Positions 1-64,000 of a stretch of DNA of 64,000 bases are shown here, one piece after another. This stretch comes from an uncultured Phycisphaerales bacterium (GTDB lineage: Bacteria > Planctomycetota > Phycisphaerae > Tepidisphaerales > Tepidisphaeraceae). A program made the position numbers and the translations under genes. The stretch spans positions 1 to 64,000 of the forward strand of contig CAWJPJ010000001.1 of NCBI GenBank assembly GCA_963844715.1, given 5' to 3'. The notes below the pieces were generated by a model. The model had not been told where the DNA came from, searched no databases, and saw only the letters and a program-made list of their open reading frames with translations. Every line of letters starts with the position of its first letter. Within the stretch, counting starts at the first letter, position 1.

Positions 1-699
1 TCATCTCGCCGAGCGACTGCTGCCCGTTGGACTCGCCGATGAGCCATTCGGCGAGCACGGCGCCGGCGACAGACAGGCCGGCGGCGACGCGGAGGCCGGC
101 AAAGACGTACGGCAGCGACTGCGGCAGGCGGAGCTTGAACAGCGTCCGGAGGGCGCGACGAGCGGTAGAGAGCAAACAGCTCAGCGTGGTTGGGATTCGT
201 CGCCCGCAGGCCGGTGAGGGAGTTGCTGAGGACCGGGAAGAAGGAGATTATCGAGACGATGACGATGTTGCTGAACCTGCTGTAGCCGAAGATGACCAGC
301 AGGGGGGACACGATGGCGATGATCGGCATCGTCTGGAAGAGGACGAACATGGGGGAGGCGGCATCGCCGAGGTAGCGCGAGACGCTCGTCACGAGCGCTG
401 GGACGACGGCGACACCCGCTGCCACCAGCAGGCCGATCGCCGCCTCCTGCGCCGTTACCCACGACGCGGGCCAGGAGCGTGCCAGCGTTGTCCTTGAGCG
501 CGTGGGTGACGGCAGCCGGCGTCGGAACGAGGTACGCCCTGTCCGAGAACACGACGTGGCACAGCCATTCCCAGAGTCCGATGACAGCTGCGAACACCGC
601 CAACACCAGCAAGACCCTCACCAACCGCTCGAGGGCCGGGTGGGTCTCGAGCAGCCCGCCGTCGAGCGGCTTGACGCGGCGGCCGGCGACAGTCGCCAT
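1..699 (-). CDS. NitT/TauT-family ABC transporter permease (frameshifted)
   Basis: Hydrophobic N-terminus with 'LVPTPAAV'; C-terminal frame reads 'LFKLRLPQSLPYVFAGLRVAAGLSVAGAVLAEW'; stop at 1-3. Confidence 0.85.
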
Positions 700-701
700 C
701 T

Positions 702-1578
702 TCAGACCGTCTCCGCCTGCTCGGGCACCGCGACCGGCCGCAGCACCAGCTCGGGCCCGTTCTGGTGCGCTGGGCGACCCCGTCTCTCCCCGCGACCCCG
801 CCTCCTGGCGCGACGCCGCTCAGCAGCTCGACCACCTGTCGCTGCACGTGGACAAAGTCGTCCGAAGTGCGCAGCGACGAGCTGCGCGGGTAGGAGAAGG
901 GCACCCGCACCTCGCCGAGGAAGCGGCCCGGCCGCGGGGACATCACGAGCACCCGCTCGGCGAGGTAGATCGCCTCGCTGATGCTGTGGGTGATGAACAG
1001 GGCGGCGAAGCGGCGCTCCGCCCAGAGCCGCAGCAGCTGCTCGTTGAGCTCCTCGCGTGTGTTAGCTCGTCGATGGCCGAGAACGGCTCGTCGAGGTAAA
1101 CGATCTCAGCGTCGGCGACGAGGGCAACGCGCCAGCGTGACCCGCATCTTCATCCCGCCAGAAAGCTGGTGCGGGTGGGATCGTGCCCATTGCTCGAGCT
1201 TGACGAGCTCGAGGGCATCCTTCACCCGCCGCCGGGCGCTCCTCCTTCCCGACGTGGGACAGCTCGAGCGGGAGGGCGCAGTTGCGCTCGATGTTCCGCC
1301 ACGGCAGTAGCGCCGGCTCCTGGAAGACGAAGTTCTCCTGCCCCCGCTTGCTCGACGACGCCCGAGGACGACACTAGGAGGCCGGCCGTGACCCGCAACA
1401 AGGTCGATTTGCCACAGCCGGAAGGTCCGACGATGGCGACGAACTCGCCTTGCCGCAGCTCGAGGTCGACCGGCGCAACGGCGGCGACACGCTCGCTCCG
1501 CCGTTTGTGCGCCGGAAAAGACTTCGAGACCCCTACGAGACGGAGGCGTGGTCGTCCGTGGCCTGAGCCGACTGCCAC
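702..1578 (-). CDS. NitT/TauT-family ABC transporter ATP-binding protein (frameshifted)
   Basis: Walker [18 protein letters not shown] signature, 'VMSPRPGR' C-terminal motif; end approximate. Confidence 0.88.
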
Positions 1579-1687
1579 GCCGACACCGTCAGCCTGGTGT
1601 TAACGCCCGCGTTGTTGTGGCCGCCGCCGGCGAACGCGTCACGTCACAGGGTCTTGCTGTCGATCAGAACTGCCGCGTCCGAATGCG

Positions 1688-2669
1688 TCAGGACTTCGGG
1701 AGGAAGCTGTTGGTGAAGGCCGCCTTCCAGTTCATGGCGGTCGACTTCTTGATCACCTTCACGCTATAGAGCTGGTTGGCCGACTGCTCCATCTTCACCG
1801 GCCGGGCGTAGCCGACGGGGTGGGTGTCGATCGTGATCAGGGACTTGTGCTGTAAGCCATCTGCGCCCGCGTTCGGTGTCGCCGTAGGTCGAGGCCAGCG
1901 CCTTGTCGGTCGGGCTCGGGTTCGCCCAGAAGTTGGACCAGCCGGCCTCGACGGCGTGCACGACGTCGGAGACGAGCTTCGGATGGTTCTTGATCTCGGA
2001 CTGGGTCGTGAAGAGCACGTCGTCATAGTCGTTGAAACCCGACTTGTTGACGAGGAGAGTGGTGTTCGGGTAGCCCTCGTGGCTGGCGACGTACGGCTCG
2101 TTCGTGATGAAGCACTGCTGGACCATGTTCTTGTCGCTGATCCACGGCTGGGGAGAAGAAGTAGTTCACGACCTTGGCGGGTGCAGCTTGTACTTGTGCT
2201 CGATGTAGAGCCAGTACGGGGCAGTCGCGGTCACCTCGACGTCCTTGCCGTTGAGGTCGGAGAACGACTTCACGTGCTCAGCCGGGTGCGACATCAGGCA
2301 GACCGGCGAGTTGTACGGGGCGAAGACCTGTACGACCGGGATGCCCGAGTCGTGTGCGGTGTAGACGAAGCCGGCGTCGGTGAGGCTGAACGGGTACTGC
2401 CCGCTCGCAACCTGGGGGATCGTGTCGAAACCACCCGGCCCGGCGCTCGGGAACTCGAGCTTCAGGTGCTCCTTCTTCGGGACGGAGGTCATGGCGCCGG
2501 TGTAGTAGCCACCGATCGACGTGCTGGCGAGGCCGGGAATGAGGATTTGCGCCGTTTCCGTCGTCGGGCCGCTCGCCGACGCCGCCGTCGACGAAGCGGC
2601 GCTGATCGCAAACCCTCCGCCGAGGACGGCCAGCACCCCTGTCATTGCCTTCCAGCGTTTGCCGTGCAT
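1688..2669 (-). CDS. ABC substrate-binding protein, NMT1/THI5-like (frameshifted)
   Basis: Signal peptide; 'PVVQVFAPYNSPVCLMSH...KSFSDLNGK' and 'QCFITNEPY'; first gene of the ABC operon. Confidence 0.75.
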
Positions 2670-2780
2670 CTGGGAACCCCCTGTTTTTGGATCCGATATA
2701 GAAACGACAACTTACAGCGTAGCAGAGCGACCGCGCGTTTGTATCATCAAGCGCGGAATGTATTGAAACGATGTCGTTGC

Positions 2781-3707
2781 TTACCGGGATGCTGCGGAAG
2801 AGCCTCCGCCGCCGGAGGAGCCCTGTGCGTCTCCCTGCAGCCGACGGACCCCTGCCGAGACCGTCGCCGCGGCGCTCGTCACGCTCGCCGCCGCCCGCTG
2901 CACGTCCGCGTCGAGGGGGCGGGGGCCGGGGAGCTGGGTGGACATGAGCAGGGTCTGCAATTCGCCGGAGACCCTGATCAGTCGGTTGAGGTCCTCCTGC
3001 ATCGTCGGCGCCGGCGACTCCGCCTGCAGCTGGCGGAGCGCCGCGATCAGGTCGGCGAGCCTCGGTGCGTCCCTTGCCGCGAGCGCCGTCAGCGCGCTCG
3101 CCTCTGCCGAGCCGAGATGCACGGCCAGGCTGTCCACCTCGGCGACGGTCGCTGACGACCGGCGCGCCCAGTCCGCGTCGTGGAGACGGCGGCGCCGACC
3201 GCTCAGGGCCACGGCGCCGACCGCGATGGCGCCGGCAACGCCGACGCCGATGACTATCCACGCCCAGGTCGGAACCCCCGACGACGAGGAGTGCTTGGGA
3301 ACCGTCGTGGTCGTGGGCGGCGCCGTCGTGGTCGTCGAGGCGGTCGTCGTGGTCGTCGAGGCGGTCGTGGTCGTCGTCGTCGGTGCCGTCGTGGTCGTCG
3401 TGGTCGCAGCGGTCGTCGTCGTCGTTGCGGTCGTGGTCGTCGTCGTCGGCGCGGTGGTCCCTCCCGTGGTGGAGGGTGTTGTGCCGCCCGGCGACGCCGG
3501 CGCCACCGCCGGGACCGAAACCGCCGGCGGCCGAGGCGCCGCGGTGGCCGTCCCCGCGGTCAGGAGGCCGGCGAGCAACGGCGCCATGAGGACCCCGAGC
3601 AAGACCGCAGCCACAGTCGCCGCTATCGGCCGCCGGGCGATTGCACCGCTTTGTTGCGTCGACCCGTCGATGGCCGAGAGCGTACCTGCCCGGCCGCTCC
3701 GCGCCAT
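2781..3707 (-). CDS. Hypothetical membrane protein with a Thr-rich extracellular stalk
   Basis: Signal/TM segment, TTTTTA repeats, TM 'VPTWAWIVIGVGVAGAIAVGAVAL' followed by RRRR. Confidence 0.7.
   Translation of the reverse strand: MARSGRAGTLSAIDGSTQQSGAIARRPIAATVAAVLLGVLMAPLLAGLLTAGTATAAPRPPAVSVPAVAPASPGGTTPSTTGGTTAPTTTTTTATTTTTAATTTTTTAPTTTTTTASTTTTTASTTTTAPPTTTTVPKHSSSSGVPTWAWIVIGVGVAGAIAVGAVALSGRRRRLHDADWARRSSATVAEVDSLAVHLGSAEASALTALAARDAPRLADLIAALRQLQAESPAPTMQEDLNRLIRVSGELQTLLMSTQLPGPRPLDADVQRAAASVTSAAATVSAGVRRLQGDAQGSSGGGGSSAASR
3301..3450. repeat. Low-complexity (GTC/GTG)n tandem repeat encoding the poly-Thr stalk
   Basis: Repeated units such as gtcgtggtcgtcgaggcg. Confidence 0.85.
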
Positions 3708-3939
3708 GGATTACCGCCGCAACGGTCCGCGCGCGGCACGACGGCCGGTTTGCGGCGCGACGCCTTGGGTATGTCAAACCTGCCCCTGCCCACGCCCTCG
3801 GCTGGGGAGCGGAACGTTGGGCGGGTGCTAGCCCTCGGGCCGAGCCCGCTCACCGTTCCGACAGCCCCCGAGCCGCTCGTGCGCAGGCGCCTGCGGGACG
3901 CTTGTCGCGATCGGCGTCGCGTCCTCCGGAGTTGGCAGT

Positions 3940-4560
3940 TTGCCCGTCCGGCCTCAGCCGAGCTCGTGGCGGGAGAAGTACTTCCACATCACGGTGTCGG
4001 CGTCGACCGCGTCCGACTGCGGCCCGAGCAGCTCGGTGACCGCCTTCGGGACAGGCGGCCTGCCCGGCCGCTCGTGGCCCTCCCCCGTCAGGGTGTAGAG
4101 CTCGACCTCGGCACCGCCCTTGCACCCCCGTGGAGGCCGTGAGCTTGACGGTCGCGGCCGGCTTCGACGTGCCGGGCTTGGACTTGCAGCGGTCGGCGGC
4201 CGCCCAGCGCATCGCCGCCACGGGCACGCTGTAGGTCCGGTATTCCTGGCCGTCGCCCCCGTAGGGATCGACCGGGTCGGCGGTCCCGTCGAAGGACACG
4301 ACCTGCATCTGGCGCGCCAGCGGGCAAGGAGACGGGAAACGGAGCCCGCTCACCGGGGCGACCGCCGCGAACGGCTTCGAGTCGTCGCATCCGAGCTGGC
4401 TCGCCATCCGCGGCCCCGCCCGAGAACCCAGTCGCGTATACCTCCTTCTCGTCGATGCAAGTACCTGTTCTCGAGCACCGGGAGGCGGGTTGTGAGGGAG
4501 CCGACGTCGTCAGGCGAGCCCTTCGGCACCGGGCCTGCCGCCAACGAGGGGCTCGTTCGG
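3940..4560 (-). pseudogene. PHB-depolymerase/LpqC-like esterase, 5'-truncated or frameshifted
   Basis: 'DDV', 'YATGFSGG..MASQLGC', 'FAAVAPVSG', 'GTADP'; little room for an N-terminus before the upstream gene; ends approximate. Confidence 0.7.
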
Positions 4561-4592
4561 GAGCGCGGCCGAGACCGCCGGCAGCAGCGCCC

Positions 4593-5245
4593 TCACCCGA
4601 CGATCAGGTAGACGTTCTTACCGATGAGCCAGAACCCGACGACCAGCGAGCCGATGATGATCGCCTGGTCGGTGTGGCCTTCGATCCACTTTCTGATGTT
4701 CGCGAGCATCACTTGGGCCTTCTCGGCCAGAAGCCCGCATAGACCACCATCGCGACGTACGAGGAGGAGGCGACGATGCAGAAGAAGATCAGCGCCAGCG
4801 CGCTCTCGGCGCTCGTGACCTTCGCCGACAGCACGGTCGCCGCCCCGGCTGCGATCAGGCCCCAAGGCTGCAGCGCCGGGGCGAGACCGAGCGCGAACCA
4901 CGGCGACATGTTGTCCACACCCGCCTGCCACTTCGGCGGCTTCTTCGGCTTCTTCGGCTGCCCCATCTTGCGCCAGTGCCGGACGCCTATCAGCACGAGC
5001 GCCGTCCCGATCGCGATCTTCACCGCAATCGAGGCGAGGGTGGGCGCGGTGTTCGACTTGGGGGGGTTGTTACCGGTGGCGAGGACCGTCACGGAGACGA
5101 CGATCGCGAGCGACGCCAGCCATCCGAAGAGGAACGCCGCCCCCTTCCTCACTCCCCGTTTCGACGGCAGGAGAACGATGAACGCCGTCAACGGGAGCGG
5201 GTCGAGCGCGACCGCCACCGCGATAAGCAGGAGATCGAACGTCAC
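4593..5245 (-). CDS. GAP (DUF2910/Sap-like) family membrane protein (frameshifted)
   Basis: 'LIAVAVALDPLPLTAFIVLL.S.RG', 'PPKWQAGVD', C-terminal 'IRKWIEGH'. Confidence 0.75.
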
Positions 5246-5475
5246 GGCAGCACATCGGGCCGGTGTCGCGGGGCCCGCGGGGAGACGGACTGCAGGTCGT
5301 CACGGCGGCGCCGGCATCTGATCGGGCGGCCGTCCACGCGCCGGATCATAGATGCGAGTCCCGTTGCGATGCCGGTTTCGTCGCAGCAGGAACATCGCCG
5401 GTCGATGCGGTTCCGCGGGCGGCCGGCACCGCCGCTCCTTGCACCGCCGGCGCCGGGCACCGCAGACTCTGGGCC

Positions 5476-6651
5476 GTGAGCGCGGGCGAGCGGGCGGCGA
5501 CCGGGCTCGTCTACGACCCGTTCTCCCTCGCGACCCAGCTCGACCCCTACCCCGCCTACGCGATGATGCTGGCGACGGCGCCCGTCTACCGCAACGAAGA
5601 GCGCGACTTCTTTGCCCTCAGCCGGTTCGACGACGTCTACTCCGGCTTTCGCGACTGGCGGCGTCTTTCGAGCGCCGGCGGCGTCACCGTCGACGAGTTG
5701 CTCGAGCTCACGGGACCGTCGATCCTCACGCTGGACCCGCCCCGCCACGACGAGCTGCGGGCGGTCGTGCGCGCCGCCTTCGAGCCGAGATCGCTGTCAC
5801 GCCTCGAGGCGCGGCTCGGGGCGCTCTCAACGGAGCTCCTCGATGACGTGTCGGGTGGCCACTTCGACTTCTGCGCGGCGTTCTCGAAACGGCTACCGGT
5901 GCTGGCGGTCTGCGAACTGATGGGCTTCCCGCGCGGCGACGAGCGGATGCTGAAGTCGTGGTCGGACGCGCTCATCGAGCGCGTCCCGGACGACGACGGC
6001 ACCCCGTTGGCGGCGCGGGAGGCGGCGGGCTCGATGCGCGTCTACTTCGGCGAGCACCTGGCCCAGAGACGCCGGCGCCCGTCGGAGGACCTCCTCGGCC
6101 TCCTCGTCGCCGGCCGGCCGGCGGAATCGCCCCTGAGCGAGGACGAGCTGATCGGGATGTGCTTCCTCTTGTTCGAAGCGGGCAACTCGACCACTGCCGC
6201 TCTGCTGGCGAACGCGCTCGTACTGCCGAGGCACACCCGGACCAACGGGAGGCGGTCTGCGCCGACGCCGGCCTGCTGACGGGGGCCGTCGAGGAGGTGC
6301 TCCGCTTCGAGTCGCCGGTGCAGAACATGGGACGTGTGGCCGCCGAGCCGATCGTCCTCCACGGCAGCGAGATCCCGGCTGGCGCCCGCGTCCTCCTCGT
6401 CATCGGCGCCGCCCACCGCGACCCCCGCGCCTGGCCGGAGCCGGACCGCTTCGACGTCACGCGGCCGCTCGGGCGACGGGTCGCCTTCGGCGGCGGCATC
6501 CACGCCTGTCTCGGGGCGGGGCTGGCGCGACTCAGGCCCGGTCCCGCTCGGCTGCCTCCTCGACCGCCATCCGCGCTACGGCGTCGTCGAGCTCGAGCGG
6601 TTCCACGACGTGACCCAGCGCGGGCTGAAGCGGCTCGTCGTCGCCGTCTGA
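5476..6651 (+). CDS. Cytochrome P450 (frameshifted)
   Basis: 'LDPPRHDELR', ExxR 'EEVLRFESP', 'AHRDP..W.EPDRFD', heme motif FGGGIHACLG. Confidence 0.93.
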
Positions 6652-6676
6652 AGGCACCCGTCCTGAACGGACCGTC

Positions 6677-6742
6677 TGACGGGAACGGCCAGCCAGGGGC
6701 GGAGGGGGAACGGCCAGCCAGGGGCTGAGGCCGGTCCCGTCA
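6677..6742. repeat. 20-bp direct repeat overlapping a 14-bp imperfect inverted repeat
   Basis: gggaacggccagccaggggc at 6681-6700 and 6706-6725; tgacgggaacggcc (6677) pairs with ggccggtcccgtca (ends 6742). Confidence 0.75.
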
Positions 6743-6762
6743 ACCGGCCCGGCAGAGCTCCC

Positions 6763-7150
6763 TCAGCCACGGCTCGACGAGGCTCTGCCAGGATGAGCCG
6801 GCGGGGGTGAGCTGCAAGTGCCACCTGGCCCGGCGCGGATCCCTCGAGCCAGCGGGCGAGCAGCTGCCCGGCGCCGGCCGAACCGCTCGTCAGAATGGCG
6901 AGGACCTCGAGGTCGGCGGGAACCTGCTTCTCGACGAGCTCGAGGAAGGCGAGCACGTCGGTTCCGCACCCGCCGCCGGACCTTCCCCCGGGCCAACGGG
7001 GGTCGCCGGCCACTGTAGCCAGGCGCCCCGCCTCCGGGCATCGCCGAGCGCGTGGCCCGCCGGAGCGCTCGAGCCCGAGCACGAGGGCCTTCTCGGGCGG
7101 GTCGAGGTAGAGGCCGACGACCTCGGCCGTGGTTGCCTCGTGTCCGTCGT
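6763..7150 (-). mobile_element. Degenerate IS630-family transposase fragment
   Basis: 'VVGLYLDPPEKALVL', 'LAFLELVEKQVPADLEV', 'WHLQLTP..SSW...VEPWL' match the IS630 core. Confidence 0.75.
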
Positions 7151-7452
7151 GCCCACGTCGCTCAGGTCCCGCCGCCGCTCCGGGCATGCCGGAGAGCAGG
7201 GCGCTCCCGGTCGCCGCCACGACCGGGAGCGCTGTGAGCAGCCTGTTGACCTTCACCGGTTCCGCCTTCGTTAGGGCTCGGCTCAGATTGTGAGCCGCCG
7301 ACTCGACAACGGCATCAGCAATCGCTACGCAAATCGGTAGCGAGGCGCCGGGGGCCGGCTGCGGAGCGGTATGATGGCGGTGGAACCCGCCGGTCAGGGC
7401 ACGGCGCGTGAAACTGGGCGCCGTGGTGTGCGTCGAACCGGCGATGCAGAAG

Positions 7453-10050
7453 ATGCCGCTCGTGGGAAGGCTACGCGAGCTCGACCGCGTCGTTAGCCGG
7501 CTCGCTGCGCCGGGTCCCGCCGCCTTCGTCATCGCCGGATCGGCCGGCGTCGGCCAGTTGCGCCTCGAGCCGAGGTCGCGGACGCCGTTGCCGGCAGCGG
7601 CGATCCGACCGAGCACGTCGTGGCGACGAGGGCCGCCGGAGCCATCCCCTTCGGGGCGTTCGCGCCCTTCCTGCCAGAGCTCGACGGCGCCGGCGGCGAC
7701 ATGCTCGGCCTGTTGCGGCGGACGAGCGAGGCGGTCCGAGAGCGGGTCGAACGCGAGCGCCGGCGGCCCCTCGTCGTCGACGACGCCCACCTCCTCGACT
7801 ACGGCTCCGCCGCGCTCGTCCACCAGCTGGCGCAGACGGGCCCGCGTACCTGATGCTCAGCGTCCGCAGCCCCGGTCCGGCGCCGACCCGGTCACGCCGC
7901 TCTGCAAGGACGGGCTCGCCGAGCGCATCGATCTCGACCCGCTCGATCAGCCCGACGTACGCGCTCTTGCCACGGGCGTCCTTGGCGGTCCCGTCACCGG
8001 TTCGGCGGTGCACCGGCTCTGGGAGACGCGGCGGCAACCCCCTCGATGTGCGCGAGCTGCTCGCCGCGGCGGCGGAGTCCGGGGCCCTGGTGCCCGACGG
8101 CGGGCTTGGGCGCTCACGCAAGGCCGCCGGCGCCGAGCGGTTGGCGGGTTGTTACGTCCCGGTTGGCCGACCTCCCTCCCGAGACCTCCGAGGTGCTCGA
8201 CCTGCTGGCGCTCGGCAGCCGCCGCCGTCAGCCTGCCCGAGGCGGTCGCCGGAGCCGACTCCGTCGAGGAGGCCGAGCGCGCCGGGCTCGTCGTACGGTC
8301 CAGCAGGCCTGGGGGTTCGAGGCGCGGCTCAGCCATCCCCTCTACGGCGAGGTGCGCCGCCAGCATATGCCACGCGCCCGCCTGCGCCGGCTCAGCACGC
8401 CCTCGCCGAGGCCTCGAACAGGCCGGCATCGGACGCGTCGACGACGCCCTCCGCCTCGCCCGTTGGAGGCTCGACGCCGGCCTCGCCAGCCATCCGGTCC
8501 TCCTCAAGCGCGCCGCCTGGCCGGGGCCAGCGCCTCGACGCCCCCCTCGCTCCCGTTTCGCCCGGCCTCGCTCGAGGCCGGAGGCCGGTGTCGGCGCCGG
8601 CCTCGTGCTCGGCGAGGCGGAGTTCCAGTCCGGACGCCGCGCCAAAGCCGAGCAGGTGCTGGCGGGTCTCGTGCCGCAGTGCACCGGCGACGGCGAGCCG
8701 GCGGCCGTCCTCGATGCCCCTCGGACAACCTCGGCATGCTGATGGGCGACGACGCCGCCGCCGAGGCGGTGCTCGACGAAGCCCTCGCAGCGCTCGCCGA
8801 GCCGGCGCCCCGCCTCCGCCTCCTCGCCCGCCGCGCCGTCTGTCGCTCTGGGCCTGCGAGTCGGTCGGGCCCTCGCCGCGGCCGGTGGAGGTGCTCGACG
8901 CCGACGCGCCCGTCAAGGCGGCCGAGCGGGAGGCGGTCAACCGAGCCGCCTAGACGAAGGCCGTCGCCTCGCTTTCCGCCCGCCGCGGCAACGAAGCGGT
9001 CGCCGTCGCCTCCGCCGGCCTCGACCTGCACCGCCAGCGGCGACGACACCCAGCTGCCCGAGTCGCGAACCTGTCGGCGCGGTGATCGGTCACGCCGGCG
9101 CCGGCCGCCTCGAGGCCGCATGCGCCGATGCGGACCGCGCCACGGCGCCTGCCTCAGGCAGGCAACACCGAGGGCACCGCCTCCTTCGCACTGCTCGGCG
9201 GGTGGGCGGGTATCGAGCGCGGCCTCCTCGCGGCGGCCGTGGCGATGCTGCGCGAGGCCGCCGCCGTCAACCGGGAGCTGCGCGACCCGGCGCCACTCCG
9301 CTGGTGCACGGGTGGCGTCGTGTCGGGGAGGGATGGCCGGTAACATCGGCGCCTCGCCGTTGCTGTCGCCAGCTCGACGGGCTCCCGGCTGACTGGATGA
9401 CCGCCTTGATCGATCGTCGTGAGCGGGCGCGGGCCGGTCGGCGGCGGCCGCCGGCGCGGTTCGGCCGCGCGCGGCCAGTTGCTGCGGGCGGCGGAGGGAG
9501 CCGCCGCCCGCGAGCACGGGGTCACCAAGGCGCGCCTGCTTCACGACGTCGTCCGCCTCGGCGAGGGCCCGTGCACCCGCCCGGCGCCTCGCCGAGCTCG
9601 CCGCCGGCGTGGACGGCGACCCGTCGCGGCGTTTCGCGCCACGTGGGCGGTGCCGGAACGGGCTCGCCCCCCAGCTCGAGGAGGCGGCCGAGCGCCTCGA
9701 GGGCACCGGCGCCCTCCTCCTTGCCGCCGAGGCCAGCTGCGAGGCGGCGCGGGCGTTCCGGGACGCCGGGTTTCCCGCGCAGGCGACGTCGTGGGCGCAG
9801 GACCGAGGAGCTCGTCGCCGCCGGCCGAGCGGACAAGACCCCCGCCCTCGCGGGCACAGGGCAGGGCGAGCCGGCCGACGGCGCGGTGAGTGGCGGGAGG
9901 TCGTCGCCCTCGCCGCCTCCGGCGGGAGCCGCGTAGCCGACCGCCCCTCATCTCCGTGCGGAACCGTCGACAGCCACCTCTTGCGCGCCTACGCGAAGCT
10001 CGGCGTGACGGGACGGAAGGACCTCACCGCCGCCCTCGGTCGCGCCGGCC
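7453..10050 (+). CDS. Large ATP-binding LuxR-family regulator (heavily frameshifted)
   Basis: 'LVGRLREL', degenerate Walker A 'AGSAGVG', 'LVVDDAHLLD', 'GGNPL', C-terminal HTH 'TVDSHLLRAYAKLGVTGRKDL'. Confidence 0.8.
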
Positions 10051-10086
10051 GCTCACGGGGAAGGCGGCTGGGCGATCGTGCGGGCG

Positions 10087-10863
10087 ATGCCGATCGACGA
10101 GGGCTCCGCCGACGCGAGGGGGCGTGTGAGATCGAACAGCAGATGACCGACGACGAGCGCTTCTCCCTGCTGGTGAGCTTCATGGGGAGGAACAAAGTCG
10201 TGCGCGAGGCGGACCGCGGACCCGGTCGGGACGTCCCGATCAGCGCCGGCTACGTCCCGGGCGTCGCCCGCCTCGGCGGTCCCCGCCGGTCGATGACGAC
10301 GCCTCCCTCGGCGTCACCAACCCGGAATACCGGGAGGGGGACACCGCCACCGCCCTCCCCGCCTCGATCCGCTCGGTGCCACCTTCAATCCCTGTCGGCC
10401 CGTCAGGCAGGCACTGATCGTCGGGCGCGAGGCACGCAGCCGAGGCTTCAACGCGCAGCTGGGCGCCGGGAGTCACGCTCACCCGTGACCCCCGCAACGG
10501 GGGCAATTTCGAGCACCTGTCGGAGGATCCTTTTCTCTCGCGCGTGCTCGCCGCTGAGTGGATCGCCCTCCAGGCAGAAGGCGTCATCGCCATGATCAAG
10601 CACTTCTCGCTGAACTGCAACGATACGAGCCGGCACTGGCTCGGACGCGATCATCGACGAGGACGTGCACCGTGAATCGGATCTGCCGGCTTTCGAGATC
10701 GCCGTCGAGCGCTCGCAGCCCGGCGCGTGATGACCGGCTACAACAAGGTCAACGGCGCTGACCAGGCGGCAACGCCCCGATATCCATCGAGCAGGTGCTG
10801 AAGGGCGCCTGGGGCTACCGTGGCGGGTCATGTCCGACTGGGGCGCCACCCCGTCGTGGGAGT
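10087..10863 (+). pseudogene. GH3 beta-glucosidase N-terminal part, cut at the junction
   Basis: 'MTDDERFSLL', 'SAGYVPGVARLG', 'IKHFSLNC', 'YNKVNG', nucleophile motif 'MSDWGA'. Confidence 0.85.
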
Positions 10864-11203
10864 GATTCCCTCGGTCAGGATCAGGCTGAGGGCGATTCCC
10901 AGCGGTTTCGCGCCGCAGACGGCCAGATCGTTGACGGTTCCGCTGATGGAAAGCCGGCCGATGTCGCCGCCGGGGAATTTGAGGGGTTGGACGATGTAGC
11001 TGTCGATGGTGAAGGCCAGCTGGCTGCGCCAGGAAGAATTGCGGAATCTAGTCAGCTCGTTCAGCACGCGGTTGCCGAGGCGGGGGAGGATACTGCGAAC
11101 GAAGAGGTCGTCGGTGAGTTGTCCGCCGCCGCCGTGGGCAGGGTAATGCGCGGACCGCGGATAGGCCGGTGGACGAACCTGGAACGTCGAGGGTGCTGGT
11201 CAT
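10864..11203 (-). pseudogene. hypE: Hydrogenase maturation protein HypE, N-terminal third only
   Basis: 'HGGGG', 'AFTIDSYIVQPLKFPGGDIGRLSISGTVNDLAVCGAKP'; ATGA overlap with hypD; cut at the junction. Confidence 0.9.
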
Positions 11204-12324
11204 GATTGCACCGGAGCCTTTCTTGCGATTTTGATGCGGTGATATTTGAACCAAGCCTGGCAGGTGCCTTCGGAACTGACCATGCATGGACCCAAGGCGC
11301 GAACAGGTGTGCAGGCGGTTGCGAATAATTTGCAATCAGCTGGGGTGGCGCGGCCGGTGATGACATCGCCACAGCGGCAGCCCGCGGGTTCCTTTCCCGC
11401 GGGCACTGCGAGACGGAAACGAGTGCGGGCGTCGTATCTCGCGTAGGCAAGGCGAAATGCCAGGCCGCTTTCTTTAAGCGTGCCCAATCCGCGCCATCGC
11501 CAGTCGGCGGGCATGAAAACTTCTTTAATGACGGCCTGCGCGGAGCGATTGCCTTCTTCGGTGACGGCTTGGGAGTAGAGGTTTTCCAAGCCCGGCCTAC
11601 CTTCGACAACCAACTCAGTGAGTCGGGCCAAGGCGGCGGCGATCTGCGGGCCTTCGAAACCGGCGATGACGCAGGGGAGGTGATATTGCTGGACGATCGG
11701 CTCGAAGACAGCGGCGCCGATGATGACGGCAACGTGGCCGGGGCAGAGGAACCCGTCGACCTGCACGTCGCCGCTCTCCAGCAGTGCCCGCATGGCGGGA
11801 ATGATCAGTTTGTGGCTGGCCAGGGCGGAGAAATTGCGGAGACCAAGCCGGTTCGCTTCGATCACCGCGGCCGCCGATGCGGGGGTCGTGGTTTCAAATC
11901 CGACGGCGGCGAGGACGACTTCCCGGTCCGGATTTTCGGCGGCGAGCCGAACGGCGTCCAAGGAAGAATAGACGACGCGAACGTCCGCCCCTTCGGCTCT
12001 GCATTGTTCGAGGCTTCCTTCCGAGCCGATTACCCGAAGCATGTCGCCGTAGGTGCAGAGCATGATGCCGGGCCGTTTGGCTAGTTCGATGAGTTGATCG
12101 ATGTCTCCTTGCGAGGTCACGCAGACGGGGCAGCCTGGGCCGCTCAATAGAGTGACGTTATGCGGCATCAGGCTGTGCAGGCCGCTGCGGAAAGCGCTCA
12201 TGGTATGGGTGCCGCAAACTTCCATGAATTTCACGGGACGGGTGAGCTGCCGGGCAGCCGCGTTGAGCCGGCGGAGGGATTCTTCGGTCTGGACTTTTGC
12301 GTCGAAGACGGCTGCAGAATTCAT
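11200..12324 (-). CDS. hypD: Hydrogenase maturation protein HypD
   Basis: MEVCGTHT, GPGCPVC, GFETT, PGHV, GPCMVSSEGTC motifs. Confidence 0.98.
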   Translation of the reverse strand: MNSAAVFDAKVQTEESLRRLNAAARQLTRPVKFMEVCGTHTMSAFRSGLHSLMPHNVTLLSGPGCPVCVTSQGDIDQLIELAKRPGIMLCTYGDMLRVIGSEGSLEQCRAEGADVRVVYSSLDAVRLAAENPDREVVLAAVGFETTTPASAAAVIEANRLGLRNFSALASHKLIIPAMRALLESGDVQVDGFLCPGHVAVIIGAAVFEPIVQQYHLPCVIAGFEGPQIAAALARLTELVVEGRPGLENLYSQAVTEEGNRSAQAVIKEVFMPADWRWRGLGTLKESGLAFRLAYARYDARTRFRLAVPAGKEPAGCRCGDVITGRATPADCKLFATACTPVRALGPCMVSSEGTCQAWFKYHRIKIARKAPVQS

Positions 12325-12548
12325 GGCTGGCCTCCCACAATTCGCAGGTCTTTGACGACGGCCCAGGTGGCCTGGGCTTCCTGCTCATCTAATGTCTGGA
12401 TGGCAAAGCCGGCGTGGAGAAGAACCCAATCGCCTTTTTTGCAATTCGGCACGAGCACGGTGCTGATCTGGACGCGATTGCCGTGCAGATCGGCCGTCGC
12501 GTTTGTGCCGCGACAGGCCACGAGGCGAGCTGGAACCGCTAAACACAT
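12321..12548 (-). CDS. hypC: Hydrogenase chaperone HypC
   Basis: MCLAVP start, GDWVLLHAGFAI. Confidence 0.97.
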   Translation of the reverse strand: MCLAVPARLVACRGTNATADLHGNRVQISTVLVPNCKKGDWVLLHAGFAIQTLDEQEAQATWAVVKDLRIVGGQP

Positions 12549-12552
12549 GGCT

Positions 12553-14929
12553 TTAGTCTCCGAAAAGTCCTTGTTTCACGCGGGCCGAGGCGACGGCGGC
12601 TTGGCCGAAGGCGATCCCTCCGTCGTTGGGAGGGATGGCGTGGTGGGTCAGAACCTTGCGCGCCAAGTTGCTCCAGTTGCCGGGTGAGCAAGTTGGTGAA
12701 GAGTTCGTTGCAGAAGACGCCGCCGCTGAGGGCGACGGTGCGGAGTTCGGTTTTTTGCATGGCGCGGGCAATGGCGGCAGTCCAGGCGGCGGCCAGGGTT
12801 TGATGGAAGAGCATCGCCATGTCGCCCGCTGAATCGTCGACTCGGCCGTGTGCGATTTTTTTCACGAGCGGCGTTAGATCGATTTGGATTAAGCCGTCGG
12901 CATCTTTCAGACTGAATCCGTTCTTCAACATTCGAACGGAATGGCCGGATTGAGCGGCGGCGGCTTCCAGGGCCATGGGGGCCTCTGCATCGAAGCGATT
13001 TTCGGAGCAGAGGCCGAGCAGGGCGGCGAATCCATCAAAGAGACGGCCGGCCGAACTGCTTTGAATGCAGGAGAGGCCGGTGGTGAACATTTGTTGGACG
13101 AAATCGAGTTGGGTGGGGTCCGCCAGGCGTCGGCAGATTGGGAGTTGCGCGAAGTCGGGGCCGAAGGCCATGTGCAGAAGAGCGAGGGCGCTGCGCCAGG
13201 GTTGTTTGGCGGAGGCGTCGCCGCCGGGAAGAGTCATGGGACGAAGGCGTCCGATTCGGCGAAAATCAGTGAGGGAAGCGACGAGCAATTCGCCGCCCCA
13301 GATGGTTCCGTCGGTGCCGTAGCCGGTGCCGTCGCAAATGATCGCGAGGGCGGGTTGCGTGATGCCGTGTTCGGCGAGGACGGCGGCGGCGTGGGCGTGA
13401 TGGTGCTGCACGGCGATCAGCGGCTCGCCGCGCTGAGCGGCGAATTGCCGGGCGTATTGGGTGCTTAGATAGGCTGGGTGCAGGTCGTGGGCGATCCACT
13501 TGGGGTTGATGGAGAATAGGTCGCACAGATCGGTTATGGCATGCTTGAAGGCTTCGAATGTGCGCGGGCGGGTGAGATTGCCCAGGTGCTGGCTGAGCAC
13601 GACCTGTCCGTCGCGGCAGGTGGCGACGGTGGATTTCAGTTCGGCGCCGACGGCGAGGCCGGGCGCGGCGTCGCAATTTGGCGGTAGCGCGATCGGCTCG
13701 GGAACGTAGCCGCGGGCGCGGCGGACGAAAATCGGGGCTGTCGGGGCGTCAATAATGACTGAATCATCGATCGAGGCGCTGGATCGGGCGGTCGTGGAGG
13801 AGGATTGCGTCGCATAGGCCGGCGAGGCGCGTGAGGGCGTCGGCGGTGTCGAACGCAAGGGGTTCGTCGATGTCGTTGCCGCTGGTCATGACCAGGGTGT
13901 CGATGCCGGAGGATTGGAGCTGGTCGAATATCAGATGATGCAGGGGGGTGTAGGCCAGCATGATGCCGAGGCGGTGCTGATTCGGCGCGACGGCAACGGC
14001 GATCGAGGAATGATCGATGCGATCGGCGAGGAGGATCGGGGCGGCGGGGGAGGCGATCAGTTTTTCGCCGGTTGGGGTTAGCCGGATCAATTTGCGCGCG
14101 GCTTTCAATGAGGCGCACATCAGGGCGAAGGGTTTGGCGGGGCGATGTTTGAGATCGCGAAGGCGGGTGACGGCGGCGGGGTTATCGGCGCGAACGGCTA
14201 AGTGAAAGCCGCCGATGCCTTTGATGGCGACGATTTCTCCGCGGAGAAGCCGGCGGGCGGCGCCTTCGACGGGGTCTTCGGTGATTCGGGCTCCGTCGGG
14301 ATCCAGCAACTGTAGTTGCGGGCCGCACTCGCGACAGGCGGTTGGCTGGGCGTGGAATCGGCGATCGGTCGGGTCTTGGTATTCCTTTTGGCAACTGGGG
14401 CACATCTGGAAATCGGCCATTGTGGTGTTGCAACGGTCGTAGGGAATGGCCCGAATGATGCTGAATCGCGGGCCGCAATTGGTGCAGTTGGTCAGGGCGT
14501 ATCCGCGGCGGCGAGGGTTTTCGGGATCGCGGATTTCGGCCTGGCAATCGGGGCAGATGGCGAGGTCGGCGGCGACCTCGGCGGTGGGAGCCGCTGAGTC
14601 GGGCGTGCGGCGAATCTCGAAATGCTGGGCCTCGTCGTGGAGCGGGATTTCGCGCTGGATGATTTGGCGGATGACGGCGGCGGCGGGGGCTTCGGCGCGG
14701 AGGGCGGTGATAAATTCGTCGAGTTGGCGGCGGGTGCCCTGTCCCTCGGCGATCACGCCGCCGGCGTCATTCCAAACGGCGCCGTTGATTTGGAATCGAT
14801 GCGCGAGGCGGAAGACGAGGGGGCGGAAACCGACGCCTTGCACGCGGCCGGTGATCTGCCAGCGCAGCGCACGACCGTTTCGCTTGAGTTGGTTGACGGC
14901 GGCGAAGTTGTTTCCAGCAGGGCAATCAT
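12553..14929 (-). CDS. hypF: Carbamoyltransferase HypF (frameshifted)
   Basis: VQGVGFRP, zinc fingers CPDC/CTNCGPRF/CPSC, KGIGGFHL, HDLHP, QHHHAH, DGTGYG, PPNDGGI. Confidence 0.97.
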
Positions 14930-14966
14930 CGGTGGCGAATTCTAAGAATCATCGGCCAGCGCGGCA

Positions 14967-15032
14967 GCCGGAGAAAATCCGTCTTTGGGTGTAGGTGATT
15001 GCACCTAGGGGTAAATCATTTCTTGGCCCGAT
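14967..15032. promoter_or_regulatory. Bidirectional operator/promoter for hypF and PFOR (two overlapping copies of the island motif)
   Basis: Palindrome TAGGTG-ATTG-CACCTA at 14992-15007; -10-like TAGAAT (minus) and GAAATT (plus), each 22 nt past the motif end. Confidence 0.7.
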
Positions 15033-15087
15033 GGTTGAGTGGCGCGGAATCACCGAAATTAATTGTGTTGGCGAAAGGATTATTGAT

Positions 15088-18000
15088 ATGCCGTCTCCCA
15101 CACGTCAGACGATCGCACTGGAAGGGAACGAAGCGGTGGCGTCGGTGGCGCATCGCGTGAGTGAAGTCATCGCGATTTATCCGATCACGCCTTCGTCGGC
15201 GATGGGGGAGTTTGCGGATGAATGGTCTTCGCAGGGCCGGAAGAATATCTGGGGGATGGTGCCGCGGGTGGTGGAGATGCAGTCGGAAGGCGGGGCGGCG
15301 GGAGCGATACACGGGGCGCTGCAGGCGGGGGCGCTGGCGACGACGTTTACGGCATCGCAGGGGCTGCTGCTGATGGTGCCAAATCTTTACAAAATTGCCG
15401 GGGAATTGACGTCTTTTTGCATGCACGTGACGGCGCGGACGCTGGCGACGCATGCGCTTTCGATCTTTGGGGATCACTCGGATGTCATGGCGTGCCGGCA
15501 GACGGGGTTTGCGATGCTCTGCTCCAACGGCGTGCAGGAAGCGCACGATCTGGCGTGCATCGCGCACGCGGCGACGCTGGAGACTCGGGTTCCGTTCATG
15601 CACTTTTTCGACGGGTTCCGAACGTCTCATGAGATTCAGAAGTTCGAGATGCTGAGCGACGATGATCTGCGGGCGATGATCGATCCAGCGGCGGCAGCGG
15701 CGCATCGAGAGCGCGGGTTGACGCCGGACCGGCCGGTGCTGCGAGGGACGGCACAGAACCCGGATACGTTTTTCCAATCGCGCGAAGCGGGGAATCCGTT
15801 TTATCTGGCGTGCCCGGCGGCGGTGGAAAAAGTGATGCGGCGGTTCGCGGCGCTGACGGGACGAGAGTATCGGCTGTTTGAATATGTGGGCCATCCGCAC
15901 GCGGAGCGGGTGATGATCATTATGGGATCGGGTGCGGATAGCGCGCATGAGGCGGTGGATCGACTCGTGCGCGACGGGGAAAAGGTGGGGGTTCTCAAAG
16001 TGCGGCTGTATCGGCCGTTCTCTGTGGAGAGAATGCTGGAAGCGCTTCCGGTCAGCGTTCGAGCGATTGCGGTGATGGATCGGACGAAGGAGCCGGGAAG
16101 TATCGGGGAGCCGCTGTATCTGGATTGCCTGGCGGCGCTGCATGAGGGGAAGGCGGCGGGGATTTCGCGGTTTACGCAGGAACCGATTGTGATTGGGGGG
16201 CGATATGGGCTGGCTTCGCATGAATTCACGCCGGCGATGGTGAAGGGTGTCTTTGATGAATTGAAACAGGCCAGGCCGAAGCCGCATTTTACGGTGGGGA
16301 TTGTGGACGACGTGACGAAATTGTCGTTGGTTACGCCGGAGGATTTCGAAATTGAGCCGGAGGATGTGTTCCGGGCGGTATTTTTCGGGCTGGGATCGGA
16401 TGGGACGGTGGGAGCGAATAAGAATTCCATCAAGATCATCGGCGAGGAGACGGAGTTCAATACTCAGGGATATTTTGTTTACGATTCGAAAAAATCGGGG
16501 GCGATTACGATTAGTCACCTGCGGTTTGGGCCGCGGCCGATTCGCTCGGCGTATCTGATTCGCCAGGCGAATTTCGTGGCGTGCCACTCGTTCAATTTTC
16601 TGGAACGATACGATATTCTGGGATACGCCAAGGAGGGCGGGGTGCTTTTGCTTAATGCGCCTTGCGAGGCGGAGGCGGTGTGGGGGAAGTTGCCGGGCGA
16701 GGTGCAGGAGCAGATTGTTCAGAAGAAGCTGAAGGTGTTTGCGATCGACGCGTACAAGGCGGCGCGCGAGGCGGGGATGGGGCGACGGATCAACACGGTC
16801 ATGCAGACGTGTTTCTTTGCCATCAGCGGGGTGCTGCCGAGCGAGCAGGCGATTGCGCAGATTAAGAAGTCGATCGAAAAGACGTATGCGAAAAAGGGGG
16901 AAGAGGTTGTGCGAAAGAATTTTGCGGCGGTGGATGGGACGCTGACGCATTTGCATGAAGTTAAAGTTCCCAAAGAATTTGCCGCGGGCAGGGCATTGCC
17001 GCCGCTGATGCCGGTGGAGGCTCCGGATTTCGTCAAGAACGTGACGGCGATGATGCTGGCGAATCGGGGGGATTTGCTGCCGGTGAGCGCGATGCCGATC
17101 GATGGGACCTGGCCGGTGGGAACGGCGAAGTGGGAAAAGCGGAATATTGCCGCGGAGATTCCGGTTTGGGAGAAGGAACTTTGTATTCAATGCAATAAAT
17201 GTGCGTTCGTCTGCCCGCACGCGGCCATCCGCGCCAAGGTTTATCCGGCGGAGAATCTTGCCGGGCGCCGGCGGAATTTGCATCAACGGATTACAACGCG
17301 GTGGATTTGCGGGGGATGAAATATACGTTGCAGGTGGCGCCGGAAGATTGCACGGGGTGCGGAGTTTGCGTGGCGGTTTGTCCGGCGAAGGATAAGTCGA
17401 TGCCGAAGCGCAAGGCGATCAATCTTGCGCCGCAGGCGCCGCTGCGGGAGCGCGAGGCGGAGAATTTCAGATTCTTCCTGAATATTCCGGAAATCGATCG
17501 GAGCAAGGTGCGCGTGGATGTGAAAGGGTCACAGTTTTTCCAGCCGCTGTTTGAGTTTTCGGGGGCTTGCGCGGGATGCGGAGAGACGCCTTATATCAAG
17601 TTGCTGACACAATTGATGGGGGATCGGCTGCTGATCGCGAATGCGACGGGGTGTTCGTCGATTTATGGGGGCAATCTGCCGACGACGCCGTATTGCGCCA
17701 ACCACGAAGGGCGGGGGCCGGCGTGGAGCAATTCTCTGTTTGAGGACAACGCGGAATTCGGATTGGGGATGCGCTGGGGGTGGATCAACTGGCGGGGCAA
17801 GCCCGGCAGCTTCTGCGTCAACTCGAGCCGTCTCTGGATGAGGAATTCGTCGAGGAGCTTTTGAGTGCGGACCATTCCAGCGAGCAGGGGATCGCCACGC
17901 AGCGGGCGCTGGTGGTGGAACTGCGGCGGAAACTGGCGGCACTGGACGGAACGCCGGATGCCAAACGACTGGCGGCGCTGGCGGATTATCTGGTTTACAA

Positions 18001-18697
18001 GAGCGTTTGGATCGTCGGCGGGGACGGATGGGCTTACGACATCGGGTACGGGGGGCTGGATCATGTGCTGGCATCGGGGGCGGATGTGAAAGTTTTGGTG
18101 CTCGATACGGAAGTTTATTCCAACACGGGAGGTCAGCAATCCAAGTCGACGCCGATCGGCGCGGCGGCGAAGTTCGCGGCGGCGGGGAAATCCGCTCCCA
18201 AGAAAGATTTGGGATTGCTGGCGATGGCGTATGGGAATGTTTATGTGGCCCAGGTGGCTGCGGGGGCCAAGGACGTGCATACGGTCAAGGCGTTTCAGGA
18301 GGCTGCGTCGTATCCGGGGCCGAGCCTGATCATCGCTTACAGCCACTGCATTGCGCATGGGTACGATCTGGTGCTTGGGCCGGAACAACAGAAATTGGCG
18401 GTGGGGAGCGGGTATTGGCCGCTGTATCGATACGATCCGAGGCGGCGGGCCAATGGTCAGAGCCCGCTTCAGTTGGATTCCAACGCGCCGAACAATCTGT
18501 TGCCGCAGTTTATGGCCAATGAGACTCGGTTCCGGATGGTCGAGCAGAAGAATCCGGACCGCTACAAGGTTTTGATGGAGGGGGCGAAGCGGCAGGTGGC
18601 GGATCGATATTCGTTGTATCACCAGTTGGCGGAGCCTCCGGCGGGGCAGACTCCGGCGGCGGTGCCCCCGACTCCAACCGCAAAGGCGCATTTATGA
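15088..18697 (+). CDS. nifJ: Pyruvate:ferredoxin/flavodoxin oxidoreductase, homodimeric type (frameshifted)
   Basis: IYPITPSS, MQSEGGAAG, GLGSDGTVGANKN, CIQCNKCAFVCP, CTGCGVCVAVCP, GACAGCGETPY, GGDGWAYDIG. Confidence 0.98.
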
Positions 18698-19713
18698 ATC
18701 TCACTACCACCTATATTGGGCTGGAATTGGCCAATCCGCTGATCGTGGGGGCATCGCCGCTGGCGGATGATCTGGATATGGCGCGTCGACTCGAAGACGC
18801 GGGGGCGTCGGCCATTGTGATGCGGTCGTTGTTCGAGGAGCAGATCGAAGGGGAGCGGTATACGAGCGTGCAGCATATCGAGATGTACGCGGATGCGTTC
18901 GCGGAGGCGACGTCGTTTTTTCCGGGGACTTCGGATTTCGCGCTGACGCCGGAGGCGTACCTGGAGCATATCCGCCGATTGAAAAAGGCGGTGCGGATTC
19001 CGGTGATTGCGTCGTTGAATGGGACGAGCCCGACGGGATGGCTGCGCTATGCGCAATTGATCCAACAAGCGGGGGCCGATGCGCTGGAGTTGAATGTGTA
19101 TCACGTGGCGACGGATCTCAATCAGACGGGGACGGAGATCGAGCGAAATACGCTGGATGTGGTGCATCGGGTGCGCGAGGCGGTGACGTTGCCGCTGGCG
19201 GTGAAACTGTCGCCGTTTTTCACGTCGCTGCCGCATTTGGCCAGTCGGCTGAGCACCGGGGGCGTAGATGGGCTGGTGCTGTTTAATCGGTTCTATCAGC
19301 CGGATATCGATCTGGACATGCTGGATGTGGTTCCGCGGTTGCATTTGTCGGATTCGTCGGAGCTGCTGCTTCGGTTGCGGTGGCTGGCGATTTTGTCGGG
19401 GCGGTGCTCGGCGTCGCTGGCGGCCAGCGGGGGGGTGCACACGGCGATGGACGCCATCAAGGCGGTCATGACGGGGGCGCATGCGGTGCAGTTGGTTTCG
19501 GCGCTGCTGAAGCGCGGGCCGGGGCATTTGAAGAACGTTTTGACGGATTTCCGGCAATGGATGGTCGAGAACGAGTACGAATCGGTGCGACAGATGCGCG
19601 GCTCGCTGAGTTTGGCGCGGTGCCCTGATCCGGATGCGTTTGAGCGCGGAAATTACATGCGGGTGCTGAATAGCTGGCAAGAAGGCATCCGCCGCGTCCA
19701 CGATGCGAACTGA
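18694..19713 (+). CDS. Dihydroorotate dehydrogenase-like FMN protein
   Basis: 'NPLIVGASPL', 'PVIASLNG', 'ADALELN', 'VKLSPFF', 'FNRFYQPD', 'SGGVHT'; ATGA-coupled to PFOR. Confidence 0.9.
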   Translation: MNLTTTYIGLELANPLIVGASPLADDLDMARRLEDAGASAIVMRSLFEEQIEGERYTSVQHIEMYADAFAEATSFFPGTSDFALTPEAYLEHIRRLKKAVRIPVIASLNGTSPTGWLRYAQLIQQAGADALELNVYHVATDLNQTGTEIERNTLDVVHRVREAVTLPLAVKLSPFFTSLPHLASRLSTGGVDGLVLFNRFYQPDIDLDMLDVVPRLHLSDSSELLLRLRWLAILSGRCSASLAASGGVHTAMDAIKAVMTGAHAVQLVSALLKRGPGHLKNVLTDFRQWMVENEYESVRQMRGSLSLARCPDPDAFERGNYMRVLNSWQEGIRRVHDAN

Positions 19714-19737
19714 GACTGACAACTTCGGGAGCGTACT

Positions 19738-20487
19738 ATGGCAACTTCGACGAAGAACGATCGGGCGGCGTGGCTGACGGGGCCGGGGGCGAAGTGTTCG
19801 GTGATTCCGGGGGCGCTGGCGAATCCGTGGAAATTGGTTTTGCTGGGACCGCCGGGAGTGGGGAAGGGGACGCAGGCGGAACTGCTGAGCCGGGAATTGG
19901 GGGCGTGCCATCTCTCGACGGGTGACGTTTTTCGCGCTTCGAGTTCCGGCCACTGCGCGCCCAGTCCGGCCATGACGGAGGCGATCAGGTATATGGTTCA
20001 GGGGCAACTGGTTCCCGATTCCATCGTCTGGCAACTGGTGCGCGAGCGGGTTGGGTGTTTGCATTGCGGCGGCGGATTTATTCTGGACGGGTTTCCACGC
20101 ACGTTGGCGCAGGCGACGGCGTTGCAGCAGCTTTTTCAGGATGAATCGATTGCGCTAGACGGGGTGATCTATTACGAGATGCCGCTGGATGAAATTGTGG
20201 CGCGACTGAGCGGGAGGCGGACGTGCGGACGATGCGAGGCGGTTTATCACGTTACCGGTCGGCCGCCGGGGAAACCGGGGATTTGCGATAACTGCGGCGG
20301 GAATTTGATTCAGCGTGAGGACGACAAGCCGGAGGCGGTGAAAGTCCGCATGCAGGCGTATCAAAAGGGGACGGCGCCGGTGGCGCAATTTTATCGGGAA
20401 ATGGGATTGCTGGTTCCGATTGACGCGCGAGGCTCGGCCAATGAGGTTCTGGCTCGGACCGTCTTGGCGTTGAAGGCCCGCCGATAG
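19738..20487 (+). CDS. adk: Adenylate kinase with N-terminal extension and zinc LID
   Basis: GPPGVGKGTQA, LSTGDVFR, LDGFPRT, CGRC...CDNC, QREDD. Confidence 0.93.
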   Translation: MATSTKNDRAAWLTGPGAKCSVIPGALANPWKLVLLGPPGVGKGTQAELLSRELGACHLSTGDVFRASSSGHCAPSPAMTEAIRYMVQGQLVPDSIVWQLVRERVGCLHCGGGFILDGFPRTLAQATALQQLFQDESIALDGVIYYEMPLDEIVARLSGRRTCGRCEAVYHVTGRPPGKPGICDNCGGNLIQREDDKPEAVKVRMQAYQKGTAPVAQFYREMGLLVPIDARGSANEVLARTVLALKARR

Positions 20488-20493
20488 CCGGGG

Positions 20494-20564
20494 CATCGGT
20501 GAATCCACCTACGTCAAAAGCGGCAGCAGCCCCGATTCTGTAAGCGGGGCAACTGTTCGATATT
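20494..20564 (+). promoter_or_regulatory. Island operator motif plus -10 (GATATT)
   Basis: CATCGGTGAATCCACCTACG...CCCCGAT, then 22 nt, then GATATT. Confidence 0.7.
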
Positions 20565-20635
20565 ACGCGTGTTGCGATTGCTGGCCGACTCGATGCCGTT
20601 GGGTTGGTCCGCGTTTTTGAACAGGAGGCAGCCCA

Positions 20636-21147
20636 ATGACTCAATCCATCTCGACGATCGATCTTCCGCGGCCCGCGTCGAAGCTTACGCCGGCACGGGC
20701 ATTGCGCCTGGCTTGGTTTTGCTGGCTGGGGCTGCTGGCGATTCCGTTTTTATTGATCTTTTGGTTGATTTGGCATTTGGCGCCGGGGCGGATCACGGAG
20801 CCGCAGACGGGGTGGGAGAAATGGTTCATTGGAGCGATGGGTTATCTTGCGCGCTGGCTGTGCCCGCGTCGCTGTTCTGGCGCGGGCACGTCTTTAAACC
20901 TTATTGGGCGGGCCAGGCCGTGGCGCCGGGGGATTATCTCCGGGGCATGGCGACGGTCTGGACAGCTTTGGCGGTTGGAGGAATTGTCAGCTTGTCGGGA
21001 TGCGTGGCGACGGAATCGCTGGCTCCAAATGTGATTCCATCGATGCTGTCGTTGATTCTGTTTTTAACGATGTGGCCCGGAGGCCGGGCGATGGTCCGGA
21101 GGGTTGGGAATGCGGAGGATCCCGGCCTCTATGTGGAGCCAAATTGA
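20636..21147 (+). CDS. Hypothetical multi-pass membrane protein (frameshifted)
   Basis: GGAGG RBS and about four hydrophobic segments across two frames. Confidence 0.65.
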
Positions 21148-21202
21148 ATCGGCGGCGGACGGAACGCTTCGCGTGCGGACTCATCCCCGTACCCGTGGGC
21201 GA

Positions 21203-23973
21203 TCACGCACGTCCGCCGCCGTTCATTTTTAGTTCCGCAAGTACCGTCGACTCGTCCAGATTTCTCGTGAGTTTGAATCCCAGCTTTTCGGCGACGCGTT
21301 GCATTTCCTTATTTTCCGCCATGATGGTGGCGAGGAGCCGCTCGATCTTTTCATTTCTGGCAATTTGCAACAATAATGTGAGGAGCTGAGTTCCCAGGCC
21401 CTGGTTTTGCCAGACGTCGGTGATAACGATGGCGAACTCGGCTTCCTTTCCGCCGGGGAGTTTACTGAGACGGCCGATCCCCAAGATGAATCGTTCGCCG
21501 GTTTCGGGACGTCGGCTTTCGGCGACCAGGGCCAGCTCGCGATCGTAATCGTTGAAACAGACGCGAATGAGGCGCTCGTGGGCGATTCGCTGGCTAAGGT
21601 GGATCGGGTGGAAATAGCGGAAGATGACGCTGCGGTCGGAGAGTTCCTGGTGAAAATGGACCAGAAGGGGCTCGTCTTCGGGGCGGATGGGCCGGATGAT
21701 GACGGGCATTTTGTCGTTCAACGACCACTGACTGACATATTGGGTCGGATAGGGGCGGATGGCCGAGCGGGGCAAGTCAGCTTCTTTTTTTTCGGCGGGC
21801 CATAGAACGGCGCGGGCATCGGCGGCGATGATCCGGTCGGAGGTGACCAGGAGGGGATTGATTTCGATCTCCTTCACCCAGGGTTGCTCGATTACCAATT
21901 GGCTGAAAGCGCACCAGGATTTGAGCCAGCAGGTCGATGTCGACGGGCTTTCGGCCGCGGACGCCTTTGAGGGCGTTGAAGATTCGGGTCTGCTCCATCA
22001 TTCTGCGGGCGAGGGTGGCATTGAGCGGGGGTAGGCCGAGGGCGCGATCCTTGAGAACTTCGACGAGCTGACCGCCCAATCCGAAGAGGAGGACGGGCCC
22101 GAATTGCGAATCGGGGCTGCTTCCGATGATCAGTTCGTAGCCGTTGCGCGCGTCGATCATGGGCTGAACGGTGACGCCCTGGAAATGCTGCGGGCCGGCG
22201 AGGCGGGTCACCGATTCGCGGATTTCGTCGAAGGCTCGGGCAATCCTCGGCATGTCGGCCAGATTGAGCTTTACACCGCCGACGTCGGTCTTGTGGGTGA
22301 TCGTGTGCGAAAAGAGTTTCAGAGCGACGGGGTATCCGGCGGCGTCGGCGGCTTTGACGGCCTCGGCGGGCGGTGGCTGACCGTGACGGTCTCGACGACC
22401 GGGATTCCGTAGGCTGCCAGAAGCTTCTTGGATTGAAATTCGTCCAGTAGGGTGCTGCCGGATGCTCTGGCGGTTCCGATGATGTTTTCCGCGGATGTTC
22501 GATCGACTTCTTTTCGGTTGTCCTCTCCCAATGTCGGCGTTTCATACAGACCGCGGAGATTGTAGGAATAGCGCCACATGTAGGTGAAGGCGCGGGCGGC
22601 GGCGTCGGGGTAGTCGAAAGGCGGGGATGCCGGCGCGGCTGAGGATCTCGTGGCCGGCGGCGACCTGGGCTCCGCCCATCCAACTTGCCAGCAGCGGTTT
22701 GCCTTCCATTTTCGCCAGTGCCTTGACAGCCTCGGCGGTCTGGGTGGGATCGGTCATGTCCTGCGGGGTGAGGACGACGAGTACGCCGTCGTTGGCGGAA
22801 TCGTTAGCTACCGCTTTGATTGCCTTGGCGAACCGCTCGGGGGCGGCGTCGCCGAGGACGTCGATTGGATTATTGTGGCTCCATTGCGGCGGGAGGAACG
22901 AGTTTAGCGTTTGCAGAAGTCCGGCGGACATGCGCCGCGAGTTCGCCGCCGCTGGCGAGAAGGGCATCGGTCGCCAGGACGCCGGGACCGCCGGCGTTGG
23001 TGACGATCGCCAGGCGGCGGCCGGCGGGGCGGGGCTGCTTGGCGAGGACATCGGCCATGGAGAACAAATCGGAGATGTGATCGACGCGCAGCACGCCACA
23101 GCGGCGGAAGGCGGCGTCGAGGACTTCGTCGCTGCCGGTGAGGGAGCCGGTATGCGAGGCGGCGGCTTTGGCGGCGGCGTCGCGATCGGCCGGCTTTGAT
23201 GACGATGATCGGCTTATTCAGCGAGACTTCGCGCGCGGCGGAGAGGAAGGCGCGCGCGTCGCCGATCGATTCCATGTAGATCAGGATGCTGCGGGTGCGC
23301 GGAATCGTCGCCGAAATAGTCGATCAGATCGCCCCAGTTCACGTCGAGCATCGAGCCGGTGGAGACGAAGGCGCTGAAGCCGACGGCTTCGCTGAGGCTC
23401 CAGTCGAGAATCGCGGTGCAGAGGGCGCCGCTTTGGCTGATGAAGGCGACGTTGCCGGGCTTGGCGATGCCTTTGGCGAAGGTCGCGTTCAAGCCGGTGA
23501 GTGGATTCATGACGCCCAGGCAGTTGGGGCCGATGATGCGCATCCCGCCGCGGCGGGCTTGTTCGAGGACGCGGTTTTCCAATTCGAGGCCGGGTTGGCC
23601 GAGTTCGCGGAAACCGGCGGAGATGACGATGGCGCCCTTTACGCGGGCGTCGGCGCACTGACTGATCACCTGCGGGACGCTGGCGGCGGGTGTAACCACA
23701 ACGGCAAGGTCAATCGGCTCGGGAATGGCGGCGATGCTGGGATAGGCTTTTATCCCCAGGACGCTGGCCGCGTTTGGGGTTGACGGGGAAGACCGTGCCG
23801 CCGAAGGGGCTGGTAACGAGATTCCAGAGGACGGTGCGGCCGACGCTTCCCTTGGTTTCGGTGGCGCCGATGACGGCAATGTTTCGTGGGGCAAAGATCG
23901 CTTCCAGGGGCCGGGGCGATCCTTGGCCGGGTTCGGGGGAATTCACTTCGGTGGTTGGTTTTACATCTTGCAT
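21203..23973 (-). CDS. Acetate-CoA ligase (ADP-forming-like) fused to a GNAT acetyltransferase (frameshifted)
   Basis: CoA-binding 'IAVIGAT..GSVG', GPNCLG, SQSGAL, ASHTGS, TNAGGPG, ATP-grasp 'HKTDVGGV', 'EIEINPL', C-terminal GNAT 'WQNQGLG'. Confidence 0.93.
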
Positions 23974-24008
23974 AGTGCATACCATTAAATCATGCGGCAA
24001 GGTTTTCG

Positions 24009-24079
24009 CATCAGCGAATTCACCTACATTAAAAACGGGGTCAATGCCGATCCCGTGGTTTCGGCCAAGTGCAGATAAT
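24009..24079 (+). promoter_or_regulatory. Island operator motif plus -10 (GATAAT)
   Basis: CATCAGCGAATTCACCTACA...TGCCGAT, then 22 nt, then GATAAT. Confidence 0.72.
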
Positions 24080-24125
24080 AATGGATGGGTGGGGAGGCGC
24101 CTGGAGAGTTGAATGGAGGTCGGCC

Positions 24126-25058
24126 ATGAAACTTCTCATTGCATACGACGGCTCGGAATGCTCCGATGCGGCGATTGTGGACCTGCGTCGGGCGGGTTTG
24201 CCGGCTGTGGCGGAGGCGCGGGTTTTGTCGGTGGCGGATACTTCGCCGGCGCTGGCGACGGTTCCCTTTCAGGCCTGGGAGGCGGGGGCGGACGCTTATC
24301 TTCCTGAGATCATCGAAAGAGAGGCGTTGGAAGGGGATCAGCCGCGAGAGGCTCGTGCGTACGCCGAGCAGGCGGCGGAGCTTTTGCACGCCGATTTTCC
24401 GGGTTGGCATATCAGTACGGAAGCGTGGGTTGATGATGCGGCGGCGGCGATTGTCCGGGAGACCCACGCGTGGAAGCCGGACATTATCGTGGTGGGTTGT
24501 CATGGGCGGACGGGGATCAGCCGCTTTGTGCTGGGGAGTGTTTCGCAGCATGTGACGCATCAGGTGGCCTGCTCGGTGCGGATTGGGCGACACCACCTGC
24601 ATTCGCAGGAGAGATCGATTCGCCTGCTGATTGGGGTGGATGGATCGGACAACGCCAGGACGGCGGTGAAGGCGGTGGCGGCGAGGAACTGGCCGGCGGG
24701 GACGGAAGCGCGTGTGGTGGGGGTGCTGGATTCGCGGATTCAGGTGGCGGCGGCGACGACACTGGAGGGGACGATTCCGGTCATATTCGAGGAAGAATCG
24801 CGACGCCGGTTGTCGGGCGCGGTTCATGAAGCGGTGCAAGAATTGAAAAAGTCCGGGCTGGTGGCGACTTTGCAAGTGCTGGGGGGCAAGCCGAGTGACG
24901 TGCTGCTGACGGAAGCTGACAAGTGGGCGGCGGATTGCGTATTCCTTGGGGCGAGGCGGCTGAGCGGGTTGGAGCGAATCCTGCTGGGCAGCGTTTCGTC
25001 GTGCGTGGCGGCACATGCGCATTGCTCGGTGGAGATCGTCCGGGCGAATTTGGAATAG
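24126..25058 (+). CDS. Tandem-domain universal stress protein
   Basis: Two USP domains: 'LLIAYDGS...GCHGRTG...LGSVS' and 'LLIGVDGS...[15 protein letters not shown]'. Confidence 0.95.
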
Positions 25059-25123
25059 GTCATGCGGGCTCGTTTTATGTCCTGAGCCCTTGCCAGTTCG
25101 CTAAATAAGCCACTTTCAACCTG

Positions 25124-25194
25124 CATCGGCGAAATCCCCTACGCGAAGAATAGGGCCGACTCTGATTCTCCGGCCTGCCTGGTTGTCCGATGCT
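25124..25194 (+). promoter_or_regulatory. Island operator motif plus -10 (GATGCT)
   Basis: CATCGGCGAAATCCCCTACG...CTCTGAT, then 22 nt, then GATGCT. Confidence 0.72.
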
Positions 25195-25238
25195 TTTCAA
25201 TGTCTTTGGAACACCGTTGTCATGAAAGGTATCGGACT

Positions 25239-27803
<2,565 letters not shown>

Positions 27804-27820
<17 letters not shown>

Positions 27821-28484
27821 GTCGTGCTTCGATGGCGTACTTTAGCAGCTCGTTGCTGCTCTTCAGATTGAGCTTCTGCTTGATGTGTTCCTTGTGGGCC
27901 TCGACCGTCTTGGTGCTGAGAAAAAGTTTGTCGGCAATGGCGCGGACGCTCTGACCTTCGCCGATAAGCCGGAAGATCTCCAGTTCGCGGTCCGTTAGCC
28001 TCGCCAGCGGCGGAAGATCCGCCGAAGAACGGTGGCCGGAAAGGTTTTGTAGCAGTTTGGCGGACATGGTCGTGCTGAGATAAACCTGTCCCTTCGCGAC
28101 CGTCCGGATCGCATTCATGACGGTTTCCTGCAGCTCCTGTTTCATCACGTAACCCGCGGGCCCGCCTTCAGCGCCCGCTCGGCATAAAGCGACTCATCGT
28201 GCATCGAGACAACCAGGATGGGCAGCTCCTTCCAGCGATCGCGGATTTGTTTACACAATTCCAGCCCATCGCCGCCCCGGAGGGTCAGATCGACGACGGC
28301 CACATCCGCCTTGGCGGTCGCCAGCAGTCGGATCGCATCCGGCAGGCGATTCGGCTTCGCCGCACATCATCATGTCCGGCTGATCGTCAATCAACCGCCC
28401 CATCCCCTGGCGCAGCACCGGATGGTCATCCACGAGGAATATGCGGTGGCGATTGCTCGCAGGTTTAGTCGGCGTTTTTGCCAT
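27804..28484 (-). CDS. NarL/FixJ-family response regulator (frameshifted)
   Basis: 'IFLVDDHPVLRQG' receiver; LuxR HTH 'LTDRELEIFRLIGEG...IADKLFLSTKTVEAH'. Confidence 0.93.
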
Positions 28485-30274
28485 TTGCTTCGCCTCGAAG
28501 AATGCCCTCGGCTTTGCGCAGAGCACAGTCTACTCGGGTTCCACCAGTCGGGAGTCTCAAAACCGAAAGCGTCGCGCCGATCAACGCGGCGCGATATCGC
28601 ATGGTTTGCAGTCCCATCCCTTTCTTTTCCGGCAGCACCTCGGGGAAACCGATGCCGTCGTCTCGCACCGACACCGTGATTGTATCGCCGGCGCGGATCA
28701 GAACAATCCGGATGTGCTTGGCCTTTCCGTGCTTGATCGCGTTGTTCACGGCCTCCTGAGTGATCCGATAAAGATGCGTGCCGACAGCTTCGTCGGAGAG
28801 CAAAACCGGCTCCTCACACTTGAACGTACAGGCGATTCGGAACGTGTTTTCGACCGTCAATGCCAATTCCCGCAGGGCGGACATCAGTCCCGTCGCCGAA
28901 AGATCGACCGGATGCAGCCCATGCGCCATGCCGCGCGCCTGGGCGATGGCCTCGGAAACGAGCCGGGCGATCTGGCGGGCGTCGGCGGATTCGGCGACCG
29001 TCTTTTTCGTCAGCCGCAGCTCCAGTGACTTGCTCAGGAACCCGATGCCGGCCAATTGCTGACCGAGGCCGTCGTGCAAATCCTGCCCGATGCGGCGCTG
29101 TTCTCGATCGCTGATTTCGAGGATTTGCCTCTCGAGGCGCTTGCGGTCGGTCAGATCGCGGACGATCCCCGTGAACAGGCGCCGTTGGCCGATCAGCACT
29201 TCGCTGACAGCCAGATCCATGGGAAACGTCGATCCGTTCTTGCGTTTGCCGACGACTTCCCGGCCGATCCCGATGATCTTGGCCATGCCCGTGCGAAGAT
29301 AACTGTGAAGATACTCATCGTGTTCGGAACGGTAAGGATCGGGCATGAGCACGTTGATGTTGCGGCCCAGAACGTCAGTGGCGGAGTATCCGAATAGTCG
29401 CTCGGCGGCGGGATTGAACGAGTCGATCATGCCACGTTCGTCAATGGTGATCACGCTATCCACCATGGTCGTCAAAATTGCCGCGGTTTTCGTTGCCGTT
29501 TCCTGCAAGGCGGATTCGGCGTTTCGACTTTGAAATATCGCGGGTGATCGTCGAAATGCCGACCAGTTCACCGGAGGCATCGTGCACCGGTCCGGCTGTG
29601 AGCGCCACGGGAATCGGGGTCTTGTCTTTTCGAATGCGCACGCGTTTCGAATCGAGTTCACGACCCCCGCGCCGAACCGCGGAGAGAACGCGGGCGGTTT
29701 CGCCCATTCGATCGGCGGGGACCAACAGCGAGGCCGTTCGGCCCTTCACGTCTTCAATGGAATATCCGTAAATCCGCTCGGCGGTGCGGTTCCAGCTGAC
29801 GATCACGCCGTCCAATGTCATGTCCATGATCGCGTCCTGGGAGTATTCGACGATGGACGCCAGCCGGATCATCTCCGCTTGCGAACGCTTGGCGGCAGTG
29901 ATTTCCTGCGCGGCGGCGACGACGAAGACGCTTCCATCGGATTCAGTCCGGACCGGCTGGGCATAATCGCGAATCCATTTGAGATGGCCATCCGCGGTAA
30001 TCAGGCGGTATTCCCGAACGTCGCCATGGCCCGCAAGCAAAACGGCGGGGCGGGTCTTGAGCAGCGGGCGATCCTTGGGATAGATCAGCTCGTCCCAGCC
30101 GCGTTTTGGCAGGGTGCCGGCCGGATATCCGGTGATCTGAGGAAACGGGCCGGCGACCCAATCGAAGGTGATTTTGCCGCGTTTGGTCAAGTGAAATGCG
30201 TAAATGAAGTCAACTGCGTCCGGAGGGGTCACGGCTTTTGGCTTGCGGCCCATCGCGGCAGTTGTAATCGCCAC
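28465..30274 (-). CDS. Cytoplasmic triple-PAS histidine kinase (HisKA_3) with a FixL-like PAS domain (one frameshift)
   Basis: Three PAS/PAC domains, H-box 'QDLHDGLGQQL', 'QEAVNNAIKH', 'DDGIGF', 'GMGL'. Confidence 0.92.
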
Positions 30275-30328
30275 TTGGCAGGCAGATCAAGAATCGGACG
30301 CCGGGGCCCGTCCGGGCCGTGTATCCCC

Positions 30329-30399
30329 CATCAGCAAATCCCCCTACGCCCAAAGAGGGGCAAGCTCCGATTTTGCGGCGGCACATAAGATCCGATTAT
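30329..30399 (+). promoter_or_regulatory. Island operator motif plus -10 (GATTAT)
   Basis: CATCAGCAAATCCCCCTACG...CTCCGAT, then 22 nt, then GATTAT. Confidence 0.72.
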
Positions 30400-30409
30400 T
30401 TGGGTGGCC

Positions 30410-31294
30410 ATGACGAAGCTGCGAGACAAGCCGGCTCAGACAGCGTCCCCCAGGACGCCAGGCCCGATCCCGCTCTACGTGCTTTCCGATTCCACGGGAA
30501 ACCTGGCTCGCCATATGGTGACGAGTTTCCTCACACAGTTTCCGGCCGGGTCGTTTCAAGTGGTCACTCGCCCCTTCATCGGCGAGCCGGATCGCATCGT
30601 CGAGTCCCTCGATGCGGTTGCCGCCCTTCCGGGGATCGTATTTCACGCGGTCGTATCGCCTTTGCTGAAGAAGCAAATCACCGCGCGATGCATTGAACTC
30701 GAAATCCCTTGCTGGGATTTGACGGGCTCGGCCGTGGAGTTTCTCGCCAGGGCCGCCAGCCTGGTCGCGAAATCCGATCCCCAAACGCTGCATCGCGTGG
30801 ACAGCGCCTACTGCGGGCGCATCAACGCCTTGACGTTCGCGCTGGAACACGACGACGGCCTTGGCCTGGACAGTCTGAACCACGCGGACCTCGTACTCGC
30901 TGGCGTCTCCCGCACCGGCAAGACCCCGACCAGCATGTTTCTGGCGATGCAGGGATTTCGGGTGGCGAATGTATCGCTGGCCATCGCCGTTGCCCCGCCC
31001 AAGGAATTGGCCGCCTTGAATCCAAAAAAAATCGTCGGCTTGGTGATCGATCCCGGTCAACTTGCGGAGATCCGCACTCGCCGACAGACCGCGTGGCGAA
31101 TGACTCAATCCGGCTACAACGAACCCCGCGAAGTCGCCAGGGAAATTGCCTGGAGCCGGCAGGTCTTCGCGAAATTGCACTGCACGGTTCTGGATGTAAC
31201 GGACCAGGCGATCGAAGAGACCGCCGCGAGAATCGTGGACATGCTCGGCTTGCCCGAACCATCGAATCATGCGATGGCGCAGGAGTTGTCATGA
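30410..31294 (+). CDS. PEP synthase/PPDK regulatory kinase-pyrophosphorylase (DUF299)
   Basis: 'LSDSTG', 'FALEHDDG', 'GVSRTGKTPTS', 'IEETA'. Confidence 0.93.
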   Translation: MTKLRDKPAQTASPRTPGPIPLYVLSDSTGNLARHMVTSFLTQFPAGSFQVVTRPFIGEPDRIVESLDAVAALPGIVFHAVVSPLLKKQITARCIELEIPCWDLTGSAVEFLARAASLVAKSDPQTLHRVDSAYCGRINALTFALEHDDGLGLDSLNHADLVLAGVSRTGKTPTSMFLAMQGFRVANVSLAIAVAPPKELAALNPKKIVGLVIDPGQLAEIRTRRQTAWRMTQSGYNEPREVAREIAWSRQVFAKLHCTVLDVTDQAIEETAARIVDMLGLPEPSNHAMAQELS

Positions 31295-31307
31295 GCGCTT
31301 ACACCAG

Positions 31308-31809
31308 TCACTTTCGCGCACCGACCGATTCACTGAGCACATCGGTGACGAACTGGCTCTCCAGTTCGACCGGCTGCAGGGAAGCCTTCAGTTCCAGCGC
31401 CGCCGCGATCGTGCCGCACAGCATCGAAAGCAGGCCCAGGACGAATAGCGGAATCGCAAGGTACATCGCCTCGGGCACCACGGCCGAGAGGCCGAGCATC
31501 AGGCTGCACCCGATCAGCAACCCAATGGTAAGCAGCAGAAACAGCAGAGTCAGTCGAATGAGTTTCGCGCGGTCGTCTTACATGCTCTGTTTGGACTTCC
31601 AGGTGCGCCAGCAATTCTCGACCGTGTACGGTCGCGGATTTTTTCAACCGTTCGTGCTCCGTGAGTCGCTCGCGCTGAAACGCCCGCAGGCGCGATACGA
31701 TCGCGGCCATGCGATTGTAGAAGGCCAGAGCCAACAGCCCGCAGGCGGAAATGATGACAACAGGAACGACCGCGGAACTGACGATTCGTGAAAGGTCGGA
31801 GGTCGGCAT
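31308..31809 (-). CDS. DUF2721-like membrane protein (frameshifted)
   Basis: 'VVPVVIISACGLLALAFYNRMAAIVSRLR'; C-terminal TM ending 'ELKASL'. Confidence 0.7.
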
Positions 31810-31905
31810 GACAAGGCTCCTTAATCGAACATCTTCCGTGCGGATTTGAAGCCGTCAACATGCGATCGACTACATTGGAATACCAGCCATTTAGAGGAGA
31901 CAGCA

Positions 31906-33718
31906 ATGACAACGATGACAGAAATTCCGGTCCGCAGGGAAACCACGGTAGAGCTGCCGCCGGCGGTTCAGCGATGGATCGACGAATGCATCAACCTATG
32001 CCAGCCGGACGAGATTTACGTTTGCAACGGCAGTTCGCGAGCGAAGGGAACTGATTGAAGAGGGCGTCCGCGAAGGCGTTTTCATCGCGCTCAACCAGCA
32101 GAAGCTTCCCGGCTGCTACCTGCATCGCAGCAACCCCAACGACGTCGCCCGCACCGAGCAATGCACGTTCATCTGCACGCCCAGCCAGGACATGGCCGGC
32201 CCGACCAACAACTGGATGGAGCCCAAAGCCGCGTATACGCAAAGCTCAGCGGCCTGTTCGACGGGTGCATGCAGCGGGCGAACGATGTACGTCGTCCCGT
32301 TCGTCATGGGGCCGATCGGCTCGCCGCTGGCGAAGGTCGGCGTGCAGATGACCGATTCGCATCTACGTCGCCGTCAGCATGGGCATCATGACCGCGCATG
32401 GGCGAGGTCGCCTGGAAGCAGCTCGGCGACAGCGACGGACTTCACGCGCTGCCTGCACAGCCTCGGCGATGTGCAACCCCGAGCGCCGCTACATCTGCCA
32501 TTTCCCGCTGGACAACACGATCTGGAGCTTCGGCTGCGGCTACGGCGGCAATGCGCTTCTCGGCAAGAAATGCCTGGCCCTGCGCATCGCCAGCTTCCTC
32601 GGCCAGCAGCAGGGATGGATGGCCGAGCACATGCTGCATCTAGCGGCGTCAGCGCACGGCGGCGAAAAAACCTATGTCGCCGCCGCCTTTCCCAGCGCCT
32701 GCGGCAAGACCAATTTCGCCATGCTGATCCCGCCGGAAAAATATCGCGAGGCGGGCTGGAAAATCACCACCGTCGGCGACGACATCGTCTGGATGTGGGT
32801 CGACGAAAAGACCGGCCGCCTGCGCGCGATCAATCCCGAGGCCGGCTACTTCGGCGTCGTGCCCGGCACCAACGAAGAGACCAATCCCAACGCCATGGCG
32901 TGCATGTGCCACGACACGATCTACACCAATGTCGCGCTGCTGCCCGACGGCGATGTCTGGTGGGAAGGCAAGACCGACGCAGCCGCCGGCCGAGTGCATC
33001 GACTGGACGGGCAAGCCCTGGACGCCCGACGCAAGTCCGGCCGCAAGGCCGCCCATCCCAACAGCCGCTTCACCGCGCCGATGACCAACAACCCCGCGCT
33101 CGACCCGTCCGCGGATGATCCCGACGGCGTGCAGATCTCCGCGCATCATCTTCGGCGGCCGACGCAGCCAGAACCATCCCGCTGGTCTTCCAGGCATTCA
33201 ACTGGATGCACGGCGTCTACGTCGGCGCGACGCTCGGCAGCGAAACCACCGCCGCCGCCACGCGGCCAGGTCGGCGTCGTCCGCCGCGATCCGATGGCGA
33301 TGCTCCCGTTCATTGGCTACAACATCCGCGACTACCTCGTCCACTGGTTCCGCATGCGCAAGAAGATGACCGACTGCCCGCGCATCTTCCACGTCAATTG
33401 GTTCCGCAAGGACGACAACGGCAAATTCCTCTGGCCCGGCTTCGGCGAAAACATGCGCGTGCTCGAATGGATCATCGACCGCTGCCACGGCCGCGCCTAC
33501 GCCGTCGAAACGCCGCTCGGCTGGATGCCGCGAGCCGAGGACATCGACCTGGAAGGCCTGAACATCATCCCGAGCCGACTTCGAGCCGATCCAGACGGTC
33601 GATCTCGAAGCGTTCAAGGCCGAAATTCTCGAGCCAGGAAGAGCTGTTCCTGAAGCTGGCCGGCGATTTGCCCAAGGAAATGATCTTCCAGAGGGAGTTG
33701 CTGATCAGCCGGTTGTAA
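31906..33718 (+). CDS. pckG: Phosphoenolpyruvate carboxykinase (GTP) (frameshifted)
   Basis: [64 protein letters not shown]. Confidence 0.97.
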
Positions 33719-33763
33719 GTGGGCGATGGCTGCGCGTCACTCATTATCAAGCAGCGATTGGAT

Positions 33764-34433
33764 ATGAACAGTCAGATCGCACGGGCGGGCCGCGCGCGTT
33801 CGACGCGCGCAGGCATGACCGCGATCAGCCTGGTCGGCCCCGCCGGATCGGGAAAGACTTCGATTGATCGAGGTCGGTTGCTCGCCCGCCTTAATCCGAC
33901 GCGTTCGCACCGCCGTGATCGTCGGCAACCTCGCCGCCGAGCGGCAAGTGGAACGCATTTCCAGCCGCGGCTGCCCGCCATTCCGCTCGTGACTGACAAT
34001 CTCGCCGCGATCAACGTTCGCGATGCGATCAGTCAATTAAATCTGAATGAAATAGATCTTCTATTGATTGAATCCGAAGGTAACGCACACAGTCCGGTGG
34101 AATTCGATCTGGGGCATCATTTTCGCGCCTAGCGTTTTCAGCGTGGCCGGCGGCGAGGATAGGGCGACGGAATATCCCTTCCTCATCGCCAGATCCGACG
34201 TGGTGCTCCTGACCAAAATCGATCTGCTTCCCTCCGTGAAGTTCGATTTCAAAGTGTTTAATCAGGATGTGACGCGCGTGAAGGCGAGGATGCCGATTAT
34301 CCAACTGTCTCTTCAATCCAATCAGGGGATTGGCCAGTGGGTTCAATGGGTCGAATCGCATTTGTCGCCACGCATCAAGCAGCGGCGACTTCCGGAAACG
34401 GCCGACCCGTTCATCAGGATTCCCAACCAATAG
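33764..34433 (+). CDS. HypB-like G3E GTPase 1, lacking metal-binding Cys (frameshifted)
   Basis: GPAGSGKT, 'DLLLIESEGN...EFDLG', 'GED...YP', TKIDLLP. Confidence 0.82.
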
Positions 34434-34440
34434 GTGCACC

Positions 34441-35124
34441 ATGGCGGAAGGTACTCGCGAACATGTCGATGTCACCGTCGCGGCAGAATTAAGCATTGGC
34501 CGGCCGCCCCCTGCCGCGCTGATTCGCAGGGCTTTGGTGCAATCGCGGGTATTGGGAATTCGCATCATCGGGCATCCCGGATCCGGCAAAACGGAATTGA
34601 TCGAAGCGACGTTGAAGCGGCTGGTGGCGCCCAGCGCGTGGCGGTCATCGTCGTAAATCCCGCTTCCGGTCGTGATGCCGAGCGGCTACAAAAATATTGC
34701 GGCCACGTCGCCCAAATCGATGCCGCTACTCCGGATGCTGCGACGATCTGGCGCGCCATGGGCGAATTGAGGCTCGAGGATTTCGACACGTTGTTAATCG
34801 AAGCGGCCGGAGGATTGGCCGATTTGCATGATCTGGGCCAGGACGCAACCGTCGCCGTTTTCGCCGTCAGCGGCGGCGACGACAAAGCAGCGGAATATCA
34901 CGCTCTACTGAAATGCTTCGGCGATCCTCCTGACAAAAATCGATCTCCGTCCCTTGGTGAAATTCGACGGGCAAGTCTTCCGCAATGATATTCGAGCTGT
35001 CAATTCATCGGCGGAAATCCATGAAACCTCGGCGATGACCGGATCGGGCCTAATCGATTGGCTCGACTGGATGGACAGGACACCGCGACAAGATTCAAAG
35101 CAGGTTACGCGGCGACCCGCATGA
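34441..35124 (+). CDS. HypB-like G3E GTPase 2, lacking metal-binding Cys (frameshifted)
   Basis: GHPGSGKTELIEAT, 'DAERL', 'HDLGQD', 'GGDDKAAEY', TKIDL, 'SAMTGSG'. Confidence 0.8.
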
Positions 35125-35704
35125 GTCACCATCTGACGAATTCATCGGATAGCGGCGGGCGAGGAACAAACGAGCGAAAGCGGCGACCGTGAATAAATCG
35201 CTTCCAATTGGATGGATGAAGATGGGATTCCGGCGGGGTTTGCTCGGAATGTCAACCCGTCCCACGGCCCGCCGATCACCCCGTACTGCCTACCGTTCGA
35301 TCTTGTGAGGTCTGTTGCCCCTTGTTCATCCAGTTGCCGCGGTTAGCGCGATCCTGGAGCGGCACCGCGCGAAGCCGCCGACCGGGTATGAGGAATTCGT
35401 TATCAAACTGCTTTGCGAATCGTCGGAGGAGACCCCGAAGAACGATCGGCATTTGTCCGATCATCGCGCGGAGCCGGGTCCTTTCCTGGACTACGCGACG
35501 GACGCGCTGGCGATTTTGGAGCGGGTTGCCGCATTGTTCGATAAGGCGGAGATTGCAACTCCCGGACACGATTGGCGCGAGATATCGCGTTGGGACAGAT
35601 GAGCGTCCTTGATTCGAAAGCCGATGCGGGTCAGCCATCTCTCGAAAAACCATGAGCGAGGCAGCGGTTTTGAATAACCTGCGCGATTTCGGCCGATCGT
35701 TGCT

Positions 35705-35775
35705 CGTCAGTAAATTCCCCTATGCGATTTGGCGGGCGAAACCCGATTCTTTTTACGCTGCCGGATTCCCATACT
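35705..35775 (+). promoter_or_regulatory. Island operator motif plus -10 (CATACT), upstream of the Rieske operon
   Basis: CGTCAGTAAATTCCCCTATG...ACCCGAT, then 22 nt, then CATACT. Confidence 0.65.
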
Positions 35776-36098
35776 TCTTGGCATCGAAGCGATCGATAAA
35801 AATCGACGACAATTTCCGCGACACAGCCTGACCGTTCTGGGCACTGCCGCAGCCGGTGAATGTGATGGACGCGGCAAATGTATTTCCGCGATCTGCCAAA
35901 TGCCCATCGGGTTGGCCGATCAATGGATGGATCAAAACAATGTGTCGTCATCGCCATGTAAATTTGACCTCGCAGACACAGGGAGTGACAATCAATGGTG
36001 GGAGAGGGTTCCGTGCGTCCGTAGAACAAACACAATTGAACACCGTTCGCGTTAAATTGTGCCAGTTTATTTCCTACGGCAGTTCCAGGATTTGATCA

Positions 36099-36635
36099 AT
36101 GTCAGAACCAGTTCCCGATCGTCGGCACTTTCTCTCCGGTTGCACGGCCGGTCTCATGGCCCTTCTTGGTGGCTTGATTTTCGCGCCGGCGGTGGCATTC
36201 GTGACCACTCCTTTATGGCGCCGACGTGGGGCCAGCGCGGTTGGCGATGATTTCTCCGATGCTGGCGCGGTTGATTCAATCCCCGTCGGAAGATGGACGC
36301 TGCTTTCCATTGAGATCGTACGACAAGATGGTTGGGCCAAGACCCGGCAGGCTCGATCCGTCTGGGTTCTTGTTAACGGTACCGGTCCTGACGACGTCAA
36401 AGTTCTCTCGCCAATCTGTCCCCATCTGGGCTGTCCGATCGCGTGGTTGGCGGCGGAATCAGAATTCCTCTGTCCCTGTCACGGCAGCATCTTTAGTAAG
36501 GCTGGAAGTTGCGTCAGCGGGCCGTCCCCGCGAGCAATGGACGCCTTGGAGTCCCAGATTAGCCATGGACACCTGTGGGTGCGTTGGCAGGACTTCCGCA
36601 CCGGCGAGCATGAACGAATCACCGTGCAACTGTAA
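36099..36635 (+). CDS. Rieske [2Fe-2S] subunit of a bc complex
   Basis: Tat-like DRRHFL plus TM; CPHLGC and CPCHGS; 'GPSPRAMD'. Confidence 0.95.
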   Translation: MSEPVPDRRHFLSGCTAGLMALLGGLIFAPAVAFVTTPLWRRRGASAVGDDFSDAGAVDSIPVGRWTLLSIEIVRQDGWAKTRQARSVWVLVNGTGPDDVKVLSPICPHLGCPIAWLAAESEFLCPCHGSIFSKAGSCVSGPSPRAMDALESQISHGHLWVRWQDFRTGEHERITVQL

Positions 36636-36673
36636 AGACGGCCGGGAAAGGCCTCGCAATAGAAAGCGCCGCA

Positions 36674-38088
36674 ATGCCGAATACTTCCCAGAAGGAGACA
36701 AAGACGCTTTCCGGGACGGGTTTCCTCGGTTCCCGCACGGGTTGGCGGGAATTGCGAAAGCGCATGCTGCTTGAGCCAGTCAAGGGCGGATCGCGATGGA
36801 CCGCCGCGTTCGGCAGTCTGCTGTTGTTCATGTTCGTCCTTCAAGTCGTGACCGGCGTCCTGTTGACCACCTGTTACGCACCGTCTGTCGGCACGGCATG
36901 GGAGAGCGTGAAATATATCCAGGAGGAAAGCGCCCCTGGGCTGGTTCATCCGTGGCATGCACCACTGGGGTTCCAGCGCGATGGTCATCCTGTTGCTGTT
37001 CCACCTGGTGCAGGTGTATATTTGGGGCGCCTATAAGCGTCCTCGCGAATTGACGTGGATGACGGGTGTGCTTTTGCTGTTTGCGACGCTCGGCGCTCGC
37101 GTTCACCGGCTATTTGTTGCCGTGGGATGAAAAGGCCTATTGGGCGAGCAAGGTCGGGCTGGGGATCGTCGGCACCGTTCCGGTCATCGGTTATCGCCTC
37201 AGACTCCTCCTGCAAGGGGGTCCGGACATGGGCAACCTCACCCTGACCCGGTTCTTCGCTTTGCATGGTTTCGTTCTCCCCGGCACAGTCATCGCGTTGG
37301 TTGTTGTACACCTGTACTTCTTCCGCTTGCACGGTGTCACCACGGCTTGGTGGGAAGATGAAGAACTGCTCGAAAGCAAAACCGAACCGTTCTGGCCCGG
37401 ACAGGTTTGGAAAGATGGCGTCGTCGCTCTGGGCTTGCTGCTTTTGCTCACAACATGGGTATTTATCCATCCCGCTCCACTCGGGGCCGTGGCCGATCCA
37501 TCCAAGGCTTACGAGGCGCGGCCCGAGTGGTACTTCATGTTTCTGTTTCAGATCCTGAGATACTTTCACGGTCCCTATGAGGTCATCGGGACCTTCGTTC
37601 TCCCGTCGCTTTTCTTTTGCATCCTGTTCTTTTGGCCTCTGCTGGACCGTACTTCCTCTCGCGACCCGCGGCATAGGCCATTCGCCATGACCGTGCTCGG
37701 TGTTGGCGTCGTCGGTTTGGTTGGATTGACGGTTTTCGCGATAGCAGACGACACACGGATGACCAAGCCTGAAATCGCCCTGCAGCCGCAGGTGTCGGCC
37801 GCACCTTTGCAAAAACTGGACGTCTCTGGCCTCTACGCCACGAATTGTCTGGCATGTCACGCCGTGGATGGGACGGGGAACGCGTTGCGGGTCGCGCTGC
37901 CCACGATCCCTAACTTCACAAATGCTGCCTGGCAGAAAACCCAATCGGACGAGGAATTCAGCATCCGCATCCATGACGGCAAAGTTCCAATGATGCCTGC
38001 TTTCAAGGACAAGTTCACTTCGGACCAGATTCACGCGCTAGTGGATTACGTGCGGGCGTTCGCGGGTAAGGAGCCCGCGTCAAAGTGA
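36674..38088 (+). CDS. Cytochrome b fused to a C-terminal c-type cytochrome (frameshifted)
   Basis: 'IRGMHHWGSS...HLVQ', 'GYLLPW', 'RFFALH...H', PEWY, C-terminal CLACH with 'MPAF'. Confidence 0.93.
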
Positions 38089-38136
38089 GCTTCGCGTGCT
38101 CTTGAGCACCGACTCGACATAACCTCAGGGAGTTAG

Positions 38137-38608
38137 ATGATACATATAAATCGATCTCGTGTGTTGCGGCGGTTGGTCGTCGCCGCCGGCCTCTTGTTCG
38201 TATTCATGACTGCCGCCTTTCGTATTCCAACGATGCACCGGCGGACGATTGGAAGCGCCTTCACGAGCGGCAAGGAAGCAGAATCCCGTCCCCGCTGACG
38301 CCGACGCCATCGCGGCGGGCAAGACCCTCTACGTCGGCAACTGCCTCGCCTGCCACGGCGCCGCCGGCAAGGGAGATGGCCCCGCCGCCATTGCCATTAA
38401 CCCTCCACCCAAGGATCTCGCGGATCCGAGGGTCTCCTCGGAAACCGACGGGGAACTGTTCTGGAAAATCTCCGAGGGCAAGAAACCAATGCCCGCTTTC
38501 AAGAATTCGTTGTCTGAGACTGATCGCTGGAAGGCGGTCGACTACATTCGCACACTCGCGCCGCCGCCGGCGTCCCAACCCAGCACCCAACCGGCCAGTG
38601 GCCAATAG
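38137..38608 (+). CDS. Monoheme cytochrome c (frameshifted)
   Basis: Signal peptide, 'NPVP', CLACHG..GKGDG, 'DGELFWKI..G..MPAF'. Confidence 0.9.
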
Positions 38609-38622
38609 CCATAGGAGCAATC

Positions 38623-39920
38623 ATGCACAGAGTTCTTTTCGGAATTGTTATCCTAGGTACATTCCTTCGCTCGCCTGTGTGGGGGCAGGACAACTCCACC
38701 ACACAACCGTCCGTCACCCGGCAAGAATTCGACCAGTTAAAGCAAGACAATGCCGAGATGAAACAGGAGTTGAGCGAGATTAAAAAGCAGCAGACCGACC
38801 AGACCACCAATTCCGACCAGGATGCTCAGGATAATGATAAAACCATCAAGGCGCTCAGGATCAGATCAGCAAGGCGCAGCCAGGTCTCGAAAGCCTTGTC
38901 ATCGCCGGCGACGCCGCCTTCGGTTATTCCTATGTGCGCCACTCGCCTTCCAGTTTCAACGCCGATGTCAGCCCGCTGATTCTTTGGCAGCCGACGGACA
39001 AGCGTTTGCTGGTGGAGTCAGCGTTCGATCTGGGCATCGGCGGTGCTGACATCAACTCAGAAACATCAACCCTCACCGTGAATCTTGCAGATTTATCTTA
39101 TGAGGTGTGCGATTATTGCATCGTGGGCGGCGGATTGTTTGCCGTTCCTTTCGGTCAATATCACAACCACTTTGATCCGCCCTGGGTCAACAAATTCCCG
39201 GATGATCCGCTCGCTTTCGATGCCCTCGCGCCGGAGTCTGAGGTTGGTTTTTTCGCCCGCGGAGCGATTCCATCCGGCACCACCAAGTGGACCTACGACA
39301 TTTATGCCGCCAACGGGCCGAACCTTGACACGGTGAATCCCGGCACTGCCGGGCAATTGAATTTCGATGACTTCACCGATCTGAACGACAACAAAGCGGT
39401 CGGCGGGCGCATCGGATTCCTGCCGTTCCCCGATCTTGAAACCGGCTATTCGATGCAGTTCTCCCAGCCGAATCCCCCCGGATTCCCCCGCGCCAACGCC
39501 GTCCTGCAGGCGGCTGATTTTCATTGGAAACCGGTCGTCGATGCGATTCGGGGCCAACTCGATTTCAGCGCTGAATATATCTGGTCCGATGTCAGCACGG
39601 AGACCTATGATCCAACAGGCTTGATCGGTTTCGGCCCGATCACGTTTGATAACAAGAGCCAAGGCGGATACGTCTCGGCAACCTATCGCGCGACCAAAGC
39701 CGACAACGAATTCGAGCGCAACCTCGAATTTCTCGCCCGCTGGGACAACCTGCAAATGCCTCTGAACTCGCCCGGCGGCGAGCACGAATCACGCTGGACC
39801 TTCGGCGTGGATTACTGGCTGACTCCCTACTGCGTCATCAAAACCGCCTACGAACTCGACGACAAAAAACTGGGTGACGACGCGGACTCATTCATCTTTC
39901 AAGTCGGTATTGGACTTTAA
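38623..39920 (+). CDS. Putative outer-membrane beta-barrel porin with N-terminal coiled coil (frameshifted)
   Basis: Signal peptide, coiled coil 'QLKQDNAEMKQELSEIKK', 'GLF.VPFG', 'D.NDNKAVGGRIG', amphipathic strands, terminal 'FQVGIGL'. Confidence 0.78.
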
Positions 39921-39932
39921 TTCGGAGTTCCC

Positions 39933-40273
39933 ATGTTGAAAAATAAAACATTTCCAAAATTCATCCTGGTCGTGGCCCTGGGCAGTGCCCTGGCCGGCAT
40001 GGGTCTGTACGGATGCGCCTCCAATCCAAACACGCCGGCCACTCCACTAAGCTCAGCCCCTTCAACCCGGCCCACCTTCGCCTTATTTGGTCCGCCGCCG
40101 GTGAAGTCAGGCGTGCAATTGTGGGCGGATAGCTCCATGCGCTGCCACAACGGCCGTCCGCCCGAAGAGTTCAGCGCCGCACAGTGGGAAACCATTGTTC
40201 ACCACATGCGCCTGCGCCAGACCTGACAGGCGAGGAAGAGCGGGAAATCGTCAAGTTCCTCCAAGGCCAGTAA
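39933..40273 (+). CDS. Small cytochrome c-like lipoprotein (frameshifted)
   Basis: Lipobox LYGC; 'LWADSSMRCHN...QWETIVHHM...EEREIVKFLQ'. Confidence 0.7.
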
Positions 40274-40359
40274 CTGACCATCATCCCCACCACAGGGTGC
40301 GTCCTGCCGCAAATGCACCCAGAGAATTTCGACGTTCTTCTGATCGATTCCACCGGAGG

Positions 40360-40420
40360 GTTTTTCCTGTCTTTATCGTGCGGATGTGGCGGACGTACGC
40401 CTCCACTAGCCAACCGAGAA
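40360..40420 (-). pseudogene. Short relic of a tyrosine-integrase N-terminal region
   Basis: 'LVEAYVRHIRTIKTGKT' resembles the neighbouring relic's 'IVAAYVQHIRQVKT'. Confidence 0.45.
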
Positions 40421-40829
40421 ATTGCCAACTAATTGGCCCTGTAATCTCCACCTGGCGTGTTATTCGCGCGGGTAATTTCAATTCTCGTTGTCTGAACATC
40501 AGCGATCGTGATTGGAATGATAGCACGACGGGTCAAACTGCTTTATCTCGGTACCCGAGTTACAGGCCAGCTTCGGCGGCTTCGCGTCTACAAGAAGCGG
40601 CGATAGCGTATACTGGTGGTGTGGAACGGCACGAGAACCAGCCTGGCCAATTGTGATCGGAGGTCCGTATGCCGTTCAAACAGCATGTCGCTTTTGCCGG
40701 TGAAGTTGGTCAAACCTACGGGAGATATCACTCGACCTTCCGCAGGCAGACCGGCCAAGTTTTGGCGAGCTTTTGAACAAAATGGTCGGCTCATAGCGCA
40801 CGTTTCCTTTCCCTCCGGCCTGAAAGCCG

Positions 40830-41270
40830 AAGCGGATCGTCGGCACCGGCTGCTTGTATCGCTCGACCTTCGCCGCAGGATTCTTGTCATTGGGCATGCG
40901 AGCGAAGGTTTTCTGCTCCATCGCCCAGTTCAACAGCCGCATCAAGATTTCGCGATAGCGGTTGCGGTCTTGTGGCCGCGGCCACGGCACGAACTTGCGC
41001 GGAAATCAACGTGGTGATGTCAGCGGTGCGGATCGCTTCCATGCCAGTCCGCCTCGATCACCGGCGCTCTTGGTCCGCGCAAGAGGGCTACGCCCGCCTC
41101 CTTCACCGGCTTCTTCGTCGCCTTCGCGGATGGCTTGCGGCTGTTGATTTTCAATTCATCGCAGACGGGGCGAAAATATCGCGCAGATAATAGATGTCGG
41201 TCTGGCAGTCTTCGCCGCGGTCTTGACCTGACGAATGTGCTGGACATAAGCGGCGACGATATCAGGAATG
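40830..41270 (-). pseudogene. Tyrosine-integrase core-binding domain remnant
   Basis: 'IRTADIT', 'NRYREILMRLLNWAM', 'NPAAKVERYKQPVPTIRF'; ends before any catalytic domain. Confidence 0.7.
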
Positions 41271-42066
41271 TAACAGATTGAGGCATTCCTCCTGACGCCG
41301 ATCACCGTTCCCGAGCCGACCTCGCTTACACTTTTGGGCTTTGGAATGGTCGGAATACTGGCACGGCACGGGAACGATAGCCTCAATGAGGTGTCAGATC
41401 ACTTTGGGAACGGAGTGTAAGCTTTTCAGTTAAATCGCGGTTTCGATTCTGGGCTCGGGCCTGAGAGCTGGGAATGAGACGACACGTCTTCAAACCCTGT
41501 GTTGAGGATGGGTGCCTGTCATATACGCATCGCCACCCTCACGGGCGTTAACTCGTATAGGACAGGCGTTGTTCGGCTTACTGCTGGCTTGCCCGGTAGT
41601 ACGTTGTGGCGTCCTTCTCACCGGGAAGATGGGCCCTTCGGGCACACGGCACCTCGTTTTGGATCGCTCATCAGGCACCCTCAATTGAGAAAACTCGACC
41701 CGCCATCTTCTTTGCGTCAGCCAATTCCTGCCGAGATTTTGTCCCCCGTAGACGTGGCAGACCTCTTGCTCAGAACGCTTTGTTGATTGGTTCCAGAAAC
41801 CCTCTTGTGTTCTTCCTTCCGAGTCGCTTTCGACGATCTGCGAAGATGTTTGGCGTCCAGCAGACATAATCGCAGTTGACTATTGTTTATGGGATTGATA
41901 CAGTTAACAACGTAATAAAGGAATGCAAGATAAAGGGGTGATTCAGGTGTTTCGTATCTGTAGCAATTACAATCACTTTCGGCGAATCACCTGCATTTTG
42001 GCAAGTTGGTTTGTCAGGCGTTTGGCGCTCAAGTGATTGCCGGCGTTGAACTTCAGGAGCGGTGTC

Positions 42067-43613
42067 ATGGCAAAACACGCGAATCGGTCAAAGTCGAGAG
42101 ACGGAGTTGATTCTAATCGCGTCGGGCGCATGGCGGTCGCCGAGGGCGCGAGCGGAGCGTCAGCGGGGAGATCGCCAGGCGGCTGGGGCGGGGGTTCTGG
42201 CGCATCGAAGATGCGCGCGGATCGTGCGCACCGCGGCGGGTCCAGGGGCGCGGGACCATGCCCTTCGGCAGCAATCCGCGCGCACAAAGAGGTGACGGTC
42301 AAGATGCTCTCCCGCTTCCATTCGCGCCGATCCGGCAGCGGACTTGCGCCATACCAGCTACCTTGCCCGCGACAGCGCCAGCCGGGACGGGGAGCGCGGG
42401 ACGTTCTTCGATGCGCAGGAAGAGCGCTTAGACGGTCGGTCTGTGACCAGGGAGTGGGAGGGGGATCGCCACCATTTCCGGCTCATCCTGTCACCGGAGA
42501 AGGGGTACGAGATCGCCGACATGCGCGCGCTATGTGCGCGATGTCATGCAGCGGATCGAGCGGGATGTCGGCACTAAGCTCGACTGGATCGGGATCGAGC
42601 ACCACAACACCGACAATCCGCATGCCCATATCCTGTTCCGGGGCAAAGATGACCAGGGTCAAGACCTGATCCTGCGCCGGGAGTACATCGGTCATGGCAT
42701 CCGGCAGAGGGCATCCGAGGCGGCAACGGACCTGTTGGGCGAGCGCACGGAAAGGGAGATGGAGCAGGCCCGGGAGAAGGAAGTCCAGGCGCAGCGGTTC
42801 ACTTCCCTGGACCGGACCATCGAGCGGTACATGGACGATCAGCACGTCATCGACGTGTCACCGGACGTGCAGATCGGCTGGCGAAGGTCGGATCGGCCGC
42901 TGGTGATTGGCGCTTGCAATGGCTGGAGAAGATGGGGCTGGCGGAGAAGATGCACGGAACGACATGGCAACTCGACCCCGACTTCAAGCGCCAGTTGATG
43001 GACCTGGGCGCGCACCACGACATCATCAAGCAGCTTTACGGCAGCCTGGGGAACAAGTCCATGTATGTGTCGCAGGGAGCCGATTACCCAGGCGGTGTCC
43101 GGGGAAGTGGTCGCATTGGGCCGGGTCGATGAGATCACCGACCAACGCTTTGTTGTCATCCGGGAGGAGTCAGGAACGATGCGTTATGCTCGTGTCAGGG
43201 ACGGGGAGGCGTACCAATCTTTGAGCATCGGCGACGTGGCTGAGCTTGGACGGGACGCGCAGATGCGCCGGGAGATTACCCACGAGATCGTCGAGCAGGC
43301 GGGGGCTAATGGTGGGATCTATTCCAATTCCCAGCATCGGGATCATCTATTGGACACCCGTGCCGATGGGGATGCGGCGTGGGAACAGGCGCGCGCCAAG
43401 GCAAACATGGCCGAGCAATTGGTTGAGGCCTGCGCCAGGAGGCCCGGCACTGGAATCGGCCGGACCGATGGTGGCGACTATGAAGTGGATGTCGCCGAGT
43501 TCGGGAAATTCATGGGCAAGCAGGCCGAGCGGGAGGCCGCTTCTGGCATTACCGACGTGAATAACGTCACCCTGGAACTGGAACAGGGACGGGACCTAGA
43601 CATGGATCGGTAG
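42067..43613 (+). CDS. VirD2/DUF3363-type (MOBP) relaxase (frameshifted)
   Basis: 'HTSYLARD', 'DRHHFRLILSPE', HUH motif 'HHNTDNPHAHI', 'REYIGHGIR.RA', 'RFTSLDR'. Confidence 0.9.
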
Positions 43614-43618
43614 CTTTA

Positions 43619-44111
43619 ATGGACAAGCATCCACTGACAATCCGGCTGGATGAAGCTCTGCTTAAGATCGTCAAGGCGCAGGCGGCGCAAACCCGATCGT
43701 CCCTTGGCTCGGTGGTTGTAGACGCCGCCAAGCAAGCGCTCATGCCGGAATACCGAGAGAAGCAGGAGCAAACCCTATTGCCGGGCCGTTGATCGGTGTT
43801 TCAACCGGCTGGTGAAGGTGCACGAGGACCAGCAGGCACAGCATGAGCTGGTCAAGGAAATGCTGGCGCTGTTTGTCCGCACCTACCTCCGATACACGCC
43901 ACCACTGAGGCCGGAGGACAAGGAAGTGGCATTGGCCAGCGCGGCCAGGCGGTTCGAGAGTTTCTTGGACATCCTGGCAGCCAATCGGCGTGATCGCCGA
44001 TCCGTCATGGACCCCGTTCCAAAGCAGCAAGTGGCCCCGTCAGCAGGTTCAAACGACAAACCCCAACCTGTTTCGAGCCCCCCAACATTGTTTGGGACAT
44101 CGAGATCATGA
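43619..44111 (+). CDS. CopG/RHH-family protein of the type found in conjugative-transfer regions (frameshifted)
   Basis: RHH-like 'LTIRLDEALL' and 'LALFVRTYL..TPPL...RFESFL'. Confidence 0.7.
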
Positions 44112-44468
44112 TCGGAAAATCAGACAACCTGATGATCGCCCCTCGCAGCCCGGCTGACGTTCCGCCGCTGCGGCCCAGCCTGCTCCGGGCGACAAGCCGG
44201 CCGCCATGCTCGGCCGGAGTACGGCCTGCGCGTGGCAGCACGTCTTGCAGCCCTGCGCGACGGCCGGGCCTGCGCTCGGTCCCTTCTGCTATCCGCCGTT
44301 TCTCTTCAACCCCCTTCTGGCTGCGGGGTTGAAGAGAAACTTTGTGCCTGGGGAGGGCACCGAATGCTTGTTGAAGGCGATTATCCTCGCGTAAGTTGTT
44401 AACGTTAAAAACATGGTACGCTTGGAATACATGGTTACCATGATGATCCCAGGAAGGAGCTAGACAGA

Positions 44469-44696
44469 ATGGCACGCCCCCGCATCTCCCCGGAACTTCA
44501 GACGGTACAGCGAACCTACCGGTTCAACCAGAAGCTATTTGATGACTTTGAATACGATTGCGCCAGGAATCTTGCGAATCCCAAGCACGTGCTCGAAGCG
44601 TTGATTTTGCACTGGCTGGAATCGAAGCCCGCCGTCCGTTCCGCAATCGCCGAGAAACATCATAAACGATTTGGCGTCACGCCAACCGAGGATTGA
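44469..44696 (+). CDS. Small hypothetical protein, possibly DNA-binding
   Basis: AGGAG RBS, 'MARPR' start, beta-helix-helix-like pattern. Confidence 0.6.
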   Translation: MARPRISPELQTVQRTYRFNQKLFDDFEYDCARNLANPKHVLEALILHWLESKPAVRSAIAEKHHKRFGVTPTED

Positions 44697-44817
44697 CCCA
44701 CATCGCGGCAGCATGATGGCATTGCTGGGAAACCCACGGATTCTATTTGACTTTGTTAATGACGATAATAACATTTACCGTGTTCCCGATATTCATCGGG
44801 AGTTTTCTGCAACGCCC

Positions 44818-45117
44818 ATGGCATCGACATTGGAACAACATCCTGGCGATCCAACCGTCATCGCATCCACGGTTCGTCATCGAAACGGGATACAATCTGA
44901 ATCGCTCGGCATATCAGCCGCCGAAGCCGCGGCGTTGCTCGGCGTTTCCGAATCACATTTTTACTGTCTGCACAAGACTGGCCGGCTTGGACCGTTGCCG
45001 GTGCGAATGGGCCGAGCAGTGCGGTGGTCGCGTCAGGAATTGATTGACTGGTTCAATGCCGGCAGCCCACCGCGGAATCGATGGCTGGCGAAAGGCAAAG
45101 AGCTTCGTTCTCCATGA
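44818..45117 (+). CDS. AlpA/excisionase-family HTH protein
   Basis: 'AAEAAALLGVS..HFY.L...G..P.PVRMGRAVRWSRQELIDW'. Confidence 0.85.
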   Translation: MASTLEQHPGDPTVIASTVRHRNGIQSESLGISAAEAAALLGVSESHFYCLHKTGRLGPLPVRMGRAVRWSRQELIDWFNAGSPPRNRWLAKGKELRSP

Positions 45118-45191
45118 ATTTATCGAATTTCTCTTGTGTGCTACCGATATAGGTAATATGCTGTTGTCATGGGCAGCACCGGAAAGGCTCC

Positions 45192-45527
45192 ATGCGGCTT
45201 CATTGGCGGTTTGAGTGGGATAAGAAGAAGGCCGTTCAGAACATGCGTCGGCATGGTGTTACGCTTGATGACGCGGCGGCAGTGTTGGGCCAAGAGGACG
45301 GAGATTATTATCTGATTGAGGATTACGATGACGAGCACAGCAATAAGGAAGATCGGTATTGCACGTTCGGCTCGCACCCGGAAGATCGCGGAAAAATCCT
45401 TCGAATCTCCTGGACGGATCGGACGGACGAAGAAGGGCAAGTTACCCGAATCATCAGCGCTCGCGGCGCCAACTCCCTTGAAAGGAAACTCTATGCCGAG
45501 CAAATCCAGCGGCGGAATCGTTCGTAA
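45192..45527 (+). CDS. BrnT-family toxin
   Basis: 'FEWDKKK...N..RHG', 'HS..EDR', 'RIISAR'. Confidence 0.88.
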   Translation: MRLHWRFEWDKKKAVQNMRRHGVTLDDAAAVLGQEDGDYYLIEDYDDEHSNKEDRYCTFGSHPEDRGKILRISWTDRTDEEGQVTRIISARGANSLERKLYAEQIQRRNRS

Positions 45528-45912
45528 GACAGCCGACCAGTTGCCGCCGACAACGCCGGCCGACTTGGATCGACTTCGCCGGGCGATGGAGAGGTCTGAT
45601 GCTCGGATTGACCATGACAAAGGTCCGAAACTCGGCTCCAGGCCGATTCGGCGCGACGCCAATGGCCATATTGTGAAGCCACCGCCCAGCCGTATTCGCT
45701 CGGCAATCCTGGATGAACTGGGACGCAGGGAGATGACGCGGTACAAACTTTGGAGGATCGCGCGCGAAAATTGCCCAACGCTTCCGCAATCCGCCGTCTA
45801 CGAATTCTTGCGCGGATTCCGGCAAATTGGCTTAGGGTACGTCGAAGCGTTGCTTGTCGCTTTAGATTTAAATGTGGTTGCGACGAGTGGGCATCACGCA
45901 AGGAAGGGATGA
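45493..45912 (+). CDS. Putative antitoxin with a C-terminal HTH
   Basis: Overlaps the toxin 3' end; 'DLDRLRRAM....ID' N-terminus; Xre-like 'MTRYKL...QSAVYEFLRG'. Confidence 0.65.
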   Translation: MPSKSSGGIVRKTADQLPPTTPADLDRLRRAMERSDARIDHDKGPKLGSRPIRRDANGHIVKPPPSRIRSAILDELGRREMTRYKLWRIARENCPTLPQSAVYEFLRGFRQIGLGYVEALLVALDLNVVATSGHHARKG

Positions 45913-45915
45913 ATC

Positions 45916-47300
45916 ATGAGAGTGCGGAAAGATGCCATATTGGTCGGGAGGGGAGCGGAGACTGTCGGAGAAGTGGTATGCTGTCTTCGTGGATCATTCC
46001 GAGATTTTGCGCCGCTTGCCATTGTTTGATGATCGGCGCGCAAGCGAATCATTGGCCAAGGTGATTGATCGATTGAACAGTATTCGCGGGGGCAGCGACG
46101 TGATTACGACAGAATTGGCTCGGTCGGTCGAAGCCATGCCACAGACTATTCGGGCCAAATTGGCGAAATGGGAGATTCTGTCGGCAGCCAAGGTCGCCGC
46201 AGGCAAGCCGCTGGCTGAACATTTGAACGATTGGAAAGACTCGCTATTGTCCAAAGGCGACACGGAGCATCATGCCGAGAAAACATCTGGCCGCGCTCGC
46301 CGGCTATTTAACGAATGCAAATTTAAGTTCTGGTCGGACCTCTCAGCCAGCAAGTTGCATGATGCGATTGCCGACATGCGGATCGACTATCGCAATGCCG
46401 ATGGTTCGATCGAACGGGGAATATCGGCTCAAACATCCAATTTTTACCTGCAAGCGGCCAAGCAATTCGCGCGATGGATGGTGCAAGACGGCCGGGCGAC
46501 GGAGTCCCCTTGGCTCATTTGCGAGGATTGAATGTGCGGACAGATCGGCGGCATGATCGCCGGGCGCTGTCGGCCGATGAATTGCGATGGCTATTGGACG
46601 TAACAGCCAAGGATTCGGAATCGTTATGGCATGACTGGTGAAGCGAGAGCAATTCTCTATCGGCTTGGCGGTCGAACAGGGCTGCGGGCGGGCGAACTGC
46701 GAAGCCTCACACAGATCGAGCTTTCGCGTTGAAGACGGCGAGCCGACTGTAGACCATCGCTGCCGCGTATGCGAAGAACCGCCGGGAGGATATGTCTGCT
46801 GTTAAGGCCGGCAACACGCGATCGTTCTTGGCCGCATACTTCGCGGGAAAGATGCCCCAGGCTAAGGCATTCAATGTGCCATCAGAATCGGCCATGTCGA
46901 AAATGTTCCGGGCGGATTTGGATAACGCGCGCCGGGCACTGGATCAACGCTGCCGAGACTGGCGAGATCTGCGCTAATCGCGACGCTTCGGTATTCCTCG
47001 CGTACCGCGATCACGCAAATCGCGTGGCCGATTTCCACGCCCTGCGCCATACATTCATTTCCAATTTGGCGGCTGGCGGCGTGCACCCCAAGACGGCACA
47101 GACGCTAGCCCGGCATTCGACGATCACCTTGACGATGGACCGTTATTCGCATGTCTACCGGGGTGCGTTGGCATCGGCCTTGGACGTGCTGCCGAACCTG
47201 TCGCCGGTCGTCCAGCAAACCAGGAAGACGGGCACGGGTGACGTGCCTGTTGCTGGCAAAAATCGCTTGTCACCTGACTTGTCACCTGGGTGCGAATTTC
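45916..47300 (+). CDS. Tyrosine recombinase/integrase (frameshifted; ends approximate)
   Basis: Catalytic R (GLRAGEL), K (YAKNRR), HxxR (HALRH), H (ARHS), Y (DRYSH). Confidence 0.93.
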
Positions 47301-47407
47301 GGCATAACTCGGCGGAGTCCAGTGGAGTCGAAGGCGCTGCACACGCGCGTCGAAGAATTGCTCGAAAACGCCGAGGAACTCTCGACGATCCCGAGCGAAA
47401 TTTTAAA

Positions 47408-47480
47408 TGGGAGCACCTGGATTCGAACCAGGGACCAAGGGTTTATGAGACCCCTGCTCTAACCGCTGAGCTATGCTCCC
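47408..47480 (-). tRNA. tRNA with CAT anticodon (Ile2 or elongator Met), CCA not encoded
   Basis: Reverse complement GGGAGCA TAGCTCAGCGGTTAGAGC A GGGGT CTCATAA ACCCT TGGTC CCTGG TTCGAAT CCAGG TGCTCCC A folds as a cloverleaf; paired 1-72 argues against fMet. Confidence 0.95.
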
Positions 47481-47506
47481 GGCACCTCCCAGAGTATCTT
47501 CACGGC

Positions 47507-49045
47507 ATGCGAAAAAGTAAAACCGCCCGCTCGCTCTCCCTCGCACTTCCGATCGCTCTGACGCTGCTTTTCTGCTCCCCGATCGCCCGCGCCCAGAGCC
47601 GTCCGGATGACTCGCACACTGAGTCTCCCGCCACGCGCCCTGCGGGGGAGGACAAGCTCTCCGTGACCGATCATTCCGTCACCATTGGCGGCCAAAAGAT
47701 CGACTACCAGGCCACCGCCGGCACGATCGCACTCAAGGACGACGCCGGCAAACCCAAGGCGGATTTCTTTTTCGTCGCCTACGTGAAGCAGCCCGCCGCC
47801 GATCCCGCGACGCGGCCGATTACCTTCGTTTTCAACGGCGGCCCCGGCGCCGCGGCCGTCTGGCTTCATCTCGGCGCCGTCGGACCAAAACGAATCGAAC
47901 TCGGGCCCGATGGCCTCCCCGGCGCGCCGCCGTACCATTTGATTGACAACGATCAATCCTGGCTGGATGTGACCGATCTGGTTTTTATTGATCCTGTCGG
48001 CACCGGTTTCAGTCGCCCCGCCGAGGGGCACAAAGCCGAGGATTTCTTCGGCGTCGAGAACGACATCAAATCGGTTGCCGAATTCATCCGCATCTATCTC
48101 ACGCGATACGAAAGATGGTCGAGCCCCAAATTCGTCGCCGGCGAAAGTTACGGCACCACGCGCGCCGCCGGCCTGGCGGAATATCTCGCCGACAACGACG
48201 GAATCGCCGTCAACGGCATCATCCTCATCTCCTCCGTCCTCAATTTCCAAACCATCGCCATCTCCGACGGCAACGATCTCCCCTACGCGCTTTATCTCCC
48301 CAGCTACACCTCCATCGCCGTTTATCACGGGAAGATTCACACCAGTAATGAGCCGAAACTTCTCGACGAAGTCAGCAAATGGGCCCAAGGCGATTACCTG
48401 AAAATTCTGGCCAAAGGTTCGGCGTTGAGCGATTCCGATCGCTCCGATGCGATCGACAAGCTCGCCAAATACACGTCGCTCCCGAAAGATTTGATCGATC
48501 GGTGCAATTTGCGCATCGATCCATCTATTTTTAGAAAGAAATTACTGGCCGACGAGCGCGAAGTCATCGGCCGTTTCGACGGGCGAATTATCGGCGAAGA
48601 CACGGATGCGGGAAACGATTCCGCCGATTTCGATCCGAGCCTTTCGTATTATTTGCCGGTTTACGCCGGAACATTCAACGATTACATCCGGCGTGAATTG
48701 AAATACGAATCCGATCTGAAATACGACGTGCTGAAGCCGATCGGCTCGTGGGATTTCACCGCCGGGCAGGAAGGCGGAATGGGTTTTCTCGACGTCACGT
48801 CAGCGCTGCGCGACGCGATGGTCGGCAACCCGCATTTGCGCGTGATGGTGGCGGCGGGATATGACGATCTGGCGACGCCGTTTCTTTCCGCCAATTATAC
48901 GTTCGATCATCTCGACGAAAGCGGCCGGTTGAAATCCCGCGTGACGCAGACCTACTACCAGAGCGGCCACATGGTCTATCACAATCCGGATTCACTGCGG
49001 CAACTGAAAAAAGACGTGACGAAATTTATCGAGGGCGGAAATTAG
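47507..49045 (+). CDS. Secreted S10-family serine carboxypeptidase
   Basis: Signal peptide, FNGGPG, IDPVGTGFS, GESYG, DLATP, GHMVY. Confidence 0.95.
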   Translation: MRKSKTARSLSLALPIALTLLFCSPIARAQSRPDDSHTESPATRPAGEDKLSVTDHSVTIGGQKIDYQATAGTIALKDDAGKPKADFFFVAYVKQPAADPATRPITFVFNGGPGAAAVWLHLGAVGPKRIELGPDGLPGAPPYHLIDNDQSWLDVTDLVFIDPVGTGFSRPAEGHKAEDFFGVENDIKSVAEFIRIYLTRYERWSSPKFVAGESYGTTRAAGLAEYLADNDGIAVNGIILISSVLNFQTIAISDGNDLPYALYLPSYTSIAVYHGKIHTSNEPKLLDEVSKWAQGDYLKILAKGSALSDSDRSDAIDKLAKYTSLPKDLIDRCNLRIDPSIFRKKLLADEREVIGRFDGRIIGEDTDAGNDSADFDPSLSYYLPVYAGTFNDYIRRELKYESDLKYDVLKPIGSWDFTAGQEGGMGFLDVTSALRDAMVGNPHLRVMVAAGYDDLATPFLSANYTFDHLDESGRLKSRVTQTYYQSGHMVYHNPDSLRQLKKDVTKFIEGGN

Positions 49046-50462
49046 GGTTTCTTGGGCGTGTCACTCACGTCCACCACATCGATTTGAAAAATCAGCGTCG
49101 AATACGGCGGCACTCCGCTGGCGCCGATTTCGCCGTAAGCGAGCGAGGGGGGGATATAGAGTTTGATCGTCCCGCCTTGTCTTATTTTTTGCAGACCTTC
49201 ATACCATCCGGCGATCGGCCAAACTCCGGGCGGACTTCGCAGCGCGACGGTGTGGGTGTCTCCCGGATCGGTGCGGTCAAAGACTTTGCCGCCGAGGAGA
49301 CTGCCGACGTAATGAACCTTGATGGTTTTTCCCGGGGCCGGATAAGGACCGGTGCCGGGTTTGATGATTTCGTAGCACAGGCCGCTGGGGAGTTCGACCA
49401 CGTTCGGGTTTTTCTTCAATTCGGCGAAGAACGCCTGCGTGTCGGCCGTTTGTTTCTCTTTAAACTCCTCCCGCGCCTTTTCGACATGCTCTTGAACGAA
49501 CTGGTGAACCGCCGGACCGATTTGATCCAGGTCGTACGGAGGCGGCTCACCTTTGACCCCGGCCATCAAACCCGTGGTCAGAAAGGTCAATTCGTCGTCG
49601 CCAAACCCGAACTTGGATAGGGCGGCTCTGCGGGTCGTGTTCCAGCCCCATGTTTCGATGATCTGCTGTACGGAATACCCCGACGGCGGATCCGGCGGAG
49701 GGATGGGCGCCGGCGGGAGGAGGGTGATTTCGAGCACATCGGGCGGGGTCGGCTTGATGTCCAGGAGTTCGACTTCGTAAATCACGGCCGATCCGGGCGG
49801 AATGCCGTACATGGCCAATTCGTATTCAGACGGCGGAGTCTGGACATATAGCCTGATCAAGCCCCCTTTGTTGATCTTCTGAAGGCCCTCGTAAACGTAT
49901 TTGTTAAAGCGGTTTGGCCAGAGCACCAAATCGATCGGGCCGGTTTGCGGAATTCGGTCCCGTCCAGGAGGTGCCCCAGGAAGTGCACGTTTACGGTTTG
50001 CTGGGGAGTCGGGGAAGGCCCGGACCCGGGCCGGATAATTTTGTAGCGTAGGCCGCTGGGCAGTTTGACGACGTCGGGATCCTTGTCCAATTCATCGAAG
50101 AACGCCTTCGCCTCGGCCTGATTCCTATCAGCAACGGCGGTCACGTATTTTGCACGTCGCTGCTTGGCCAGAATTCTCACGTCGGGAATGATTTTGCCGT
50201 AGTAGTAGGGACACGGCGCCCTTTTCCAGCCCTCGGCCACGCCCTTCAGGAACGCCGGAGCCTCATCATCACTGATTTCGGAGTGGTCCGCCTTTCCCTC
50301 GTGGGCGATGATCCAACCCCAGGTTTGAAGGATTTGCTGTTCTGAGAAATTCGATGGGGATGTCTGCGCTTCGGCGGGCAATGTGGTCGGCTGCCCCATC
50401 GCAAAATTGACAAGACATCCGCAGACCAGTCCGCCAATGATAAGAAAAGGCCTCAAATTCAT
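49042..50462 (-). CDS. Secreted FKBP-type PPIase with two tandem FKBP_N/FKBP_C modules (frameshifted)
   Basis: 'LPSGL.Y.II.PG.GP', 'VH..G.LL.G..F', 'EGLQKI..GG' and 'G(I/V)PP' each occur twice. Confidence 0.88.
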
Positions 50463-51093
50463 CCTCGCTTGCCAAGAATTTAATAAAGTTTCGCGCCGGT
50501 GCAAATTTTGGTGTTGTAGTCTTTTCTACTCATTGCATAACATCATCTAGGTGATAAACTCACGACAGCGTAAGATTATCTAGGCGAAGGAATCAGGTTC
50601 GTTTTTAGCATTTCATAAAGATTAATCCGGGGTGGCCGACAGTGGCTAATCCGGCAATTTAGAGTTGTTGTTACATAATTCTTAGACGTAAGCCGGGCAA
50701 AAACCATGTCTGGCGGAGGTGGGGAGTCTGTCTCTTGGGGACGACTTCCACGCGCCGTGCGGCGAATTTTGGGACGTGGAAATCCACGTTTGGGCTGCCA
50801 CGGCGTGATCTGGGCCAATTCACAAAGCTAACGGCCTCTATTGGAAGCGCGTTCCCTCATCTCGTTATGTACTGCCGGCCAAGCCCGGTGTTCCGCGGTC
50901 GATCGACCGCGGACGGCAGTCACAAAAACATTGCTGATCAATCTCGTCCCCCGCTGCTGCGAGGAGTCTCATGTGGGAATTTGGCGGTATTGCTTACCGC
51001 CCCCCACATGAGAACTCCCAAAAGACGGGGGGAATGTCCCTCCGTCTGTCAGGCCGTAGTTTCAATCAAATCTCACCCTACGGAGGTTCAATC

Positions 51094-51939
51094 ATGACCT
51101 GTTTCAAATCACTCAAGTACATCGCATTCGCCGCGGTTGGCGGATTGCTATGTATGCCCTCGCTGGTCAAGGCGGATATCGTCTCGACCATCGAGAATGC
51201 GGCGTCCGGAACCACGGTTTCGTGCTCCGGCACTTATACGGTTACCGTGGAAATCAAGGTTCCCACCAACGTGACGGTCAAGGGACCGGCCACGTTCAGC
51301 TTCACGACCAAATACAACACCACCGCAGGTTTCTATTGCGATGGCGGCAACAGCCAGAAGATCGAAAGCATTACCGTCGAAGGCGCGAATCACGGGATCG
51401 ACGTTGAAGCCTCGAGCGTCACCATCAGTTCCTGCGTTGCGCATAACAACTACAACACCGGCATCATCCTCGAAGACAGCGACGCCAAGAGCTGCACTGT
51501 CTCCGGTTGCACGTCGTACGACAACGTCGACTCGCAGACCGGCGGCGGCAATGCCGATGGTTTCGGTTGCAAGAGCGGAACGGGCTCAGGCAACACGTTC
51601 TCCAGCGATACCGCATACGACAATTCGGATGATGGGTTCGACTACGAAAAGGCGGGCGATCCGGTCACGTCCACGAGCTGCACGTCCCACAACGAAGGTT
51701 CCTATGATGGGTACCAGGGGAACGGCAACGGCTTCAAGATGGGCATTGGCGGCGATAGCACAGCCAATACCTACACGAGCTGCACCGCCTACGACAACAC
51801 CGCCGGCAACTCGCCGCATGGTTTCAGCACCAACGGCAACACCGGCAAGATCAAGTTGAACGAGTGCCACAGCTACAGCAACAAAGACAACGACGTGCTG
51901 GGCAATTGTGTTCTGACCAACTGCACGATGCAGACCTGA
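51094..51939 (+). CDS. Secreted right-handed beta-helix protein, PL9 pectate-lyase-like
   Basis: GGAGG RBS, signal peptide ending VKA, 'GNADGFGCK', 'NSDDGFD', 'GNGNGFKMG'. Confidence 0.82.
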   Translation: MTCFKSLKYIAFAAVGGLLCMPSLVKADIVSTIENAASGTTVSCSGTYTVTVEIKVPTNVTVKGPATFSFTTKYNTTAGFYCDGGNSQKIESITVEGANHGIDVEASSVTISSCVAHNNYNTGIILEDSDAKSCTVSGCTSYDNVDSQTGGGNADGFGCKSGTGSGNTFSSDTAYDNSDDGFDYEKAGDPVTSTSCTSHNEGSYDGYQGNGNGFKMGIGGDSTANTYTSCTAYDNTAGNSPHGFSTNGNTGKIKLNECHSYSNKDNDVLGNCVLTNCTMQT

Positions 51940-51996
51940 TCGCGAGTTGGAGCCTTTTGTTCGACTGAATAAGCAAGCGGTGACGCGATTTGATAA

Positions 51997-52036
51997 CATG
52001 GGGACCGGGCATAAAACCCCGGTCCCCATGCCTTTT
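51997..52036 (+). terminator. Probable intrinsic terminator
   Basis: 13-bp stem catggggaccggg/cccggtccccatg followed by cctttt. Confidence 0.7.
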
Positions 52037-52092
52037 ATATGGGGGGGATGTTTTGGCTCCGCAGTAGTCGATTCCATGGCGTGAGAGTGACG

Positions 52093-53959
52093 ATGTCACT
52101 GGTGTCTCAACCGCAGCAGAAAAATCCGGCTGCTCTGACTCCCAAAATCCGCTTGGCCCTCCTGGCGAAGATCGGATTGGGGCTCCTTTTGTTTGGGGCA
52201 ACCCTGCTGGCTTATGGACCCGCGCTGCACGGCGGGTTGATCATGGACGACGCCTACCACGTCACGGCGCCGTCCCTGCAATCCTGGGCCGGACTGCGGC
52301 GGATCTGGACCGTGGTCGGCGCCACCCATCAATATTTTCCGCTGTTGCATACCGCCTTTTGGATCGAGCACCGAATATGGAGCGATTCCGTTCTGGGATA
52401 TCATCTGACGAACGTGCTGCTGCACGCCGGTTCGGCGTGCCTGTTGGTGGCGATCATGCGGCGGCTGGCGCTGCCGGGGGCTTGGTTCGCGGGATTTATA
52501 TTCGCGCTTCATCCGGTGTGCGTTGAATCCGTGGCGTGGATTTCGGAGCAAAAAAACACGCTTTCCACGCTCCTCGCCCTGGGGTCGGCCCTGGTTTATT
52601 TGCGATTCGACGAAACTGCGCCGGCGGCCAGGTTTCTTCGTCGCTTTGGCACTGTTTATCTGTTCCGTGCTTTGCAAGAGCATAACGATCACCCTCCCGG
52701 CGGCGCTGCTGGTCGTTTTGTGGTGGAAACGCGGACGCCTGCAATGGAAGCGCGACGTCCTGCCGCTCCTTCCCTGGCTGCTCATCGGCGTGCCGCTGAT
52801 CCTGCCGGCGGCTGGGATGGAGCGGAAGATGTGCGCCGCTTCGCCGGCTGACTTTTCACTCTCCTTGCTCCAAAGAACATTTTGGCGGGGCATATATTCT
52901 GGTTCTATCTGGGCAAACTGCTTTGGCCGGCGCATTTGGTCTACATGTATCCGAGATGGAACGCCGCGGCCGGAACCTGGCATCGATATGCCTACACGCC
53001 GGCGGCGATTGCTTTCGGGGCAGCTCTTTGTTGCTATGGCGCGCAAACATCGCGGGCCCCTGGCGGCTTTTTTGATCTTCGCCGGAACGCTGCTTCCCGT
53101 GCTCGGCTTCGTCAATGTTTACTGGTTCGCCATCTCGTATGTCGGCGATCATCTCCAATATCTATCCTGCCTGGCGATCATCGCGCTGTTCGCGTCGGCA
53201 GCAGCGATGGCGGCAAGCAAACTACCGGGGGCAGTTCGCACCATAGCGGCGGCGGGTTTGCTGGTGATTTTGGGCGTCCTGACGTGGCGGCAGAGCAGAA
53301 TCTATCGCGATCCCGAGACACTTTATCGCGCGACGTTGGCCCAGAATCCGGCGAGCTGGGTCGCCCATTACAACCTGGGGGATACCTTGAACCAGCTTCC
53401 GGGCCGGCAGGCGGAGGTCATCGAGGAATGGGAGGCGACTCTCCGCTACAGACCCGATTACGCCGAGGTGCACAATAACCTGGGGTGCATCTTGGCCTCC
53501 GATCCGGATCGCGTGCAGGAAGCGATCGAGCACTTCGAATCGGCGATCCGAATCAAACCCGATTTCGCTGATGCCCATGGCAATCTCGGGGCCGTGTTGA
53601 GCCAGATGCCGGGCCAGACCGCCGAAGCGATTGAGCAATTTGAGCTGTCGCTGCGTTACGATCCGAATTCGGCGCAAACGCATAACAATTTTGGAAATAT
53701 GTTGATGGATATCCCGGGACGATTGGACGACGCCATCGACCAGCTTGAGGTCGCGGTTCGCATCCAGCCGGATTATGCTGAAGCGCAGTGGAATCTGGCA
53801 CTGGCCCTGTCGCGGGAGCCCGCGCGAGCGGCCGAGGCAATCAGCCATTTGCAGATCGCGTTGCGTCTCGATCCCGACTTGGAGAGTCAGGGGGGCCCGC
53901 AACTGATGAAACATCTGCGGAGGCTTCAGGAGCGGAAATTGGCGCAGCGGAGTAACTGA
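52093..53959 (+). CDS. TMTC-like GT-C glycosyltransferase with TPR repeats, copy 1 (frameshifted)
   Basis: 'IMDD', 'YHLTNVLLH', 'HPVCVESVAWISEQK', multiple TMs, C-terminal TPRs. Confidence 0.82.
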
Positions 53960-56380
53960 TGGCATCGGTGAGGCAGCAGCGCGACAGTATCAACGCCCAC
54001 CTCGCCGGAGCGGGGGTGATTGTGTTGCTGGGAGTTCTCGCCTACCTCCCGGCTCTGCCGGGCGGGTTCATCTGGGACGATGACTCCTGGACCACCGGAA
54101 TTCTCCCCCTCGTGCGGGATTTTGCGGGACTGGAAAAGATGTGGTTCCAGGCTACTGCGCTTCAGCAATATTATCCGCTGACAGGCACCAGCTTCTGGAT
54201 CGATTACCATTTGTGGGGATTTCACACCCTCCCCTACCACATCGAAAACCTGTCGCTCCATCTCACCTCGGCGCTTCTTTTCTGGACGTCGCTTAAGAAA
54301 CTTCGGGTTCCAGGCTCCTGGCTGGCCGGAGCGATATTCGCCGTCCATCCCGTCATGGTCGAATCCGTTGCCTGGATCACCGAACGTAAAAACGTCCTCT
54401 CCATGGTCTGCTTTCTGCTCGCCCTGCTCGCCTACGGGCGGTTCAGCCAGTTCTGGAGGGAAGAGAAGAAACCGAAGCGGGACTGGCGAGCCTGGAGCTT
54501 GGCGTTGGTTCTATTTGTCTGCGCTCTATTGGCCAAGACCACCGCCTTCGCGCTACCGGCGGTGCTACTGCTCATTTGCTGGTGGAAGAGGGGCGAGATT
54601 CGCTTGAAGCGGGACGTTCTTCCCACGTTACCCTTCTTTGTCATTTCGATCATCTTTTGCGTGGCGACAGGCTGGCTGGAGAAAAACCACGTGGGAGCCA
54701 AGGGACCGGCGTGGGATATCTCGTTCCCGGCGCGATGTCTCATCGCGGGACGGGTGATCTGGTTCTATGTCGGCAAACTCGTCTGGCCCAGTTCATTCTG
54801 CTTCGTCTACCCGCTGGCACGTGAATGTGGCCTCCTGGAAACAGTGGCTATTGCCGATCAGCGTGGTGGCGATCATTGGGGCCCTCTGGCACTACCGCCG
54901 CCGCGTCGGCCGAGGCCCGCTGACTGCCGTCCTGTTCTTCATCGGCACCCTCTTCCCCGCCCTGGGGTTCATGAACGCCTATTACATGTGCTTTTCCTTC
55001 GTCTGCGATCACTGGACATACCTTTCCACCCTGGGGCTGATCGCTCTGACCGCGGCGCTGGCGGTCACGGCGGCGGACCGATTTAAGATCAGGCCTGCGC
55101 TGTACGCCGTGTCGGCTTTGCTCCTGCCGCTGCTTGCCGTTTTGACCTGGCGGCAGTGTCATGCGTACGGCGGTATGGAGGACCTCTGGCGCGATACCCT
55201 GGCGAAGAATCCCGATGCCTGGCTGGCACACAACAATCTGGGCGTTTTGCTGTCGGCCGAGGGAAAGACCGCCGAGGCAGTCGCTCATTACCAGGCGACC
55301 ATCCGTCTCGATCCCGATTTTGAGCAGGCGTATAACAACATGGGGATCGTTTATGCGCAAGCCGGGAAGACGCAAGAGGCCATCTCGCAGTACGCGGAGG
55401 CGTTGCGCCTCAATCCGCAGTTTGCGGAGGCGGAATACAACTGGGGCATCGCCCTGCAACTTGCGGGCAGAGACCGGGAAGCGATTCCCCACTACGAGCG
55501 GGCCATCGAACTGCAGCACGATTTTTCCAAGGCGGAGTACAATCTCGGGTTAATTTTCGTAGATTTGGGGAACATCCCGGAGGCGATCGAACGTTTCAAG
55601 GCAGCGCTGAACATCGATCCGGATTACGCCGACGCGCACTACGACCTTGGTTTGGCTCTGGCAAAGCAAGGTAAATTGGACGAAGCGATCGCCCACTGGC
55701 AGCGGACTTTGCAATTACAGCCGAACTATCCCGAGGCAGAATACAACTGGGGATTTGCCCTCCAGCAAATGGGCCGCAATGATGAGGCGATCCCCCATTA
55801 CCAGCAAACGATCCGGCTGAAACCCGACTTTTTCGACGCGCAATACAATCTTGGGCAGCTCCTGCTGCAATCGGGAAAAATCGACGAAGGGATCTCGCAC
55901 TTACAGGCCGCGGTGAGGATCAAGCCGGACTCGGCTCCCGCGCACAACACCCTGGCCTTCGTCCTTTGGCAAACCGGACGGGCAAAGGATGCCATCGCGC
56001 AGTGGAACCTGGCCCTGCAATACAACCCTGATTATTCCGAAGCCCAAAACGCGCTGGCGTGGCTGCTGGCAACCCTGTCGCCGGCCGACGGGGGCGATCC
56101 GACGCGAGCCGTCAGTCTGGCGCGGTGCGCTTGCGAGTTGTCTCGATATCAGGTCGCCGGCTATGTCGACACGCTGGCGACCGCCTATGCCGCCGCCCAG
56201 CAATTCGACCAGGCGATCGCCACGGCGAAGAAGGCAATCGATCTGGCGCGCGCCGCCGGTCAGTCGCAGTTGGTTCGGGAGATCCAGGCTCGCCTGCAAT
56301 CATATGAGGATCGTCATCGTTATATGCAACCGCCACCTGTCGTTCAGAGCCAGCCGGCCGTGGCGGGACAAAACCCGTGA
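53959..56380 (+). CDS. TMTC-like GT-C/TPR protein, copy 2 (frameshifted)
   Basis: 'IWDDD', 'HPVMVESVAWITERK', 'DHWTYL', long TPR array. Confidence 0.85.
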
Positions 56381-58562
56381 AGGAAAAATCCAATAATCTT
56401 GTGGCCCGCTGCGCCGGAATTGCCGTGATCGTGTTGCTGGGCGCATCGGCATATTACCCGGCAATGTCGGGGAAATTCGTCTGGGACGACGACTCCTGGA
56501 CGACCGGCATCTCCTTTCTGTTGCGCAATTTTGCCGGCTTGCGGTCGATGTGGCTCAATCCCACGGCCCTGCAACAGTATTATCCACTCACCGGGACCAC
56601 GTTTTGGCTGGATTATCACTTCTGGGGCTTCTGGACGGTCCCCTACCACATTGAAAACCTTGTGCTGCATATCTGTTCCGCCTGCTGCTGTGGCGATTTT
56701 CGTGGCGGCTTGGGGTGCCTGGCGCGTGGCTCGCCAGCGCCATTTTTGCGGTCCACCCCGTTATGGTCGAATCGGTGGCGTGGATCACCGAGCGAAAAAA
56801 CGTTCTCTCGATGGTCTTTTATCTCAGCGCTCTGCTGGCTTACGGGCGTTTCAATTCGTTCTGGGGCGAAGAGAAAGTTGGCTCGCCCCGGCACTGGGGA
56901 GCGTATGCACTGGCGTTCGTTTTGTTCACGGCCGCTTTGTTGTCGAAGACCACCGCCTTCTCCCTGCCCGCGGTCATTTTGCTGATCTGCTGGTGGAAAC
57001 GGGGATGGATCAACTGGCGGGAGATATGCCTGACCTTGCCGTTCTTTGCGGTATCCATTGGCTTTTGTTTGGGCACGGCGTGGCTCGAAAAAAACCACGT
57101 CGGAGCCCGAGGACCGGAGTGGGCGATTCCCTTCGCGCAGCGATGCCTGATCGCCGGCCGCGTTTTTTGGTTTTACCTCTGGAAACTTGTCTGGCCGGCG
57201 AATCTCTCTTTCGTTTACACGCGCTGGCGGCTCAACACCCATTCGGCTTGGGAATGGTTCTTTCCGATCAGCGCCGTTGGCGTTCTCGTGTGGGTTTGGC
57301 TGGCGGAATCGAATCGGGCGCGGACCCGCGGCGGCGGCTTTCTTTTATGTCGGCACGCTCTTTCCGTCTTTGGGATTCATGAACGCATACTTCATGCGCT
57401 ACTCGTTTGTGTGCGATCATTGGGCCTATCTGTCCAGCCTGGGGCTTATTGCCCTTGCGGCCGCGATGGTCGTCGCGCAGCCGCTCGCTTCCACATGCCT
57501 GAATCGTACTTTGGGTTTGCCGGAGTGCTGCTGCCGATATTGGCGATCCTCACCTGGCGGCAATGCGGGATCTACGCCGATCTGGAAACGCTCTGGCGCG
57601 ACACGTTGACAAAAAATCCGACCACCTGGCTGGCCCTGAACAACCTGGGCATCGTTTTGCGCAACCAGGGAAAGCTCCCCGAAGCGATCGCGCTTTACCA
57701 TGAGTCGTTGCGATACGATCCGGATTACGCCGAAACCCACAATAACCTGGGCGTCGCCTTGAAAAAGGAGGGGAAGACCGACGAGGCGATCAACGAATAT
57801 CTCGTGGCGCTTCGAATCAAGCCGGATTATGCCGAGGCCCACGGCAATCTCGGAAACGCGCGTGCGCGCAAAGGCCAGTTACCGGAAGCGGTGGACCAAT
57901 ATGACCAAGCGCTGCGAATTCAGCCTGAGTACGCCGAAGCGCGCTACAACCTGGCGATCGCCCTCACTCAGCAAGGCAAAATCGACGATGCGATTGATCA
58001 ATACCGGCAGACGCTGCAAATTGATCCCGATTTTTTCGAAGCACACTGCAACCTGGCGGTGCTTTTCATGCAACAAGGCCGATTTCCGCAGGCGGTCGCG
58101 GAATATGACGAGGCGGTGAGAATCAGGCCCAATTCCGCGACAGCGCATAATGACCTGGCGTTGGCCCTCTCTCGGGCGGGCCAGCCGCGGGAGGCGATTT
58201 CGAATTGGGAAGCCGCGCTGCGAATCAAGCCGAATTATCTCGAGGCTGCAAACAGCCTCGCGTGGCAACTGGCCACGGTGAATCCTTCCGAGGGGGGCGA
58301 TCCGAACCAGGCGCTTGCTTTGGCTCAGAAAATCTGTGATGGCACCGGGTATCAGGTGCCGGAATGTCTCGACACGTTGGCGGCCGCTTTCGCCGCCACC
58401 GGCAATTTCAACGATGCAATCGCCGCGGCAAAGAGGGGGATCGATCTGGCCCGCGCCGGCGGGGATACGCAGTTGGTGGGGGCGATTGAAAACCGGCTTC
58501 AGATGTACCAGTCGGGCCAACCCTATCTCGCCTCCCCCGCCGCAACCAGGCCCGCCAATTAA
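56377..58562 (+). CDS. TMTC-like GT-C/TPR protein, copy 3 (frameshifted)
   Basis: 'VWDDD', 'HPVMVESVAWITERK', 'DHWAYL', TPR array. Confidence 0.85.
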
Positions 58563-58584
58563 TGAACCCCGCGTCTGGGCTCCC

Positions 58585-60978
58585 CTACCCGCCGCTGGGG
58601 TTGGTTTGAGGATTGGTGGCGGGAGTCGGCCGAAGCTGATCCGCCAGACCAGGATAATTGGGATTGATGCGCTGAACCTGATGCCATTGATCGATCGCGG
58701 CGGCGTGTTGGCCGGCGCCGTCGAACACCGTGCCGAGATAGTCGTGGGCGTCGGCATCGTTGGGATTCAATGTGATCGCCTGCTGCAAAGCGGCGATCGC
58801 CTGTTGTGTCCGCCCGAGCTGGTTCTGCGCAAGCCCAAGAGCAACGTAGGCCGGCTCGTCGTCGTTCTCGGCCCGAATCGCGGCGATAAAGTGGTCGACC
58901 GCCGCCGCGGGCTGGTTATTGTTGAATAAAATAACGCCGAGGTTGTACTGGGCATCCGGAAAAGCCGGGCGAATCATTACAGCCCGCGCATAACAGCGAG
59001 CCGCCTGCGCCGGGTGGCCGAGGTCATCGAACGCGGAGCCCAACCCAAAAAATGTATCGGCGTCCTTTGGATTGATATCGATCGCCTGGCGATATTCCGC
59101 GATGGCGTCCGCTGGATGGCCCATCTTCCGCAGCACGTCCCCCTTGTTGCTGTGCGCCGTCGCCATGGCGGGGTTCAGCGCGATGGCCCGGTCATATTCG
59201 GCCAGCACTTCCGGCAGCCGATTGAGGGAACTCAGCGCATTGGCTTCGTCAAAATGCGCTTCATCGTCGCCGGGCTTGAAAATCAGCGCGTGCTGGAAGC
59301 AATCGAGCGCTTCCTGATACCTGTGAAGGTCGGAATCGGCAACTCCCTTGCTGATCCACGTGTTGGGAAATTCGGGATCGGCGCGAAGAGCGAGATCTAG
59401 GTAAGGAATCGCCTGGGCCGCCTGATGCTCGCTAACCAGCAACTCGCCCAGATGATAATTCGCCTGCCCATCCTTCGGACGATCGGCCAGCACGCGGCGA
59501 TATTCGGCGGCAGCTTCGTCGAGGTGCCCGGTGCGCTCCAGAACCAACCCCAACTTGAGGCGGGCGTCCGCGTAATCCGGCTTGATCTCCAGAGCCCGGA
59601 CGAACAGATCGCGGGCCTGATCCAGTTGCCCGTCGTTCACCAGAATGCTGCCGAGATAGCATTCCGCCAGGTAATTGTCGCTTGTGACCTCCAAGGCATG
59701 CCGATAGAGCACATGCTGATCGCCCCAGATCGAAATCTGATTCCACGTCCGCGCTGCACAACCCAGCAGAATGAGCGAAATAAAAACGGCGGCGGGTTTG
59801 GGCGCCTTGCGGAATAGCGGAGCCAAAGTCCAGATCAGAGCCAGCTCGATGCCGATCATCGGGAGATACGTGTACCGATCGGCCATGCCTTGCAGGCCGA
59901 CTTTGACCAGCCCGATGACCGGGACCCACATGCCCAGACACCAGAGCCACCCGACCAGAATCCAGCTCCGCCGCCGCCACTGTAAGAGGGCGATGAGCGA
60001 AATCGCCCCCACCACCGTCATGGAAAGCGCGACCGTCGCGGCGGGCCAATGGGCCGGGTACGGATAACCCACGGCCAATCCGAACGGCCAGAAGAATTTC
60101 TCCAGATAGAGAGCGACGGATACCACACAATTGACCAGCCGGCTTGCAAGCCCGAACGATTCGATAACCGCCCCGCCCGCTCTTTGCACCCGATAGGTGA
60201 CGATGCTGGAGGCAAGCGACATCACGAAAAAGGGAATCTTTTCCAGAACACAGCGGAGGAAACTCGCCGGATTAGTCACCCGCCGCAGCGGCCAGAAATC
60301 CAGCAGCAAAAGCACGCAGGGCAGCGTCACCAGCATCGGCTTGGAAAGCAGTCCGAGCGCCAGCGTCACCAGCGTCAGGACATAAAGCAAAACCGACTTG
60401 CCGGCGCGATGCGCCTGGGCATAGGCGGCATAACTCCAGATCGTTGCCAACCCAAAGAAACCACTCAGCACGTCCTTGCGCTCGGAGATCCAAACCACCG
60501 ATTCGACGCGCAAGGGATGCCAGGCGAATAGGGCCGCCGCCACGGCACTCGGCCAGAAAGACCCCGTTAATCGGCGAATCGCCAAAAACGCCAACACCGC
60601 GTTAAGGCTATGCAATAAGATATTGGTCGCGTGATGGCCGCGCGGGTTGTCCCCGTACAGCTTCCAATCGAGCATGTGCGTCAGCCAGGTGAGCGGATGC
60701 CAATTGGCGGCGTGGCCCGTGGTGAATGCCCAGCGGACGTTCTCCCACGTCAAACCCGTCTGCACGTGAATGTTCTGGGTGACGTAATTCGGATCGTCGT
60801 AACCCAGGAATCCATGATTGAGTGCGGGGCTGAAGAGCGCGAACGTCCCGACAAAAAGAACGGCGCAGACGACCGCCGTCCGAAGAATCTCGCCTCGATC
60901 CGCCGGCGCGCGGACCGAAACCGGCGAGATCTCTTCGCCAATTAATTGGTCGGTTATACTTTTCGAACTTTTGGTCAT
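58585..60978 (-). CDS. TMTC-like GT-C/TPR protein, copy 4 (intact ORF)
   Basis: 'GYDDPNYV', 'NWHPLTW', 'HPLRVESVVWISERKD', 'ADRYTYLP', TPR array. Confidence 0.9.
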   Translation of the reverse strand: MTKSSKSITDQLIGEEISPVSVRAPADRGEILRTAVVCAVLFVGTFALFSPALNHGFLGYDDPNYVTQNIHVQTGLTWENVRWAFTTGHAANWHPLTWLTHMLDWKLYGDNPRGHHATNILLHSLNAVLAFLAIRRLTGSFWPSAVAAALFAWHPLRVESVVWISERKDVLSGFFGLATIWSYAAYAQAHRAGKSVLLYVLTLVTLALGLLSKPMLVTLPCVLLLLDFWPLRRVTNPASFLRCVLEKIPFFVMSLASSIVTYRVQRAGGAVIESFGLASRLVNCVVSVALYLEKFFWPFGLAVGYPYPAHWPAATVALSMTVVGAISLIALLQWRRRSWILVGWLWCLGMWVPVIGLVKVGLQGMADRYTYLPMIGIELALIWTLAPLFRKAPKPAAVFISLILLGCAARTWNQISIWGDQHVLYRHALEVTSDNYLAECYLGSILVNDGQLDQARDLFVRALEIKPDYADARLKLGLVLERTGHLDEAAAEYRRVLADRPKDGQANYHLGELLVSEHQAAQAIPYLDLALRADPEFPNTWISKGVADSDLHRYQEALDCFQHALIFKPGDDEAHFDEANALSSLNRLPEVLAEYDRAIALNPAMATAHSNKGDVLRKMGHPADAIAEYRQAIDINPKDADTFFGLGSAFDDLGHPAQAARCYARAVMIRPAFPDAQYNLGVILFNNNQPAAAVDHFIAAIRAENDDEPAYVALGLAQNQLGRTQQAIAALQQAITLNPNDADAHDYLGTVFDGAGQHAAAIDQWHQVQRINPNYPGLADQLRPTPATNPQTNPSGG

Positions 60979-61021
60979 TCCGCCGGGCGAAATGATACCG
61001 AAAAGCCCTGGATTTGCGAAA

Positions 61022-61297
61022 TCATCGACGGTTCCTTACCAAAACAAAAACCGCTTCCGTCGCGTTCTTGTTCGCGTCGTCGTCGACGACCCGCATTTCC
61101 TCGCTGTTGATGCAAATTTTCCGGACGATGGAAATCCCCAGCCGCGCGCACAGCTCTTCTACATCCAAAATGGATGCGAATCGCCGGTTCGGCGTGTCGT
61201 ACCATTCGTACCCAAAGGTTCCTTCCATTTTCGGCGACCTACCCTCCCGCCAAAACATCTCGCGCAAACGCCAATATGCGAAATTGGGGAAGCTCAT
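61022..61297 (-). pseudogene. MetW-like methyltransferase, C-terminal half only
   Basis: 'SFPNFAYWRLR...GR.P......YEWYDTPN'; no SAM-binding N-terminus in frame upstream. Confidence 0.7.
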
Positions 61298-61729
61298 TCT
61301 CTTATTTTGCGCGAATCGGCGAAATCCACCGGTAAACAGGCCTTCTTATTGTTGCGCGGATTTGAAGAGTTTTCGGACCCACAGTGATAGGCGCCGGGGT
61401 GGACGACGAAGATCGGTACGGATTGATGAGGAGAAGGTGGGAGGAGGAATCGGGGAAGCGCCGGCGGAGGCGGGTTCAGACAGTGGCCGACCATCGTCCG
61501 AAGACGGAACTTGGGGCAAGGGCGGAGGCATGACCTCAGCGGCCGTCGCTTCACCCCCGGCGGGCACCAGCGCAAACTCTTCCGGCTCGGGAGGAACCAG
61601 CGGAATTTTCACCGGCGCACCGCAGACGCATGTTCCCGTTTTTCCCGCCTTGGCGGGCGTCCAGCGGAAACGCCGTCCGCAATCCGCGCAGCAAAAGGTC
61701 AGTTCACCTGTCGGCTCCATAACCCACAC
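61294..61729 (-). CDS. Hypothetical protein with a Zn-ribbon-like N-terminus and Pro-rich linker
   Basis: 'CADCGRRFRW.....GK...CVCG'; 3' end uncertain. Confidence 0.5.
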
Positions 61730-61907
61730 CCCTCAGGGCAAAGTGATACCGGCTTGGGGTTGGCGGAGCAATAATTTTATCAGATTGCCACATCGGACCC
61801 GCGAAATTGGCTCATTAATCGAAGCACTGCGACGCGGCCGCCAGAAGGCAAGCGATATCGGCAGTTTGACTTACCGATGCCAGAGCCGTTAAATCTGGCC
61901 GAATTCC

Positions 61908-62453
61908 ATGGGACTTCTCTCTCGCCTCCGCAACCTCCTCACTTCCGGCCGGCAATTGAAGCAATTGGTAGCCGACGGCCTGGTGGTCGGCCAGAACGTC
62001 CACATCGGCCCGATGTGCTTTCTCGACCCGGACACGTGCTGGATGATCTCGATCGGAGATAACTCGACCCTCGGGCCGCGCGTAACGGTTCTGGCGCACG
62101 ACGCCAGCACGCGAAGACACATCGGGTTCACGAAAATAGGTCGCGTCATCATCGGGAAGAACGTTTTCGTCGGGGCCGGCGCGATCATCCTGCCGGGTGT
62201 AACCGTCGGCGATAATTCCATCATCGGCGCTGGCAGCGTCGTCACCAAGGACGTTCCCGCCGGAACCGTCGTCGCCGGCGCCCCGGCGGTCGTCGTCGCC
62301 CAACTCGATCAACTTCTCGAAAAACACAAGCTGAAAATGAAAGACGCCCCGAAATATATGGCGGCGGAATGGCCGATTTCGGACGGGATCAGCGATGAGA
62401 AGAAACAGCAGATGGTGAGGGAACTGACGGGGCGGATCGGGTACATTGAGTAA
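61908..62453 (+). CDS. Hexapeptide-repeat acyltransferase
   Basis: 'IGKNVFVGAGAIILPGVTVGDNSIIGAGSVVTKDVP..VVAGAPA'. Confidence 0.92.
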   Translation: MGLLSRLRNLLTSGRQLKQLVADGLVVGQNVHIGPMCFLDPDTCWMISIGDNSTLGPRVTVLAHDASTRRHIGFTKIGRVIIGKNVFVGAGAIILPGVTVGDNSIIGAGSVVTKDVPAGTVVAGAPAVVVAQLDQLLEKHKLKMKDAPKYMAAEWPISDGISDEKKQQMVRELTGRIGYIE

Positions 62454-62584
62454 ATCAGAAATCCGAAGCCCGAAACCAGAATCAAATCCGAATGCCCAAA
62501 TGACCGAATCAAGGCGCGAGCGCCCTTCGGTCATTCGAGCATTCTGGTTTGATTCGGATTTCTGGTTTCGGGATTCTGGTTTCC
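62452..62584. repeat. Long imperfect palindrome built from 7-mer-like units between convergent genes
   Basis: cccgaaaccagaa...aatgaccgaa pairs with ttcggtcatt...ttctggtttcggg. Confidence 0.75.
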
Positions 62585-62588
62585 CGAG

Positions 62589-63170
62589 TTATACGAGGTC
62601 GCACGCCTCCGGCGGCATCCAATGCCTTTCCTTCCCCTGCCATTTCACGTTGCATCCGATCGGATTGGTCACTTCCACCGGCGGCTTCTTTCCCGCCAAT
62701 AGCGCATCCACCGCATCGCGCAATTCGTGGGTGGTTTCTTTGCCGGGATTGCGCGGGTTGTCGTCCATGCGGCCGGTGTAGCGGAGCTTCCGATCGGCGT
62801 CGAAGACGTAGTAATGCGGCGTGCGCAATCCGCCGTACGCCATCGCCACGTCCTGCGAATCGTCGCGCACGTAGGCAAACTTGAAATGCTTCTCCTTCGC
62901 GCACTGCACCATGTGGTCGAACGAATCCGTCGGATGCCCTTCGGTTTCGTTGGAATTGATCGCGATCATGGCCACGCCCTTGGGGGCGTAGTCATCGTAA
63001 AACTTGTTGATGCGATCTTCGGAGCCGATCACGTAGGGGCAATGATTGCAAGAAAAAAACACGATCAGGAGCTTGGCGTCCTTGAAGCTGGCGAGGGAAT
63101 AGGTTTTGCCATCGACGCCGGGGAGCTTGAAATCCGGGGCTTTTTGGCCGAGTTCGAGCGTGAATGCCAT
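62589..63170 (-). CDS. Thioredoxin-fold AhpC/TSA-like protein
   Basis: 'APDFKL', CNHCPYV, 'AINSN', 'YTGRMDD', 'IGCNVKW'. Confidence 0.92.
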   Translation of the reverse strand: MAFTLELGQKAPDFKLPGVDGKTYSLASFKDAKLLIVFFSCNHCPYVIGSEDRINKFYDDYAPKGVAMIAINSNETEGHPTDSFDHMVQCAKEKHFKFAYVRDDSQDVAMAYGGLRTPHYYVFDADRKLRYTGRMDDNPRNPGKETTHELRDAVDALLAGKKPPVEVTNPIGCNVKWQGKERHWMPPEACDLV

Positions 63171-63270
63171 AATCGGGTCCTTTCCGCGAATGATGTTTCG
63201 CGCATTATAGGCGACTTGATGGATGCGAGACAGTTTTTTGATAGCGTCGGATTGCCGATAACATACAGGT

Positions 63271-63885
63271 ATGAACTTCCTAAATAAAAAGAAACTGATT
63301 GCCTGGATCGCGCTGATCCCCCTGCTGCCTTGGATTGGCGGCGACGTGCCCGCCATCGCCCGTCATCACGACGACTCCAACCCCGCGGGAATAGCCAGCA
63401 CCTATTTGCCCGACGTGAATCTCTCCGGTGACGATCTGGCGGCGATACTCGGGGTCTACGTCTGGAAATTCGAATTGAATCTGCCGGACGGGAATTACCG
63501 CGTAGGCGTCTCGGTTCTGAAACAGGGAAAGCACGGCAACCCCGACCCGATCGGCGGGATGATTACGCCGATCACCGTCGGACAAACGCCGAACCAGGTT
63601 TTGGTGGCGCTGGTGCCGGTGGACGGAACGATTTCCGATGCCGCGAAAGTTCGCGTGGTCATCGCCGGGCTGGGGCAGCTCTCGGCGACGACGATTGATA
63701 ATCCGGTTCAGGGAATGGCGATTGGACTCCCGCAGAAACCGGAGAAGCCGAACGACCTGACATACGTGCTACTGGGCGGGTATCGCGGGCACACGATCCT
63801 GTCGCCCGTGACGGGGAATGCGGATCGGATGATCCTGGTGAATTTTCAGTCCCAGATCATTCCGCCGCCGGATGACAATAATTGA
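63271..63885 (+). CDS. Hypothetical exported protein
   Basis: Intact 204-aa ORF with a basic/hydrophobic N-terminus; family not recognised. Confidence 0.65.
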   Translation: MNFLNKKKLIAWIALIPLLPWIGGDVPAIARHHDDSNPAGIASTYLPDVNLSGDDLAAILGVYVWKFELNLPDGNYRVGVSVLKQGKHGNPDPIGGMITPITVGQTPNQVLVALVPVDGTISDAAKVRVVIAGLGQLSATTIDNPVQGMAIGLPQKPEKPNDLTYVLLGGYRGHTILSPVTGNADRMILVNFQSQIIPPPDDNN

Positions 63886-64000
63886 AGATTAGTTGCGAGT
63901 TGCCAGTTGCGAGTAAAAACTCGCGACCGTCAGGCCACTTCTTCCTGCGGCTCTTCCGGAATATGCAAGGCGGGTTTTGATTCGGCTTTGCCGTTGCCAT

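Follow-up and report, generated by a model that had tools for sequence, protein, structure and literature searches.

A signal repeated upstream of fermentation and hydrogen-metabolism genes in a planctomycete genomic island is a real motif and, judged from its sequence, a conserved promoter switch. Its most likely readers are the haem-type oxygen sensor encoded nearby and the sensor's partner regulator. We consider it quite probable that the element serves as operator and promoter in a regulon for low oxygen, under the control of the two-component system that the island itself encodes.

The preliminary description listed seven copies in the window (the whole stretch of 64,000 nucleotides analysed here), and the strings and hexamers quoted for all seven are present at their coordinates. 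Six are full copies, whereas the seventh (15009, minus strand) is a divergent partial one, being the opposite strand of the palindromic box of the site at 14990 with CCGGC in place of CYGAT. The consensus T[CA]RG-N8-CCTA-N20-CYGAT matches six times in the window, always on the plus strand, and never in 100 dinucleotide shuffles, so the concern that it might be equally common in random sequence is not borne out; the spacing controls CCTA-N19-CYGAT and CCTA-N21-CYGAT have one window match each. When each site was left out of the matrix in turn, five of the six still fell within the best 7-11 of 9.1 million positions. The site at 14990 failed, as 1799 positions score equally well, but is confirmed by orthologous sites in relatives. 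Within this genome the motif is confined to two paralogous islands and one partial site; the regular expression also matches at C5:237038 and C8:764174, neither of which scores with the matrix, and these were treated as chance.

Architecture of the element

What was described as a 43-bp operator is better viewed as two boxes, a strong one of 18 bp and, after it, a weak one that extends over the -35 with its right half. The strong box, as aligned, is an imperfect palindrome, RTMRG-N8-CCTAY (columns 2-19), and is followed by an A-rich linker; in the second box conservation is limited to the right half, CYGAT at columns 39-43, and a GGG in its centre, the left half being weak and the register N7 or N8. 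Conservation is restricted to these spaced bases. All copies are intergenic as claimed, and they point into genes (Table 1), except that site 6 lacks its usual gene: the target in relatives, a TAT-type 4Fe-4S protein, has no close match in this genome, and 324 nt separate the site from the first clear gene after it, which encodes the Rieske protein. The hexamer of the divergent partial site lies 9 nt ahead of the hypF start (14929), and the PSRP gene behind site 5 is divergent from the sensor kinase gene. No site points into the acetate-CoA ligase/GNAT fusion gene here, although one does in genome G234. Most island genes contain frame breaks, which are therefore probably assembly errors.

Table 1. 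Motif sites and island genes in the window.
Feature	Position	Strand	Remarks
hypF, hypD, cut-off hypE (hydrogenase maturation)	10868..14929	-	
Divergent partial site	14939..15009	-	shares site 1 box; no CYGAT; hexamer TAGAAT 14944-14939
Site 1	14990..15060	+	palindromic box 14991-15008, CCGAT 15028-15032, hexamer GAAATT 15055-15060; into PFOR operon
PFOR (nifJ type), DHOD-like flavoprotein PRK07565, adenylate kinase	15088..20487	+	
Site 2	20494..20564	+	box 20495-20512, CCGAT 20532-20536, GATATT 20559-20564; precedes unnamed membrane protein
Unnamed membrane protein	20636..21147	+	homologues in G140 and G139 with same motif upstream
Acetate-CoA ligase family/GNAT fusion protein	21203..23973	-	
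Site 3	24009..24079	+	box 24010-24027, CCGAT 24047-24051, GATAAT 24074-24079; precedes universal stress protein
Universal stress protein (USP), two Usp domains	24126..25058	+	
Site 4	25124..25194	+	box 25125-25142, CTGAT 25162-25166, GATGCT 25189-25194; precedes membrane pyrophosphatase
Membrane H+/Na+ pyrophosphatase	25239..27751	+	several frame breaks
NarL/LuxR-type response regulator (receiver + GerE)	27804..28484	-	continuous only after two frame changes
Soluble sensor kinase PAS_3-PAS-haem-PAS(FixL type)-HisKA_3-HATPase	28465..30253	-	one frame break
Site 5	30329..30399	+	box 30330-30347, CCGAT 30367-30371, GATTAT 30394-30399; precedes PSRP
PEP synthase/PPDK regulatory kinase-pyrophosphorylase (PSRP)	30410..31294	+	
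PEP carboxykinase (GTP) and two HypB-like GTPases	31906..35150	+	
Site 6	35705..35775	+	box 35706-35723, CCGAT 35743-35747, CATACT 35770-35775
Rieske protein, cytochrome b/c, cytochrome c	36099..38608	+	
Mobile-element end of island: DUF3363 relaxase region, integrase remnant	42037..47480		
tRNA-Met	47408-47480	-	in mobile-element end

Three site sets were used: 32 held-out sites found with a window-only matrix, 37 sites, and 58 non-redundant aligned sites; one matrix match (L118, score 23, without CYGAT or hexamer) was removed. The hexamer as a rule lies exactly 22 nt away, with distances of 21 or 23 nt in 5 of the 58. An nAnnnT hexamer follows CYGAT at 22 nt in 34 of 37 sites, and at no other gap from 15 to 30 in more than six. 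The -10 columns were excluded from the matrix model, and the held-out sites nevertheless carry A at column 67 (30/32), T at column 71 (28/32) and G at column 66 (24/32), the hexamer GATAAT occupying columns 66-71. A pyrimidine run stands where the -35 would be; none of the 37 sites has a good -35, with TTGAC or TTGCC in one. If the hexamer represents -12 to -7, the boxes would be centred at about -67.5 and -43, some 24.5 bp apart, and the two bases conserved at a fixed distance would correspond to the A (-11) and T (-7) of a sigma-70-type hexamer. A generic sigma-70 scan gave 3 matches against 4.2 expected, none of them at motif sites, and CYGAT-N22-GATAnT lacking the box shows no excess at gap 22 genome-wide. 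A search of the contigs of one metatranscriptome run (0.06 share of words) returned only homologues from other organisms, 552 of 716 aligned pieces being less than 90% alike.

The non-consensus G at -12 may indicate another sigma factor. It is found in 40 of 50 sites with CYGAT, as against T in 7 of 8 without it, and housekeeping promoters have T at -12. One possibility, to which we give a minor share of our confidence, is that the same activator works with an RpoS-like group-2 sigma, encoded next to rpsA at C7:805720, which prefers YC-GATAAT, and that CYGAT may in part be a sigma contact. The C at -13 in 29 of 37 sites would fit, as would a Lys in region 2.4 of the group-2 sigma where RpoD has Thr, at a position which we take to be one that reads -12. 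However, the eight sites without CYGAT comprise just two promoter groups, and genome-wide GAnA[AC]T shows no strand enrichment upstream of genes (425 sense, 432 antisense) whereas TAnA[AC]T does (315 against 174). A weak -10 for RpoD accounts for the data without a second sigma.

Three reverse half-sites recur with a 24-25 bp period, and TCGAT/CCGAT at columns 64-68 could be read as a third half-site lying over the -10, in which case the regulator might repress. It is unlikely that this holds, or that the system senses mainly CO, NO, redox or ligands of its extra PAS domains, although the kinase does have two of these and lacks an arginine equivalent to R200 of FixL (see below). C and T are almost equally frequent at column 64 (18 and 16 of 37), while the matching base in true half-sites is almost invariant; no left half shows conservation, and these promoters have no -35 on which repression would need to act.

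The regulator and the distribution of the motif

The regulator proposed earlier, the protein of 27804-28484, is of NarL type as stated, but its reading frame is not continuous. Its paralogue on contig C3, P0001, is intact, as is P0002, the paralogue of the sensor kinase. The regulator reaches no NCBIfam equivalog cut-off and its best PDB match is DevR.

Of 141 genomes from the order, 13 contain the strict pattern, against none for the reversed control. The regulator is present at 66% identity or more in 13 genomes, 11 of which carry the strict pattern and two of which have matrix sites on the regulator's contig, although these counts overstate independence, given the relatedness of the genomes and the mobility of the island. 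In two further genomes with the pattern, a regulator of 57% identity and a FixL-type kinase are encoded no more than 12 kb apart on one contig. The motif thus tracks close homologues of the island's regulator, and that regulator is the only non-shadow gene family common to all 16 island groups, an observation that is partly circular. The strict pattern was absent from 400 further genomes in the phylum, of which one belongs to the window's family.

In a metagenome scan that started from the motif, 30 of 46 distinct sites lie ahead of the same target genes and two more ahead of feoA and nikR; seven, in loci of at most 43% GC and unlinked to targets, were taken as chance, as were the two loci, sharing one AT-rich sequence, that a separate viral scan returned. 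The motif also precedes cydA in G050 and G001. Together the targets (PFOR, hyp genes, PEPCK, H+-PPase, USP, cydA, feoA and nikR) point to low oxygen. Other observations run against this picture. In a quick regulator tree, a third clade of FixL-PAS/NarL pairs, whose recognition helix is nearly identical, has no site in the 5-20 kb flanks retrieved for it (14 rows), and three clade members (L188-L190) have no full site. Relaxed single matches are found in other families, and five such genomes gave no FixL-type PAS match in a search without a positive control, which implies that the site is not tied to an oxygen sensor everywhere.

It is quite unlikely that the island pair is a passenger and that a regulator from another part of the genome reads the site. 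The genome does have candidates, namely an orphan paralogue on C8 (76% identical, with the same recognition helix), one Rex and one CRP/FNR-type HTH, and the window's regulator copy is frame-broken, unlike P0001. However, the motif follows the island pair, no site lies near the C8 paralogue, and among the 141 genomes searched the strict pattern is absent from those with Rex or CRP but without the pair. Presumably the motif does not contain a Rex box, and it lacks the FnrN/FixK consensus given in PMC4999443. Cross-talk among the three regulator paralogues is possible.

It is extremely unlikely that the sites are sigma-28 promoters of the flagellar type, part of a structured RNA, or a dispersed repeat or recombination site, and these readings are largely refuted: the -10 core CGATAA does resemble the sigma-28 element ahead of a flagellin gene in this genome, but the TAAA -35 is absent from 37 of 37 sites and the G of the GCCGATA -10 is found in just 4 of 37; there is no Rfam match except tRNA in 10-48 kb and no common fold among six sites (z-scores -1.95 to 0.75); and conservation is limited to spaced bases.

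Proposed mechanism and significance

We hypothesise, as the preliminary description did, that these promoters depend on an activator and that this activator is the island's NarL-type regulator. This is the best reading given the co-occurrence of the motif with close regulator homologues, the lack of a good -35, and the match of its core to a proven site of FixJ, a LuxR-type activator. From what is known of these families, loss of O2 from the FixL-type haem would lead the HisKA_3 kinase to phosphorylate the regulator, one dimer of which, on the strong box, would recruit a second to the weak box over the -35. The second dimer would contact RNA polymerase and switch on promoters that would otherwise be silent owing to the poor -35 and non-consensus G at -12. 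The output would be fermentative and microaerobic metabolism (PFOR, hydrogenase maturation, Hox hydrogenase, PEPCK/PSRP, membrane pyrophosphatase, USP, cytochrome bd, and control of Fe and Ni uptake). The island regulator seems to control these operons directly; its mode of action may be that of FixJ on fixK, except that it would act on many operons without an intermediate, as does DosR.

More speculatively, and rather doubtfully, a chimeric FixL-haem-PAS/HisKA_3 sensor and a NarL-type regulator may have reached the FixJ operator independently and drive a self-contained mobile island for survival of anoxia in planctomycetes of soil and peat, by way of a dedicated RpoS-like sigma that reads GATAAT, so that activator half-site and -12 base co-vary as one recognition unit.

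We found no regulon described for this planctomycete group in the literature; passages of PMC8510549 and PMC9083452 do not describe the motif, those of the latter merely mentioning fixL in a Phycisphaerae bin. The analysis gives a testable map (operator, promoter geometry, sensor, regulator and targets) of how these abundant, mostly uncultured planctomycetes may change over to fermentation and H2 turnover as oxygen falls. It also shows that the island can move as a unit of sensor, regulator, operators and cargo, 55 kb being 99.8% identical between two genera. The specificity of the motif allows uncharacterised genes to be assigned to the low-oxygen response, including those for a cytidylate-kinase-like protein, a YbaK-like protein, a membrane protein and a small Cys-rich protein, which has only unnamed clusters in the ESM Atlas.

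Relation to NarL-family, DosR and FixLJ systems

NarL/NarP, NreC and other NarL-family systems share the receiver-GerE regulator and HisKA_3 kinase, but their known sites have a different spacing. The mycobacterial DosR/DevR belongs to the same HisKA_3/NarL-type class of pair, although its sensors DosS/T use GAF domains, whereas P0002 has none and its sensor is a haem-PAS. Both systems place a strong and a weak 18-bp box in tandem upstream of the start and near the -35, at -63.5 and -42.5 for DevR (PMC3177182), an in-phase spacing of 21 bp as opposed to about 24.5 bp here, and the cargo is alike, with USP, fermentative hydrogenase and PEP-node enzymes (PMC3177182; bioRxiv 2023.09.11.557286). 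The recognition helices differ, and of the G5 and C7 in each half of the Dev box only G5 is invariant here, position 7 being G or A, so the essential C7 is absent.

With FixL the kinase shares the haem-PAS sensor domain (53% identity to the S. meliloti FixL PAS). Aligned to BjFixL and SmFixL it keeps the proximal His, Ile-Ile, distal Arg, Leu and Val of the haem pocket, residues as named in PMC10765370, and is predicted to bind haem. The proximal Arg (Sm R200/Bj R206), reported for S. meliloti to stabilise O2 inhibition (PMC10765370), is replaced by Asn in P0002 and Ser in the window copy. P0002 also has HisKA_3 where Mesorhizobium FixL has a HisKA core, and scores 172 bits against the cut-off of 850 for the FixL equivalog NF041777. 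The regulator, like FixJ, is a LuxR/GerE protein with TVExH[RK] in its recognition helix, but it is only 27% identical, scores better with NarL/UvrY-type models and reaches 63 bits against 255 for NF006900, the FixJ equivalog. On these scores the island proteins are not FixLJ orthologues. The only conserved target of FixJ is fixK, whereas here sites directly precede many metabolic operons; no CRP/FNR gene lies downstream of any site examined, and the genome's one CRP-type HTH over cut-off sits on C8, away from all sites. FixLJ hosts such as Sinorhizobium, Bradyrhizobium and Caulobacter (PMC4999443, PMC10765370) belong to a different phylum; here the system is carried on mobile islands.

The operators are nonetheless related. 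With a box matrix built only from the present sites, the published S. meliloti FixJ site comes out top among 69,972 positions on pSymA; within their own loci, the Mesorhizobium fixK upstream site is first and the Phenylobacterium fixK site only fourth. Both operators are 16/18-bp imperfect palindromes, the present ones being identical to the published FixJ site at up to 14 of 16 positions (mean 10.4), and in both a second CCGA(A)TTT element lies near the -35; CSNAATWT, which lies near -33 in the FixJ-type operator, is matched at 6-7 of 8 positions in 22 of 37 sites. The CCGAATTT-like element is at columns 28-30 in fixK promoters and at 39 here, which places the strong box 10-11 bp, about one helical turn, further upstream of the -35 element; the -10 model picked no clear hexamer in three fixK promoters. 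As for the novelty suggested earlier, the operator is already known in kind, as a relative of the FixJ box and fixK layout. The FixJ consensus is itself unsettled (PMC4999443), a question on which these 58 aligned sites of a related box now bear.

Operator and promoter geometry

The preliminary description had proposed a gap-free operator, T[CA]RG-N8-CCTA-N20-CYGAT, at seven promoters of the window, and we confirm all seven of its strings and their hexamers in place. Six are full copies on the plus strand, and the seventh, on the minus strand, is the opposite strand of a palindromic box without CYGAT. The consensus has six matches in the window, all on the plus strand, against none in 100 dinucleotide shuffles. 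A matrix built from the six window sites picked up four more on contig C3 of the same genome, three of them full and one divergent and partial, the next scores being background, and a 37-site matrix run over the 4.55 Mb genome gave 11 strong matches, all within the two islands of the window and C3. A perfect box near the end of contig C6 has a TAGAGT hexamer and a second element that is one base out of place; it lies near a third hydrogenase-like region, with sequence similar to the hydrogenase region of another genome, G145.

Within the alignment, columns 2-19 form a palindrome, RTMRG-N8-CCTAY, columns 24-26 are A-rich, and columns 39-43 (CYGAT) hold a third strong half-site, of which the left partner at 26/27 is weak; if the hexamer is taken as -12 to -7, the box centres would lie at about -67.5 and -43. 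The proposed fixed spacing largely holds, nAnnnT being found at a gap of 22 nt in 34 of 37 sites and no other gap between 15 and 30 reaching more than six of 37. Housekeeping promoters of this genome read TTGAC-16/17-TAnAAT; only 1/37 motif sites has such a -35, and G stands at -12. Specifically, among 58 non-redundant sites the -12 base is G in 40 and T in one of the 50 with CYGAT, and T in seven of the eight without it, these eight counting as two events because all but the C6 site are hypF orthologues (seven, two of them in near-identical islands). Additional use of an alternative sigma factor at these promoters seems unlikely to us; activation of the motif promoters by the island's oxygen-sensing pair is predicted with good confidence. 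The starts of hypF and several PSRP (PEP-synthase regulatory protein) and PEPCK genes lie 9-11 nt past the hexamer with no Shine-Dalgarno match, which fits near-leaderless messages.

Islands and predicted targets

Predicted targets 3' of the window sites are the genes for pyruvate:ferredoxin oxidoreductase (PFOR), HypF (divergent), a membrane protein, a universal stress protein, a membrane pyrophosphatase and PSRP, the last followed by PEPCK and then two HypB-like genes. That every copy points into a gene holds for the sites other than 35705, whose usual target is gone. Scanning metagenome contigs motif-first yielded 50 stretches with 46 distinct sites, several of them identical to sequences from the genomes surveyed. 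Thirty of the 46 precede genes for PSRP (9), a small Cys-rich protein (5), PFOR (5), a TAT-type 4Fe-4S protein (4), pyrophosphatase (4), an unnamed product (2) or HypB (1); one more lies before feoA and one before nikR, seven in AT-rich loci are probably chance, and seven are unresolved or cut off. In two other genomes, G050 and G001, cydA lies downstream of a site. Such a target set (PFOR, hyp, PSRP, pyrophosphatase, cydA and others) is what low oxygen demands.

A relaxase region, an integrase remnant and tRNA-Met mark the end of the window island; on the left it is truncated at about 10,866, the point at which hypE meets high-GC DNA. Most island genes contain frame breaks, and because the window regulator can be read through only with two frame changes, the protein first proposed as regulator is not usable as it stands. 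Its closest homologues are in records labelled Tepidisphaeraceae or Phycisphaerales. The paralogous island on C3, with 70-79% nucleotide identity to that of the window, encodes a Hox hydrogenase and cytochrome bd as well as an intact kinase-regulator pair (P0002, a FixL-type haem-PAS kinase, and P0001, of NarL type). A stretch of about 55 kb is 99.8% identical between C3 and G145, which belong to two different genera, and the C3 flank outside it matches G145 at only about 70%; the G145 copy is longer by 7.5 kb, which contain three further motif sites, and the shared stretch ends beside tRNA-Ser. A chimeric contig may account for this near-identity; as we read the sequences, the island is mobile between genera.

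Locations of features in the window, its genome (G000, contigs C1-C8) and further loci (L)
Feature	Location	Observation
Probable chimeric contig end, from another organism	window 1-10866	GC 66-77%, P450, SfLAP, heavily broken ORFs; abrupt junction with cut-off hypE
Palindromic box	window 14991-15008	
TACAAC	window 30251-30269 (-)	7 nt upstream of kinase start, kept in C3 copy; likely a leaderless promoter outside the motif geometry
Insertion behind site 35705	window 36099-40226	Rieske, cytochrome b/c, cytochrome c, porin-like and small haem-type genes; no C3 island counterpart
BrnT-type toxin gene, then small ORF	window 45192-45912	island's mobile end
Paralogous island	C3 55-98 kb	
Shared stretch	G000:C3:48591-103457; G145:C4:1893352-1955743	
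C6 box	G000:C6:1250318 (-)	
tRNA array	G000:C6:952626-955991	about 24 genes in 3.4 kb
NarL-type match	G000:C1:140596-141240	41% identical, three in-frame TGA stops
Orphan third regulator copy	L005:14202-14966 (G000:C8)	76%, same helix; adjoins CLC-type channel gene; no kinase seen alongside, no motif within 20 kb
RpoS-like group-2 sigma factor	G000:C7:805720; L182:5548-6407	directly 3' of rpsA; Lys at RpoD Thr position of region 2.4
Small Cys-rich protein	L055:5132-5359 (-), homologues in 7 island groups	unnamed, 75-79 aa, CxxC...H/C motifs, almost always immediately 3' of a motif site; no Pfam family, Atlas matches unnamed clusters only
Box variant, 7-nt centre (ATAGG-N7-CCTAT type)	L039:10974; L067:5980 and 6370; L078:10711; L062:4752	beside more distant regulators

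Conservation among relatives

A window-only matrix recovered sites beside the close regulators, and in 32 non-redundant held-out sites (including one at locus L118, later removed as a chance match) the columns outside the model kept C65 in 24, G66 in 24, A67 in 30, T68 in 24, A69 in 25 and T71 in 28. The genome counts are not independent, given kin among the relatives and a moving island: of the order's 141 genomes searched, 13 carry the strict pattern and none its reversed control, and a relaxed pattern is present in 21 of 401 genomes from the class, compared with one for the control. A regulator of at least 66% identity is found in 13 genomes, 11 with the strict pattern and two with matrix sites on the regulator's contig; in the remaining strict-pattern genomes, G050 and G126, the regulator is 57% identical and shares its contig with a FixL-type kinase. 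The strict form is absent from 400 other genomes of the phylum. Outside the family, some relaxed matches look real and have a 7-nt box centre, one of them lying before the same acyl-CoA ligase and one 2.5 kb from a 47% regulator; others fall within long open frames. A search for a FixL-type PAS, run without a positive control, gave no match in any of five such genomes. Judged on sequence, the operator-promoter is real, conserved and specific.

A quick tree of 91 regulators places the 19 motif-bearing loci in two well-supported clades, with 6 changes against 17.6 when shuffled. Fourteen further FixL-PAS/NarL pairs, whose helix is nearly the same, make up a third clade, and no site was found in their 5-20 kb flanks; this sets a limit to the view that the helix by itself defines the motif.

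Comparison with FixL-FixJ and DevR/DosR

PMC4999443 gives the S. meliloti FixJ site as TAAGTAATTTCCCTTA, describes a CSNAATWT element at -33 together with two protected regions, and names fixK as the sole conserved FixJ target. A 16-column motif matrix scores this site at 18.2 bits, the highest value among the 69,972 positions of a 35-kb stretch of pSymA and one reached by only 14 of 9.1 million positions in the window's genome; the same matrix ranks the Mesorhizobium fixK site first in its own locus and that of Phenylobacterium fourth. The CCGAATTT-like element begins at columns 28-30 in three fixK promoters and at 39 in the planctomycete motif. In its third PAS domain the kinase shows 53% identity to SmFixL and retains, R200 excepted, the residues that PMC10765370 names, but it is of HisKA_3 type and FixL of HisKA. 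The regulator shares 27% identity with FixJ, has its best PDB matches in DevR and NarL, and has the TVExH[RK] helix in common with FixJ; the likeness of the boxes may be convergence, or old LuxR-family inheritance through this helix.

DevR uses primary and secondary 18-bp boxes at -63.5 and -42.5, in which G5 and C7 are essential (PMC3177182); the planctomycete box shares G5 but not C7. DosR controls a fermentative hydrogenase and PEP synthase in an obligate aerobe (bioRxiv 2023.09.11.557286). Neither this operator nor any regulon in this planctomycete group was found described in the mostly open-access literature covered, and the operator is a variant akin to the known FixJ-type switch. Because of how box, kinase and regulator compare with FixJ/FixL and DevR/DosR, the predicted planctomycete system belongs to neither, being FixJ-like at the DNA and DosR-like as a regulon.
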